A DNA stretch of 49,641 bases from an uncultured Methanosarcinales archaeon (lineage in GTDB: Archaea; Nanobdellota; Nanobdellia; Woesearchaeales; JAGLXL01), in contig CAYYLB010000001.1 in the NCBI GenBank assembly GCA_964472345.1, positions 1-49,641 on the forward strand, read 5' to 3'. Below are positions 1-49,641 of this stretch, piece by piece (the stretch's first letter is position 1; every line of letters starts with the position of its first letter). The notes under the pieces were generated by a model. That model was not told the origin of the DNA. It ran no database searches and saw only the letters and a list, made by a program, of their open reading frames with translations. The position numbers and the translations under genes are program-made.

Positions 1-59
1 AACTTGTCATTGAGAAAGGGGAAACGCTCTATCAAACGCTTGTCAGACAGACGAAGAAG

Positions 60-578
60 ATGGCGGATGGCAATGAGAAAATCCCCGACAGGTATTATGC
101 ATTCATGATGCTGGCCGCACACGACGTTGCCGCTGCATACAAGCGAAAATACGACCTCGAGAACCCGCGCCCAGACAGGTACGGTCTCCATCAAGAAAAA
201 GTGAAATTGCCGGTTGCACGGTTCGATGAGGGGCGCTTGGGTGTTTCGGAAGGGGAGAGGCTCGTGATGAGTAAAGACTACAAGAGTGCCGTGGAGTGGT
301 ACTGCCGTATGTGGGATGTCGTCATGGATCATTTTTCTGAAAAAACGCCGGAACTGTTTGGAACGACGCACGAATTTAGCCGCTATCTCAACGATCTCGA
401 TCAGCTCGGCATCCGCGCCTGCGTTTTCGGGCGGGTCGAACACGCGACGATGAGCTGCACTGCACAGGATGATCTGGCGAAGGCATGTGGATACAAATCA
501 AAAGGGGGAGTCTGTTTGCGTATCAGTCCTGAGGAAACTGACCGTTTACTTACGCGGCGAGCGCAGGACACCAGGTAA
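60..578 (+). CDS. hypothetical protein, 172 aa
   Basis: ATG ORF co-directional with ileS, ending about 30 nt before it. No family motif recognised. The competing antisense ORF 401..910 has no supporting features. Confidence 0.45.
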   Translation: MADGNEKIPDRYYAFMMLAAHDVAAAYKRKYDLENPRPDRYGLHQEKVKLPVARFDEGRLGVSEGERLVMSKDYKSAVEWYCRMWDVVMDHFSEKTPELFGTTHEFSRYLNDLDQLGIRACVFGRVEHATMSCTAQDDLAKACGYKSKGGVCLRISPEETDRLLTRRAQDTR

Positions 579-579
579 A

Positions 580-587
580 TTTTTAAA
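580..587 (+). promoter_or_regulatory. TATA-box-like element (TTTTTAAA) upstream of ileS
   Basis: AT-rich octamer in GC-rich context, ending 24 nt upstream of ATG 611. The same spacing recurs in front of many genes in this window. Confidence 0.5.
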
Positions 588-610
588 CACCTCTCATGCT
601 CCGGGGGTGT

Positions 611-3600
611 ATGCGCTTCGACCGCTACGATCCAAAGCTCACCGAACCCGCCATCCTGGCATTCTGGGAGAAGAGCAAGAGCTATGCTGCGCTGAAGAAG
701 AAAACGAAGCGCGGCACGCCGTTCTACTTCCTCGACGGGCCTCCGTACACGAGCGGCAGCATCCACCTGGGGACCGCATGGAACAAGGCGCTCAAGGATC
801 TGTTCCTGCGCCACAAGCGCATGCGCGGCTTCAATGTGTGGGATCGTGCGGGCTACGACATGCACGGCCTGCCGATCGAGCACGCCACGGAAAAGAAGCT
901 CGGCATCCACGGCAGCGACCAGATCAGGTCATTCGGCGTTGACCGGTTTGTGCTGGCATGCAAGGAGCTCTGCACCGCCAACCTGAAGAAGATGAACGGG
1001 GAATTCATCCGCCTCGGCGTGTGGATGGACTTTGAGGATGCCTACCAGTCGATCACCCGTGATTTCATCGACGGCGAATGGTGGCTGATCAAGCGGGCGC
1101 ACGAGCAGGGCAGGCTGTACGAGGGCCTGCGCACCATGCACTGGGATGCTGCGAGCGGCACGAGCGTCGCAAAACACGAGCTTGAGTACAAGCAGGTGGC
1201 GGACCCCTCAGTGTACCTGAAGCTCGCGGTGAAAGGCAGGCAGCGCGAGTACCTGCTGGTCTGGACGACGACGCCATGGACACTGCCGTTCAACCTTGCG
1301 GTGATGGTGCATCCCGATCTCGAGTATGTGAAAGCCAGTGTCGGCGATGAGACGTGGATCCTTGCCAAGGCGCTCGCGGAAAAGGTCATCAGGGAGGCTG
1401 CAGGCAAGGACTACCGCATCATCAGCACATTCAAAGGCAGGAAGCTCGAGGGCGCCGCGTATCTCCATCCCTTCCGCGAAGACATTCCTGCGTTCACGCA
1501 GCTCGCATCGAATCCGAAGCTGCACACCGTCGTCCTGAGCACCGAGTACGTTGACGACGTTTCCGGAACCGGCATTGTGCACACCGCGCCAGGCTGCGGC
1601 CCGGAAGACTATGAAGTCGGGCATCGCCACGGCCTGCCGCCGTTCAACACCGTTGATGAGAAAGGCGTTGTGCGTGACTGCGGCCCGTTTACCGGCCTGC
1701 GCGCACGCAAGGACGATGCACAATTCACGGAAAAGTTCGAAGGGAAAGGAGCCGTTGTTGCGCTCCAGAAGTACACTCATGATTACCCCCATGACTGGCG
1801 CTCTCACCAGCCCGTCATTTTCCGCACGACCAGGCAGTGGTTCTTCCGCGTCGAGGACCTCAAGCAGCAGATGATCGAGGCGAACAAGAACATCAGGTGG
1901 GTGCCCGCAGCGGGCTTCAACGCATTCAACGCGTGGCTTGAGAACCTGCGCGACAACTCCATCAGCAAGCAGCGCTTCTGGGGCACGCCGCTGCCGATCT
2001 GGAGGAATGTGGACGATGCCGATGATTGCCTCGTTGTCGGCTCGCTCAAGGAGCTTGAGAAGCTCGCGCGGACAAAAATCAAGGAGCCGCACAAGCCCTG
2101 GATCGACGAGGTCGTCATAACCAAGGGCGGCAAAACCTACCGGCGCGTTCCTGATGTGCTCGATGTGTGGGTGGACGCAGGCACGGTGAGCTGGAACTGC
2201 CTCGGTTTCCCCAAGGAGCAGAAGCTCTTCAAGCGATTGTTTCCTGCGGAGTTCATCCTTGAAGGCAAGGACCAGATCCGCGGCTGGTTCAACCTGCTGA
2301 TGGTCGCGGGCTTCCTTGCGCTGGGCAAGCCGAGCTTTAAGGCAGTCTACATGCACGGCTTCGTTTCCGACGTTGCGGGGGTGAAGATGTCCAAGAGCCT
2401 CGGCAATGTGATCTCGCCATCCGAAGCGATTGAAAAGCACGGCGCTGATGCGCTGCGTCTCTACCTGTCGCAGACGGCTGCCGGCGAGGACAGCAATTTC
2501 AGCTGGAAGGAGGCCGCGTTGAAGCAGCGCAACCTGCAGGTCCTGTGGAACGTCCACAAGTTCGTTCTCGAGCTGCAGCGCGAGCTTGCGGTCGACCCAT
2601 TGAGGCTTGATGAAGCGGTGATGCAGGCGATGCTCGATGTGGAGGAGCGCTTCATCTTCTCGAAGCTGCACCATACCATCGCGCAGGTCACCGAAAGGTA
2701 TGAGCAGTACCGGCTCGATGAGACAATAGCGCCGATTGAAGAGCTGTTCCTTGAGCTCAGCAGGACCTACATCCAGCTCGTGCGCGAGAAAGGCAGCGTC
2801 GGCTCGGAAGAGGAAAGGCAGGTGGTGCTGTTCACGGTCGCGCACGTCTTGCTCGGGGCGCTGAAGCTGCTCGCGCCGGCCGCGCCGTTCATCACCGAAG
2901 CGATCTACCAGAACCTGCGCGAGGCATTCACGCTCAAAGAGGAGAGCATCCACCATTGTTCATGGCCGGAGCCGGTGCACAAGCTCGTTGACGGGCAGCT
3001 TGAGCAGGACATGGCGGTTGCGCAGGTCATCCTGCAGGCGATTGCACACGCCCGCGAGCAGATCGGCATCAATGTGCGCTGGCCGCTGAAGGAGGCGCTG
3101 GTCGTCACGGGCGATGCGGCAGTCGCGGCGTCCGCGGGGCGCCTGCAGCGCGTTATCGCGTCGCAGGCGAATGTGAAGCAGCTCAGCGTGGAAAGCGCAT
3201 TTCCTGCAGCCAAGGAGCATGCGCGGATCGATTTCGAGAAGATCAGCCCGCGCTACGGGGAGCTGACGCCGCGCATCATCGCGCACTTCGCGACGCTGGC
3301 GAAGGAGGCGGTGCTTGCTGCGGTCCGCAAGGACGGGATGTTCCGCTTCGCGCTCGACGGGACGGAAGTGCAGCTGACGAACGACGACCTGCTCATTGAG
3401 CGAGAAGTTGCGTACCCATATGCGGAGGCAGTGTTCGGAAATGGGAGCGTGTACATCAACCAGGAGCGCACCGACGAGCTTGAGGCGGAAGGCTACGCGC
3501 GCGAGCTGATGCGGCGGGTGCAGGCGCTGCGGAAGAAAGCTGGCCTGGAGAAGAGCGACCGCATCGTGCTCTACGTGCAGTGCAGCGATGAGCTCACGGC

Positions 3601-3751
3601 AATGCTCCGCACGCAGGCAGGGAGCATCCAGCAGAAGGTCGGCGCGTCGAAGCTGAAGATCGACACGCTCGCTCCGGCGCGCAAGCACCAGCACGTTTCA
3701 ACGGAGAAGATAAGGAATGAGGATGTGACGGTGTTTTTTGACAAGGGGTGA
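611..3751 (+). CDS. ileS: isoleucine--tRNA ligase (archaeal/eukaryote-like class Ia)
   Basis: HIGH-type signature PPYTSGSIHLGTAWNK and KMSKS signature VKMSKSLGNV. About 1046 aa, with an editing-domain-sized insertion. Start moved from the track ATG at 596 to ATG 611 because of TATA spacing. Confidence 0.95.
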   Translation: MRFDRYDPKLTEPAILAFWEKSKSYAALKKKTKRGTPFYFLDGPPYTSGSIHLGTAWNKALKDLFLRHKRMRGFNVWDRAGYDMHGLPIEHATEKKLGIHGSDQIRSFGVDRFVLACKELCTANLKKMNGEFIRLGVWMDFEDAYQSITRDFIDGEWWLIKRAHEQGRLYEGLRTMHWDAASGTSVAKHELEYKQVADPSVYLKLAVKGRQREYLLVWTTTPWTLPFNLAVMVHPDLEYVKASVGDETWILAKALAEKVIREAAGKDYRIISTFKGRKLEGAAYLHPFREDIPAFTQLASNPKLHTVVLSTEYVDDVSGTGIVHTAPGCGPEDYEVGHRHGLPPFNTVDEKGVVRDCGPFTGLRARKDDAQFTEKFEGKGAVVALQKYTHDYPHDWRSHQPVIFRTTRQWFFRVEDLKQQMIEANKNIRWVPAAGFNAFNAWLENLRDNSISKQRFWGTPLPIWRNVDDADDCLVVGSLKELEKLARTKIKEPHKPWIDEVVITKGGKTYRRVPDVLDVWVDAGTVSWNCLGFPKEQKLFKRLFPAEFILEGKDQIRGWFNLLMVAGFLALGKPSFKAVYMHGFVSDVAGVKMSKSLGNVISPSEAIEKHGADALRLYLSQTAAGEDSNFSWKEAALKQRNLQVLWNVHKFVLELQRELAVDPLRLDEAVMQAMLDVEERFIFSKLHHTIAQVTERYEQYRLDETIAPIEELFLELSRTYIQLVREKGSVGSEEERQVVLFTVAHVLLGALKLLAPAAPFITEAIYQNLREAFTLKEESIHHCSWPEPVHKLVDGQLEQDMAVAQVILQAIAHAREQIGINVRWPLKEALVVTGDAAVAASAGRLQRVIASQANVKQLSVESAFPAAKEHARIDFEKISPRYGELTPRIIAHFATLAKEAVLAAVRKDGMFRFALDGTEVQLTNDDLLIEREVAYPYAEAVFGNGSVYINQERTDELEAEGYARELMRRVQALRKKAGLEKSDRIVLYVQCSDELTAMLRTQAGSIQQKVGASKLKIDTLAPARKHQHVSTEKIRNEDVTVFFDKG

Positions 3752-3929
3752 GCACCGCGTCCGCGAGGAGCCAAAACGGAACAAAATTCTGCTCGTGCGT
3801 GCGGCCCTCGGTGCCTTCTGATACTAGTGGTGAAGGAGTGCCCGTAGCACCTGCGCTTGGTTGTCAGGTGTTCCCCCAACGCGGAAAGCGAAAGTGTTAT
3901 ATAGTACTTTTGATATACAAAGTATTACG

Positions 3930-4190
3930 ATGCAGGCGATAACAATCAAGATGGAAGATAGGGTGCTGGAAGAGATAGACCAAAAACTCGAACACCACCG
4001 GTACAGCACCCGCACCGAGTTCATCAGGGATGCGATCAGGGAGAAGCTTTCAGAGCTGGAAAAGGATGAGCTCATCAAGAGCATTGCACGGCTGAAGGGC
4101 TCATCGAAAAGGAAAACGAGCGACACCCGCCTCCATGCTGCGCGCGAGCATGCGTTCGAAATGCTTGAAAAGAAGGCAGGTATCAGATGA
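3930..4190 (+). CDS. ribbon-helix-helix (CopG/NikR-N-like) DNA-binding protein, stand-alone
   Basis: MQAITIKMEDRVLEEIDQKLEHHRYSTRTEFIRDAIREKL fits the RHH beta-strand plus two helices. GTTATATAG box about 30 nt upstream of ATG 3930, so the track start at 3861 was rejected. Confidence 0.75.
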   Translation: MQAITIKMEDRVLEEIDQKLEHHRYSTRTEFIRDAIREKLSELEKDELIKSIARLKGSSKRKTSDTRLHAAREHAFEMLEKKAGIR

Positions 4191-4216
4191 TGTCCTGCGG
4201 CCTTAAAGGTGAACGA

Positions 4217-4609
4217 CTATGATTCCCGTGAAAAATCGATTCTGGTGAGTCCAATAACCCTGTCAAATGAATGGTCACTGCTGACGATCGTGCCATAGCT
4301 GAGAGCAGCTTGTGCGTGCACGGCATCAGCGGGGCTGAGGCTGTAACGCTCGCCAAGAACCGCCGCTTCCTCAATGTCAGGGAAACGGAGATCAATGACA
4401 GCGCACAGCATCCGGAGCGCACGGAGAGCATCAAGAGCGCTTTTCTCGCCGTACCGGTAAAGGTAAAAATATACCTCCATGCAGGTAATCGCTGAAGTGA
4501 AGAGCTCGTCGCCGCGGTGCTTTTCAAGAAAGGCTCTCGCGGCACTCTTATAGCGGTCCTCCTTCTTCAGCACCGCGAGGAAGAGGTCAGCATCAACGTA
4601 CTGCTTCAT
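4217..4609 (-). CDS. vapC: PIN-domain ribonuclease toxin (VapC-like)
   Basis: Acidic PIN residues in the expected order: N-terminal DADLF, MEVYF, SPADAVH, SSDHSFD. 130 aa. Overlaps the upstream antitoxin gene by 17 nt. Confidence 0.85.
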   Translation of the reverse strand: MKQYVDADLFLAVLKKEDRYKSAARAFLEKHRGDELFTSAITCMEVYFYLYRYGEKSALDALRALRMLCAVIDLRFPDIEEAAVLGERYSLSPADAVHAQAALSYGTIVSSDHSFDRVIGLTRIDFSRES

Positions 4610-4850
4610 GGGAAAAGACCTGCTCTGCCTCGCGTTTCATCTCCACCGGCGTCTTTTTTGTACGGAGGTTGAAAGAGGAGAGGAATGCGAGGGGGTCGTC
4701 TATTCTCCTGACTGAGTGGAGCACGAGGGAATCCTCTTTGCTTTCCACAAGCACTTCCCCCGTAATTCCTAACTCACTCCGAACATTGAGGGGGATGTGG
4801 ACTCGGCCCTTCTTGTCCACGTGCAGGAGTTTATATTTCCCACCATCCAT
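4593..4850 (-). CDS. vapB: AbrB/SpoVT-fold antitoxin (VapB-like)
   Basis: KKGRVHIPLNVRSELGITGEVLVESKEDSLVLH is a typical swapped-hairpin AbrB motif. ATTTAAATAG box about 30 nt upstream of ATG 4850. Confidence 0.75.
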   Translation of the reverse strand: MDGGKYKLLHVDKKGRVHIPLNVRSELGITGEVLVESKEDSLVLHSVRRIDDPLAFLSSFNLRTKKTPVEMKREAEQVFSHEAVR

Positions 4851-4947
4851 AGTATGTTTAATGTTCCCACTACTATTTAAATATTTCTTTTCCCACAACT
4901 ACTTCCGCGGTGATGCTGATTCAAGTTGCGGAAGGCTCGCCCGGCCG

Positions 4948-5916
4948 TCAGTCGGGGATGAACGCCAATACGTGGAACGTCGAGAAGCCGAAGGAGTCGG
5001 CGTCGTTGATGACGTCCGTGAAGCGGGTCTTAAGCTCTTCGATCACCTCAAACAGGTGGTTCGTGTCACGCACAATCACCTCGATCTCAAAGTCCGCTCC
5101 GCCGATGGTGTTGTTGATCTGGTAGATGTTCCGGTGCATGCGGCAGAATTCGAACAGCTCCCCGTTCCGCGCGGTTGAGCGCAGCTGCAGGTCGACGCGG
5201 AAGGAGACGAAGCCAAGCTTCTCAAGGTCCAGGCCGATCTTGTAGCCGACGATGATCTTCCGCTGCTCGAGCTTCCTGATCCGGCTTCTGATAGTGTCGG
5301 AGCTGACGCCGAGTTTCTTCGCAATGTCAACGGCCGTCGCCCGGACGTTGGGCGCGTACGCTTCGATGATCCGCTGGTCGAGCGTATCGATGTCCTCCTT
5401 CTCGCCGGCGCCATAGACGCGCGTGAGCGGCTCGTCCTTCGTCTCGATGAAGAAGGCGCGGTTGAAGTTGTAGATGGGCGCATACACCGCGACATTGTAG
5501 GTTTTGATATGATCTTTATAGCGCAGCATGATGCTGTCCCAGATGGTGTGGAACTCCGCGATGCTCCGCACGCCGAGGAACAGCGCGAGATCCCACTTGC
5601 CGTGCATCGTCGTGATGGTCCAGACCTGCCGGAGGTTCGTGCGCACGTGCTCCACGACCTGCTGCAGAGCATCTTTGGTCATCTGCTGGAACTTGAAATA
5701 GACGCGGAAAGTGAAGTAGCCGAGTTTTGACATGTCAACGATAGCCGTGTAGCTGGTGACGATGCCGGCCTCTTCCAGGCGCCGCATGCGGTAGAGCACG
5801 AATGGTTTGGATCGGTTGAGTTTTTTGGCTAATGTGGAAAGAGCTGCTTTTGAATCGCGGTCGAGGAAGTAGAGGAGCTTTTTGTCGAACTGGTCGAGCT
5901 TCACGTTTTCTGGCAT
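4948..5916 (-). CDS. tandem (double-module) Lrp/AsnC-family transcription regulator
   Basis: Two successive HTH plus RAM-like modules. The HTH segments are LDQFDKKLLYFLDRDSKAALSTLAKKLNRSKPFVLYRMRRLEEAGIV and LDQRIIEAYAPNVRATAVDIAKKLGVSSDTIRSRIRKLEQRKII. AT-rich promoter region 5917-5960. Confidence 0.85.
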   Translation of the reverse strand: MPENVKLDQFDKKLLYFLDRDSKAALSTLAKKLNRSKPFVLYRMRRLEEAGIVTSYTAIVDMSKLGYFTFRVYFKFQQMTKDALQQVVEHVRTNLRQVWTITTMHGKWDLALFLGVRSIAEFHTIWDSIMLRYKDHIKTYNVAVYAPIYNFNRAFFIETKDEPLTRVYGAGEKEDIDTLDQRIIEAYAPNVRATAVDIAKKLGVSSDTIRSRIRKLEQRKIIVGYKIGLDLEKLGFVSFRVDLQLRSTARNGELFEFCRMHRNIYQINNTIGGADFEIEVIVRDTNHLFEVIEELKTRFTDVINDADSFGFSTFHVLAFIPD

Positions 5917-6102
5917 TATTCTTAATAAAAGTTTATTTATTTATAAATATTTCGTTTTTGTTAAAAAAGTTTTCCGTTAGTTTAATATAGTTATGTACGA
6001 CGTGTTGTCACAAGGAAGTTGTCACTGTTACGATCCAACCACTCATAAATATTAAGGGTTTACCATAGATAAGGCTGCAGCCGCCGCGGGCGGACAACAC
6101 TG

Positions 6103-7311
6103 ATGAGAAACAACCAAGGAACGAATATCCATACAACTGACGCGTACTGGGGGCGGCTGCGAGAGAGGTACCTCCCAGGCATCCAGCATTGTGATTTCCA
6201 AACTGCGTGCCTTGGCTTGCCGATGGCTGTTGTTTTATCCCCTGCCCAGCAGAGTCTTATGGCATATCGGGAGCCACCGTTCGTGACAGCGCAGCGATTT
6301 GCTACTGAGGTTGACGACTGCCGTCGCCTTGTCGCAGAACTTATTAGGGCAGCACCTTCATGTGTTTACTTTGACACCACAACGACTTCCTCCCTTGGAA
6401 CCATACTCAGGTCATTACGGCTGGAATCAACCGATGAAATAATAACGACAAACGATGAATATGGGAGCATACTCCATGCGCTCGAATGGCAAGCAAACGG
6501 GGCGCGTGTGGTTTCTTTACCGGCCGACAGGGATCTCACTTCCCGAATTGCAACTGCGATAACCTCGCAGACGAAGCTGCTCGTCGTGAGCCACATCACT
6601 CATGCGCAGGGAAACATTCTTCCGGTAGAAGAGATCGCGGGACTCGCCAAAGAACACAATGTCTATTTCGTTGTGGATGCCGCGCAATCTGTTGGGCAGA
6701 TTCCGGTCGACGTTTCCCGCATAGATCCGGATGCGCTGATCGGCTGTGGCCATAAGTGGCTTCGGGGCATGACCACGACGGGCATCATCTATGTTTCGGA
6801 TCGTCGACCGGCACTTCAAATGGCGTACTCTTCGCCATTTAGTCTCCCCCCTCGCCTGCGTAATCAACCTATCCGTCAAGATTCTAGCCTCAGCATCGAA
6901 TCTGAGTACATTGAATACAGTGGCTTGGGGAACAGCGAGCGGATTGCGCACCTTCGGCTCGCGCTGCTGGCACATCAAGAGGTCGGGTGGCCCGCCATCT
7001 ACGAGCGTCTTCAGCACCTCGGTGCCGTGGCGCGTCAGGAACTTGCCAAGAACCATTTCGTTGAATTGCTCACTCCCGAGAGAAGCGCCCCGGCCATTAT
7101 TCCGCTACGGGTAAAGGGGATGAACCAAGAAGAGGTTTTTGAACGATTGTCGGGTGCCGATATCATAACAACGCTCAAAAAAGCTGAAGAGCTCATCCGC
7201 GTCGCGGTTTCGCAGTTTACCGCGTTGGAGGAAATTGCGCAGCTAAACCGAGCGCTGTATGACATCGGCAATGGCGGTGGGCTTGGTACCTCGGGTATCA
7301 AAAACCAATGA
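6103..7311 (+). CDS. PLP-dependent class V aminotransferase / cysteine-desulfurase-like enzyme
   Basis: Fold-type I pattern: VVSHITHAQGNILPVEEI, FVVDAAQSVGQIPVDV, and a candidate PLP lysine in GCGHKWLRG. 402 aa. Confidence 0.75.
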   Translation: MRNNQGTNIHTTDAYWGRLRERYLPGIQHCDFQTACLGLPMAVVLSPAQQSLMAYREPPFVTAQRFATEVDDCRRLVAELIRAAPSCVYFDTTTTSSLGTILRSLRLESTDEIITTNDEYGSILHALEWQANGARVVSLPADRDLTSRIATAITSQTKLLVVSHITHAQGNILPVEEIAGLAKEHNVYFVVDAAQSVGQIPVDVSRIDPDALIGCGHKWLRGMTTTGIIYVSDRRPALQMAYSSPFSLPPRLRNQPIRQDSSLSIESEYIEYSGLGNSERIAHLRLALLAHQEVGWPAIYERLQHLGAVARQELAKNHFVELLTPERSAPAIIPLRVKGMNQEEVFERLSGADIITTLKKAEELIRVAVSQFTALEEIAQLNRALYDIGNGGGLGTSGIKNQ

Positions 7312-7327
7312 CATTGGAGAGGGATAC

Positions 7328-8086
7328 ATGGGCAAAGCGCAAGACGAGCGGTCAATAAGATTGTTCGAGGAGGCAAGGCCCCTCGTTCGCACGCACGAAG
7401 AAAGTTTCAAGTACCTCCTCGAGCACCGCTTGCGCGTGCCAGAGCTTCCCCACCGCTCCCCCCCGCATATGGGGGTATGGTACTATTTTGAAGGATGGTT
7501 ACGTCAGCAGTACAATGTCGAGGTACGGGATCCAGATTTCCCGGCAGCCCCCTTTCAGGAACCCCTGGTACTCAAAGTTGATGCCGATGGCATTTACGGC
7601 TCTTTCGAAAGCTTCCGCCTTCCACCCGGAGATTTTAGCAGACAAGCTAATGAAACGATACTGGGCATGATAGAAGATGAGGGCATCCGTGCCGCAAACC
7701 AGTTTGTCCAGCAAACGCTTAGACCTCAGATTGAAGATAACCTGCGCAGGTCCTTTGCAGCGCCCGATAGTGCGTATGTGGACGTTGGGGATGTTGTGGA
7801 GCACATGATTAACATGAGGTGTCTAGGAGTACATCCTGAGGATCCCCAACTCAACAATCTTGAGGTTGGACTCGTCTTTCCGGCACCAACTGCACCGCAG
7901 GCGCTTGAATATGGGTGTATGATTTTCCGAAGCACGTTCCCGCCGGGCCGCTCCGCGCACGTTGTAGATATCATGCAGGGTTCCTATGGCGATTCCCCAC
8001 TCTATCAGACGTGGAAGCGGTTCGTACAGCAACAGTTGGGCAATAGTTGTAGTGTGAATAAAACAGAACGGAGGCGATCGGTATGA
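7328..8086 (+). CDS. hypothetical protein, 252 aa
   Basis: ORF in the same-strand block between the aminotransferase and the MetE-like genes. ATG 7328 lies just after the upstream stop. Its stop overlaps the next start (ATGA at 8083). No motif recognised. Confidence 0.5.
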   Translation: MGKAQDERSIRLFEEARPLVRTHEESFKYLLEHRLRVPELPHRSPPHMGVWYYFEGWLRQQYNVEVRDPDFPAAPFQEPLVLKVDADGIYGSFESFRLPPGDFSRQANETILGMIEDEGIRAANQFVQQTLRPQIEDNLRRSFAAPDSAYVDVGDVVEHMINMRCLGVHPEDPQLNNLEVGLVFPAPTAPQALEYGCMIFRSTFPPGRSAHVVDIMQGSYGDSPLYQTWKRFVQQQLGNSCSVNKTERRRSV

Positions 8087-8466
8087 GGTATATCTCTCGG
8101 AGAGAGGAAAACGCCGATGGAGGCGTTTGCTACAGCGTGGAAGCCGATAAAGGTGGACATCTCGCGTCGGAGTGCTGGGTGGAAACCGGAGAGAATGGCG
8201 CAATAAGAACCATGGGGTGGGCACATCCAGCGCACTATACTGGGAAGGGAGATGTTCTTGTAAGCGTCGAATACGCTGTAGGAGAAGGAGATAAGCTAAC
8301 CCGAAATGGTGGGAATGCCAGCGGAGCCATTGATGCAGTCGTCGAGAGTGGGTTCAAAGCCCTTGCGGAAAAATTCCCCGAAGTTGCGGGTGAGGTTGGA
8401 CGCTGCGTTGCCGAAGCAGGCCGCATGAGCAAGGATATTAGGCGCGCTTGGCGTCCGCACCCCTAA
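8083..8466 (+). CDS. hypothetical protein, 127 aa
   Basis: Start overlaps the stop of the previous ORF (translational coupling). No motif recognised. Confidence 0.45.
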   Translation: MRYISRREENADGGVCYSVEADKGGHLASECWVETGENGAIRTMGWAHPAHYTGKGDVLVSVEYAVGEGDKLTRNGGNASGAIDAVVESGFKALAEKFPEVAGEVGRCVAEAGRMSKDIRRAWRPHP

Positions 8467-8527
8467 GATTTTAGTTATAACTATAAAATAGTAAACATTA
8501 TAAAGAAGTCCGGATTTACGGCAAAAA

Positions 8528-9499
8528 ATGAATATCGGAGCGTACCTTACAGGACCATTCGGACAATCTCAAGCCATTTATCGGGCGAGAAATGATGCCA
8601 AGAGGGGAAGAGGAGCACCGGAAGCAGTAACCGCACGGGTTGAAGAGGATACAACCGCGGTCATTGCTCTCCAGCGTGATGCTGGTCTTGATTTTATTAT
8701 CGACCCTATGTTTTGGTTTTATCATCTGTTTCAGCCGTTTGCCGAACAGCTCGGTGGAGTCAGCGAGGGCCCTCAGGAGAACTGGTTCAATAACAACATG
8801 TTTTACCGCCGACCCCAAATCCAAGGGCCATTACAACCGCTGGGGGGCTTCACCGAGAAATATGTTCACGTTGCCAAGCTTCCAACCGATGGGACCGCGA
8901 TGGTTATTCTCCCGTCCCCTTATACATTACTTGTGCTCTCCGATGTTACCGGTTATCCTGATAGGAAGGCCGCGCTGACGAATCTGGCAGAGGTCATATA
9001 TGCTGAAGCACAGCATCTCGCCTCCAGGGGGGTTGGAAGAATACAGTATGACGAGCCCGCAATCGTCGTGAAACAATCCTTGGGCTCACTAAAAGAAGAG
9101 GACCTGGCTCTTCTGCAAAGAGGAATTGATGTTTGCGGCCATATTGGTAATGCAACGACGAGCCTTCACACTTATTTCGGAGACGCTGGCCCGATCATCC
9201 CCCATCTTCTTCGCCTTCCCGTAGATTGCATCGGCATTGACGGAACGGAAACGCGTCTTGTGGATGTTTTGAAGCATGACTATTCTGGAAAAGAGCTTGC
9301 TCTCGGGCTTCTCGACGCGCGGAGTACGAGGGTGGAAAAAGCTCAAGAGATTGTTGCCCAATTACGAGCCGTCGCGCAGGAGACCCACCCTCGAAGGCTG
9401 TGGTTAACACCAAACACCGGAACGGAGTACAGGGGATTTACGCATGGTACCAAAAAGTTAAAGTTGCTTGCGGAAGTGAGGCGGATACTTCATGGATAA
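8528..9499 (+). CDS. MetE/UROD-superfamily protein lacking the Zn ligands (MetE N-domain-like)
   Basis: TIM-barrel MetE-like layout (VIALQRDAGLDFIIDP, RIQYDEPAIVV). The positions matching the Zn-ligand motifs read LHTYFG and LTPNTGTEY, with no Cys. Overlaps the next gene by 8 nt. Confidence 0.6.
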   Translation: MNIGAYLTGPFGQSQAIYRARNDAKRGRGAPEAVTARVEEDTTAVIALQRDAGLDFIIDPMFWFYHLFQPFAEQLGGVSEGPQENWFNNNMFYRRPQIQGPLQPLGGFTEKYVHVAKLPTDGTAMVILPSPYTLLVLSDVTGYPDRKAALTNLAEVIYAEAQHLASRGVGRIQYDEPAIVVKQSLGSLKEEDLALLQRGIDVCGHIGNATTSLHTYFGDAGPIIPHLLRLPVDCIGIDGTETRLVDVLKHDYSGKELALGLLDARSTRVEKAQEIVAQLRAVAQETHPRRLWLTPNTGTEYRGFTHGTKKLKLLAEVRRILHG

Positions 9500-10685
9500 G
9501 CTGTTCCCTACCTATGAGATTGGAAGTTTGCCGAAGCTCACCGCACGGGAAAAAGCAAGAAAAGGAATCCCCATAGCAGATGATGATATCTCGGAAGTTA
9601 CTGACCTTGGCAGGAGATTTTCTGTAGACACCGAGCACGTCGTCGCCTTCCTCAAAAAGCTCCAACAGGAAAACAAGCTTGACGCAGCTAACAGAAAGGC
9701 GCTGGTTGACTTTAACGCATTGCTCTATATTAAGCTGCAAGAAGCCGCGGGCCTCGACGTCGTGTACGATGGAGAGGCTCGGCGCGCCGAGATGTACCAG
9801 CATGTTGCACTGCATGTGAATGGTTTTGAGATGGCACCTGAGATGATACGCTCGAGAGGCCCTGACAGCTGGCGCATGGCCGTTTGCGTTGCTCCGCCCG
9901 GCTTGAAAGAAGGCAGTCTCGACGCGCTTGTCAGGAACGAGTTTCGCTTTGTGCAGCAGCATGCAGCGAGGCCAACAAAAATCCCTGTGGATGACCCTTA
10001 CATGATTGCCGTGATGAGCGATAACCGGCACTACCTCGAGATGCTGGGGCCACGCTACCAGGATGATCCGCACCGGCTTCGCTACGAGGCGAAACGCGCA
10101 TGTACGCTCGCGCTTGCTCGCAACGTCATCCGCCCGCAGGTAGAAGCAGTTGTCAATGAAGGCGCACGATGGATCCAGCTGGACATCCCGGGGGCTACGG
10201 TGGACATCGAGCATATTCCTATCATGGTCGAGGGGATCAACGCAGTCGTCGATGGCATCGAAGGGGTGAAGTTTAGTCTGCACATCTGTTATCCACGACG
10301 AGTATCATTAACAGAAAAAAGCGGGTACGAATTGCTTTTCCCGTCCATTTTAGACCTCCATCCGAACGTGAATCATATCTCACTTGAACTCGCCAATGCG
10401 GACCAGTACGAAACTGACCTTGCGGTGTTTGCGAGGCATCGGGAGCAGCGGCAGTTTGAGTTGGGCGTTGGCGTCATCGACATAACCTTAGAACGGCAAC
10501 AGAGGGAGGTGATGGAAACCCCAGAAATCGTAAGGGACAGGATTCTCACTGCCGCTCGAGTATTGGGCGATCCTAAGCTTGTTTACGTTGCACCCGACTG
10601 TGGCATGCGCCAGTTAGCAATTGAACGATGCGTGCGGCTTTATGAAACGATGGTAGAGGGTGCAACATTAGCGCGAAAAGGATGA
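9492..10685 (+). CDS. cobalamin-independent methionine-synthase-like methyltransferase (MetE catalytic-domain type)
   Basis: Candidate Zn-ligand set His/Cys in SLHICYP, Glu in ISLELAN, Cys in YVAPDCGMRQL. YDGEARR motif. 397 aa. Confidence 0.75.
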   Translation: MDKLFPTYEIGSLPKLTAREKARKGIPIADDDISEVTDLGRRFSVDTEHVVAFLKKLQQENKLDAANRKALVDFNALLYIKLQEAAGLDVVYDGEARRAEMYQHVALHVNGFEMAPEMIRSRGPDSWRMAVCVAPPGLKEGSLDALVRNEFRFVQQHAARPTKIPVDDPYMIAVMSDNRHYLEMLGPRYQDDPHRLRYEAKRACTLALARNVIRPQVEAVVNEGARWIQLDIPGATVDIEHIPIMVEGINAVVDGIEGVKFSLHICYPRRVSLTEKSGYELLFPSILDLHPNVNHISLELANADQYETDLAVFARHREQRQFELGVGVIDITLERQQREVMETPEIVRDRILTAARVLGDPKLVYVAPDCGMRQLAIERCVRLYETMVEGATLARKG

Positions 10686-10782
10686 TGACTGCTCACGAGG
10701 AAATTCCCTTTTGCCAGGTAATACATCAGAAAGTGTTGATAAGAACGCCAGAAAGACCTCAAGAAGCGCAGCCCTACGCCCC

Positions 10783-10809
10783 CTCTTCCTCACCGAACGT
10801 CTCCGTGTC
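10783..10809. repeat. 27-bp direct repeat, copy 1 (duplicate of the rps3ae 3' end)
   Basis: CTCTTCCTCACCGAACGTCTCCGTGTC, identical 27/27 to 11968-11994. Confidence 0.95.
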
Positions 10810-10878
10810 ATTTTATATCTGTAATAATATTTATAACCGCCATAACATTTATAAGCAGGAACCGCATACGCGCTCTTG

Positions 10879-11082
10879 ATGACAACCACCCTATCGGTTA
10901 CCGAGGAAATAAGGGAGAAAATAAAAGAGTTTGGCTCAAAGGGGGAGACCTATTCAGATATCCTCGCGCGCCTTATCGAAGCTGCGCAGGAGCAGCAGGT
11001 AAGGGCACTCCTCATGGATACAAGGGGGACTTCTCAGGTAAGGGATGCGCTTGCACGGGCACGAAAAAGATGGCAGAAGTAG
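10879..11082 (+). CDS. putative antitoxin (small RHH/VapB-like archaeal family)
   Basis: TLSVTEEIREKIKEFGSKGETYSDILARLIE resembles the small archaeal antitoxin pattern. CATTTATAAGC box about 25 nt upstream. Overlaps the toxin gene by 13 nt. The track start at 10876 is TTG, so ATG 10879 is preferred. Confidence 0.6.
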   Translation: MTTTLSVTEEIREKIKEFGSKGETYSDILARLIEAAQEQQVRALLMDTRGTSQVRDALARARKRWQK

Positions 11083-11408
11083 TGATTACTGATGCCCTTG
11101 AGAATGAGATCAACCGGCACTTTCAAGGGCAGAGCGTTGAGATTTTTGAGCTGCTCCACACGCTTGGCGGTAATCCAAAGAAAGGCGATGTTGTTGGCGC
11201 TGTCGGCGGTGTCGTCATCAAAGAGCTGAAGTACGGGGCATACCGATTCTATTTTATCACTGACGCCTATAAGGTGAAGTTTCTCAAGAGCGAAGAACTG
11301 ACTGGCCTGATCATCAAATTTGTACGCATGTCCCGCAAGAACGACCAGCAGAAAGTGATCGAAAAAATCAAGAATGTCCTGAGGCTGCTGGGAAAAGAAG
11401 GATTCTGA
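11070..11408 (+). CDS. RelE/ParE-superfamily toxin-like protein
   Basis: LLHTLGGNPKKGDVVGAVGGVVIKELKYGAYRFYFITDAYKV matches the RelE/ParE core pattern (nP..G..l......k.r.g.YR..Y). Genetically coupled to the small upstream gene. Confidence 0.6.
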   Translation: MAEVVITDALENEINRHFQGQSVEIFELLHTLGGNPKKGDVVGAVGGVVIKELKYGAYRFYFITDAYKVKFLKSEELTGLIIKFVRMSRKNDQQKVIEKIKNVLRLLGKEGF

Positions 11409-11449
11409 CGCAGCGCAGGTTTAAGTTTCTTCTTCTCCAAACACCACTT

Positions 11450-11668
11450 TTACTCAAACTCGCTCCGTGGCTTTTCTGTCTGCTTGATGATATACTGGAG
11501 AACAAAGATTGTTACTTCGTTGTGATGCGGAACCCAGGTTGTTAACACTCGGCCGTCGCTTGTTGTTTTCTTGAAGGTTGTGTGCTTCCTCGAACGCACT
11601 TCCTGAAACCCATTACGCTGAAGGATTTGAACAACCTCACGCTGGGGTAATGGTTTGAGTTTTCCCAT
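11450..11668 (-). CDS. hicA: HicA-family mRNA interferase toxin
   Basis: REVVQILQRNGFQEVRSRKHTTFKK...VPHHNEV...LQYIIKQ is the YcfA/HicA dsRBD-like pattern. 72 aa. Confidence 0.85.
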   Translation of the reverse strand: MGKLKPLPQREVVQILQRNGFQEVRSRKHTTFKKTTSDGRVLTTWVPHHNEVTIFVLQYIIKQTEKPRSEFE

Positions 11669-11909
11669 GCAGAATCTTCTCTGGAACTGTTATAGGTATA
11701 TTGGCGAGAGACGTTGACATGAGCGCACGGAAATCTGGTTTCGGCGTATCCGGATCCTTCAAGTAATCATCAATGAGATCCCGCATGTTCTCTTTAACTT
11801 CCACTTCCGTCTTGCCTTGCGTCGCGATGTCTAAAAGAGGGCAACTTGCGACAAACCATTCTGTTTCTTTAGTGATAACGACCGGTAGCGGGATTTCCAT
11901 TTCTGCCAT
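11637..11909 (-). CDS. hicB: HicB/UPF0150-family antitoxin
   Basis: PLPVVITKETEWFVASCPLLDIATQGKTEVEVKENMRDLIDDYLKD is the typical HicB N-domain. TTTTAAATAC box about 30 nt upstream of ATG 11909. The longer track ORF to 12092 was rejected. Confidence 0.8.
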   Translation of the reverse strand: MAEMEIPLPVVITKETEWFVASCPLLDIATQGKTEVEVKENMRDLIDDYLKDPDTPKPDFRALMSTSLANIPITVPEKILHGKTQTITPA

Positions 11910-11961
11910 ACGAGGGAAGAAGCAAACCGAGTATTTAAAATTTGCGTGATTGAGGCAGGTA

Positions 11962-12780
11962 CTATGTCTCTTCCTCACCGAACGTCTCCGTGTCCTCGAT
12001 CGCCGGCTCTGGCTCAGACGGCGGCGCTGCGGGTTCGGCCGCTCCGCCTGCTTCCTGCTCCCCCGCGGACTGCTGCTCCCCTTCCATCTCACCCTGCATC
12101 TCTTCTGTCACCGTCCTCTTCCTGGCTTTCTTTTTTGGCGATTCATCAGCAGCCCCGGGCTTCGCCTCCTCTGTGGGCTCCTCGCCCGCCTTCTCGGCCT
12201 TGCCTTCGCGCGCGAACTCGACAATCTTGATCTCAACGGTCTTGAGCGGGTAAATGGCAGAAAGCCGCTTCTTGAGCTCGCTTTGCATGCTCCGGCTGGT
12301 GAGCTGCTGCACCAGTTCCAGAAACGTGCCCTTGCCGACCATGCGTGCGATATCGCCGCGGACCTTCTGGCGGAGCGCCGTTGCGACGGAATGCACACTC
12401 TTATGGAATGTGACCAGCAGCGGCTTGATCCGTATCCGCTGCCCTTCTTTGGTGAGCACGACAAAACTGTCGTCGATGCGTGTCGTGTTGCGCCGCGCGA
12501 GCCGCTTGAGGGCAGCGGGAACAATATAATAGCCAATGACGTCGGTGCGCAGCGATGCGCCTTCGTTCGCGGTAATCTTGAACTTCACGTAGGTGTTCTG
12601 GTCGCGCATGTCGCCGGTGATGTCTTTCAGGTTCGCATGCACGACGCGGCCGACCGCAACCGCCGGATCCGTCACATAGGTCTGCCCAAGCTCGGCATTG
12701 TCCAGTTCCTTGGGCGCGAGAATCGGATACCAGTTCTTCTTCTTGACTGCCGGTGCAACGGTTGCCTTCGCCTTCGCCAT
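11962..12780 (-). CDS. rps3ae: 30S ribosomal protein eS1 (S3Ae) with a long acidic C-terminal extension
   Basis: KKKNWYPILAPKEL...VGRVVHANLKDITGD...YVKFKI is the S3Ae signature region. TTTTTAAA box about 31 nt upstream of ATG 12780. The track start at 12792 is TTG. Confidence 0.9.
   Translation of the reverse strand: MAKAKATVAPAVKKKNWYPILAPKELDNAELGQTYVTDPAVAVGRVVHANLKDITGDMRDQNTYVKFKITANEGASLRTDVIGYYIVPAALKRLARRNTTRIDDSFVVLTKEGQRIRIKPLLVTFHKSVHSVATALRQKVRGDIARMVGKGTFLELVQQLTSRSMQSELKKRLSAIYPLKTVEIKIVEFAREGKAEKAGEEPTEEAKPGAADESPKKKARKRTVTEEMQGEMEGEQQSAGEQEAGGAAEPAAPPSEPEPAIEDTETFGEEET
11968..11994. repeat. 27-bp direct repeat, copy 2 (last nine sense-strand codons before T-stop of rps3ae)
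   Basis: Identical to 10783-10809. On the minus strand it encodes DTETFGEEE. Confidence 0.95.
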
Positions 12781-12896
12781 TGCGCTGCGCAAGAGGGAAG
12801 GGGTTTAAAAATGTATCGCGGCGGATTTGGTAACCCGATGCAGGTGGTGACAGAAGGAAAGGTTTATAAAGCGGTGCTTTTTTTCCCGTCCAGAAA

Positions 12897-13202
12897 ATGG
12901 TACAACGAAAACCAGAAGCGTATGCAGCCCTGTTGCAGGGAATTGGTGTTCCCGTTGGTGAGTGTGCGACGCCGGAGCAGATGGATACAGCTGATGCGTT
13001 CCTCGCAGAATTAAGAAAAACTGACCAGCGCGGCTGCAGACTCATTGATGTTCGATATGGACTCCACGGCATGGTGCCGGTTACCATTGAAGGTCTTGCA
13101 GGGACTGATGCACCCGGTCCACGAAGTGATCTCCGCCATGCTGAATCCTATGCGTTGCGGCGTTTACAGAAGTTATGTGCGGAAGGCCATTACCGCAATT
13201 AA
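12897..13202 (+). CDS. hypothetical protein, 101 aa
   Basis: TTTATAAA at 12863-12870 lies 27 nt upstream of ATG 12897 (leaderless spacing). Occupies the only gap between rps3ae and gyrB. No motif recognised. Confidence 0.45.
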   Translation: MVQRKPEAYAALLQGIGVPVGECATPEQMDTADAFLAELRKTDQRGCRLIDVRYGLHGMVPVTIEGLAGTDAPGPRSDLRHAESYALRRLQKLCAEGHYRN

Positions 13203-13231
13203 AGAGGGGTTAGTGCCATTTCTATAATGTA

Positions 13232-15397
<2,166 letters not shown>

Positions 15398-15555
15398 GAG
15401 CTTGTTTCACGTAGCGTCGAAGAACGACGGAGAATATGAATATCTGTTTTCTTATAAGCCTTTCGCTGGAGAAAGTTGTTTATAGGGCTTTATGGGCGTA
15501 AAATTCTGCTTTTATGGCTTTGGAATCCTTAAAGGCGGCAGCCGGAAAAGCTGCC

Positions 15556-15768
15556 CTATGCTGCGCTGCGGCCCCAGCGCGTGCCGTCCCACGGATCGAT
15601 GTGCTTCGAGAAATCAATGTGGGGGAGCTTGATGATGACCTTGGTGCCGTCCCGCTTGACGAACTCGACGGCGTCAAGATCATGATCGAACGCATCCTTG
15701 ATCCTGCCCATGATGTCTGCGTCGGAGATGCTCAACTCCTCAAGCCCAAACAGCTGCTTCAGTGACAT
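15556..15768 (-). CDS. hypothetical protein, 70 aa
   Basis: ATG lies 5 nt after the stop of the small acidic ORF upstream. No motif recognised. Confidence 0.45.
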   Translation of the reverse strand: MSLKQLFGLEELSISDADIMGRIKDAFDHDLDAVEFVKRDGTKVIIKLPHIDFSKHIDPWDGTRWGRSAA

Positions 15769-15772
15769 GGCT

Positions 15773-15931
15773 TCACGACGCTTCGTCGTACCCCTCCATG
15801 AAGCCGTCCTCCTCTGCGCTCATCTCATCGTCTTCGAGCAGGAGAACGCGCGCTTTTACCGCATAGATGTCTTCCTCGTCGATCTCTTCGTTTTCCACCT
15901 CCAAGAACTCATCAAACTGCTCATCTTTCAT
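15773..15931 (-). CDS. small acidic protein, 52 aa (below the track cut-off)
   Basis: Hand-translated as MKDEQFDEFLEVENEEIDEEDIYAVKARVLLLEDDEMSAEEDGFMEGYDEAS. Preceded by GGGAGGTGG (SD-like) and a CTATATAAAAAC box. Confidence 0.45.
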   Translation of the reverse strand: MKDEQFDEFLEVENEEIDEEDIYAVKARVLLLEDDEMSAEEDGFMEGYDEAS

Positions 15932-16093
15932 CCCAACCACCTCCCTATCGCAGTCAGTAGGGGAGCGTTTTTATATAGTTTGCGGTTATAGTTTATATTG
16001 ATTATAAAAATTTAGGGATATTTATAAAATTGCAAATAAACAGGAAAATATATAAATGAGCGGCATTCTTTAAGTATTTTAAGGGGTGGTTCC

Positions 16094-17038
16094 ATGAAAC
16101 GGAAGGTTATCCAGATTGCGGGTTCTACACTGCTTGTGTCACTGCCGAAGAAGTGGGCGGACGAGAACAACGTGAAGAAAGGGGATGAGGTGGGAATAAC
16201 GCAAGCCACCGGACAGCTGGTCGTTCATGTTGACAGTGTGCCAGCAAAGGAAAAGGCTGAGATCCACCTGAATGATTTTGGAGTCATGGCCTCAAGGGTC
16301 CTCTTTGCCCTCTACAAAAAGGGAATCGATGAGATTACCATCCGCTTCGATAAGCCGGAAGATTTTAGGATTGTGCAGTCAAGCCTCAGGAATAAGACAG
16401 TCGGTTTTGAGATTGTCGAGCAGAGGGTGAACTCCTGCATCATTAAATGTGTGGGGGGAGAGCTTGAAGAATTCGATCCGGTGCTGCGCAGGCTGTTTCT
16501 CCTGCTTACCACAATGGCAGCTGATGGGCTCACGGCGCTCCGGAACAAGGACCAGGTAAGCCTGACGAACATCGAAAACCTTGAAGAGACGAACAACCGG
16601 CTGACGCAGATGTGCCGGCGGTACATCAACAAGATCGGCCGGGTGCCGTATGCGAAGATCGGGCCCCTCTATTTCATCGTCGAGGAGCTTGAAAAGCTTG
16701 CTGATGAGTACAAATATCTTTTTCAGTATGTGAAAGCGAGGGGCATTGAAAAAATCCGGTTAAGCGATGCGTTCTTTGGCATCTACGAAGAAACAGCCAT
16801 CATGCTTAGGGAGTACAGCGAGCTTTTCTACACGTTCAGCGCAAAAAAGCTTGATATGATAGGCAAGCGCCGGAAAAGGCTGGTCGCGCAGTGCATCCAA
16901 CTGCTCGAAGGATCGAAAAGCCGTGAGGAGGTCATCGCGACCCATCACCTTCTCGTCATCGCGGAGAAGACCTTTGACATGACCGGGCCCCAGATAGTCA
17001 TTGCGGAGTGGAACTCACCCACGGTTGATAGGCACTAA
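16094..17038 (+). CDS. AbrB/SpoVT-domain plus PhoU-like-domain regulator (archaeal PhoU homologue type)
   Basis: N-terminal RKVIQIAGSTLLVSLPKKWADENNVKKGDEV (AbrB-like), followed by about 200 aa of helical PhoU-like repeats. SD-like AGGGGTGG before the ATG. Confidence 0.75.
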   Translation: MKRKVIQIAGSTLLVSLPKKWADENNVKKGDEVGITQATGQLVVHVDSVPAKEKAEIHLNDFGVMASRVLFALYKKGIDEITIRFDKPEDFRIVQSSLRNKTVGFEIVEQRVNSCIIKCVGGELEEFDPVLRRLFLLLTTMAADGLTALRNKDQVSLTNIENLEETNNRLTQMCRRYINKIGRVPYAKIGPLYFIVEELEKLADEYKYLFQYVKARGIEKIRLSDAFFGIYEETAIMLREYSELFYTFSAKKLDMIGKRRKRLVAQCIQLLEGSKSREEVIATHHLLVIAEKTFDMTGPQIVIAEWNSPTVDRH

Positions 17039-17715
17039 TGGGGCCTCTTTTGAGGCTTTTTTAAGACACTCTCGCGTTCCAGTTCGTGCCGGATTTTTTG
17101 CTCAAGATCATCATCATTAGATGTATTGGACATAAGAACGGCTCTCCAGCCACGACGTTTGGCAGTTTCTATGTTACGTGTGGCATTATCAAAATAGAGA
17201 ATACCTTTGGGCGCTGATTCGCTCTCGGTTGCTACTACACCGACGGCTCTCTCAAGTTCTTCGTAGATGCGCTGGCCAGGTTTTAACTGTTTTACTTGAT
17301 GTGAGGTAACAATGTGATCAAAGCAGGCACAGATTTGGTACTGTTTGTCTAAATGTCTGAGAAGCTCCGGAAACATGTTAGAGAGGATAGCTACCTGAAG
17401 CCCACCCTTACGGACTTCCCTTAGTAATTCTAGTATGGGTTGCCGTGGTCGGTAGAATCCGAACCATGTATCAACAACCTTCCTCCCAAGCCTGATTCCA
17501 GCCGCACCCAGACTTTGTTGGTAAGCTTGCCAACTGATACCATCTGTACGGAGCTGCCGGTAGAGACCTCCAAAAACTATGTCTCGAATGTAGTGAGGCT
17601 GTTTGCTAAATGTTTCTGTTAAATAGGTAACTGCTTCTTTTCTTCCATCATAAACTACGGGGCCGAGAAGGTCACAAACAATGACCTGCGGCTCCCATTT
17701 TCGTCTGGTTGTCAT
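17035..17715 (-). CDS. HAD-superfamily hydrolase-like protein with an atypical motif I
   Basis: Motif I-like VIVCDLLGPVV, where the second Asp is replaced by Leu. Motif IV-like ILYFDNATRNIETAKRRGW. Start overlaps the stop of the upstream gene (ATGA). Confidence 0.65.
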   Translation of the reverse strand: MTTRRKWEPQVIVCDLLGPVVYDGRKEAVTYLTETFSKQPHYIRDIVFGGLYRQLRTDGISWQAYQQSLGAAGIRLGRKVVDTWFGFYRPRQPILELLREVRKGGLQVAILSNMFPELLRHLDKQYQICACFDHIVTSHQVKQLKPGQRIYEELERAVGVVATESESAPKGILYFDNATRNIETAKRRGWRAVLMSNTSNDDDLEQKIRHELERESVLKKPQKRPH

Positions 17716-19472
17716 TCTTCGTGGACCTCGTCTCTTATGGATGCGCTACGCAGCCCACCCTTCTGCGCAAACTGCCCTTTGAGATCGTGTAATATCAACT
17801 GGGCATACAAGCCTGCGAGGACGAGCTGTACTGTTGCATCAGACGCACTTCCTAACTGATCAAGACAGGGGGCTGCAGTTGAGGCGTTGATATAATACAA
17901 ATCAGACGCGCGTATGGCTGTGGCTAATTCCCTGATATTCTGAGGGTCACCCTTGATGTCGCGAAGACTCAAGTCAACGACTTCCAAAGCACGCTCTACC
18001 GATTCATCAATATAACTGAGTATATCGGCACCAAACTTCTCCCTTCGTGCGGCGAACCGCTCACTCCCGATCCGTTCACGCTGGTAGTGCTCGTACACAA
18101 GGTTGCCATAGAAATCAAACGTGTTTGGAATGCGGCGCGCTGCGCGGTTGAATCCCATTGCTGCAGCAGCGAGATACAGGCTCCTACACCCCCCCGAGAG
18201 ATCTATTCCTAAAGAACTACGAAGGAACTCCGCATGTCCGTGAAGGTATCTTTCCTCATCTCTTTTTGTTATAAATGGAGTGGCTTCCCGACTAACGAAG
18301 ATATGGGAAAAATCATCAAGGGCATGAGCACCGCGATGTCCCAGATCGACATTAACAACACGTGGGTCTGGCTTCGCGACTTTAGTGAGGCGATAGTCAA
18401 GGATGCCCTTCGTACCGGAGAATTCCGCGAGAATGAGTGGTATTGTCAAAAATGGAAGTCCTCTTTCATACTCCTCACGCAGGCCCTTGCTCTCTGGCTC
18501 AAGTATCAGGTTGGTAAGTGCTGTGTCACGATAGGGTACAATAAAGCACTCATCGAAGGGGATACCCTTAGTGATTAGGATCTCAACAGATTTTTCCCAA
18601 AGTTTCTTTTTTTCCTCCGAAAGAACAATTTCCATTGCTTCAAAGACAGGAGGAACACGCTTGAGCACCTGAATGTAGCCGTCCCGGACTTGAGAAGCGG
18701 TGTGGGGGAGATGGGATGGTCTTTGCTCAAGGTATTTATGAACTTGCTCGAAACTGCGCCGAATGAGGCCAGAGCCAATACCCAGCAATTGTCTTTTTTG
18801 AAAATTAGTGTAATCAGGGAAATCCAATGCCTTGGCAATCTCAAGTAGTAACTGAGAAAAGGTTGGACCGCGGATACGCTCATAGATGAGTACGCTGAAT
18901 GGGTCAGACAGGTCTTCGACATGGGTGACCGACTCAGCACGTGCGACGCGAAAGCCAGGCACGGCTTCGTAACACTTATTTTTTTCGTAACGGTGCTGGG
19001 CGATGTCATGGGGTGTCCAGAGGTACGTTGCTGAGCGACGCACAAGGCGCACAAACAGCTCACGGAGGGGCCAGCCGCTTCCTTCATGGTATTCGCCTTC
19101 ACCAGCACGGGCAAACTGAGGTCCTTCGCCGCCAAGCAAGATTTCGTTCAGTTGAACGGCCAACTGTTGCGCAAAGCGCTGACACGGATCCACGGATGCC
19201 CCACTAGTTTCAGCCTCTTTTGCGTAGTCGCGAACAAGACGTGCGAGCGTCAGCGCTTTATCTTCTTCGGGCAGGAGGTCATCAAGAGTGTGGGAACCTT
19301 TCTCTGGTCGTGCACCTAGCACCTTTGCATTTTCTTTCGAAAGATGGGCTACCAAAGCCCCAAGTCGGGCTACCTCTGTTTGAAGAGTATCTTCTCCTCC
19401 GACTGTTGATGCATCTCGGCGTGCCCCCTTCAGGTTTGCGATTAGGTTTCGAACCCAGTCATAAAGCGCCAT
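17712..19472 (-). CDS. 586-aa protein, possibly protein-kinase-like fold
   Basis: The ORF is well supported: SD-like GGGGGAAGGA and a TTTTATATGC box upstream. The function is tentative, based on PYRDTALTNLIL (HRD..N-like catalytic loop) and VVNVDLGH (DFG-like). Confidence 0.6.
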   Translation of the reverse strand: MALYDWVRNLIANLKGARRDASTVGGEDTLQTEVARLGALVAHLSKENAKVLGARPEKGSHTLDDLLPEEDKALTLARLVRDYAKEAETSGASVDPCQRFAQQLAVQLNEILLGGEGPQFARAGEGEYHEGSGWPLRELFVRLVRRSATYLWTPHDIAQHRYEKNKCYEAVPGFRVARAESVTHVEDLSDPFSVLIYERIRGPTFSQLLLEIAKALDFPDYTNFQKRQLLGIGSGLIRRSFEQVHKYLEQRPSHLPHTASQVRDGYIQVLKRVPPVFEAMEIVLSEEKKKLWEKSVEILITKGIPFDECFIVPYRDTALTNLILEPESKGLREEYERGLPFLTIPLILAEFSGTKGILDYRLTKVAKPDPRVVNVDLGHRGAHALDDFSHIFVSREATPFITKRDEERYLHGHAEFLRSSLGIDLSGGCRSLYLAAAAMGFNRAARRIPNTFDFYGNLVYEHYQRERIGSERFAARREKFGADILSYIDESVERALEVVDLSLRDIKGDPQNIRELATAIRASDLYYINASTAAPCLDQLGSASDATVQLVLAGLYAQLILHDLKGQFAQKGGLRSASIRDEVHEE

Positions 19473-19578
19473 TCCTTCCCCCGAATGTTCCCCCTCTGGC
19501 TACATTATAACCATTTCCCAACTCCAGCATATAAAACCTATACGGCGCTAGCTTATGAGCTGGCTGGCATACCCCATG

Positions 19579-20538
19579 CTACCACTCATCTGGCCTCAAA
19601 CGCCCGTGGTGGAGATCAAGCAGCTTATCAACGTCCGGCAGTTTTATACCATGCGCATTCAGGTAATCAGGGATATCTGAAATTCGTAGGTTAAGGCGCT
19701 TCTCGAAGGCGACGGCATCGCGGATGATCATTAGCTCCGAATGTTTCTTCAACTGCTCTTGTGCTTTTTCGCCACCGGCAAGAAGATCTCCTACGCTGGG
19801 CCGGAGCGAAGGATAGATGGTAGCGAGAAGACTATCCCAATTTCCACCGTGCCCGTCTTTGTTATAGCAGGAATAGATAATAAGCCCGCCCGCAGGATCG
19901 CAAACGGCATGCCGGTAATAAAAGTCAAGCATCTCAATGGCTTTTTTTGCATCGTTGCGCTGCAACTGGAGATCGTGCGCGTCGCGCTCAAGCATAGCGA
20001 TCTTTTCTTGGTAGCTGCAGCCGAGCTTCTTTTCTCCATCACGATACGCTGCGAGCTCTTGTCCAATCATATCAAGCTGCTTTTCCTGCTCACCGCATTG
20101 CTGCTCCAGTGCGCCCCTTGCCTGCTCAACGGCCTGCATCGCTTGCTTAAGGCTTGCATAATCCGCCCTTGCTTTTGTCAGTTCAGCATCTCTCTCACTA
20201 ATTTTTTCTTCAAGCAAAGCGGCGGCAGCTTGGTAGGCAGCATTCTGCCCGCGGAGCTCTTCCACTCGGCCCTCCAATGCTGCAGTTTTTTCTCTTTCTT
20301 GAGCAAGCCCCTCGCTCGTTTCCTTTTGTGCTCGCTCTGACTCTCTGAGTGCCGCACGCAGCTCTTCGTTCTTTTCTTCATGTTCCGAAAGCTTTGCCCC
20401 CAAGCCCGTTATTTTTTTCTCAAGTGGCCCCACCAGCTTACTTCTTCGCCCAATATAAACATCAGAGAGCCAACCCTCAATATCAGGTATCCAATCCGCA
20501 AGAGCATACACCGTCGGAAACCATTCACGCAGACCCAT
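19579..20538 (-). CDS. coiled-coil protein with a C-terminal globular domain, 319 aa
   Basis: About 170 aa of heptad-like E/K/A/L/Q-rich sequence (residues about 50-220). ATG 20538 preferred over the TTG at 20556. Confidence 0.65.
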   Translation of the reverse strand: MGLREWFPTVYALADWIPDIEGWLSDVYIGRRSKLVGPLEKKITGLGAKLSEHEEKNEELRAALRESERAQKETSEGLAQEREKTAALEGRVEELRGQNAAYQAAAALLEEKISERDAELTKARADYASLKQAMQAVEQARGALEQQCGEQEKQLDMIGQELAAYRDGEKKLGCSYQEKIAMLERDAHDLQLQRNDAKKAIEMLDFYYRHAVCDPAGGLIIYSCYNKDGHGGNWDSLLATIYPSLRPSVGDLLAGGEKAQEQLKKHSELMIIRDAVAFEKRLNLRISDIPDYLNAHGIKLPDVDKLLDLHHGRLRPDEW

Positions 20539-20613
20539 GATCAGCCTCAAACGCAACCCAAGCAGTCACAGCCTCACTCCCACCGTAAACAGGCAGGTTC
20601 CGCTCAGGAAACC

Positions 20614-21381
20614 TTACGCTTTTCCTTCCATCACCACCACATTCCCCCTTCCCTTCTTGATTTTCCTGATGACGCCGCGCTGCTCAAGGTCGGCAAGCAT
20701 CAGTGATATCTTCGCCTCGCTCAGCGGGAACTGCTTCCGGAGCTCCTTCTGCGTTGTCCGGCCGCCTTCCGCTGCGATGAAATCGACAACCTGCTGGAGG
20801 TCTGCGGGCAGCGTTGCTGAACCTGCTGTTTTTCCTTCGGTTTCCGTTCCGTCCGGTTTTCCTCCTGCCTTGGTGCCCGTTCTTGCTTCAGGTGCCGCTT
20901 CCTCCGCTTCCGGCGCGTGCTTCTTTCCTTTCCGGAGGATGATGGCTGCGGTGATGCCAGCTCCTGCAATTGCCAGCGCTGCAAGAACCACATACGGAAA
21001 AATGGGCCTTTCTGCCGCTTCGGTGAGCATATCGTCAACAGGGATCTCGGTTTCCATGAGCTCCTCCTCTTCAAACAAAGGGAAAACGATCAGATCGAGA
21101 CGATACGTGCCCGCCGCCGGAACGGTGATGTTCTCCTCTGCCAGCGCAATGACGCGGCCGCGCTCCCATTGCTGCGCACGGATGAGGTAGCTGCCCGCAG
21201 GCACGTCGAGCCCGTAGGCTGCGTCATCCGCGATGACCTGCTGCTTGACCGGGCCTTCGGCGATGACAAGCGCCTGCGGCACCGGCGACAAGCCGAAGTC
21301 GTACACGGTTCCGGTGATGGTGGCTGCCTGTGCTGCTGATGCGAGCAGGAGCAGCATGGTGCCCAGGAGCAGCGGTTTCAT
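20614..21381 (-). CDS. membrane-anchored winged-helix regulator with an extracytoplasmic Ig-like/carboxypeptidase-regulatory-like domain
   Basis: Signal peptide MKPLLLGTMLLLLASAAQA. Beta-rich TITGTVYDF...GSYLIRAQ domain. TM helix PYVVLAALAIAGAGITAAIIL. C-terminal wHTH VVDFIAAEGGRTTQKELRKQFPLSEAKISLMLADLEQRGVIRK. Confidence 0.75.
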   Translation of the reverse strand: MKPLLLGTMLLLLASAAQAATITGTVYDFGLSPVPQALVIAEGPVKQQVIADDAAYGLDVPAGSYLIRAQQWERGRVIALAEENITVPAAGTYRLDLIVFPLFEEEELMETEIPVDDMLTEAAERPIFPYVVLAALAIAGAGITAAIILRKGKKHAPEAEEAAPEARTGTKAGGKPDGTETEGKTAGSATLPADLQQVVDFIAAEGGRTTQKELRKQFPLSEAKISLMLADLEQRGVIRKIKKGRGNVVVMEGKA

Positions 21382-21809
21382 GGGTGTTTTGATATTGGTT
21401 CGGAACGAGCCCCAGCAGCCGGATGCTTATATGCTTTGCGCTCTCTTTTTGGTTCAATAGCACCCAAAGAAATCCGCATAAAGTATTAAAAAACTGAAAA
21501 AGTCCCTATTAAACAAAAAAAGCATAAATAAAGCTTTGCTCAAAGCATCAAAAAAGAGTCTATATAAAGAACATTCACTCCTCAGCTTGTGGATGAAGGG
21601 TCCGGTGGTGGTTTTGACACCTCTTTTCCACCACCCCACCCAGACATCCCAACCACCCCACAAAAGGAGGTGCGAAAAAGAGGCTGCACCGCAGAGGTGC
21701 GGAAAAAGAATGGCATGGATCAATGGTTGGCAGAGCGAAGAGGGTGAGATAAGAATGAAGCCAACGGACGGGGCAAAAGAAGTTGCACAATGCAAGGGAG
21801 GCTGAAACA

Positions 21810-23219
21810 ATGAACCTAAAACATGTCGGTACAATGCTGGTGATATCACTTCTTCTGATGAGTGTCGTGCCATTTGCGCTTGCTGACAGTGATGCGCCGG
21901 CGGATTCTGATGCTGATACCGGTTCTGAGCAGACAGCTGATCAAGAAGGAGATACCAATCAAGTAGCGGATCGCACTGGGCGGCGTGCGGATGCCCGCGA
22001 GGAACGGCGAGCAGCTGCGCAGGAAACCCGGAGGGAAGTGCGCGAGCAGGTTCGCGATCAGGCAGCAGCACGCAGCGATGAGTCTGCTGCAGACCGGTTT
22101 GAGCGCGTCCGCGAGCACCAGAAGAAGCAGCTCATGCGGGCGGTAGAGAACTGCAAGGAGCATTCCGAAGAGCAGGCTGCGTGCGAGGAGAAGCTGCAGC
22201 GCAGGCTCGAGCTGGTCGGGAAGCTTGCTGCCAGGGATCTTGAGCGGCTCGATCGCATCAGCCAGCGCAAGGCTGCGCGCATGGAGAGACTCGATGAATT
22301 AGAGAAAAAGGAGCACTACAAGCGCTTCGGGAAGGACTTCACGGCGCGGGGCGTGGCTGCAAGCGCTCGGGCACGGGCGCAGGAGCGCATGAAAGCGGCG
22401 CAGGATTTATCTGCGGAAGCGCGCGAGCACCTGCAGGAGGAGCGGAAAGCGTTCAAGGAACTGCAGGAGCGGCTTGCCGCATGCGGCGATGAGGAAACTG
22501 CGGACTGCAGCGAGGCACGTGAAAAGATCGCCATGCATGCAAAGGACATGATTCTGCACACGATTGACCTGATGCTCGGGCATCTCGACAAGCTCAAGGC
22601 GACCGTCGAGGAGAGCGAGCACCTGACCGAGGAGGAAGCTGCCGCAGCGCTTCAGGCGATTGACGCGAAGATCGCCAAGCTGCAGGAGCTGAAAGCACAG
22701 GCAGAGGCCATCACCGCGCAGACGCCCAAGGCCGATGTGCAGGAGCTTGCGCGCACGGTTGCGAAGCTCTGGAAAGATGACGTCCGCGATGAAGCGCAGC
22801 AGCGCGCCGGCTTCACGATGGCGCACCGCATCGGCGGGATCATCGTACGCAGCGAGCATCTTGCCGTGAAGCTCGAGCGCGTCTTAGAGCATGCTGCGGA
22901 GCGCGGGCTTGACACGAGCGGCCTCGAGCAGCAGACGGACACGTTCAACAGCCAGCTGCAGGAAGCGCAGCAGTCGCATGAGGCTGCGGTTGCCAGGTTC
23001 AAGGAGGCTGCGGCGCTGCGCGGCGAGGAGCGCAAAGCTGCGATCGGGCAGGCGCATGAGCTTCTGAAAACCGCGCGGGAGGAGCTGAAAGCGGCGCACG
23101 AGACGCTGAATGGCATCGTGAAGGCGCTGCGCGAGCAGAAGCTTGCGGATGAGCTCGACGAGGATGCCTCAAGCGAAGCGGTAGAAGAAGCGGAAGAAGC
23201 TGAAGCAGCTGAGGCATAG
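21810..23219 (+). CDS. secreted or membrane-anchored, highly charged alpha-helical (coiled-coil) protein, 469 aa
   Basis: N-terminal hydrophobic segment VGTMLVISLLLMSVVPFALA, then about 430 aa rich in E/R/K/A/L. ATG 21810 chosen so the hydrophobic segment is N-terminal. Confidence 0.7.
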   Translation: MNLKHVGTMLVISLLLMSVVPFALADSDAPADSDADTGSEQTADQEGDTNQVADRTGRRADAREERRAAAQETRREVREQVRDQAAARSDESAADRFERVREHQKKQLMRAVENCKEHSEEQAACEEKLQRRLELVGKLAARDLERLDRISQRKAARMERLDELEKKEHYKRFGKDFTARGVAASARARAQERMKAAQDLSAEAREHLQEERKAFKELQERLAACGDEETADCSEAREKIAMHAKDMILHTIDLMLGHLDKLKATVEESEHLTEEEAAAALQAIDAKIAKLQELKAQAEAITAQTPKADVQELARTVAKLWKDDVRDEAQQRAGFTMAHRIGGIIVRSEHLAVKLERVLEHAAERGLDTSGLEQQTDTFNSQLQEAQQSHEAAVARFKEAAALRGEERKAAIGQAHELLKTAREELKAAHETLNGIVKALREQKLADELDEDASSEAVEEAEEAEAAEA

Positions 23220-23258
23220 TTTTTTTCTTTCTTTTCTTTTTTTTGTTGTTTTCTTTCC
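23220..23258 (+). terminator. oligo-T / pyrimidine tract terminator
   Basis: TTTTTTTCTTTCTTTTCTTTTTTTTGTTGTTTTCTTTCC directly after the stop codon. Archaeal terminators are T-tracts. Confidence 0.55.
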
Positions 23259-23295
23259 TGCTGGATGGAAGCCAGACGCAGAGCGCGGGTTCCCT

Positions 23296-23620
23296 ACCAT
23301 AGGCGTTATTGAAAAGTTCTCGCTCACGCTCGGCACTGCCGCTCGCTCCGCCGCGCGGCGAAGACTTCGCTCCGCCTGGGCTCTCCTCGCGCCGCTCCAG
23401 TCTGCGCAGCAGCTGGAGCTCCCAAAAACCGCAGTTTTTTATAGCTCGGCGAGCATTTCTTGCCATTCCCTTCGCTGTAACCCGCTGTTCGTCAGAATGG
23501 AAATCGGTCCCTTGGGCGGTGCAAGCAGTAGTTGAAAGCTACTCGCACTCTGTGCCGAGACGTCGACGCGTCGCTCGCCATCGTGGCAGTGCAACACTTT
23601 TCAATAACGCCCGACCATAG
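23296..23620. mobile_element. MITE-like non-autonomous element (about 325 bp)
   Basis: 16-bp perfect terminal inverted repeat: GGCGTTATTGAAAAGT at 23302-23317 and its complement at 23596-23611. Flanked by the direct 7-mer ACCATAG (23296-23302 and 23614-23620). No credible ORF inside. Confidence 0.5.
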
Positions 23621-23650
23621 AAACTATTAAATAACAGAACGCTTTACGTC

Positions 23651-24280
23651 ATGCCAATGGAACGAATGTACCGCCAGCGTGCGCGTGTGGTGAAGCGCTC
23701 TCCGAGGGGTTTTGTGCATCTGGCGGTGAAGCTTGATCGCCTGAAGGTCGAGCTGAGCGGCGCGGATGCATACCGCTGCCTGCAGGAAATCAACAGGATG
23801 CTCGACAAGCTGAATCGTGCTGCAAGCCACTCGCATGACGACGGCCATCTGCTGGATTACCGGCTCGAGACGCTGCTGAGCGATGAGCTGATGCGGGACC
23901 GGAATGTCACGAAGCTGCTCGACAAGCTGGCGCAGTTGTATCATGACTACCGAACCGAGCGCGTCGTGCTGGAAAACAAGAAGATCGTTGAGCTTGAGAA
24001 AGGCAGGGTGCACAACAAGATTGACACGGCTGCGCTGCAGAGGGGGGTCCGGAAATTCCTGTTCCATATTCCGAAAGAGCAGGTGCGCCATGCGGTGGTT
24101 CACGTGAAAGGCGACATCGCGGAAGAGGACGCGCGGACGATCATTGACCATATCGAGCGCGAGCTGCCCAATGCGGAACTGCATCCTGCGGTGAGCCGCG
24201 GCGATGTCCCTACGCACACGCTGATCGAAGGAGTCTTCTTTGGTGAATTTCCCTACGATACCCGGGACGACGCTGACTGA
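23651..24280 (+). CDS. hypothetical protein, 209 aa
   Basis: CTATTAAATAAC box about 25 nt upstream of the ATG. No motif recognised. Confidence 0.55.
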   Translation: MPMERMYRQRARVVKRSPRGFVHLAVKLDRLKVELSGADAYRCLQEINRMLDKLNRAASHSHDDGHLLDYRLETLLSDELMRDRNVTKLLDKLAQLYHDYRTERVVLENKKIVELEKGRVHNKIDTAALQRGVRKFLFHIPKEQVRHAVVHVKGDIAEEDARTIIDHIERELPNAELHPAVSRGDVPTHTLIEGVFFGEFPYDTRDDAD

Positions 24281-24398
24281 GCGGGGTTTTCTTGCAGTTA
24301 AGCACCCCTTATTAGGAGTTACAATATGTGCTTATGCGGTGTGCAAATGCAGGTAAATTTAAATACACTCTTTCTCTTTCCCCAAAAAAGGGGCTGCG

Positions 24399-26291
24399 AT
24401 GACGGACAAACTCCACCTGAGTACGCAGGCACAAAAGGTTCTTGAGCACTTTGTCTTGCGGAGGAACGAGGAAGGCAGGGTCGTTGAAAGCCCCGAGCAG
24501 GTTTTCCGGCGCGTTGCGCGGCTTGCAGCAAGTTCTGAGGTTAAATACAGGAACAAGTCAAAAATAGAGCGTCTTTTGAGGAGATATGGAAAATCGCATT
24601 ATGATTTCTGGTGGCTTGCGGTAAAAGCAAAGGAATTTTCCTCCCTTGCAAGACAAGACAAGCAAGTCAAGCAGGCTGAGGATTCTTTTTACGAGCTGCT
24701 GAGTTCGCTCGAGTTTGTTCCTGACCTGCCGGTGCTGATGAATGCAGGCAGGCGCTCGCCGCAGCTCGCGAGCGTCTATATATTTCCTGTAGAAGATTCC
24801 CTTGACTCCATCTTCGGTGCATTGCGGAAAGCGGCACTCGTGCATCAGACCGGTGCTGCAACAGGTTTTTCCTTTCGCAAGGTGCGGCCGCATGGCGACC
24901 ATGCTCTCAGCATCGACCGGCTGGCGTCAGGCCCCTTGTCATTCATCAGGCTGTTTGACCAGGCGCTCGAGCAGGTCGCCGCGGGCAACAAGCGGTGCTG
25001 TGCGACGCTCAGCGCACTTCCTCTCACCCACCCCGAGGTGATGCCATTCGTGACGGCGCAGCAGTTTGATGAGCTGCATCACACGAACCGCGCAGTCCTG
25101 CTTTCGGATCATGTCCTCCAGGCTGCGGAGAGAGGGACGTCGGTGAGCTTCGTGAACCCCCGGACAGGAAAGGCCATGGGCCGCGAAGATGCGCGCGCCC
25201 TGCTGCAGATGCTCGGCACAGCAGCCCTGGCGCATGCGGAGCCGGGCATCCTGTTTTCCGATGAGATTAACCGGCACAATCCCACACCAAAACTCGGGTA
25301 CATCGATACCTCGAGCCCGTGCGGGGAGGCGCTGCTTCTGCCGAATGAGGCCTGCACGCTCGGGAGCATCAACGCCGGGGCATTCGTGCAGAACGAGCAG
25401 ATTGACTGGCAGCGGCTGAAGAAGCGCGTCGGGCAGGCGGTCCACTTTTTGGATAACCTGATTGATGTTACGGACTACCTGTTCCCTGAGGTGTTCGCTG
25501 CCGTCCATGGCAACCGCAAGCTCGCATTAGGCGTGATGGGATTCGCTGATCTTCTGGCGCAGATGAAGGTGCGCTACAACACCGACCGTGCGCTCCAGAT
25601 TGCCGAGGAGCTGATGCGCTTCATCGCTGCGGAGGCGAAGCAGGCGAGCGCTGAGCTTGCGGTGATCCGCGGCGTCTATCCCAACTTCCGGAAGGGCGGG
25701 ATCAGCAGCCGGAAAAAGGAGGACCAGGTGAGGAACGCGACGCGCACCGCGATCGCTCCCACCAGCACCATCAGCCTCCTCGCGGACTGCTCGCCGGGCA
25801 TCGAGCCGTTCTTTGCGCTTGCGTACCGGCAGCGCATCGGGCCGCATGAGCTGCAGACCGTGAACAGGCATTTCGCCGCCGCGGCAAAGAAAGAGGAGAT
25901 TTACTCTGAAAAGCTGCAGCAGCAGCTGCTCGAGCGCGGGCATAGCAAAGGGCTGTTCATTCCCGTTTGGATGAAGCGGGTGTATGTCACTGCGGCTGAC
26001 GTGGGCGCGGACTGGCACGTCCGGATGCAGGCAGCGTTCCAGAAATACTGCGATCAGGGGGTTGCGAAACTCGTGATGCTCCGTGATGATGCAACGGTCG
26101 ATGAGGTGCTGCAGCTGATCCGGCAGGCGCACGCGTCGCACTGCAAAGGCCTGATGCTCTACCCTGCAGGCAGCGCGCGCAGGTACCCTACACCCGGTGA
26201 GGCGCGGTCCGCGGCCGGAGAAGCGTGCCCACGCTGCGGCGCTGCGCTGCCGGAGGAGTCGCGGGAATGCCTTTTTTGCCGGACGATGTGA
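24399..26291 (+). CDS. nrdJ: ribonucleoside-triphosphate/diphosphate reductase, class II (adenosylcobalamin-dependent), short form
   Basis: Active-site loop SSPCGEALLLPNEACTLGSIN. RNATRTAIAPTSTISLLADCSPGIEPFF. C-terminal Cys4 tail CPRCG...CLFC. Confidence 0.9.
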   Translation: MTDKLHLSTQAQKVLEHFVLRRNEEGRVVESPEQVFRRVARLAASSEVKYRNKSKIERLLRRYGKSHYDFWWLAVKAKEFSSLARQDKQVKQAEDSFYELLSSLEFVPDLPVLMNAGRRSPQLASVYIFPVEDSLDSIFGALRKAALVHQTGAATGFSFRKVRPHGDHALSIDRLASGPLSFIRLFDQALEQVAAGNKRCCATLSALPLTHPEVMPFVTAQQFDELHHTNRAVLLSDHVLQAAERGTSVSFVNPRTGKAMGREDARALLQMLGTAALAHAEPGILFSDEINRHNPTPKLGYIDTSSPCGEALLLPNEACTLGSINAGAFVQNEQIDWQRLKKRVGQAVHFLDNLIDVTDYLFPEVFAAVHGNRKLALGVMGFADLLAQMKVRYNTDRALQIAEELMRFIAAEAKQASAELAVIRGVYPNFRKGGISSRKKEDQVRNATRTAIAPTSTISLLADCSPGIEPFFALAYRQRIGPHELQTVNRHFAAAAKKEEIYSEKLQQQLLERGHSKGLFIPVWMKRVYVTAADVGADWHVRMQAAFQKYCDQGVAKLVMLRDDATVDEVLQLIRQAHASHCKGLMLYPAGSARRYPTPGEARSAAGEACPRCGAALPEESRECLFCRTM

Positions 26292-26301
26292 GGTGAGCTG
26301 G

Positions 26302-26721
26302 ATGGTCTATCAACAGGTCAATGTGCTCGCGGTGCTCGTGTCCGCAGCCGCCGGGATGGCGCTCGGAGCGCTGTGGTATTCGCCGCTGCTCTTCGGGAAT
26401 GTATGGATGCGGCTGAGCGGGATGACACCGAAGCAGCTCGCTGCCGCGAAGAAGCAGGGGATGGCTGCCGCGTATGGGGTGACATTTCTCGGTGTGCTGG
26501 TGATGGCATTTGTCCTCGCGATGCTGCTCGCCGCGACAGGGGCTGAGACGGTGGCTGACGGGGCGCTGCTCGCCTTCTGGCTCTGGCTCGGGTTCCTTGC
26601 GACGACGATGGTCGGCAGCGTCCTCTGGGAAAAGAAGCCGTTCACGCTCTACCTGCTCAACATCGCGCATTATCTTGCCGTGCTCATGGTGATGGCGGGG
26701 ATTCTGAGGTGGTGGGGGTAG
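26302..26721 (+). CDS. DUF1761-like small membrane protein
   Basis: Four hydrophobic helices. The N-terminal VLVSAAAGMALGALWYSPLLFG pattern is typical of that family. ATG 26302 follows the nrdJ stop by 10 nt. Confidence 0.65.
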   Translation: MVYQQVNVLAVLVSAAAGMALGALWYSPLLFGNVWMRLSGMTPKQLAAAKKQGMAAAYGVTFLGVLVMAFVLAMLLAATGAETVADGALLAFWLWLGFLATTMVGSVLWEKKPFTLYLLNIAHYLAVLMVMAGILRWWG

Positions 26722-26724
26722 CCA

Positions 26725-27177
26725 TCAGTTCCATTCGGCTTGGTTGTAGTGAGAGTCGTGGAGGAACTCTCCAACAACGCTCCTGTAGAACGTACGGACA
26801 GCACCCATCACATTCGGTGGCAGGACCTGTGCAATGGCTACTGCGGTTTCAGCATTAACGCCGCGGGCCATCATTATGTCTGCAACCAATGAAGCAAAAT
26901 CCAAATAACACTTTACCGCGCGTGCGCGCTTCCGCTGAACCTGCGCCCCGCTTCCATCCTGAGAATGAAGTTCCATGAGCCGATCGTAAAGCCCCCTGAC
27001 GCCGTCCACGTTATCAGTGTATACGCAGCTACGGAGGGCCAACGCGAAGGTTTCAATAGGTGGTAACGCTGGATTCGCAACGTCGGATCCTTCAGAGGGC
27101 TGCTGGGTGCCCGTGCCGTTCCGGCCTCCATCGGCAGTAACCCCTTCTATCCCATTTATCCTGTTTATCTTATTCAT
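26725..27177 (-). CDS. hypothetical protein, 150 aa
   Basis: TTTATAAAAC box about 30 nt upstream of ATG 27177. The longer track ORF would run into the thermosome gene. Confidence 0.5.
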   Translation of the reverse strand: MNKINRINGIEGVTADGGRNGTGTQQPSEGSDVANPALPPIETFALALRSCVYTDNVDGVRGLYDRLMELHSQDGSGAQVQRKRARAVKCYLDFASLVADIMMARGVNAETAVAIAQVLPPNVMGAVRTFYRSVVGEFLHDSHYNQAEWN

Positions 27178-27334
27178 CCGGTCTGCTTCTGCACGCTGTT
27201 TTATAAATCTTCCTATTTTAATCACCATAAGATAGTAACATAATCTGCGTGAGGGAAATCGGCTGCAATGGCGCACACGCACCGAGCGAATTTGGGCGAC
27301 CGCATCAAAAAAGAGGAGAAAGAAAACGCAACCC

Positions 27335-28990
27335 CTACATCTCCATATCTCCCATCCCACCCATGCCGCCGGGGCCGCCCATGCCGGGGGGCATCTTGCC
27401 GTTGCCTCCCTTGCTGCCGCCCGCGATGACATCGTCGATGCGCAGGATCATCTCAGCGACTTCCGCGGCGCTGCCGATGGCGTGCGTCTTGATCTTGAGC
27501 GGCTCAATCACGCCCGCCCTCCACGCGTTGATCACCTTGCCGGTGAAGACATCAATACCCGCCCACTTCTCCTTCCGGTCGTGCGCAGCATTGAGCTTGG
27601 TCATCACATCAATCGGGTCCAAACCGGCATTCTCGGCAAGCGTGCGGGGTATGGTTTCCAGCGCATCGGCGAACGCCTGCACGGCGAGCTGCTCGCGCCC
27701 CTTCAGCTGGGATGCGAACTTGCGCAGCTGCCGGGCGAGCTCCGTTTCGCAGGCGCCGGCGCCGCCGACCGCCTTGCCCACCTTGAGCGCGGCGATGATG
27801 TCGCCGACCGCGTCCGTGACGGCGCGCTTGATCTCATCGACGACATGCTCAGTGCCGCCGCGCAGCAGCAGCGTGACTGCCTTGGGGTTCTTGCATTTCT
27901 CAACAAAGACCATCTCTTCGTCGCCTATCTTCTCCTCGCGGACAACGCCGGCAAAACCGAGGTCCTGCCTGCTGAGGTCATTCAGGTTGCTCACGATCTT
28001 CGCTCCGGTCGCGCGGGAGAGCTTTTCCATGTCTGACTTGGCTGCACGGCGCACGGCAAAGATGCCTGCCTTTGCGAGGAAGTGCTGCGCCATGTCATCA
28101 ATGCCCTTCTGGCAGAAGACGACCGTCGCGCCTGAAGCGCTGACCTTGTCTACCATCTTCCGGAGCTGGCTTTCCTCCTGCTCAAGGAATGCCTCAATCT
28201 GCGATGGATCGGATATCTGGATCTTCGCGTCAATCTCCGTGTTCTTGATCTCAAGGGCGACATCGAGCAGCGCAACCTTCGCGTTCGTGACCTGCACGGG
28301 CATGCCGCTGTGCACGCGCTCCTTGTCAATCACGATGCCCTCGACAAGATCGCTGTCGTCCGCGACGCCGCCGATGCGCTTCTCGATCTTGATGTTGTCC
28401 TTGTCGATGCGCAGCCCGCTTCCGTCCTGATCAATGATGCTTGCGACTGCCTTGACGACAAGCTCGGCGAGGAACTCCTTCGCCGCTTCTGCCCCTTTGC
28501 CTGTCATGGCGGTTATTGCGATATTCCTGAGAAGCCCCGTGTCCTTGAGGGCGACCGGCTCGGCGATATCGTTCAGGATCTCCTGCGCACGCGCCTGGGA
28601 CATGCGGTAGCCCTTCGCGATGACGGTCGGATGGATCTCCTGGTCAAGCAGGTCTTCCGCCTTCTTGAGCATCTCACCTGCAAGGACAACCGCAGTCGTC
28701 GTGCCGTCACCCACCTCATCTTCCTGGGACTTCGCGACCTCGACGACCATCTTGGCTGCCGGGTGCTCGATCTTCATCTCCTCAAGGATTGTCACGCCGT
28801 CGTTGGTCACGATGACATCCCCCAGAGAATCAACAATCATCTTGTCCATCCCTTTCGGGCCGAGCGTTGTCCGGACGGTCTGCGCGACGGCCTTCGCGGC
28901 CATGATGTTCATGCGCTGCGCATCCCTGCCGGTGGTGCGCTGCGTGTCTTCCGGCAATATGAAGATCGGCTGTACTTGCTGTGCTGCCAT
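27335..28990 (-). CDS. ths: thermosome subunit (group II chaperonin)
   Basis: [38 protein letters not shown]. Met/Gly-rich C-terminal tail [16 protein letters not shown]. Confidence 0.95.
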
Positions 28991-29032
28991 AGGCTCACCC
29001 CATCTCTGACAGGTCAGCGGGGAAAGAGGGTC

Positions 29033-29040
29033 CTATATAA
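29033..29040 (-). promoter_or_regulatory. TATA box (TTTATATA on the minus strand) of the thermosome gene
   Basis: About 45 nt upstream of ATG 28990, with SD-like GGGGTGAG in between. Confidence 0.5.
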
Positions 29041-29086
29041 AGGTTACGGCGGTTTCGCGCAGTTTTCACGACGATAAGAATGGCAG

Positions 29087-29362
29087 CTACCGCAGCTTTT
29101 TGGCTTCGGCCTTGAACTGCTCGGCCTGCTTGCGGAGCCGCGCGATCGCTTTCCGCAGCACGCCCTTGACATCGCAGTCCTGCGCCGTCTCGATCACAAA
29201 CCTCGGCACGCCCACCAGCGGATGGTCGATGGCATAGCTGGAGACGCTCACGGCATCATCGTTCCACAGCTCCTTCTTGAGCGCATTGCAGAAGCCGTGG
29301 TCGCTGCCGGCGAGCTCAAACACGAGGCGGCGCTTTTTGTCTTCGAGAATCTTGAGGTTCAT
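29087..29362 (-). CDS. rpoL: DNA-directed RNA polymerase subunit L (Rpo11)
   Basis: 91 aa. LKILEDKKRRLVFELAGSDHGFCNALKKEL...YAIDHPLVGVPRFVIET matches the RBP11-like dimerisation fold pattern. Confidence 0.85.
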   Translation of the reverse strand: MNLKILEDKKRRLVFELAGSDHGFCNALKKELWNDDAVSVSSYAIDHPLVGVPRFVIETAQDCDVKGVLRKAIARLRKQAEQFKAEAKKLR

Positions 29363-31107
29363 ATGGCGCGCGGAGCGGGCGGGGATTTATAAAGGTTATG
29401 GGCTCGCGGCGCAGTCCCGTCCCGCGCCCTCTTCCGCAGCTCCCGGATGTGCCGCTGGCGGTGGCGCTTCAGGTGCGCCTTCCGGTTGTGGAACCGCTCG
29501 ATCAGCAGCGAGAGGTGCTCCCCGCCGATGAAGTGCGGCAGCACGACATAATCGGCACCATGTTTGTAGAGTGCAAGCGCCTCGTCAATCGTGCTTGCGG
29601 TCACGAAGATCACAGGCTGCGGCCGCGCCCTCCGGAAGCGGCGCAGCAGCGTGACGGTGTCATCGAAGGAAGGGATGGTGGAGATGATCGTCTTCGGCCT
29701 GAACTGCTGGAGCGTCTCGAGCGTCTCGCTGTCGGACGCGTCGCCGTAGAAATACGGGACCTGCTGGTGCTCCAGCGCCTTGATCAGAACCGGGTTGAAG
29801 TCCACCACGAGCGTCGAGAAACGCTGCCTGCGCAGGCTCTGGTAGATGCTGCTGCCCATCCGGTGCGAGCCGATGAGAATCACTTCATGCTGGGCGTTCT
29901 GCGGGGACTCACGCCGCTCCCTTCGGCGCTGCTTCCGCTCGAATGGCACGAGGAGGGGGGCAAAGCGCCGGTACAGCCAGTCGCCATAGATGATCAGGTA
30001 GGTTGAGAGCCCAATGGTGATGACGCCGACCATCCCCACCAGCGAAACGGCTGCATCATTGACATGGCCGGCCTGCAGCCCCAGCGCCATCAGGATGAGG
30101 CTGAACTCGCTGATCTGCGCAACGGTGAGCCCGGCAAGAAAGCTGGTGCGGCTCGTGTAGCCGAAGAGCGCCATCAGGACGAAGACAATGAATGGATTCC
30201 CGATGAGGACGAAGAGCGACAGCAGCACTGCAGGCCAGAGGAGCGGCGCGGCGGAGGAGAGGAGCAGCTGCGCGCCGAGCACGACGAAGAACACCACGAG
30301 GAAGAAGTCCCTGAGCGGCCTGACGCGGGAGGCAAGCTCGTAGTGGTAGGGCAGCGCCGCAAGGCTGATGCCTGCGAGGAACGCGCCGATCTCGATGGAA
30401 AAGCCGAGCCACGACGAGGCAAGCGCAAGGCCGAAGCACCAGGAGATGCCGCCGAGGAAGAGCAGCTCCTGCGAGCGCGCGAGCGAGGAGAAGAGGCGCG
30501 GCAGCATCAGCTTGTAGAGCAGGTACACTCCGGCAAGGAGCAGTGCGCCTTTCCCCGCAGTCGAGAGGAGGGCCGCTCCCGGCTGCGCCGCCTGCTGCAT
30601 CCCGCTGATGAGGATCACCGCGGCGATGGCGATGAAGTCCTGCACGAGGAGGACGCCGAGCGCAATCTTGCCGTACAGCGTGTCGAGGTCGTTCTTGTCG
30701 CTGAGCAGCTTGACGATGATGATCGTGCTGCTGAAGGTGAGTGCGACAGCGATGTAGAGCGAGTGGAGCGGGGCGAAGCCGAGCAGGCGCGCGATGGCGT
30801 AGCCGATGATGGAGGTGAAGAGCACCTGACCGATGCCCGTGACGAGCGCGATGGGGCCAACTTCCTTCAGGACACGGGCGTTGAGGTTCAGGCCGACGAT
30901 GAAGAGCAGGAACGCCACGCCGATGGTGGAAAGGGTGCTGAGCAGCTCCGTGGCAGCGAGCAGGTTGAGCACCGACGGGCCGAGAAGGATGCCGGTGATG
31001 AGGTATGCGAGCAGGGGAGGCTGCTTCAGGAGGCGCGCGAGCAGGCCGAGCGCGGTGGCGATGATGACGATGACGCCGAGCTCCAGAAAGATGTCGCCCA
31101 TCACCAT
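29359..31107 (-). CDS. CPA2-type cation/proton antiporter with a C-terminal RCK/TrkA-N domain (Kef-like)
   Basis: About 12 TM helices followed by the Rossmann motif EVILIGSHRMGSSIYQSL...VVDFNP. Start placed at Met20 of the track ORF because TTATAAAC (31127-31135) lies about 25 nt upstream. Confidence 0.88.
   Translation of the reverse strand: MVMGDIFLELGVIVIIATALGLLARLLKQPPLLAYLITGILLGPSVLNLLAATELLSTLSTIGVAFLLFIVGLNLNARVLKEVGPIALVTGIGQVLFTSIIGYAIARLLGFAPLHSLYIAVALTFSSTIIIVKLLSDKNDLDTLYGKIALGVLLVQDFIAIAAVILISGMQQAAQPGAALLSTAGKGALLLAGVYLLYKLMLPRLFSSLARSQELLFLGGISWCFGLALASSWLGFSIEIGAFLAGISLAALPYHYELASRVRPLRDFFLVVFFVVLGAQLLLSSAAPLLWPAVLLSLFVLIGNPFIVFVLMALFGYTSRTSFLAGLTVAQISEFSLILMALGLQAGHVNDAAVSLVGMVGVITIGLSTYLIIYGDWLYRRFAPLLVPFERKQRRRERRESPQNAQHEVILIGSHRMGSSIYQSLRRQRFSTLVVDFNPVLIKALEHQQVPYFYGDASDSETLETLQQFRPKTIISTIPSFDDTVTLLRRFRRARPQPVIFVTASTIDEALALYKHGADYVVLPHFIGGEHLSLLIERFHNRKAHLKRHRQRHIRELRKRARDGTAPRAHNLYKSPPAPRAI
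29386..29393 (-). promoter_or_regulatory. TATA box (TTTATAAA) for rpoL, embedded in the 3' end of the upstream antiporter ORF
   Basis: Lies 24-31 nt upstream of the rpoL ATG (29362). Confidence 0.5.
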
Positions 31108-31281
31108 CCAAGGAAGGACGGCGCCATGGTTTATAAGGCTTGCTTCGGGGCGGCTGTGGGACAAAATGAATGTGGAGAAACTCCCACAGCTTTTTCTTTA
31201 ACAGAACAACTGTTTCCTTTATCGAACAGAGGCCTGCTGCAGTGAACAGCGCTATCGTTCCTTCTTTTCTGAAGCGGCGTT

Positions 31282-32364
31282 TTACCCGTCCGCCCCGGAA
31301 ACGGGCGCTGCGCCCTGCCTGACAGCGATTTCCGGAGTGAACGTCAGCTTGTGGTCCTTGATGATGAACAGCGCCGTGATGCTGCGGATGCTCCTGAACT
31401 GCGCGCGCAGCGCTTCCAGGTCATGGTGCAGCTGGATGTTGTTCCTCACCGCGCCGTACCACTCGAACTGCCATGGCTTCCGTGTCTCAAACAGGAATCC
31501 GGTGTCCGGATGGCGCTTCAGGTGCTCGCGCAGCCGGGCGCGCTCTCCGTCGTCCGCAAGCTCGATGAACGCGGAGAACGCAATCTGATGGAGGGACGAG
31601 AGGCTCGCCAGCGGGTTGCATGCGAGGATGACCTGTTTCCTGATGAGCTGCTGCACCCGGCCCTTGATGGTGTTGAACGGCTTGCCGAGCTGCTGCGCGA
31701 TCGCGGCAATCGATGCGCGGCAGTCCGGTGCGAGGGCGCGGATGATGGCATGGTCAAGCCCGTCAAGCTCCGCAGTCCCTGATGAAACACTGGCCTTGTC
31801 CAGCAGCTTGTGGAATGACGCATCGGTGCGCGGGGCGGCGAGCGTTTCCATGCCTGCTTCCTGCAAGAACCATCCGGGCAGGTTCTGGTAGCGGTGCATC
31901 GCGGTTATCTCAAGCAGCTGTGCCTTGCCCAGCGAGCGTTGGCAGATGTTTTTGATGGCCTGCTCAACCGATTTCGCATCATCCTTCCTGGCGATGAAGA
32001 ACACCACGAGGTTCCAGGAGCCGAGGCACTGCCCGACCCAGATGGTGTTTGGATGCAATGCAAGCTGCGCCATGAGTTCCTGCTCCTGCTCCAGCGGCGG
32101 ATCCCTGATGTTGAGCGCAAGCGTGAAGAAGCGGAAGCCCAGCGCATAGGGGTTGAGCACGAGCATCGTGCCGAGGATCGTTCCGGTCGCGTACAGCTTC
32201 TCCAGCCGGTACCGCACGCCATCCTTGGACAGGTGCACGAGCCTGCCGAGGAATGACGGCGAGAGCCGGACGTTGTGCGCCAGTGCCGCGAGCAGCTTCC
32301 GGTCGAGAGCGTCAAGCTCCCTGCCGGCGGGTTCCGGCTTGACGACGCCGCGGTGCTGGTGCAT
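31282..32364 (-). CDS. tandem (double-module) Lrp/AsnC-family transcription regulator
   Basis: The two HTH segments are LDALDRKLLAALAHNVRLSPSFLGRLVHLSKDGVRYRLEKLYATGTI and LDHAIIRALAPDCRASIAAIAQQLGKPFNTIKGRVQQLIRKQVI. TTTATAAG box (32388-32395) about 25 nt upstream. Confidence 0.8.
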   Translation of the reverse strand: MHQHRGVVKPEPAGRELDALDRKLLAALAHNVRLSPSFLGRLVHLSKDGVRYRLEKLYATGTILGTMLVLNPYALGFRFFTLALNIRDPPLEQEQELMAQLALHPNTIWVGQCLGSWNLVVFFIARKDDAKSVEQAIKNICQRSLGKAQLLEITAMHRYQNLPGWFLQEAGMETLAAPRTDASFHKLLDKASVSSGTAELDGLDHAIIRALAPDCRASIAAIAQQLGKPFNTIKGRVQQLIRKQVILACNPLASLSSLHQIAFSAFIELADDGERARLREHLKRHPDTGFLFETRKPWQFEWYGAVRNNIQLHHDLEALRAQFRSIRSITALFIIKDHKLTFTPEIAVRQGAAPVSGADG

Positions 32365-32496
32365 TCTGGCTTGAATTTGGCGCTTTGCTTATAAATGTTT
32401 GCGGCTGCAATTGAGCGGAAAACCGCTGGCTGCTGTTTTATATAGATGTTAGTGTTATTACTAATAGATTACAACAAACAACCTGAGGTGGTAAAA

Positions 32497-33042
32497 ATGA
32501 GCGTAAGCGATGTGTTAAGGACGGATGTTGGTACTTTGGTGAAACGGGCTTGGGATGTGGTGAGCGGTGCCAGTGCGAAACGGATCGACGAGGCGCGAAG
32601 CGAGAGAAATGACCAGATACGCAAGAGGATATTGGAAAATCATGATTTGACGAGTGGAATACGCCGCAACTTTTATGGTGAGGAAATTGCTCCAAGAAGC
32701 CCGGCCGAGCTCAGAATTGCGACGATGAATGAGGCGTGGAGTGAGGACTTCAGGAAGAGGTCTCCACTGTACGAAGATCCAGTCTATGCCGGGGTTGTTG
32801 CCCTCCTCGGTGGCATCACGAAGTTAGGGAGTCCAATTGACCTCCTGGCTCGTGCTCTTATGCAAAGGATAACTGACAGAAAAATGGGAGAAAAGGAGTA
32901 CAAAGGGCTGGAGGTACTCACTGCCGATTATAATGCACTCCGGGTCCCTAATAGTGATGCCCTTACTGAGCTGAATAGGTATATCCTCTCAGCTTACATA
33001 TACGACACATTATCGGTTCCGCCGTACCGCTATAAGGGATAG
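32497..33042 (+). CDS. hypothetical protein, 181 aa
   Basis: SD-like GAGGTGG 6 nt before ATG 32497 and a TTTTATATA box further upstream. No motif recognised. Confidence 0.55.
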   Translation: MSVSDVLRTDVGTLVKRAWDVVSGASAKRIDEARSERNDQIRKRILENHDLTSGIRRNFYGEEIAPRSPAELRIATMNEAWSEDFRKRSPLYEDPVYAGVVALLGGITKLGSPIDLLARALMQRITDRKMGEKEYKGLEVLTADYNALRVPNSDALTELNRYILSAYIYDTLSVPPYRYKG

Positions 33043-33217
33043 AGAACTTTGAATAGCCCCCAGTTTCAGTGAAAGTTGTTCGGAAGAATGATGAAAATCA
33101 GGGGATAGTCAAAGCTCGACAAATTGCAATCGGGCGGAAAAATCCTGGGGGGTTTAAAATAGAGTGCTGCTGATACGCTTGGTGGTGACGTGAGAGGGGC
33201 TTGGCGTCCCTGCAAGG

Positions 33218-33258
33218 TTCTCATTACCAGTGAGAGATACTTCTCATTGCCAATGAGA
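33218..33258. promoter_or_regulatory. two tandem palindromic operator-like sites
   Basis: TTCTCATTACCAGTGAGA (33218-33235) and TTCTCATTGCCAATGAGA (33241-33258). Each contains the inverted repeat TCTCA-N7-TGAGA, 23 bp apart, directly upstream of ATTTAAATA (33261-33269). Confidence 0.5.
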
Positions 33259-33291
33259 ACATTTAAATACTCCTTTCTTCCCATTATCACT

Positions 33292-34503
33292 ATGATACCT
33301 AAAGAAACAATCCGGGAGGTCGCACGAAAGCAGCGGAACGAGCTTGCGGCGTCCGAGAAGGGGGTTCCGAGGGTTCTGCTCTCGTCCATTGACACGACGG
33401 TGCCGCATGCGCTCATCATTTCCGGCATCCGGCGGTGCGGCAAGAGCACGCTGCTCAGGCAGCTCATGAGCAGGATGAATGGCTGCTGCTACTTCAATCT
33501 GGAGGATGCCCGGCTGACAGGGTTTGTTGCAGCGGATCTTGAGAAGCTGCGGGAGGTCCTCGCCGAGGAATACGGCGCCTGCACCCATTATTTCCTTGAT
33601 GAGATCCAAAACGTCCCGGGATGGGAGCGGTTCGTGAGGACCCTGCAGGATGAAGGGAAGCATTTTGTCATCACCGGCTCCAATGCCTCGCTCCTCAGCA
33701 GGGAACTTGGCACCAAACTCACGGGAAGGCACATCACCCATGAGCTGTTCCCTTTCTCCTACACGGAAGCGCTCCGGTTCCTCGCGAAAAAGCCATCGGA
33801 AGCCTCGTTTGCCGAATACCTTGAGCGCGGCGGTTTTCCGGAATATCTTGCCTACGGAACGACCGGCATTCTTCAGGAGCTCTTCATTGACATCATCACG
33901 CGGGACGTTGTCGTGCGGCATGGGCTGCGCGATGCGGCGACGGCGCGAGAAATGGCTGTTTTCCTCACGACCAATGCAGGCAAGGCGTTTTCGTACAACA
34001 AGCTCAAGGACTACTTCAGGCTTGGCTCGATGAACACGGCAAAGGCGTACGCCTCTTACTTCGAGGACAGCTACCTGCTCTTTACCGTCCCCCGCTTCGA
34101 GTACTCGTTCAAGAAGCAGCTCATCGCCCCAAAGAAAGCATACAGCATTGACTGCGGCTTTGCCTCGGCAAACTCCGCATCGTTCTCCTCAGACAAAGGG
34201 AGAATGCTTGAGAACTGTGTGTTCCTCGGGCTGAGAAGGCAGCACAAAGAGATATTCTATTTCAAAGGCGCGGGGGAGTGCGACTTCCTTGTGAAAGAAA
34301 AGGGAAAAATAACCCTGGCCGTGCAGGTCTCGTACGAAGTAACTGATGAGAACAAAGAGCGGGAACTCAACGGGCTGCAGGAAGCGATGAAAACGTGCAA
34401 ACTGCAACAGGGAGTCATCGTGACATTCGACCAGGAAGACCGGCTCGGCAGCATCCGCCTCATTCCGGCATGGAAATGGCTGGGGGAGATAGGGAAATCA
34501 TAG
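33292..34503 (+). CDS. AAA+ ATPase of the COG1373 / DUF4143-containing family
   Basis: Walker A GIRRCGKSTLL. Walker B-like HYFLDEIQNVPGWE. C-terminal CDFLV...VQVSY region typical of that family. ATG 33292 sits about 25 nt after the TATA-like box. Confidence 0.85.
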   Translation: MIPKETIREVARKQRNELAASEKGVPRVLLSSIDTTVPHALIISGIRRCGKSTLLRQLMSRMNGCCYFNLEDARLTGFVAADLEKLREVLAEEYGACTHYFLDEIQNVPGWERFVRTLQDEGKHFVITGSNASLLSRELGTKLTGRHITHELFPFSYTEALRFLAKKPSEASFAEYLERGGFPEYLAYGTTGILQELFIDIITRDVVVRHGLRDAATAREMAVFLTTNAGKAFSYNKLKDYFRLGSMNTAKAYASYFEDSYLLFTVPRFEYSFKKQLIAPKKAYSIDCGFASANSASFSSDKGRMLENCVFLGLRRQHKEIFYFKGAGECDFLVKEKGKITLAVQVSYEVTDENKERELNGLQEAMKTCKLQQGVIVTFDQEDRLGSIRLIPAWKWLGEIGKS

Positions 34504-34547
34504 CTTGTCAAGACCCGGCGAATCGCATGCTGCTTCTCAGGCGCTCT

Positions 34548-34645
34548 ATCTCCTTCACCACGTCGCCCGCGATGAAGCTGTAGCCGCGCTTCTTCTTCAG
34601 CAGCAGCTCGCCCATCATCTTGCTCACGAACGATGCCGCTTCCGC
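34548..34645 (-). pseudogene. detached, diverged copy of the nnrD 3' end (gene remnant or att-like repeat)
   Basis: 87/98 nt identical to 34991-35088 by hand alignment, with a 42-nt perfect core (34562-34603 = 35005-35046). Encodes AEAASFVSKMMGELLLKKKRGYSFIAGDVVKE versus AEAASFINKRIGGLLLKKKRGYSFIAGDMVEE. Confidence 0.75.
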
Positions 34646-34682
34646 ACGCAAAAACAACTCTCCCGGCCGCGCCAGGAAAAAA

Positions 34683-34985
34683 CTACAAAACCAGCCTCTT
34701 CGCCGCTTCTGCGCTCTTCTTCTGCTGCTCAGCAGTTGCACCAAGCTCCGTGCCATGTTTCTCTGCTAGCCGGTAAAGGTCATGAACGGAGAGATTCAGC
34801 AGCTCCGCTGCCTTTCCGAGAGAGATTCTTCCTTCGCTCACGAGATCCAGGGCGTATTCCTCCGCACCAAGGTGCATGAGCTGGCGCAACGCCGCGCTCT
34901 TATCAACATAGTACTGCCGGCTTCTCAACTGCGCAAGCTCAATCATCTTTTTTGGTATCCTCAATGGGTAAGGTAGCGATTCCAT
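34683..34985 (-). CDS. UPF0175-family (antitoxin-like HTH) protein, orphan
   Basis: SEGRISLGKAAELLNLSVHDLYRLAEKHG is the family hallmark. ATG is 1 nt after the nnrD stop. No cognate PIN/DUF3368 partner is present. Confidence 0.75.
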   Translation of the reverse strand: MESLPYPLRIPKKMIELAQLRSRQYYVDKSAALRQLMHLGAEEYALDLVSEGRISLGKAAELLNLSVHDLYRLAEKHGTELGATAEQQKKSAEAAKRLVL

Positions 34986-34986
34986 A

Positions 34987-35916
34987 TTACATCTCCTCCA
35001 CCATGTCGCCCGCGATGAAGCTGTAGCCGCGCTTCTTCTTCAGCAGGAGGCCGCCGATCCGCTTGTTGATGAACGATGCCGCTTCCGCGCTCCGCATCAG
35101 GTCGTTCGTGATGGCGCTGGCTGGGACTGTTTGTGCAGCGGTTTGTGCGGTGCGGGCCTGCTGGCTGTGGCGGGCTCCCCTTCCGGCGGATGTGAAGGAC
35201 GCCTTTTCCCTCGCCACCGCCTGCGCAAGAAAGCCGGCGCACAGTCCAGCAAGAACATCCCCCATCCCGCCGCGCGCCATGCCGGGGTTGCCTCCAGCGA
35301 CTTTTTTGATGGCTGCTCTTGAGACGAGGTAATCCGCCGGCCCCTTCAGCAGCAGGACGTTGCTTCCCGCGCAGCGCTGGAGCGCTTTTGCCTTCCGCGA
35401 AACGCTGCCGACCCTGCTGAGCCGCGCTCGGCCTGAGTTGCGCAGCAGCAGCTGCAATTCAACGGCGTGCGGCGTGATGATCGCATTTTCAATCTCCTGC
35501 AGCGAAAGCACCTTGATCGCGTCAGCGTCGATGACTTTTGGCATGCTGCGTGCTGTTTTCATCAGCCTCCGGAAGAACGCTTTGGTTTCCTTCCGCAGCC
35601 CGGCGCCATTCCCCGCCGCAAGCACGTCGCACTTCCTGAGCAGGGGGGCGAGCAGCTTCAGGTGCCCTGGCGCAAGGAATTTCCCCGGCAGCTTCTTCGT
35701 GATGAGATCGGGGCTGCAGCAGTTGATCGCCCATGCCACCTTTTCCGGCGCAGCAATCGTCACCAGGTCGCAGCCGGCGCGCAGCGCAGCCAGCCCCACA
35801 AGCACGAGCGTGCCGACGTAGTCTTCCGAGCCGCCGATCACGAGGACATGGCCGTGCTGGCCTTTGTGCGATGCCTTCGTGCGGCGCATGAGGCGCTTGA
35901 TGGCGGGGAGGTTCAT
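34987..35916 (-). CDS. nnrD: ADP-dependent NAD(P)H-hydrate dehydratase (YjeF C-terminal / carbohydrate-kinase family)
   Basis: HKGQHGHVLVIGGSEDYVGTLVLVGLAALRAG and GGMGDVLAG motifs. About 30 aa of low-complexity insertion after LAQ. Confidence 0.85.
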   Translation of the reverse strand: MNLPAIKRLMRRTKASHKGQHGHVLVIGGSEDYVGTLVLVGLAALRAGCDLVTIAAPEKVAWAINCCSPDLITKKLPGKFLAPGHLKLLAPLLRKCDVLAAGNGAGLRKETKAFFRRLMKTARSMPKVIDADAIKVLSLQEIENAIITPHAVELQLLLRNSGRARLSRVGSVSRKAKALQRCAGSNVLLLKGPADYLVSRAAIKKVAGGNPGMARGGMGDVLAGLCAGFLAQAVAREKASFTSAGRGARHSQQARTAQTAAQTVPASAITNDLMRSAEAASFINKRIGGLLLKKKRGYSFIAGDMVEEM

Positions 35917-35937
35917 GCTGCAGGGTAACGCTCCAGC

Positions 35938-35982
35938 CCATTTAAACGTTTGCGGATGACTACGGGGTAGTAAAGCTTATAT
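35938..35982. promoter_or_regulatory. divergent leaderless promoter pair
   Basis: TTTAAATG (minus sense) lies 23 nt from the nnrD ATG at 35916. AAAGCTTATAT ends 23 nt from ATG 36005. Confidence 0.5.
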
Positions 35983-36004
35983 CGGGGCGTACTCCAGTGC
36001 CGCC

Positions 36005-39000
36005 ATGGCGGTTACAGAAGCTGACATCAGTGATCTGGGTATCACTATCCCCGAGGCAAAAGTCATTAATTGGGATTCATCATATGGGACGTCACTCGCA
36101 GACCTCCTGCGCTTTTTTCATGCAGCCGGAGATATGCATGGTGTCAGCAAGATCCGGGAAACCCTGCGCAACCTCAGCAGGCTGGGATATACATATCTTG
36201 AGGGTATCAAACTCGAAGCGGTCGGATTCGATAAATGTGTCAAAACTGGCGTACAATCCAAGTTCAGCGGGAAAAAGCTCAAAAAGGAAGTCTGGCACTT
36301 CAAAGTGCGTGCGGATGGCGGTCGTGGTGAACGCTTTGGAACCGTCGGCGACCTCCATCTGAGCCGGAAGCATGCCGAGTACAGCATCGTCTTTGAGCGC
36401 CTTCCGGAGCCGGGGTTTCTTGATGAATTCAAGGCAATCCACGGGGAGCTCCACGAGAAACGGGCTGCATCACGGCGGCAGACGAACCTCGAGGAGCGTG
36501 TCGAGGAATCGTTCCATTTGACGGACGAGTTACGCTCCGCACTGCTGAGCCGAGGTGTCGATCCCGGTATGTTCATGCGCGCCGCTGACTTCCTGCAGTA
36601 CGGTCCCGACCTTCTCGCTGGCAGGATGAAAGAGGTTGTCTATGATCTTGACCCAACAAATCATGGGAAAGACATCACCCAAATGCTCGCAAAGATCGGC
36701 TCGATCCGCATCGAATACCCTGACGTGGCGAGGGCCTTGCTCCTGATGACGAGCCGGTTTGGCCGTGCAACGCAGGATGATGTGCGCCTCGTCCGCGCAT
36801 GGGCGTACCAGTTCCTTCCGGTTTCGTCCTCGCTGATGGGGGCGATCCGTAAGGACGTCGAATTGCTCCGCAGCAAGACGGTAAAACTGGCAGATGGACA
36901 TCCGTACACTATCGATCCTTTGCAGGACAGGACATTCAGGCCCGTAAGGATTTTCAAGCGGGCGAAGGTCGTTGAAAAGAGTGTGCTCGAGACGCTCGAG
37001 GAGAGGACGACGCCGTACGTGACCGTCGCGGAGGCCGTCGGCATTGAGCATCATGCATTTCCCGGCCTTATTGCGTTTCGTGAGGCTTACAACCGTGAGC
37101 AGCTTTATGCATATTTTGGTGTCACCGATCCTCGTAACCTCAGTGAATGGCGCACCGCCTTTGCCAAGATTGAGGCTGCGGGGAAAGCAGACGGACGGTG
37201 GAGGGGCCACGATCCTGATGGTGAGCGTCTTTTCACCCAACAGCAGCGTGAAACGATCGATCTCTTTATGAGGATAGCAAACACAAAAGGAAGGGGAAGC
37301 CGCATCACGAGGCTGGCGCGCCGCCTCTCCATGTCGGATGGCCCGGACCTTTTCCGCAGGGTTGCCATTCTCGAGCGCAAGCTGCGGCTGCGCGAGCAGG
37401 AGCAGGATCCCCGGAAGCAGACGGGAATCATGCGGGGAAATTATATCCTTGCGAGAGAGTACCTTGAAAAGACAGGTGTTGATGCACGCCGCATCGTCGA
37501 CATCATCACTAGGAGCCACATCGCGGCGCTTGCCGAGCACCGCACGGAGTACGAACGCGATCTCCTGCGTGATGTGGGTCTCGCTCCGGCGCACTGGGAG
37601 AACATCTTGACCATCGACATCCCCATCATTCGCCAGGAGGCTTGTGTCGGTCTTGTCAGTGCGAGATATACGAAAACTCCCAAGGCGCCTGCGGAAAACC
37701 GTGCCTCACTGCTTGAACGGTTGAAGACGTTCACGGGCAACTATGATACCATTGACACCACGGCTGAAGCCGAGCTGCGCGCCATCGCCGCTGTGCAGAA
37801 GTTCGAGCTCGACACTGCTGGCGTAAAGGCAGACGAGGGCAAGTTGAAGCCTGCTCCTGCATTTTCCCTTGGCCATTTTGTTGATGATGCAGGGAAGATC
37901 ATTGTTGGGTACCTTAGCAAGGCGCAACGAAGGACCATTAGCGGGGTTTTCCGGCTGGTCTCATCAGACCCTATCCGGAGCGCGCTCGCTGGAGCAACGG
38001 ACCCCGCCTCGGCATCGGGCTTGAAGGAAAAAATCCTTGCTGCTGAAAAGGACTTCAGGTACATCAAAAATGGCGGCGCGGGGATGGAAAACCCTTACTG
38101 GTTATTCCCCCAAGTTGTGAGGCTCGTTGATCCGAATAAACTAAAAGCGAAAGCTGGCGGGGTAAGTGTCCTGAATGTTGCTGCGCTGAAATACGCTGAC
38201 GCACAGTCAAGAAACTACCAGCCGCCACCTGAGAGCTCCCTGAACCAACTGGGGTTTATGACAGCAGACAGGAGGTACCTGACCTACCTTGTGCATGAAA
38301 AAGTCATCGCCGATGCGTCTAATCTCCTCGGCCTCTTCACGCCAACGGCGGACACGGACCGATGGCGCGTCCACGCCGATCTCGTTGGTGCCGTCAACAT
38401 CGCCTTTCAGAAACTAAACGAACGCTTGACTGAAGCGCAGACGAAATGTGAGTCGCTCGCTAAGGCAGGTTACTCCATTGATGATCTCAAGCAACGAGTT
38501 CAGCGCGCTGCGTCGCAGGCGTACCTTAGGGATGGCCGGGCGGTTATGCTTGAGCTGCCGCAACTTCTCGGGCTTGATAGATACCCATCAAGAGCCGTTG
38601 AGGGTCTGGACAACCCCACAATAGCCCACCTCAAGGAGGACATTGTTGCGCTCGATGGTGTGCTGCGGGCGTTTGAAGCGCTGCCGGTGTTTGATTTTGG
38701 GATGATGGTTGATGAAACGGCTGTTAGATTGGTCATAGGATCAAATGAAAAAGTGATGTGGGGTGTCTATAGCACTGGTAAAAATCCAACAATGGAGCAG
38801 GTTGCTGCGCTCTCCCAGAAGGGAGCGAATCTTGGTCAGCACCATCGCTATCACTTTCAGGGTAGGGAATGGAGAAAGCAATGCACTGTTGATGAACTCT
38901 GCCGGGATGCGCTCTTTTTTTACAACTTAAATAACGATAAGGGCTACCACTTCAGGCTTCAGATCCTGCAAGGAAAGCAGCCATCCCCTCAAACGCCTTC

Positions 39001-39013
39001 GCCCGGTGGCTGA
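36005..39013 (+). CDS. large orphan protein, 1002 aa, function unknown
   Basis: Uninterrupted ORF with host-like composition and its own TATA box at leaderless spacing. No Walker A and no Cys clusters. See the findings for a tentative RNase H/RuvC-like motif set. Confidence 0.85.
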   Translation: MAVTEADISDLGITIPEAKVINWDSSYGTSLADLLRFFHAAGDMHGVSKIRETLRNLSRLGYTYLEGIKLEAVGFDKCVKTGVQSKFSGKKLKKEVWHFKVRADGGRGERFGTVGDLHLSRKHAEYSIVFERLPEPGFLDEFKAIHGELHEKRAASRRQTNLEERVEESFHLTDELRSALLSRGVDPGMFMRAADFLQYGPDLLAGRMKEVVYDLDPTNHGKDITQMLAKIGSIRIEYPDVARALLLMTSRFGRATQDDVRLVRAWAYQFLPVSSSLMGAIRKDVELLRSKTVKLADGHPYTIDPLQDRTFRPVRIFKRAKVVEKSVLETLEERTTPYVTVAEAVGIEHHAFPGLIAFREAYNREQLYAYFGVTDPRNLSEWRTAFAKIEAAGKADGRWRGHDPDGERLFTQQQRETIDLFMRIANTKGRGSRITRLARRLSMSDGPDLFRRVAILERKLRLREQEQDPRKQTGIMRGNYILAREYLEKTGVDARRIVDIITRSHIAALAEHRTEYERDLLRDVGLAPAHWENILTIDIPIIRQEACVGLVSARYTKTPKAPAENRASLLERLKTFTGNYDTIDTTAEAELRAIAAVQKFELDTAGVKADEGKLKPAPAFSLGHFVDDAGKIIVGYLSKAQRRTISGVFRLVSSDPIRSALAGATDPASASGLKEKILAAEKDFRYIKNGGAGMENPYWLFPQVVRLVDPNKLKAKAGGVSVLNVAALKYADAQSRNYQPPPESSLNQLGFMTADRRYLTYLVHEKVIADASNLLGLFTPTADTDRWRVHADLVGAVNIAFQKLNERLTEAQTKCESLAKAGYSIDDLKQRVQRAASQAYLRDGRAVMLELPQLLGLDRYPSRAVEGLDNPTIAHLKEDIVALDGVLRAFEALPVFDFGMMVDETAVRLVIGSNEKVMWGVYSTGKNPTMEQVAALSQKGANLGQHHRYHFQGREWRKQCTVDELCRDALFFYNLNNDKGYHFRLQILQGKQPSPQTPSPGG

Positions 39014-39515
39014 TGGTGTTCTTCTCCTCCCGCGCCAGCGACGAGATCGGCTTGTCCATGCCTTTCACGGCCATGATCCGCTCATAGGGCATGACATCTT
39101 TATCTGCATCAAACACCTGCTCCGTGAGCGTGCAGTCCAGCCGCCCTTCGAACAGTTGCGGCTCAGCGCCCGGCTCGCAGTACGCCACACAGCAGAGGAA
39201 AAACGCATCACGCGGCTTGCCTTCCAGCAGCTTCAGCAGCCCTTCATACCCGAGGCAGCCGAACATCAGCCGCGGGTGCGCTCCGGGAAAGTTCCTGTGG
39301 GCGGCGAAGAAGATGCCGGTGTCATCAACCATCACAGGCTTCTGGTGTTCTTCTGCAAGCCGCTTGGCCTCGCGCTTCGCGACCTCCTGGATGGTCGCTT
39401 CCTTGTCCTCCTGCTTTGGGGCATCAAGCTGCACGACGGTGATGCCGTATCTGCCGAGGACCGCGCGCGCTTCCGAGAGCTTGTGCTTGTTTTGGGTGGC
39501 GAAGAGGAGGTTCAT
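38952..39515 (-). CDS. rdgB: non-canonical purine NTP pyrophosphatase (HAM1/RdgB/ITPase family)
   Basis: LLFATQNKHKLSEA, VMVDDTGIFF, EKNTISHRAKAF motifs. 187 aa. Confidence 0.9.
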   Translation of the reverse strand: MNLLFATQNKHKLSEARAVLGRYGITVVQLDAPKQEDKEATIQEVAKREAKRLAEEHQKPVMVDDTGIFFAAHRNFPGAHPRLMFGCLGYEGLLKLLEGKPRDAFFLCCVAYCEPGAEPQLFEGRLDCTLTEQVFDADKDVMPYERIMAVKGMDKPISSLAREEKNTISHRAKAFEGMAAFLAGSEA

Positions 39516-39928
39516 GTTCCTTTCCGGATCAACCGGAGCATGTCAATATTTGTAAAAACAATGACACTCTGTTGGTCAAGAAAGTGTGGATCGTGCGTCC
39601 AAATGCCCGCAGCGCCGCTTGCCTTGGCTGCAGCAAGGTACGGAACATCATTCAAGTCCCCGAGTTCTTTTTCACATTCTTTGATGAATGAGGCATAATC
39701 TTCAATCGCAAGAATAGTGATTCGTTCAAAAAGAAGAGAGAGCAATACCCCAAACATATCGTCAGTGAGTGATGCTTTCCGGAGAATGTCCAGCCGGTAT
39801 TTTTCGATTTCGCTTCTGATGAAATCTGGCGCAACAAATGCAAACGTCCTGCTGAAGATCAGCTCACGCGTCGTGCTGTCTTTGAGCAGCGCAGCGATGA
39901 CACGATTGCTGTCGATAACAACCTTCAT
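39512..39928 (-). CDS. vapC: PIN-domain protein (VapC-like)
   Basis: VVIDSNRVIAAL, SEIEKY, LNDVPYLAAA, WTHDPHF give the four acidic PIN positions. Its stop overlaps the rdgB start. Confidence 0.85.
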   Translation of the reverse strand: MKVVIDSNRVIAALLKDSTTRELIFSRTFAFVAPDFIRSEIEKYRLDILRKASLTDDMFGVLLSLLFERITILAIEDYASFIKECEKELGDLNDVPYLAAAKASGAAGIWTHDPHFLDQQSVIVFTNIDMLRLIRKGT

Positions 39929-40158
39929 AGGGGGAGTCCATGCCGCCGCGCGATGCCCTTGTTAATTTTTCTGCCGATTTCGAGTGCATCCGCTTCCGTC
40001 AGCCTGCTTTTCGAGAGGAGCCGATCCATGAGATCAAGTTTTTTTGCATGCTCCCACATTGCTTGTCGTGCGATTTCACTCCACCGGATCTCGCGATGCT
40101 TTCTCATTACCGTATGGAGCTCCTCCGGGACCGCAAAGGTTACATTGGTCATGTGCAT
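39925..40158 (-). CDS. putative antitoxin partner of the PIN protein
   Basis: 77 aa. Stop overlaps the PIN start (4 nt). TFAVPEELHTVMRKH is an RHH-like beta-strand start. The track start at 40161 is GTG, so ATG 40158 is preferred. Confidence 0.6.
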   Translation of the reverse strand: MHMTNVTFAVPEELHTVMRKHREIRWSEIARQAMWEHAKKLDLMDRLLSKSRLTEADALEIGRKINKGIARRHGLPL

Positions 40159-40234
40159 CACCTTAAGTAGAAGAAGTAGGTTTACTTATTTAAACGTTTT
40201 GGTGGGTAACACGCAGGCCCAGGCCTCTCCTAGT

Positions 40235-41023
40235 TCACCCTCCCTTCACCGCACACCCGCCGCCCGGCACGAACGCCATCACCTCATCGACGCTTCCCGC
40301 CCCGAGCATCTTCTGGATCTTCTTTGCGGCGTCGCTTGTCTTGTGCGGGCCGGGAACGAGCAGCGCCAGCTTCTCCGACTGCTTCTTGATGGCCTCGACA
40401 GGGCCGCCGACCACCCGGCCTTCCTGCGTGACGCCCACCGCCAGCTCAAGGATCGGATGGAAATACCGCTTCTCGCCGTAGATCATGAATGCGCCTTTGC
40501 CCATGTACTCGCCTGCCTTCGCCGTCTTGCTCGCCTGCTCAGGCTTCACCGCAAAGACGTCGAGCGTCGTCACGCCGAGCTTCCATGCCTTGCTGTACGC
40601 AGCCGTCGCCTGCGCGGCCTCCTGCAGCGTCGCAGCGCCTGCCTCCTGCCCTTTCTTCACGACAAAAAACGGGCTCCCGGGGATGTCGGCGTGGAAGACA
40701 AGGTCCGCCGCTTCGGCGTGCTTTTTGATGGCAATCTCGTTGCTCGTCGCGTCCCTCCCGCCGATGCAGAGGAAGCCTTCGGAAGAGGTAAACCAGTGGA
40801 ACTTCTCGTACCACTCCTTTTTTCCCGGTGCGGCGCGCGGCTGCTCCTTCTCAAGCTCGCTGAGCTGCTTATCCTTTTCTTTCAGCAGCGCCGCAAGCTT
40901 CCGCTGCGCTTCCGCGATGGCCTTTTCAGCACCTGCAAGCTTCTGCCGCGCTTTCTTCGCCTTCTCATAATACACCGCAGCGTTCTGCTCAACCGTCTTG
41001 TTCAGAAATATCTCCGTGCGCAT
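40235..41023 (-). CDS. NFACT-R (DUF814) domain protein; short RqcH/NEMF-like protein lacking NFACT-N
   Basis: Coiled-coil N-terminus, then WYEKFHWFTSSEGFLCIGGRDATSNEIAIKKHAEAADLVFHADIPGSPFFVVK, the NFACT-R hallmark. Only 262 aa. Confidence 0.8.
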   Translation of the reverse strand: MRTEIFLNKTVEQNAAVYYEKAKKARQKLAGAEKAIAEAQRKLAALLKEKDKQLSELEKEQPRAAPGKKEWYEKFHWFTSSEGFLCIGGRDATSNEIAIKKHAEAADLVFHADIPGSPFFVVKKGQEAGAATLQEAAQATAAYSKAWKLGVTTLDVFAVKPEQASKTAKAGEYMGKGAFMIYGEKRYFHPILELAVGVTQEGRVVGGPVEAIKKQSEKLALLVPGPHKTSDAAKKIQKMLGAGSVDEVMAFVPGGGCAVKGG

Positions 41024-41491
41024 TTAGCTCTCACAGTCGCGGACGCTCTCGATGGTCAGCGCCTGCTCGGGGCAGCTGATGACCTCGTCGTACAGCGAGA
41101 CCTGCGGCGTCAGCCGCACCTGCCGGATCTGGCCATACTGCGCGAACGGATAGGGCACGTACATGAGCAGCGTCCCTTCCTTGTCAATGCGCGAGCTCTC
41201 GAGGTCCTGGGCAAGGATCGCCTTCTCGCCGATCACGCGGAGGCGCAGGCTTTCGACGGGGAGGTGCTTCCCGTTCTCAACGATGAAGAAGAGCTGGTCG
41301 GTAACGCGGTCGAGGCAGAGCTGCTGCCTGCCGCCCAGGGCGACCGCTTTCAGGCCGATATCGACGGAGCACTGCGCCGCAACTTCGATCTGCGCGCGAC
41401 CGAAGTTCATCACCACGACGCCGAGGCCGATGGCGAGGACGATGAGCAGCGCCGTTGCGAGAAGCGGCGCGATGCCCCTCTTTCCGTTCAT
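41024..41491 (-). CDS. archaeal type IV pilin-like protein (class III signal peptide)
   Basis: MNGKRGIAPLLATALLIVLAIGLGVVVM is a charged-then-hydrophobic prepilin N-terminus (DUF1628-like). TTTATAAATG box about 25 nt upstream. Confidence 0.7.
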   Translation of the reverse strand: MNGKRGIAPLLATALLIVLAIGLGVVVMNFGRAQIEVAAQCSVDIGLKAVALGGRQQLCLDRVTDQLFFIVENGKHLPVESLRLRVIGEKAILAQDLESSRIDKEGTLLMYVPYPFAQYGQIRQVRLTPQVSLYDEVISCPEQALTIESVRDCES

Positions 41492-41660
41492 ACGGGCGGC
41501 AAGTGTTTTGACATTTATAAACGCTTCGATTCCCGCGGCGGCATTTCAAAATCCGGCTGATGCAGTGTCCTTTTCCGCGCCCCCTTTTGCGCGCAGCGCC
41601 GACCATTGAACGGGGTGATGCCCTACTGCTTCCGCAACGCTTAAAAACAAGTGCTCCTTG

Positions 41661-42086
41661 ATGGCAGTTATGGTCGCACTTTACGTCGAGTGGGCGCCGG
41701 TCGCGCTGCGCATCGCATTAGGATTCGTGTTTCTTGCGCATGGCTACCCCAAGCTGTTCAAGGATTTCAAGGGAACGGCAGGCTTTCTTGCCGGCATTGG
41801 GTTCAGGCCCGGGGCATTGTGGGCGCTGGTGCTCGGCTCTGCCGAGTTTTTCGGCGGACTTGCGCTGCTTCTCGGCTTCGCGTCGCGCATCGCCGCCGGG
41901 TTGCTGATCATCAGCATGACGGTTGCGACGCTCCTCAAGATCTTCGTCTGGAAGGTTCCGTTCACGAAAGGGAGCGAGGCGGGGTGGGAATTTGACGCGT
42001 CGCTTCTTGCCGGGCTGATCGCGGTGTTCCTGCTCGGCTCAGGGACGCTCTCGCTCGATCAGCTCATCGGGTGGATGGTTGGATAA
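41661..42086 (+). CDS. DoxX-family membrane protein
   Basis: ALRIALGFVFLAHGYPKLF...GSAEFFGGLALLLGF is the DoxX pattern. The track start at 41658 is TTG, so ATG 41661 is preferred. Confidence 0.85.
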   Translation: MAVMVALYVEWAPVALRIALGFVFLAHGYPKLFKDFKGTAGFLAGIGFRPGALWALVLGSAEFFGGLALLLGFASRIAAGLLIISMTVATLLKIFVWKVPFTKGSEAGWEFDASLLAGLIAVFLLGSGTLSLDQLIGWMVG

Positions 42087-42194
42087 CAATAGGTTGGGCG
42101 AAATCTTTTTCCGCTCTTGATGAACTTTAAAACGTACAACTCTAAAAATAATTTTTTAACAAAATCTTGAAATGAGCAAAACCATAATTAGTTC

Positions 42195-43052
42195 TTATCC
42201 CCAATCAATTTTTTCTTTCTTCTTCTCAGTCAAATGCAAATAATTTTCAGGTGTAACAACAGACTTACCTGTCTTTTGTTCAAGCTCTTTTCGTGTATTT
42301 TTAGCAATATCCCCACCTTCTTTAGCGGTTTGTCTGAATTGTGGAAACTCCTTTGCATCTTTCGCAACAGTAATATCGGTTGTCGCTTTCTCACCAACCA
42401 TAGTCAAAATTAACTCCCAATCAGTCATGTGATCCCTGAGATTCTGGTTCTGCTTTCGTAACCCTTTGAATTGCTTGTATTCTCCAATAGTCTTCCCAAA
42501 TGTGGCTTTGGAAATCTCATTAGTCAGGATGGCAAAATCTTTCTCTTCCTGAACGCCTCTGGATTTCCATTCATCGGTTAAATCCTGCCTGATGGCAATG
42601 CCCCTTAACCTTTTGTCTATCCAGCCTTTTGGATAGCCTTTGAGTTCGTAGTATTCTTTCACTCTATCTTGAGCAAGTTCTGGATTTTCTATTTCTTCAA
42701 TACGTTCCTTGCCCACTTGTGCTAGCCACATCTTAAACGGCTCTGCTTTCTTGGACGGGATTGATTGGATAAGCCTAAAAGCATTTTTGGTATTAACACA
42801 GTCAGTATATCTTAATTTACCATCTTCTGCTGGAATTTTCAACTGTACCCAAATTGGGGACAGTTCAAGAGCAATAAACTCTCTGTCTTTAACTTTACCC
42901 CAATACTGCCTGGGGGTAGGGCTGTCTGTTAAAATTTCAACGATATCTACAACAGAATAAAACCATTCATTATTATACAAGAGTCTTCTAATCTTTCGAT
43001 CTTGAAATACTATCAGCCTTTTTTGAGCCTCTTTTTCTACCATCTTTAACAT
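42195..43052 (-). CDS. Bro-N domain protein, DinD-like (phage/plasmid-associated family)
   Basis: FQDRKIRRLLYNNEWFYSVVDIVEILTDS is the Bro-N core. The gene is markedly AT-richer than its neighbours. Confidence 0.75.
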   Translation of the reverse strand: MLKMVEKEAQKRLIVFQDRKIRRLLYNNEWFYSVVDIVEILTDSPTPRQYWGKVKDREFIALELSPIWVQLKIPAEDGKLRYTDCVNTKNAFRLIQSIPSKKAEPFKMWLAQVGKERIEEIENPELAQDRVKEYYELKGYPKGWIDKRLRGIAIRQDLTDEWKSRGVQEEKDFAILTNEISKATFGKTIGEYKQFKGLRKQNQNLRDHMTDWELILTMVGEKATTDITVAKDAKEFPQFRQTAKEGGDIAKNTRKELEQKTGKSVVTPENYLHLTEKKKEKIDWG

Positions 43053-43214
43053 TGAATCATCATTGCTTTAAATACTTTCTTACGGACATTTTGCTCCCTG
43101 ATTCTCCTGAATTTTCTTCTGCTTTCCCGTTATCTTATGCCACTGGCTTTTTCCCGGCTCAAGGAAAGGGCACTGCGGCCCATCTGCGGCTCACGGCAAA
43201 GAAGGCGCTGCCGC

Positions 43215-43769
43215 CTACGCCCTGCTCACGAAATGGTTCCCCTTCACGTAAAACCGCCACGGCAGCTCATTTCCTTCTTTGATCCCGATGCGCGGCGTCA
43301 CGGCGATGTCCTGTGTTCTTATCGTCCTATGCCGGTAGATGCCCATGGGCTTCCCCACCGGCGTGCCGTTCAGCCGCTTGCCAACGCCCAGCGCCTCGCA
43401 GAGCTTCCCCGGGCCTGAGCAGAGGTTTCTGACATCAGCCGTCCTGCGGCGTCTCTTCATGAGCTCAACGCCTTCCAGCGGCTCGAGCGCCCGGATCAGC
43501 ACGGCGCCCGGCTCGCCGATGCCGTTCGTCGTGATGTTCATGCAGTGGTGCATGCCGTAGACGAAGTAGATGTACCAGTGTCCGGAGGTGTCCCGCATGA
43601 TCGCGCTGCGCGGCGTTATCCTGTACGCGTGGCTTGCCGGATCGGCCCGGTAGGCTTCAGTCTCGACGACCATCCCCGAGCAGCCTTTGTAGCGGATGAC
43701 GCTGCCAAGCAATTGCCGGGCGACGGTGACGGCGTCGTGGGTGAAGAATGATTTAGGGATTGGCCTCAT
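43215..43769 (-). CDS. mpg: DNA-3-methyladenine glycosylase (Mpg/AAG family)
   Basis: VVETEAYRADPASHAY, YFVYGMHHCMNI, GEPGAVLIRALEP, LCSGPGKLCEALGV. Start at Met99 of the track ORF (MRPIPKSFF). Confidence 0.9.
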   Translation of the reverse strand: MRPIPKSFFTHDAVTVARQLLGSVIRYKGCSGMVVETEAYRADPASHAYRITPRSAIMRDTSGHWYIYFVYGMHHCMNITTNGIGEPGAVLIRALEPLEGVELMKRRRRTADVRNLCSGPGKLCEALGVGKRLNGTPVGKPMGIYRHRTIRTQDIAVTPRIGIKEGNELPWRFYVKGNHFVSRA

Positions 43770-44046
43770 TCGAATCACCAAAAAGTATTTCCTCGATCTC
43801 TTTAAGCATTTTGATATTAAGTTGGTAGGCATCGCCGTGCTTTGTCCTGCCATAGTGGAGCACAAGTCCTTCTTTGACGAGTTCATCAAGAATATCGGCC
43901 ACGAACCCGGCAAGATGCCGCGGGATTCCTGACTGCAGACGCTCAAATAAAAGATGCCCGTGTGCAAACGCTCCGTACGCATACAACTTTTTGAGGATAT
44001 TCCTCCTGATTCGGTTTTGTTCATCCGGCGATGCGCTGCTTCCCAT
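43753..44046 (-). CDS. hypothetical small protein, possible winged helix, 97 aa
   Basis: TTTTAAAT box 29 nt upstream of ATG 44046. LAGFVADILDELVKEGLVLHYGRTKHGDAYQL resembles a wHTH recognition helix plus wing. Overlaps the mpg start by 17 nt. Confidence 0.5.
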   Translation of the reverse strand: MGSSASPDEQNRIRRNILKKLYAYGAFAHGHLLFERLQSGIPRHLAGFVADILDELVKEGLVLHYGRTKHGDAYQLNIKMLKEIEEILFGDSNEANP

Positions 44047-44149
44047 AAGCAGGCGGAGCTCATCCACTATTTAAAAGTTAATAAAGATATATAGCCCATA
44101 GAGGCCAAAGATAGAAACACTTAAATACGCGAGCCGCCTTCTGCAGCAG

Positions 44150-44476
44150 ATGGAAACAACAACCGCATTTTTGGAGGTATTTGGCGACAGCCCCATCCAG
44201 CGGGCCCTCGATTTCCTCATCATCAATGAAGAGTTTGACTACAGCATGACCGACATCGCCGAACTTTCCGGTGTCGGCTATTCAACGCTAAAGCTTTTCT
44301 GGCCAAAGCTTGAAGCGGAAAAGATGGTGAAGAACACACGAACGGTCGGAAACGCCAAAATGTACAGGCTCAACGACGCCAATCCGGTTGTGAGAAAGCT
44401 CAAAGAACTGTATTGGGTGGTCACGAAGCGTGCAGTGCGTGAGAAGATAAGGGAAGAGCTGGTTTCTGCACAGTAA
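44150..44476 (+). CDS. winged-helix DNA-binding protein, 108 aa
   Basis: YSMTDIAELSGVGYSTLKLFWPKLEAEKMVKNTRTVGNAKMYRLN is HTH plus wing. CACTTAAATACG box about 27 nt upstream. Confidence 0.65.
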   Translation: METTTAFLEVFGDSPIQRALDFLIINEEFDYSMTDIAELSGVGYSTLKLFWPKLEAEKMVKNTRTVGNAKMYRLNDANPVVRKLKELYWVVTKRAVREKIREELVSAQ

Positions 44477-44521
44477 ACGGGGTTCATGTCATTTTTCTCA
44501 TGACCTCTCCGAAGGGGATAA

Positions 44522-44612
44522 TAGCGAATCTCGTTAATAACCAAACATTTGCGAGATTCGCTAGAATAGCAAATTGCAAGTAAAAAGTTTGTAAATTTTT
44601 GCAATTTGCTAT
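44522..44612. repeat. two adjacent perfect palindromes
   Basis: TAGCGAATCTCG (44522-44533) pairs with CGAGATTCGCTA (44552-44563). ATAGCAAATTGCAA (44566-44579) pairs with TTGCAATTTGCTAT (44599-44612). Further GCGAAT half-sites lie at 44614-44620 and 44641-44647. Confidence 0.7.
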
Positions 44613-44646
44613 AAGCGAATCTGCATTTGGAACAGTGCGAAGCGAA

Positions 44647-45456
44647 TTATACAAAAGGTCTTCCTATTTCGTTTAATTTATCCTTAGGAACTAGGTTATA
44701 TTTTTTTGTTGGACTCTTTGAATTAAGTACAGCCCAACGACCGCTTTCTCCATTAAAAACAAGAGTAGTGTCATGAGAAGTAATTCCATTATTAGATGAA
44801 ACGCTAGTAACTCCAATATAACCGGGTAAACCTAAATTAAACAATATCTGTCTGATCATACGACCAGCATCAGTACAAACACCATCAATAGTCTCATCTC
44901 CATTAAGTGAATAACCACCCATTGCTGAATCGAATAATGGATCTCCTTCTCTTACCCCAGTACGATTTGAAAACTCATTAAAGTCGTATGCGACTGAAGC
45001 ATTGACTATCCGACCGACTGATTCTAAAAGGTCATTTAAGTTATACTGTCCTGAGCCAAGAATCTGCTCGTACAGTTTGCTAGATTTTTCTGAAAGATTA
45101 AGTCCTGTTACTTCTTGCGGATTTATCTCAACAACTTCATCAGGACTGAAACCATACAAATCCCGATCTAAAGCTAGATACATACGGCGATCACTAGCGA
45201 ACTTTAAAGATAATGAATCAGGTTTCACCTCAAAAAAGAAGTATACCCTAACATTGGGTAGTGTGGGTTGTTTTCCTCTCCTCTTAAAACCTCCACCCGG
45301 AATACCCTTTTTGGGACCATGCTGATATCCGATTACTCGCTCTGCTAGGTTCTCAGGTAGGATATTTGAGCCTCTTACAGGATCCAAAAAAGTTGTTGTC
45401 CTATAATTACCAAGAACGAGATCCAATGATCCTGGAGTCTCTTTTATTAAGGTCAT
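44647..45456 (-). CDS. transglutaminase-like / papain-fold cysteine peptidase-like protein
   Basis: DGVCTDAGRMIRQILFNLGLPGYIGV (Cys motif) and TSHDTTLVFNGESGRWAVLNS (His motif, then an Asp/Asn position). AT-rich gene. ATATTTAAATATT box about 32 nt upstream. Confidence 0.55.
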   Translation of the reverse strand: MTLIKETPGSLDLVLGNYRTTTFLDPVRGSNILPENLAERVIGYQHGPKKGIPGGGFKRRGKQPTLPNVRVYFFFEVKPDSLSLKFASDRRMYLALDRDLYGFSPDEVVEINPQEVTGLNLSEKSSKLYEQILGSGQYNLNDLLESVGRIVNASVAYDFNEFSNRTGVREGDPLFDSAMGGYSLNGDETIDGVCTDAGRMIRQILFNLGLPGYIGVTSVSSNNGITSHDTTLVFNGESGRWAVLNSKSPTKKYNLVPKDKLNEIGRPFV

Positions 45457-45687
45457 AGAAAAAAATAAGCAGAACTAATATTTAAATATTTCTATTTTTA
45501 ATCACTATTTAGTGACAAGATTACAATTGCCCCGATCGAGTAACTATAAAGCCGACCTAACTTCTTGAGTATATACTTCAGCACCGAAATCTTTATGTAT
45601 TTTTAGGATATCCTTAGAGCCTATCCCAATTGGCAGACGAGCCGGTTGGTGCTCCGTCCGGTGTCTGGTGAGTTGGAAAGGTCTATT

Positions 45688-45999
45688 TCACCGCTTCACA
45701 AAATTCTCGTTGATGAACTCCGCCAGCTCGTGGTCGCCGATGCGCTCGAAGATGAGCGCGGCTTTCCTGTAGTCACGCAGCTCAACGCACTGCTCCGCGA
45801 CCGGCCGCAGCATGTCCGCGAACCGCCTGGCATCGACGTGCTCGATGATCTCCACCGCCTCGCTTGCCTTGCCCTGGCGCAGCAGCACCTCGACCACTTC
45901 CTGCAGGATGCCTTTTCGCTCGAGCTCGGAGAACATCGACAGGTTGACCTGCTTGACGCCCTTCTGGACGATCAGCTTGACGAGCGCCTCGCGGTCCAT
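45688..45999 (-). CDS. hypothetical protein, 103 aa (helical)
   Basis: GCATATAAGC box about 30 nt upstream of the ATG. No motif recognised. Confidence 0.55.
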   Translation of the reverse strand: MDREALVKLIVQKGVKQVNLSMFSELERKGILQEVVEVLLRQGKASEAVEIIEHVDARRFADMLRPVAEQCVELRDYRKAALIFERIGDHELAEFINENFVKR

Positions 46000-46168
46000 G
46001 GCAGCCTCCGGGAAGCGTGCGCTTATATGCTTTTCGCGGCTTGAGAACGTGTCATGAAAGCGGCACTGTCGAAGGTTCCCGGGGTGGTCACGATACGCAA
46101 GAATATAAATCTTTAAAAAGCTCGCTGCTCTATATCTTCTATACGAAGACTTTTAAACGGGGTCCTGA

Positions 46169-48001
46169 ATGAGGCAGACAGCAGTTCCGAGTTTGGAGAG
46201 GTTTAGAGACTATCTCAAGGATATGAATACCCTCCCGGAAGGTGCCTCTCGTGGAGAAGATGGAAGAATCACAATCACCGATGGAAAGGCGCTGGAAGCG
46301 GTACATAAGCATATTACTGACAAGTTTGCTGGGCTTCCTGATGATCAGCGTTACCTTGTTGGCCTGCTTGCGGCCGCTGCACAAAGCGAAGGGCACCAGC
46401 CATCGCGTGAGGAGCTGGACACGGTGCTCGGCGAGAGATCCGGCAACGGTGGGTTGGAAGCCATGATCGCTGCTGCAAGGAATGCCGGGTTCAGGATCGG
46501 AACGCAAGGAGAGCAAGGTTTGCTCGCGCTTCACCGATTAGAAGCGGATATGATCTACGCTGGGCTGCCGGAGAACAACCCGTCACAACAGCCTGATAGG
46601 TATCGGCTCCACGGGGCGCTCGCAATGGCTATCTTTAGGCATCAAGTTAAAGATAACATTCCAGTCACCCCGGAAGTCACTGTCGCGCTCGCCGACCACT
46701 GGGAGTTTACTGCCCTGCAGACGCTGTGGTATCTTGGTGATGGAAAGCCGAGAAGCGCGAGCAAAACTCCAGAATCCCGCGGTGCGGTGAAGCTGACGCT
46801 CGACTACCTCAATGAGGCATGGAAATTCGCCTTTCGTGAAGGAAGCAGGCCTTCTCTTGAATTGATGAAGGAGTACGGTGAACGTGCCTTGCGCCTGATC
46901 GAGCTCGCCAAAGAGAATATTACTGGTATTGATCACGGTCTGGCGATGTACGAGGGCATCTTTCTGAATACCATTGCGCTTGCATGCTATAATCTGTTTG
47001 ATAGTAAAGAAGCGGTGCCTTTTGCACAAAAAGCGCTTCAAAAAGCCATAGCCGGTTACGCTCACTGGGAGTCTGAGGGGAAACGGGGGCTGGAACCTGC
47101 GGTGGCAGTAAAGGGGTCCCTTGCGTACCTCGACATCCAAGCGGACGCGCTCGCGCTGCAGACGTACGTGCTTGCGCGCCTTGGCGATGAGCGTGGAGCA
47201 AAAAAGCACGAGAATGAAGCAATAACTGTGCTTGAAGGGATGCGCACCATTGCGGAGGCCATAAGTGATGATAGTGAACATTTATCTTATGTTGGAAGGG
47301 GCGGACTCCTTGAGAGAAGGCGTGCCGCGATGCTCACCAATCTCGGGCTTATTGCCTATCATCACGGTGAAACGGCCGTTGCGAGGGATCGGCTGAGACT
47401 TGCTCTCTCCAGTTTTGGTGTGAGCTATGATGGCGCTCGGCTTCTTGCTGACAACACAAACACACCATTCGAGCCAGATAAAGTTGCTGGTGCTGCTCTT
47501 CGTCCATTGAGCCAGACGCTGATGTGGCTCATCGATGCTTTGCTGGATGGGGAAGACGGCGAAAAGAACGCTGCTGGCGCTCGTCAGCTCATCGGCGTTT
47601 CTCGGCAGCTCCATCAGAGGGTTGGAGCGGGTGCTCCCTACCAGCAGCGGGCTGATGTTCAGGAGGCTCGGGTTTGCATAGCCGAAGGGAATTATGCAAA
47701 AGCATTGGAACTCGCTCAAGGCGTTGCGGGTTCTGGCGGAGAAATTCAACCGCCCTACCATGACCCGCTTCTTGCATTTGACGCAGCCGCCGTTTTGGTG
47801 GAAGCCCGATACATGAGGGGTATAAAAGATGGAGCGCAACCGGACCTTTCACCGATGAACAACGCAGCAGATGGCGTACGCCTTGCGCTGGGGCATCTTC
47901 CCGGGCGGGTTGCGCAAAGCTACGCAAGGCTCTGCACAATCGTCGCAACAAAAAATGTAAATCTCGTAAAACTGGCTTTTGAGGGAGGTTTTTCGTCATG
48001 A
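46169..48001 (+). CDS. 610-aa protein with TPR-like helical repeats
   Basis: The C-terminal 350 aa show repeated A/L/G-rich helix pairs, for example NLGLIAYHHGETAVARDRLRLAL and AEGNYAKALELAQGV. ACTTTTAAACGG box upstream. Confidence 0.7.
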   Translation: MRQTAVPSLERFRDYLKDMNTLPEGASRGEDGRITITDGKALEAVHKHITDKFAGLPDDQRYLVGLLAAAAQSEGHQPSREELDTVLGERSGNGGLEAMIAAARNAGFRIGTQGEQGLLALHRLEADMIYAGLPENNPSQQPDRYRLHGALAMAIFRHQVKDNIPVTPEVTVALADHWEFTALQTLWYLGDGKPRSASKTPESRGAVKLTLDYLNEAWKFAFREGSRPSLELMKEYGERALRLIELAKENITGIDHGLAMYEGIFLNTIALACYNLFDSKEAVPFAQKALQKAIAGYAHWESEGKRGLEPAVAVKGSLAYLDIQADALALQTYVLARLGDERGAKKHENEAITVLEGMRTIAEAISDDSEHLSYVGRGGLLERRRAAMLTNLGLIAYHHGETAVARDRLRLALSSFGVSYDGARLLADNTNTPFEPDKVAGAALRPLSQTLMWLIDALLDGEDGEKNAAGARQLIGVSRQLHQRVGAGAPYQQRADVQEARVCIAEGNYAKALELAQGVAGSGGEIQPPYHDPLLAFDAAAVLVEARYMRGIKDGAQPDLSPMNNAADGVRLALGHLPGRVAQSYARLCTIVATKNVNLVKLAFEGGFSS

Positions 48002-49029
48002 AACTATCAAAGCTCGTTCGCGGATTCTTCATAGGGATTGTTATCCTGCTGGCACTCCAGGCAGCAGCTGCCCAACCTAGTGGCGGCGATGACGATCCCA
48101 TCGATCCCCCGCTGTTGATCCCTCCGAAGGACATTGACATCAACTGCGACGCAAATCCTGACATCAAGATCAACCCCGAAGGCATCATTATCCTCTTAGG
48201 AAAGCAGGCGGGGCGCATCGTCCTTGCCCCAGCTTCGTACGAGTGCGGGAGCCAGCAGTCAACCGTCCAAGGAGATAGCTCATTCTTCATCACCCAGCAA
48301 ACAGCCGATGACGAGTTCGGCACCGTGTTTGAAACATTCCGCATTGCGAAGGACGGCGCGCTGGCCGTCGAGCTCTGCGTCGAAACTGATGCAGCCGGCG
48401 ACACGGAAGTTCGCACGAAAACCGCGACGTCCGACACCACGACATCCAACGGTGGCGACAGCAGCACCGTCTCATTGCGGAGCGTGACAACAACAGTGGG
48501 GGAAACCTCCATCACCAGCGGGACGTCGGATTTCTATGGTACGGACGGAGCGACAATCACCTATGAGGACGGGAGCGTGCTGGTCAAGGCTGACGCTTCG
48601 CAGCCCGAGCTAACCGCGTACACTGCCCCTGTCACTGCGAAGACTGCTGATACGGAAACAAGCCTTGCCGCCGGTACTGGCACTGTAACAGAATATGACA
48701 CTGTTGTGCTGTCTACCACCCCGGACAGGCCCTCAACGACACCGGCGCGAAGAAACGAGGGCACAAACACTCTGTCCTGCACGACTATCTTGGAAACATC
48801 TCCACAGCAGCAGTACACTGCCCTCCTCAGTGCGTGGTCGAAAGGCGCGGTCCAGAAAGGCCCGAAGCAGCCGTTTGCCATCATCAAGAATCACTACGTT
48901 CCGACTTCGACAACACTGAAGGCGCCAAACGGAAACAGGAACATCTACCATAACAAAGACTGGAGCATAACGGTGGAACGCTGTGGGCTCGGGCAGGACT
49001 GCAGAGAAAAGACGATCCGCTACGGATAG
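47998..49029 (+). CDS. secreted or membrane-anchored Thr-rich protein, 343 aa
   Basis: The ATG overlaps the stop of the TPR gene (ATGA). N-terminal hydrophobic segment FFIGIVILLALQAAAAQP. The middle is T/S-rich. Confidence 0.7.
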   Translation: MKLSKLVRGFFIGIVILLALQAAAAQPSGGDDDPIDPPLLIPPKDIDINCDANPDIKINPEGIIILLGKQAGRIVLAPASYECGSQQSTVQGDSSFFITQQTADDEFGTVFETFRIAKDGALAVELCVETDAAGDTEVRTKTATSDTTTSNGGDSSTVSLRSVTTTVGETSITSGTSDFYGTDGATITYEDGSVLVKADASQPELTAYTAPVTAKTADTETSLAAGTGTVTEYDTVVLSTTPDRPSTTPARRNEGTNTLSCTTILETSPQQQYTALLSAWSKGAVQKGPKQPFAIIKNHYVPTSTTLKAPNGNRNIYHNKDWSITVERCGLGQDCREKTIRYG

Positions 49030-49073
49030 CTGCTCACGTCCGCCGCAGCGGCGCTATGCCCGGCCTGGAGAGC

Positions 49074-49641
49074 TCATAGGGGTGCTTCCCTCCACGGACC
49101 GGCCATTTTTCGGTGGATTTTGCTGAGGGGTGGATTTCCCTGAAGCTCACATGCCTTTTGAAAATGGTATTCATGGATTGTTGCGATTGCTGCGAGTAAT
49201 TTTTCTGCGGTGAGGTTCGCTTTGCGGTCTGCTGGTAGGTAGAGCGTTCCCAACCCTTCATAAAACTCCCTGTTGTTGATCTTGGGGTCGGAATCGATGA
49301 TGATAGGGATAATGACGGGATTTCCCGCATGTTGTTCCTTATTTTGTTGTCCATCCGCAGCTGTCGCGCGACTGATAACTAAATTGTTGTGCCCATTGAG
49401 TTTGCCAAAGAATTCCTCCGCCCCGTTCTGTTCCTGAAAGATCCCCGGCGGATCGAGGAGAATGACATAGAGCTGCCCGCCTCCCTCCTTTAGTGGCTGC
49501 TGGAGTATCCACTCGAGCGCATCTGCCGCAGTTTTGTATGCGCTATCGGGAACCTGGATACCATACTGCCTGAGCGGCTCAAGTGCCGCCTTATATTCTC
49601 CATATCGCGAAGGGTCGTCTGTCGCCGTGAGGACAGCGCAA
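49074..49641 (-). CDS. partial ORF running off the window (C-terminal 188 codons), hypothetical
   Basis: Hand translation of the minus strand gives an open frame from the window edge to TGA at 49074-49076 (...LYVILLDPPGIFQEQNG...PVIIPIIIDSDPK...). It is missing from the track because its start lies outside the window. Confidence 0.5.
   Translation of the reverse strand, partial: CAVLTATDDPSRYGEYKAALEPLRQYGIQVPDSAYKTAADALEWILQQPLKEGGGQLYVILLDPPGIFQEQNGAEEFFGKLNGHNNLVISRATAADGQQNKEQHAGNPVIIPIIIDSDPKINNREFYEGLGTLYLPADRKANLTAEKLLAAIATIHEYHFQKACELQGNPPLSKIHRKMAGPWREAPL

Follow-up and report, generated by a model that had tools for sequence, protein, structure and literature searches.

The closest known phenomenon to the arrangement analysed here is the insertion with long target duplication of bacterial restriction-modification genes (Nobusato et al. 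2000, Gene 259:99; Furuta et al. 2010, PMC2853133; review, PMC3874152). In these insertions the flanking repeats range in length from tens to hundreds of bp and frequently cover the site where translation starts or stops, which leaves the target intact (PMC2853133); the mechanism has been an open question since 2000. Archaeal integrated elements described in 2019 (PMC6563490) use the 3' end of a protein gene as target, bring a new stop codon derived from the element, and also stack at a re-used site with flanking direct repeats. They measure 5-100 kb, encode an integrase or a casposase, and have an att site or target duplication that is fixed. Bacterial chromosomal type II toxin-antitoxin (TA) loci are depicted, in the available parts of two accounts (PMC6379469; PMC2654758), as small operons found in variable contexts without mobility genes of their own, whose insertion can change the 3' end of an adjacent ORF. 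They are treated there as cassettes that move horizontally (Van Melderen and Saavedra De Bast 2009, PMC2654758); in the E. coli Qin prophage, for example, relBE has integrated into hokD (Ramisetty and Santhosh 2016, as cited in PMC6379469). It is poorly understood how chromosomal TA genes that lack mobility genes are able to move. Integron gene cassettes are units of promoter-to-stop size, often carry TA genes, and are stacked at one site.

The locus considered here lies in a window of 49,641 nucleotides (the whole stretch of DNA that was analysed) and comprises two cassettes, of ~0.6 kb (TA1) and ~0.55 kb (HicAB), which together contain four TA genes only and are located behind the gene for ribosomal protein eS1. 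Like the restriction-modification insertions, it has addiction-type pairs without a mobility gene, flanked by target-derived repeats of variable length; allelic substitution at one site also occurs in both. Measured against the definition of Furuta et al. (2010), the target-derived repeats exceed 30 bp (~45 nt for TA1, 98 nt for a second case in the window, 25-87 nt for other TA1 loci) and the insert is shorter than 20 kb and free of other mobile-element genes; an empty site in a related genome and a restriction-modification cargo, which belong to the same definition, were not found. The cargo consists here of type II TA operons, which do not have the DNA-breakage property proposed as common to restriction-modification systems; the hosts are DPANN-type archaea, whereas no archaeal case passed selection in Furuta et al. 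(PMC2853133); and the published cases are defined by occupied/empty pairs, whereas this locus is known from occupied sites alone. Compared with the archaeal integrated elements (PMC6563490), whose choice of a protein-gene 3' end and element-derived stop it shares, the units are small (0.5-0.6 kb), contain TA genes only, and have flanking repeats that differ by target. Bacterial TA loci resemble them in size, variable context, lack of mobility genes and effect on a neighbouring 3' end, but the available parts of PMC6379469 and PMC2654758 mention neither gene-end duplications around the cassette nor archaeal hosts, nor cassettes stacked at a single essential gene. In contrast to integrons, no IntI integrase and no attC-like hairpins were found (junction folds gave z = -0.9 to +0.45 against shuffles), and integron recombination sites are cassette-borne whereas the repeats here are copies of the host gene end. 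The author of an earlier note on this DNA did not know a recurrent, recombinase-less (or trans-mobilised) landing of TA cargo on the 3' ends of essential genes to be described in archaea. Parts of this are on record: 3'-end integration with a substituted stop codon is already known for archaeal protein genes (PMC6563490), and restriction-modification insertions with long duplications spanning starts or stops are already described in bacteria (PMC2853133). The present case, with the 6-7 repeat-flanked TA1 loci and the one HicBA locus described below, takes the phenomenon beyond restriction-modification genes of bacteria, to type II TA cassettes of archaea whose genomes are very compact.

The eS1 gene (rps3ae; 272 aa, positions 11962-12780, minus strand) was identified by its Pfam Ribosomal_S3Ae domain (E=4e-40), and its product is identical to P0001. 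The sequence CTCTTCCTCACCGAACGTCTCCGTGTC is present in direct orientation at 10783-10809 and 11968-11994, and the two copies are identical at 27/27 positions, as first reported; 100 shuffles gave a chance expectation of 0 for such a repeat. A dispersed repeat, one of the findings that would have refuted the earlier note, was not seen: the whole window contains no third copy with up to 3 mismatches allowed, and an exact scan of JGI metagenome contigs found none with the 27-mer, neither as empty site nor as dispersed repeat. Copy 2 (11968-11994, minus strand) encodes DTETFGEEE, with which the conserved part of eS1 closes (nine codons), and is followed by ACA TAG (T, stop), the end of the gene; the E(T/S)FGEE(E) motif is kept at the C-terminus of eS1 homologues of 50-58% identity. 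Copy 1, read in frame on the minus strand, is followed by GGG GCG TAG (GA, stop). The reading frames, EEET-stop on the gene and EEEGA-stop stranded, are thus those initially described. Copy 1 belongs to a stranded eS1 3' end (remnant 1, 10765-10809, minus strand) composed of the 27-mer, the GA-stop GGGGCGTAG (10774-10782) and ~9 nt of original downstream sequence (10765-10773).

Comparison with relatives gives the relative age of these pieces. The eS1 of ~95% identical relatives (P0029) ends in ...EEEGA-stop, and contig L007, from a relative where this is the functional eS1 end, matches copy 1 plus GGGGCGTAGG at 37/37 positions. Since these relatives end in GA-stop, this ending, proposed earlier as an intact alternative, is the ancestral one; the current ACA TAG (11962-11967) stands in its place. 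The junction of remnant 1, GTGTC/ATTTTATATC, is the same in the window and in relatives L009-L016, which dates the TA1 insertion before the split of these lineages. The downstream part of remnant 1, AGCGCAGCC, is found again behind the stop codon of the TA1 toxin in relatives. From copy 1 of the window (10765-10809) and the relatives' middle remnant we reconstructed a ~45-nt TA1 duplication, of which 27 nt still match the gene perfectly: what has stayed identical of this older duplication, which belongs to the TA1 cassette, is the 27-mer. The arrangement is old, its TA1 junction being common to relatives differing by ~5-8% in DNA. The single repeat-bracketed block of the earlier note is not supported: in relatives an additional copy of the eS1 end lies between the operons (GCGCAGCCCTACGCCCCCTCTTCC), and therefore two successive insertions took place, the three eS1-end copies lying in the positions expected of nested insertions. 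The interval between the 27-mers does hold the two TA operons, of four genes, announced by the earlier note; it also holds a third, partial eS1 3' end (11421-11441). The expected empty site, an eS1-GA-stop next to the metE-like gene, was not found, as the GA-stop relatives also carry both cassettes, and none was found for any of these insertions. A distant relative (L019) has no TA genes behind eS1 but is too diverged to serve as empty site, and a scan of genome contigs with eS1 returned only distant Woesearchaeota (34-38% identity). We therefore infer the insertion at the eS1 3' end, with the gene end duplicated and the reading frame kept as originally claimed, from anatomy and not from an occupied/empty comparison.

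The TA1 cassette begins with a promoter/operator region (10810-10878, plus strand) containing three TTTATA boxes 18 nt apart (18-nt repeat family D2); homologous TTATAA-rich operator regions also precede the antitoxin in L022, a distant relative with TA1 directly behind eS1, and in metagenomic TA1 loci. The antitoxin (67 aa, 10879-11082, plus strand) is DUF7557/VapB-like (Pfam DUF7557, E=7.8e-6; VAPB_antitox, E=9e-5); its gene shares 13 nt with that of the toxin and is conserved upstream of it in 75/80 loci. The toxin (112 aa, 11070-11408, plus strand) has 164 homologues of 112-118 aa in Woese-, Pace- and Nanoarchaeota. Its AlphaFold model (pLDDT 92.6) has a predicted RelE/ParE fold: the top 15 Foldseek matches are all RelE/HigB/ParE toxins (TM 0.55-0.71, probability 1.0 for the best match), among them 9g12_B (E=1.8e-3, TM 0.70) and 1wmi_A, an archaeal RelE. 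By predicted fold and gene layout TA1 is thus a putative type II TA of the RelE/ParE superfamily, the toxin itself having no sequence match in Pfam, NCBIfam or PDB. The fold search and the DUF7557 match agree with the antitoxin plus RelE/ParE-like operon recognized before.

The HicAB cassette lies between TA1 and eS1, on the minus strand. HicA (72 aa, 11450-11668) has a Pfam HicA_toxin match of 36.4 bits (cut-off 27). The overlapping HicB-type antitoxin (90 aa, 11637-11909) has 235 homologues, many of them named HicB by NCBI or JGI; PDB, NCBIfam and Pfam sequence searches with the protein itself were uninformative, and among 27 homologues PHD_like was matched in 23 (best E=0.0012) and UPF0150 in 3, a weak Pfam support. 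The HicA domain and the adjacent upstream overlapping HicB-named gene identify the pair as a HicAB system. The region 11910-11967 contains the HicB promoter (TTTTAAATA box) and the new eS1 ending; the TATA-like box is ~26 nt away from copy 2 and does not, contrary to the earlier note, abut it. On the TA1 side, a middle remnant (11409-11441, minus strand) includes 12 nt (11409-11420) abutting the TA1 toxin stop and the sequence TTT GGA GAA GAA GAA ACT TAA (11421-11441), which is translated as FGEEET-stop. It has the same peptide ending as the present eS1 end and differs from it at 6 positions, all six being third codon positions (probability about 0.0014 if positions were random), whereas the relatives' counterpart is of GA-stop type. 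Decay of a GA-stop end by C-to-T changes was considered for this remnant and rejected in view of the FGEEET-stop translation and the purely synonymous differences. The duplication associated with HicAB measures only ~21-25 nt.

The HicAB segment of the window is a divergent allele. Nucleotide identity to relatives is 89-92% for TA1 and 92-96% for eS1, compared with 71% for the middle remnant, 75% for HicA and 68.5% for HicB; the HicB promoter region is unalignable with that of relatives (48% identity with gaps). The HicB protein is 75% identical to that of an unrelated archaeon and 66% identical to the relatives' allele. Together with the differences restricted to third positions, this divergence points to an import by recombination from a diverged lineage. 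In a codon-position test the other repeat pairs showed differences over all codon positions, without synonymous bias. The signature of a foreign allele was seen in this one case only and was noticed post hoc.

The anatomy recurs elsewhere, as had been anticipated: it is shared by 6/51 other TA1 loci, one HicBA locus and the second case of the window. The TA1 pair was found in ~80 unrelated contexts without eS1, IleRS or gyrB nearby; the idea that TA1 is a mere syntenic neighbour of eS1, raised by L022, is weakened by these 80 loci. Among the 51 other metagenomic TA1 loci having full flanks, 6 are flanked by direct repeats of 25-87 nt, against 0/231 shifted control windows (Fisher test, p=2.7e-5); the longest exact match in mismatched flank pairs is 13 nt. 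The repeat sequences of the six loci (L074, L046, L087, L091, L068 and L056) all differ from each other and from that of the window. All share one layout, with a copy ahead of the promoter and the second near the toxin stop; the distance to the stop is at most 7 nt in most loci, and in L087 and L091 the copy follows it by 18-53 nt. In every case with a recognizable target, the repeat corresponds to a gene boundary: the 3' end of AlaRS in L091, the 3' ends of other genes in L074 and L056, an overlapping stop/start pair within an operon in L046, and in L068 the 5' start of an ORF which lies downstream and resembles one for an ERCC4-type nuclease. A HicBA pair (L112) is flanked by a 64-nt repeat corresponding to the 3' end of a NOG1-type GTPase gene; in 3 of the 4 HicB contexts examined a flanking repeat is absent. 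In the second case of the window (34548-35088, minus strand) the 98-nt 3' end of an NAD(P)HX dehydratase gene is duplicated, the functional end being at 34991-35088 and the stranded one, with a longer old tail, at 34548-34645. The copies are 89% identical, with 9 of the 11 mismatches within one 24-nt stretch. The anatomy is like that at eS1, as the earlier note held; the cargo is not a TA pair but a single UPF0175-like gene (100 aa, 34683-34985) starting 1 nt after the new stop codon. These two are the only stranded gene ends in the whole window. With TA1, a well-defined 0.6-kb unit becomes available; its many natural insertions permit a comparison of its ends and target duplications, and it is open to experiment.

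The search for mobility machinery agreed with the initial description of a block without integrase, transposase or terminal inverted repeat: Pfam and NCBIfam searches found no integrase or transposase in 10810-11967 nor among the 38 ORFs scanned in the 49.6-kb window; a recombinase gene may lie elsewhere in the genome. Having no terminal inverted repeats and long, variable duplications, the cassettes do not behave as IS, MITE or transposons. There is no Rfam match in 10000-13300 and no tRNA gene in the window. These results bear on the possibility that the repeats are att sites of integrative elements (with a tyrosine or serine recombinase or a casposase) arranged in tandem at the eS1 3' end, the recombinase genes having been deleted or acting in trans and the addictive TA genes having been left behind. 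The nested eS1-end copies resemble the arrays that archaeal elements form by site re-use, these elements target 3'-distal parts of protein genes and substitute the stop codon, and crenarchaeal att sites of 29-69 bp are known (PMC6563490). We nevertheless consider this explanation unlikely. Besides the missing recombinase genes, the same core is not found at each copy: the ~600-bp TA1 is flanked by differing repeats (25-87 nt) at differing targets, 5' gene starts included, a pattern that an element with a fixed attP would not produce. At the repeat-bearing loci the cassette bounds are tight around the operon, with no space for decayed element genes, and TA1 is absent from IMG/VR viral contigs.

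A different explanation dispenses with mobility: TA1 and HicAB would be old residents of the eS1/IleRS gap, and the stranded ends would come from replication slippage, tandem duplication or gene conversion, the last keeping the 27-mer identical. Indeed TA1 adjoins eS1 in L022, where its proteins (66-68%) show a divergence like that of housekeeping genes (eS1 57%, gyrB 77%), and TA1 could be an old resident of the site with the duplication as a later local event; many other indels in the region and the clustered mismatches within repeats, compatible with partial gene conversion, go in the same direction. This leaves unexplained the duplicated flanks at unrelated genes elsewhere, against none in shifted windows, and the presence of a different TA family, a DUF4258/DUF2283 pair, directly behind eS1 in a distant relative (L025). 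A simple tandem duplication does not account for a gene-end copy on the distal side of the TA1 promoter. The relatives' HicAB allele and those of unrelated archaea are equally distant from that of the window. We hold residence without mobility to be quite improbable. An assembly artefact, in which a de Bruijn graph mis-join at the shared 27-mer would have produced an A-R-B-R-C structure, is hardly credible. The window is a metagenomic contig and the relatives' contigs break near the site, but these breaks are accounted for by IS polymorphism and relatives from at least 5 samples carry a homologous, diverged arrangement. Both junctions are independently supported by contigs L008 (GCA_016203935.1), which corresponds to window 8511-10924 at 99.96%, and L017 and L018 from Logan, which correspond to 11268-12496 and 11569-12625, both at 100%; the chimeric assembly that the earlier note named as a possible refutation is not borne out.

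We therefore favour, as the probable account, a successive entry of two TA cassettes without mobility genes into the convergent gap behind eS1, via host recombination or repair. Each cassette is self-contained, running from promoter/operator to toxin stop codon. TA1 arrived first, with a ~45-nt duplication spanning the eS1 stop codon and formed of the last nine codons, the GA-stop and ~10 nt downstream; one copy remained on the gene while the other, now at 10765-10809, was stranded on the distal side of the TA1 promoter. HicAB then entered the gene-proximal copy, duplicating ~21-25 nt and leaving the middle remnant behind. In the lineage of the window, homologous recombination would finally have swapped the segment formed by the middle remnant, HicAB and the extreme eS1 end for an allele from a diverged lineage whose eS1 ends in ...EEET-stop, with one crossover close to where the TA1 toxin ends and another where the 27-mer ends. 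This exchange would have turned GA-stop into T-stop and left only 27 bp of the repeat detectable. In this manner an essential gene, eS1 being an example, can gain new C-terminal codons as a by-product.

The data show the anatomy, the order of events, the recurrence at other targets, the lack of recombinase genes and the divergence of the HicAB allele; the enzymology of insertion and the addiction effect we infer. No element-encoded enzyme would be needed: insertion may proceed by short-homology recombination (Campbell-type or one-sided homology-facilitated), the cassette carrying a captured neighbouring gene end, or by capture at a break with widely staggered ends that are then filled in. The surviving insertions would be those whose duplication leaves the flanking gene intact, given the compact genomes, and TA addiction would counter loss by recombination between the repeats. 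More tentatively, and with odds that we would put on the low side, small type II TA operons of DPANN and other archaea may be recombinase-free mobile cassettes that use the captured gene-end fragment as a homing arm: host recombination would integrate them while duplicating the recipient's orthologous gene end, and addiction would protect the insert. If true, such homing-arm cassettes would account for the stacking of different cassettes behind eS1, AlaRS and a NOG1-type GTPase gene, and would supply the mechanism that insertion with long target duplication has so far lacked.

Other indels are visible in the region: a metE segment is lost in relatives, the gyrB-eS1 spacer is variable, and relatives carry an inserted IS whose inverted repeats have a core of 16 bp and which has duplicated 10 bp of its target.

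The 27-mer CTCTTCCTCACCGAACGTCTCCGTGTC is present in exactly two copies in the window, at 10783-10809 (copy 1) and 11968-11994 (copy 2). No third copy was found there with up to 3 mismatches allowed, and the expectation from shuffled sequence is zero, which confirms the direct repeat described in the earlier note. On the minus strand, copy 2 forms the last nine codons (DTETFGEEE) of the 272-aa eS1/Ribosomal_S3Ae gene and is followed by ACA TAG; copy 1 continues in frame as GGG GCG TAG. Both junctions were assembled independently, the first in a GCA_016203935.1 contig (L008, spanning 8511-10924 at 99.96%) and the second in two Logan contigs (L017 and L018, spanning 11268-12625 at 100%), and a mis-assembly of the locus is therefore very unlikely. 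The eS1 proteins of this clade carry a long lysine/glutamate-rich C-terminal extension (window 11962-12200; homologues P0002-P0011), closed by a conserved E(T/S)FGEE(E) motif outside the Pfam S3Ae domain. In the homologues of 50-58% identity every C-terminus consists of this motif plus one to six residues, and one terminates in FGEEGA. The protein P0029, second member of the 90%-identity cluster of the window eS1, ends in ...EEEGA; the contigs bearing it (L005-L007) have gyrB and eS1 genes 93-96% identical to those of the window, and copy 1 plus GGGGCGTAGG has a 37/37 match in L007. Copy 1 is thus, as proposed, a stranded piece of the ancestral eS1 end.

Four genes lie between the copies. On the plus strand, a 67-aa DUF7557/VapB-like antitoxin gene (10879-11082) overlaps the gene of a 112-aa protein (11070-11408), a predicted RelE/ParE-type toxin; this pair is called TA1 below. 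Sequence-family searches gave no match for the 112-aa protein. Its AlphaFold model, built from a 35-sequence alignment (pLDDT 92.6), has RelE, HigB or ParE toxins as all of its best 15 PDB matches, archaeal RelE 1wmi among these. The other two genes encode HicA, with a Pfam score exceeding the cut-off, and, overlapping hicA, a 90-aa protein with weak PHD_like/UPF0150 similarity and 235 homologues, many called HicB by their source databases. The fold matches and homologue names therefore uphold the earlier gene calls. As also claimed, the insert is free of recombination machinery: no integrase or transposase was found among the 38 window ORFs scanned, and searches for terminal inverted repeats, Rfam matches, tRNA genes and attC-like hairpins found none.

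The idea of a single block bracketed by one repeat was not borne out. Contigs L009-L016 of relatives, from the samples holding L005-L007, carry the same four genes and share with the window the junction GTGTC/ATTTTATATC; their copy 1 is slightly diverged and reads ..GV-stop. In one of them, L010, HicB leads directly into an eS1 gene still ending in GA-stop. Between the two operons these contigs hold an additional eS1 end, partial and accompanied by its downstream bases (GCGCAGCCCTACGCCCCCTCTTCC), which indicates two nested insertions. TA1 would have come first, with a duplication of ~45 nt across the eS1 stop codon, and HicAB would then have entered the gene-proximal copy of the eS1 end with a duplication of ~21-25 nt. 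An empty site with an eS1 gene ending in GA-stop had been anticipated. The relatives with this ancestral ending carry both cassettes and are therefore not empty sites; none was found for the window block in the relatives' contigs or in an exact 27-mer scan of JGI metagenome contigs.

Nucleotide identity between window and relatives is 92-96% for eS1 and gyrB and 89-92% for TA1, 71% for the partial eS1 end between the operons (middle remnant, 11421-11441, minus strand), 75% for hicA and 68.5% for hicB; the HicB promoter is not alignable. The window HicB is 75% identical to that of an unrelated assembly, versus 66% to that of the relatives. The middle remnant, TTT GGA GAA GAA GAA ACT TAA, encodes FGEEET-stop, the same peptide as the present gene end, TTC GGT GAG GAA GAG ACA TAG, and the six differences are all at third codon positions, a pattern that would be expected of a former piece of a functional eS1 gene from a diverged lineage. 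From these comparisons we infer that homologous recombination brought in a segment that begins with the middle remnant, includes HicAB and ends with ACATAG. The import would have changed the eS1 ending from GA-stop to T-stop and fixed where the 27-mer ends on the left; on the right it ends at the old TA1 junction. The 27-mer is thus not the target duplication of one single event. Two predicted toxin-antitoxin cassettes, both free of recombinase genes, are stacked at this locus; the arrangement is ancient and in part recombined.

When the toxin alignment was searched against metagenome contigs, 80 TA1 loci were recovered, with the antitoxin-toxin pair intact in 75; apart from the close relative, none had eS1, IleRS or gyrB nearby. 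Flanking direct repeats that outscored all mismatched-pair controls (whose longest exact match was 13 nt) were present in 7 of the 61 testable loci: L074 (87 nt), L091 (66 nt), L046 (28 nt exact), L068 (26 nt exact), L087, L056 and the relative L027. With a within-locus control, 6/51 loci had such repeats versus 0/231 shifted windows (Fisher p=2.7e-5), and the suspected recurrence of insertion at gene ends was thus borne out. In every case one copy precedes the TTATAA-rich operator. For the majority of loci the second copy sits no more than 7 nt from the stop codon of the toxin gene; in L087 and L091 it follows that codon by 18-53 nt. Every target that could be identified is a gene boundary: the AlaRS 3' end including the stop codon (L091), the overlapping stop/start of two operon genes (L046), other 3' gene ends (L074, L056), and the start (5' end) of an ORF that lies downstream and resembles, by eye from its translation only, an ERCC4-type nuclease (L068). 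Among four HicBA contexts, one (L112) has a flanking repeat; it is 64 nt long and constitutes the 3' end of a gene for a NOG1-type GTPase. In another archaeon (L111, 3001-4040), an IS200/IS605 Y1 transposase gene separates hicB from a truncated hicA within a ribosomal protein gene cluster (S19e, L31e, S27e, L44e).

The main rival explanation is integrase-mediated integration into the 3' ends of archaeal protein genes, a known process in which the stop codon is replaced and elements are stacked (PMC6563490). However, the repeats around copies of the same cassette vary in sequence and length and include 5' gene starts, which argues against a fixed att site, a transposase or a casposase-type ruler. 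We favour an insertion mediated by host functions: either short-homology recombination would bring in a cassette to which a captured gene end is attached, or the cassette would be captured at a staggered break that is then filled in. Survivorship in compact genomes would in that case account for the preference for gene ends, and addiction for the persistence of repeat-flanked inserts. The anatomy matches that of bacterial restriction-modification gene complexes inserted with long target duplication, whose repeats in many cases extend across start or stop codons, leaving the target intact (PMC2853133; PMC3874152); no archaeal case passed the authors' filter (PMC2853133). The window locus represents this phenomenon in a new form, archaeal and with toxin-antitoxin genes as cargo.

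Toxin-antitoxin genes stand directly behind eS1 in distant relatives too. In L022 they are a TA1 pair (proteins 66-68% identical to those of the window), around which no repeat was detected; in L025 they are a DUF4258/DUF2283 pair starting 5 nt past the eS1 stop; L019 has no toxin-antitoxin genes there. Elsewhere in the window, a VapBC pair (PIN and MraZ/AbrB-like antitoxin) adjoins a double-HTH AsnC-type regulator gene (4217-4898 and 4948-5916); in the distant relative L023 (5357-7022) this combination of regulator and VapBC is found close to eS1. A systematic search of the window for stranded gene ends returned only the eS1 case and a 98-nt case behind an NAD(P)HX dehydratase gene. There, a UPF0175-like gene (34683-34990) begins 1 nt past the new dehydratase stop (ATG TAA T ATG); neither a promoter nor a toxin partner is evident for it, so it is probably co-transcribed with its host gene as an orphan antitoxin-like gene.

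The surroundings of the locus are variable. Among the relatives (L010, L012/L009/L013 and L005-L007 were compared), some carry and others lack an IS-like insertion in the interval that separates eS1 from the HicB promoter (equivalent to ~11945-11960), L010 being its empty site, and this polymorphism accounts for the breaks in the relatives' contigs just past eS1. The element has a 10-bp target duplication TGTAAGAAAG, a 16-bp inverted-repeat core TTTAATCTTCGGGATA and at least two ORFs, one beginning MIQCIFCKSSENIVKAGFRYNGS (zinc-ribbon-like) and another weakly HTH_28-similar. L009-L016 are without the 127-aa ORF and both metE-like genes (window 8057-10704), except that the opening codons of the ORF (ATGAGGTATATCTCTCGGA) and, at 97.8% identity, the 45 nt corresponding to 8057-8101 are still there. 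Given the short GAG(A)GGAAA repeats at its breakpoints, the loss appears to be a deletion of 2.6 kb. Owing to this loss their left neighbour differs, a 539-aa PEP-utilizers gene standing upstream where the window has a 275-aa ORF. The gyrB-eS1 spacer (window 12870-13231, L005 4005-4906) is variable as well: in the window it holds a 101-aa ORF without Pfam match (12897-13202), in the relatives a 228-aa ORF that is unrelated and runs on the other strand. NCBI bins L008 (JACQLU010000073.1) as 'Parcubacteria group bacterium' despite its match to the archaeal window, probably a binning error. The sole mobile-element-like gene seen in the window encodes a 285-aa protein (42195-43052) with a Bro-N domain, which is typical of viruses and mobile elements.

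Follow-up and report, generated by a model that had tools for sequence, protein, structure and literature searches.

How the housekeeping gene nnrD of a woesearchaeotal (DPANN) archaeon came to have its 3' end twice in succession, with one small antitoxin-like gene between the two copies, is the question raised by the DNA analysed here (the window, a contig of 49,641 nt). The features of the locus, in window positions, are as follows.

33190..34503, plus strand: AAA_14/DUF4143 ATPase gene (Pfam), convergent with the probably displaced nnrD end
34508..34547, minus strand: in-frame continuation of copy B, comprising the third base of the last repeat codon (I), the tail ERLRSSMRFAGS and a stop
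34548..34645, minus strand: copy B (distal, attR-like junction), a detached nnrD 3' fragment with 8 differences from copy A upstream of the core
34648..34680, minus strand: terminator-like hairpin (10 pairs) and T-run directly past the UPF0175 stop, the distal end of the cargo
34683..34985, minus strand: gene for an antitoxin-like HTH protein of the UPF0175 family, 100 aa long (PF03683 at 23.3 bits and E=5e-5, short of the gathering score, 27.9)
34986..34989, minus strand: new nnrD stop TAA (34987-34989) and a single spacer base (34986), followed by the UPF0175 ATG
34987..35916, minus strand: nnrD, encoding NAD(P)H-hydrate dehydratase (309 aa; Pfam PF01256 Carb_kinase, E=1.9e-38)
34991..35088, minus strand: copy A, made up of the final 32 codons of the working nnrD (proximal, attL-like junction), 94/99 identical to the orthologue in the relative L081
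35005..35046, minus strand: 42-nt perfect core in copy A, encoding LLKKKRGYSFIAGD and the same in the L081 orthologue, proposed as the crossover region

Repeat pair and empty site

A repeat search and MAFFT alignment reproduced the gap-free 98-nt direct repeat described in the first-pass annotation (34548-34645 and 34991-35088, 87/98 positions identical), whose two copies start 443 nt apart and whose 11 mismatches leave a single perfect run of 42 nt (A, 35005-35046; B, 34562-34603). The open reading frames confirmed that the UPF0175 gene is the only one between the copies, with its ATG 1 nt past the nnrD stop, and that the detached copy has neither a gene body upstream nor a stop at the homologous position. 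Copy B reads ...AEAASFVSKMMGELLLKKKRGYSFIAGDVVKEI and continues for 12 further codons (ERLRSSMRFAGS) up to a stop at 34508-34510, separated by 4 nt from the end of the convergent ATPase gene at its stop; the continuation (34508..34547) is probably the displaced original nnrD end. Because the 40 nt beyond either repeat end match between A and B at background level only (11/40 and 12/40), the repeat is not a piece of a larger duplication, and the tandem segmental duplication that had been named as possible counter-evidence falls away. No exact 18-mer direct repeat was present in 20 shuffles of the window, and a local-alignment test run per gene gave z=48 for the last 100 nt of nnrD against the 3.5 kb downstream. 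The mismatches are clustered (P=0.016 for the 42-nt run without mismatch), with a 27-nt patch holding 8 A/B differences next to blocks of perfect identity (18 nt and 42 nt), and three codons carry double hits. A B-specific patch reads GTGAGCAAGATGATGGGCGAGCTG.

The protein encoded by nnrD in the window is 88% identical in amino acid sequence to P0002, and an exact look-up returned no identical sequence on record. It ends with GDMVEEM directly before the stop, without a C-terminal tail, and is the sole exception among 120 sequences, since a tail of 4-35 aa follows EEM/EEI in 119/119 other NnrD homologues. Copy B keeps the family-typical basic tail, as do all 119 of these.

Two relatives, L081 and L088, carry nnrD (89% DNA identity over the gene) without UPF0175, and the homology between them and the window breaks off exactly at the new nnrD stop (window 34990). 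The site is considered empty in both because nnrD there lacks UPF0175 behind it; the proposed insertion at the nnrD 3' end is thereby borne out, with empty-site alleles at hand. L088, the sole return of a metagenome scan with a degenerate core pattern, represents the same strain as L081, and the two, as the only close relatives, provide one sister lineage as an outgroup. The AAA_14/DUF4143 ATPase gene is also missing in both (blastn) and belongs to the context, outside the bracketed cargo. The dS between the window and L081 is mosaic, ranging from 0.07 to 0.53 across neighbouring genes; a recombination or import tract within nnrD was sought by sliding-window identity to L081, and none was clear. 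Of 80 other Woesearchaeota nnrD loci, none had the 3' end of the gene repeated or a UPF0175 gene within 6 kb (0/80), so nnrD is no recurrent target; these loci likewise yielded neither an integrase for the nnrD site nor a parent element. The only other adjacency of a toxin-antitoxin (TA) pair and nnrD is found in L086, where the pair abuts the 5' start of the gene, and was treated as coincidence.

Divergence of the two copies

Comparison with relatives, from which the native copy was to be identified, gave an answer in two parts. Copy A is nearer to the L081 orthologue (94/99 versus 86/99 for copy B, which matches L081 at 86/98 positions of the repeat), and this gap is restricted to the part upstream of the perfect core; yet copy B has the family tail and, together with this tail, a host-like GC3 of 0.85. 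A candidate homology between the B tail and the L081 tail was rejected, with 105/300 shuffles scoring as high in a local-alignment shuffle test. The pattern is best accounted for by two hybrid copies that would have formed by a crossover in the core, with the part of A upstream of the core and the part of B downstream of it being native, because the upstream part of A resembles L081 and that of B does not, whereas downstream of the core it is B that shows the family-typical tail, the host-like GC3 and a compact convergent gene end.

With L081 as outgroup, nearly all A/B differences fall on the B lineage. The 8 amino-acid changes in copy B all lie at positions that vary within the NnrD family and lead mostly to residues found in homologues, and random 12-nt mutants of A score far worse than B on family variability (P about 0.001-0.003). 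The pN between A and B (0.124) about equals the pS (0.113), and a family-independent BLOSUM test of the nnrD copies was not significant (P=0.125). The first-pass annotation had offered, as one possibility, a native end that was displaced and is decaying; the placement of the B substitutions speaks against this, and the A/B divergence is shaped by selection, beyond the simple decay of a displaced or duplicated copy.

Cargo and similar layouts

PF03683 is matched by 26/27 aligned homologues of the window UPF0175 protein (best E=1.5e-10). These homologues share at most 63% identity with it, and those that are named belong to Woesearchaeota. In 6/6 related loci, the UPF0175 gene directly follows a DUF3368 toxin gene at a gap of 1-2 nt. 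Because the nnrD end occupies the place of this toxin gene, the window UPF0175 gene is an orphan antitoxin gene without a toxin partner; there is no DUF3368 gene in the 49.6-kb window and hence no DUF3368/UPF0175 source locus in it. The arrangement of nnrD stop, 1 nt and UPF0175 ATG equals the 'toxin stop, 1 nt, ATG' geometry of DUF3368-UPF0175 operons, a toxin-antitoxin spacing that the earlier reading of the same ATG had overlooked. The nnrD end sequence GGAGGAGATG is similar to toxin 3' ends (GGAGGAnnnTAA), giving a GGAGGA..TG microhomology at the proximal junction. Judged from the sequence, UPF0175 is probably co-transcribed and translationally coupled with nnrD, with GGAGGAG in the last nnrD codons as the putative ribosome-binding site.

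The cargo extends exactly from stop codon to terminator, so that the insert consists of 345 bp of cargo in a 443-bp unit with one gene, and its UPF0175 gene has a GC3 of 0.61, compared with about 0.8 in core genes. In line with the first-pass annotation, no recombinase was found: a scan of about 40 window ORFs against Pfam, the cargo included, returned no match to Phage_integrase, resolvase or transposase. Gene-end repeats were not found around the complete DUF3368-UPF0175 pairs in L082, L084 and L086. No UPF0175 relatives were found on viral contigs, and exact-pattern scans of viral contigs with both repeat cores gave no match.

Similar layouts occur elsewhere. The parallel that the first-pass annotation drew with rps3ae holds, as a perfect 27-nt repeat (11968-11994 and 10783-10809) lies with the same geometry in the same window, 23 kb from the nnrD case. 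The block bracketed there includes a TA pair (DUF7557) that also adjoins rps3ae in the distant relative L097, at housekeeping-level divergence, which suits a roaming element less well than the import of a neighbourhood; an empty site for rps3ae was not found, with no relative closer than 58%. In L040, copies of a GTPase 3' end (69 nt, 87% identity) bracket another UPF0175 gene, and all changes between them are conservative, with three double-hit codons (P=0.0027). In L005, a duplicated tRNA 3' end, the classic integrase target, brackets 595 nt. L040 and L005 are independent assemblies from other projects. The other TA region of the window (3861-4898) has no gene-end repeats. Several candidates were set aside: the ORF tagged by a repeat in L025 is antisense to a HAD hydrolase gene and probably spurious, a 63-aa ORF in L040 aligned with DUF3368 in the register expected of a toxin remnant at E=0.025 only, and a Microcystis case, in which direct repeats flank a TA module, does not apply, being intergenic and MITE-like.

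Origin of the arrangement and comparison with known systems

The best explanation, at a probability of roughly one half, is that the two copies are an attL/attR-type scar left by single-crossover integration of a small element carrying a mimic of the nnrD 3' end. The integrating molecule, as we infer, would have been a small circular DNA with its own diverged nnrD 3' end and UPF0175, having already lost the DUF3368 toxin. Recombination inside the shared identical core would yield two hybrid copies: a proximal one, with host sequence upstream of the core and element sequence downstream, which would complete nnrD with a new stop and lead into UPF0175, and a distal one, with element sequence upstream of the core and the original nnrD end and tail, now detached and silent. 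A tyrosine integrase may have done this, either in trans or from a gene that was later deleted, or else host homologous recombination may have sufficed. This reading is favoured because one copy of the direct repeat ends an intact gene and the junction supplies a new stop, because the site is empty in L081/L088 with homology ending exactly at this stop, because the hybrid pattern fits, the B changes are shaped by selection and the mismatches are clustered, and because the GC3 of the cargo lies below that of core genes and the layout recurs at rps3ae, in L040 and in L005. Against it stand the lack of an integrase or recombinase gene in the cargo and the scanned ORFs, the size of 443 bp compared with 2.6 kb for the smallest described archaeal cryptic integrated element, which bears an integrase, and the lack of reuse of nnrD as a target (0/80 loci). 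The proximal junction also resembles an illegitimate fusion at GGAGGA microhomology with a toxin 3' end, no similarity between the tails of B and L081 was detected, the close outgroups amount to a single lineage, and the DUF7557 pair neighbours rps3ae in a distant relative too. The perfect 42-nt core need not mark the crossover because the same core is identical in L081.

The failure to find a recombinase among the about 40 scanned ORFs would be expected if the arrangement had been imported from another strain without a dedicated enzyme, by homology-facilitated illegitimate recombination (HFIR), a process that has reportedly been described before. On this account, which is possible at clearly lower odds, a linear fragment nnrD(EEM-stop)-UPF0175-terminator would have been anchored in nnrD and its far end joined illegitimately 98 nt before the recipient nnrD end, so that A would be the allele of the donor and B the native end of the recipient. 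The A/B difference does resemble that between two functional alleles, copy B has a native-type tail and context, and the mosaic dS values point to frequent recombination around a strain-variable locus. The proximal joint also fits, with its GGAGGA..TG similarity to toxin ends; the distal joint overlaps by at most 3 nt (GCG), and nnrD is a plausible anchor. The rps3ae block includes a TA pair with an old adjacency to rps3ae in L097, as neighbourhood import predicts. However, chance would have to place the illegitimate joint within the last 27-98 nt of the anchor each time (nnrD, rps3ae, the L040 GTPase and the L005 tRNA), so that duplication by construction is more economical. The 18- and 42-nt perfect blocks beside a 27-nt patch with 8 differences are unlike two simple alleles, sliding-window identity to L081 gave no import tract in nnrD, the account does not say how the donor arrangement arose, and a literature search found no archaeal case of HFIR.

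The sharp junctions on both sides, the microhomology of the proximal one with toxin 3' ends and a cargo spanning exactly stop codon to terminator would also suit a replication-based insertion within the genome, in which a template switch or staggered-break repair placed a copy of toxin stop, UPF0175 and terminator, the 3' part of a TA operon, in the nnrD end and duplicated 98 nt of the target. The copies would then have been identical at first and the detached one would decay, in line with A/B differences that lie almost all on the B lineage, with a pN close to the pS, as under relaxed selection, and with the non-significant BLOSUM test. This is nonetheless improbable, given that all 8 amino-acid changes in B fall at family-variable positions (P=0.001-0.003 against random mutants), that three double-hit codons coexist with a mutation-free 42-nt stretch (P=0.016), that in the parallel L040 case every change is conservative and three codons are double-hit (P=0.0027), and that the 49.6-kb window holds no DUF3368/UPF0175 source locus. 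Very improbable is a metagenome assembly artefact in which one contig combines the nnrD 3' ends of two coexisting strain variants: the window is a whole metagenomic contig and the locus shows strain variation, but if the assembly had collapsed at the shared core, ends would be swapped and no tandem would arise, the unique junction 'terminator|GCGGAAG' must exist in real molecules, and the same architecture is seen in the independent assemblies L040 and L005 and a second time on the same contig, 23 kb away.

The single-crossover reading of the nnrD locus can be extended, rather doubtfully, to a class of integrase-free miniature cassettes in Woesearchaeota, of 0.4-1.2 kb, which would carry mostly TA genes or antitoxin remnants together with a function-preserving mimic of a gene or tRNA 3' end and would integrate at that end by a single crossover, through host recombination or an integrase in trans. 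TA genes are notoriously mobile, and the route by which chromosomal copies move is mostly unknown; such a class, if true, would give a concrete mechanism for their movement between genomes. The nnrD and L040 cases, with two antitoxin genes of the same family and protein-preserving copies, suggest repeated integration by a carrier with a replacement gene end. If common in DPANN archaea, such small cassettes would explain part of the strain-level variation in gene content of their tiny genomes and would leave a simple signature in metagenomes. If decayed remnants or accidents of recombination are involved instead, what is left at this strain-variable site is no more than an ordinary scar.

Elements integrated in the 3'-distal region of a protein gene have been described in archaea (PMC6563490), and the nnrD insert shares with them flanking direct repeats, one of which is the end of an intact host gene, an element-supplied stop and an empty site in relatives; archaeal att sites can likewise be tens of bp long (29-69 bp in Crenarchaeota; PMC6563490). 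These elements measure 2.6-98 kb and encode an integrase by definition (the smallest cryptic one, of 2.6 kb, included), whereas the nnrD insert has 345 bp of cargo, one gene, no integrase and repeats of 98 nt at 89% identity. As in site-specific integration, a repeat forms the end of an intact gene and homology to the empty site breaks at the repeat boundary; an integrase or its remains (window scan) and reuse of the target (0/80) were not found. CIMEs and IMEs of Firmicutes and Proteobacteria, with sites at the 3' ends of rpsI, rpmG, rplL and guaA (PMC5704250), also target the 3' ends of housekeeping or ribosomal-protein genes and frequently carry TA modules, but are bacterial, usually several kb long and located beside, or derived from, identifiable ICEs/IMEs of the same site. 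Integrons have been reported in Nanoarchaeota among the archaea (bioRxiv 10.1101/2022.02.06.479319). Their cassettes are similarly small, hold a single ORF without a promoter, often carry TA genes and pass through a circular intermediate, but their insertion does not duplicate the end of a target gene, and there is no intI at nnrD; inspection of both nnrD junction sequences gave no attC-like long imperfect palindrome or GTTRRRY, only the 23-nt terminator hairpin of 10 bp. A transposon target-site duplication was rejected, as the copies are 98 nt long at 89% identity, the cargo ends lack inverted repeats and there is no transposase.

Type II TA pairs of DUF3368 (PIN-like) and UPF0175 share with the insert the probable UPF0175-family cargo and the start context of stop, 1 nt and ATG after GGAGG, and differ in that nnrD stands in the toxin's place here, whereas 6/6 related pairs are complete and free of flanking gene-end repeats. 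A comparable layout would be that of e14 and phage 21, which reportedly integrate into E. coli icd and are said to carry a diverged, function-preserving icd 3' end, such that the element's copy completes the gene and the original end is left as a pseudo-fragment at the far junction. Both are prophages with integrase and excisionase, unlike the nnrD insert. Set beside these systems, the nnrD scar looks, without a recombinase gene, like a familiar type of event on an unusually small scale.

The nnrD gene-end repeat and its UPF0175 cargo

The nnrD locus varies between strains and bears a genuine, clearly delimited insertion scar. It lies on a complete metagenomic contig (49,641 nt) of a Woesearchaeota-type (DPANN) archaeon with a thermosome gene and rps3ae; all source-named NnrD homologues are labelled Woesearchaeota or Nanoarchaeota. 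The region comprises:

36005-39013 (+), large gene beside nnrD and divergent from it, 1002 aa, no Pfam match
34987-35916 (-), nnrD (Pfam Carb_kinase, 1.9e-38)
34991-35088, copy A, formed by the final 32 codons of nnrD
34683-34985 (-), UPF0175 ORF (the cargo), starting 1 nt past the nnrD stop
34548-34645, copy B, the detached copy
33190-34503 (+), AAA_14/DUF4143 ATPase gene

The repeat described in the first-pass annotation was reproduced, with copies A and B aligning gap-free at 87/98 identical positions. The mismatches leave a single perfect run of 42 nt, the core (P = 0.016 with 11 differences placed randomly), and beyond both repeat ends the similarity falls at once to background. Of the 44 candidate genes that the window contains, just two are followed by a copy of their own 3' end: nnrD (z=48) and rps3ae (z=18). 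Copy B remains open in frame for 12 further codons (ERLRSSMRFAGS), its stop lying 4 nt from that of the convergent ATPase gene, and the best terminator-like hairpin of the region (34658-34680 plus a T-run) comes after the UPF0175 ORF. Ahead of the last helix (35100-35220, residues about 235-275), an insert of ~35 aa in which Ala, Arg, Gln and Thr are frequent is common to the window NnrD and its homologue P0002 (88% aa identity) and is not present in the other homologues inspected.

The 100-aa cargo protein matches UPF0175 weakly (23.3 bits, under the gathering score), and 26 of its 27 aligned homologues match the family; identities reach at most 63%, and the source-named homologues are from Woesearchaeota. 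In 6/6 related loci examined, the UPF0175 gene lies 1-2 nt 3' of a DUF3368 (PIN-like) gene of 135-161 aa; a single base separates the toxin gene end (GGAGGAnnnTAA) from the ATG. The same spacing of stop, one base and ATG is seen in the window, where the nnrD end (GTGGAGGAGATG TAA T ATG) occupies the toxin position. Since no DUF3368 gene was found in the window, the UPF0175 gene is regarded as an orphan antitoxin, most likely joined to nnrD via the GGAGGA..TG similarity between the nnrD and toxin ends. Its GC3 is 0.61 vs 0.75-0.87 in core genes, and the other toxin-antitoxin (TA) genes of the contig are likewise low.

A second, otherwise arranged, adjacency to nnrD was seen in one of six contexts examined (L086, GCA_016177315.1, 4592-5497), with a complete DUF3368-UPF0175 pair directly upstream of the nnrD 5' start (ATGA overlap). 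In another locus (L082), a 34%-identical homologue of the window ATPase lies 1.3 kb upstream of such a pair. Further accessory genes of the window encode an RHH protein (3861-4190) and a BRO-N domain protein (42195-43052); a PIN/AbrB-like TA pair (4217-4898) is without gene-end repeats.

The empty site and the origin of the two copies

Close relatives are limited to L081 (ENA, 14 kb) and L088 (JGI), treated as one lineage because of their mutual identity of 99.9%. Their nnrD is 89% identical to that of the window over 999 nt; the alignment stops exactly at 34990, the base preceding the window stop codon, and their gene runs on into a 25-aa tail. In keeping with the insertion proposed at first pass, both have an empty site, lacking copy B as well as the UPF0175 and ATPase genes, so that the insertion is specific to the window lineage, and synteny picks up again at a 181-aa ORF and an AsnC-type regulator gene. 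Across 29076-40403, dN/dS vs L081 is steady at about 0.22. Synonymous divergence is strongly mosaic (dS: rpoL 0.07, asnC 0.09, Na/H exchanger 0.18, nnrD 0.28, ham1 0.53), which points to frequent recombination around variable genes. The counterpart of the 1002-aa protein (803 aa in L088, called as 655 aa in L081) shares a homologous N-terminus without detectable DNA similarity and is therefore considered a hypervariable large gene.

Compared with L081 over 99 nt, copy A shows 5 differences and copy B 13; 5' of the core, A is L081-like and B the deviant. A basic tail after EEM/EEI is found in 119/119 other NnrD homologues, the window NnrD alone being without it. Copy B has the appearance of a true gene end, with a basic tail, host-like GC3 (0.85) and a compact convergent layout with the next gene. 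All eight amino-acid changes in B are at family-variable positions, mostly to residues found in homologues, and random 12-nt mutants of A give far worse family-profile scores than B (P=0.001-0.003). B is not a randomly decayed copy of A, and simple decay of a displaced end, considered in the first-pass annotation, is not supported. A cruder BLOSUM test was not significant (P=0.125), and some relaxation is possible, as pN about equals pS between A and B. Homology of the B tail to the L081 tail was not supported by a shuffle test.

As to which copy is native, probably neither is so as a whole: upstream, A is L081-like, and downstream, B carries the family-type tail. These facts would be reconciled if A and B were hybrids after recombination in the common core. 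The core is also identical in L081, and its perfection alone is therefore no proof of crossover. The native parts would be A upstream of the core and B downstream with its tail; what would have arrived with the cargo is B upstream of the core and, in A, the short stretch downstream of it that includes the new stop.

Gene-end repeats at rps3ae and elsewhere

The parallel drawn earlier with rps3ae holds, its gene end being repeated perfectly over 27 nt:

11968-11994, last nine codons but one of rps3ae
10783-10809, second copy
10810-11967, cargo
11637-11909, hicB
11450-11668, hicA (Pfam HicA, 5.5e-9)
10876-11082 and 11070-11408, DUF7557/VapB-like gene plus 112-aa ORF, a pair in convergent position

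The proximal copy ends in ...EEET* and the distal one in ...EEEGA*. No relative closer than 58% was found in which an empty site might show. The DUF7557/112-aa pair is also downstream of rps3ae in the distant relative L097 (7108-8414, vs window 10876-12792), together with a common AT-rich promoter region (TTATAAATGTTATGGnGGTTAT), and is therefore not simply roaming cargo; no flanking repeat is present there. Divergence is at housekeeping level (RPS3Ae 57% aa, TA proteins 66-68% aa), and the comparison suggests a long-standing linkage of the pair to rps3ae.

A gene-end repeat scan of 925 kb of Woesearchaeota DNA yielded L040 from another Woesearchaeon (JAHFSD010000007.1, 750-818 and 1346-1414), where an Obg-like GTPase gene has its terminal 69 nt repeated 596 nt downstream (87% identical). 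The copies encode ...HRDVVEIVSGR* and ...HREVIEVVVGR*, their differences being all conservative with three double hits (P=0.0027). They bracket another UPF0175 gene (29.8 bits, over the gathering score) and a 63-aa ORF, possibly a C-terminal DUF3368 remnant (weak match, E=0.025), with its ATG overlapping the stop of the GTPase gene. In L005 (DUFZ01000011.1, 9524-9642 and 10242-10281), an intron-containing tRNA (Rfam 43.6 bits) has its 3' part repeated 632 nt downstream. The two copies enclose one ORF of 166 aa without a Pfam match, and beyond the second copy lies a ParE-type TA pair. No integrase was found in the rps3ae, L040 or L005 inserts, no duplicated 3' end at 80 other nnrD loci, and no gene-end repeats around complete TA pairs elsewhere. 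The perfect cores of nnrD (35039-35046, 34596-34603) and L040, but not that of rps3ae, have in common the octamer CTGCTGAA (Leu-Leu-Lys codons), probably by chance.

Mechanism and known systems

The nnrD scar is read, with a probability of about one half, as the attL/attR of a single-crossover integration. This reading is favoured because it yields duplication by construction, the protein is preserved by the hybrid copies and one of the cases involves a tRNA. Against it stand the lack of an integrase, the very small size and, at the proximal joint, microhomology, which keep other explanations alive. Homologous import on one side only, from a related strain, is unlikely; a template-switch insertion followed by decay, which has the non-random changes of copy B against it, is somewhat less likely still, and an assembly artefact is very improbable. 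An integron cassette was ruled out, as attC-type features are lacking. That the inserts are self-targeting mini TA cassettes is doubtful.

No description of a small, integrase-less, TA-linked scar variant in DPANN archaea was found in the literature searched. The e14 element in the icd gene of E. coli has a similar layout. The attL/attR geometry is known from archaeal elements that sit in the 3'-distal part of protein genes and bring the new stop (PMC6563490), and from bacterial IMEs and CIMEs, the latter being integrase-less remnants of IMEs (PMC5704250). The nnrD scar represents no new principle; it is an unusually small, recurrent integrase-less variant with TA genes in DPANN archaea.
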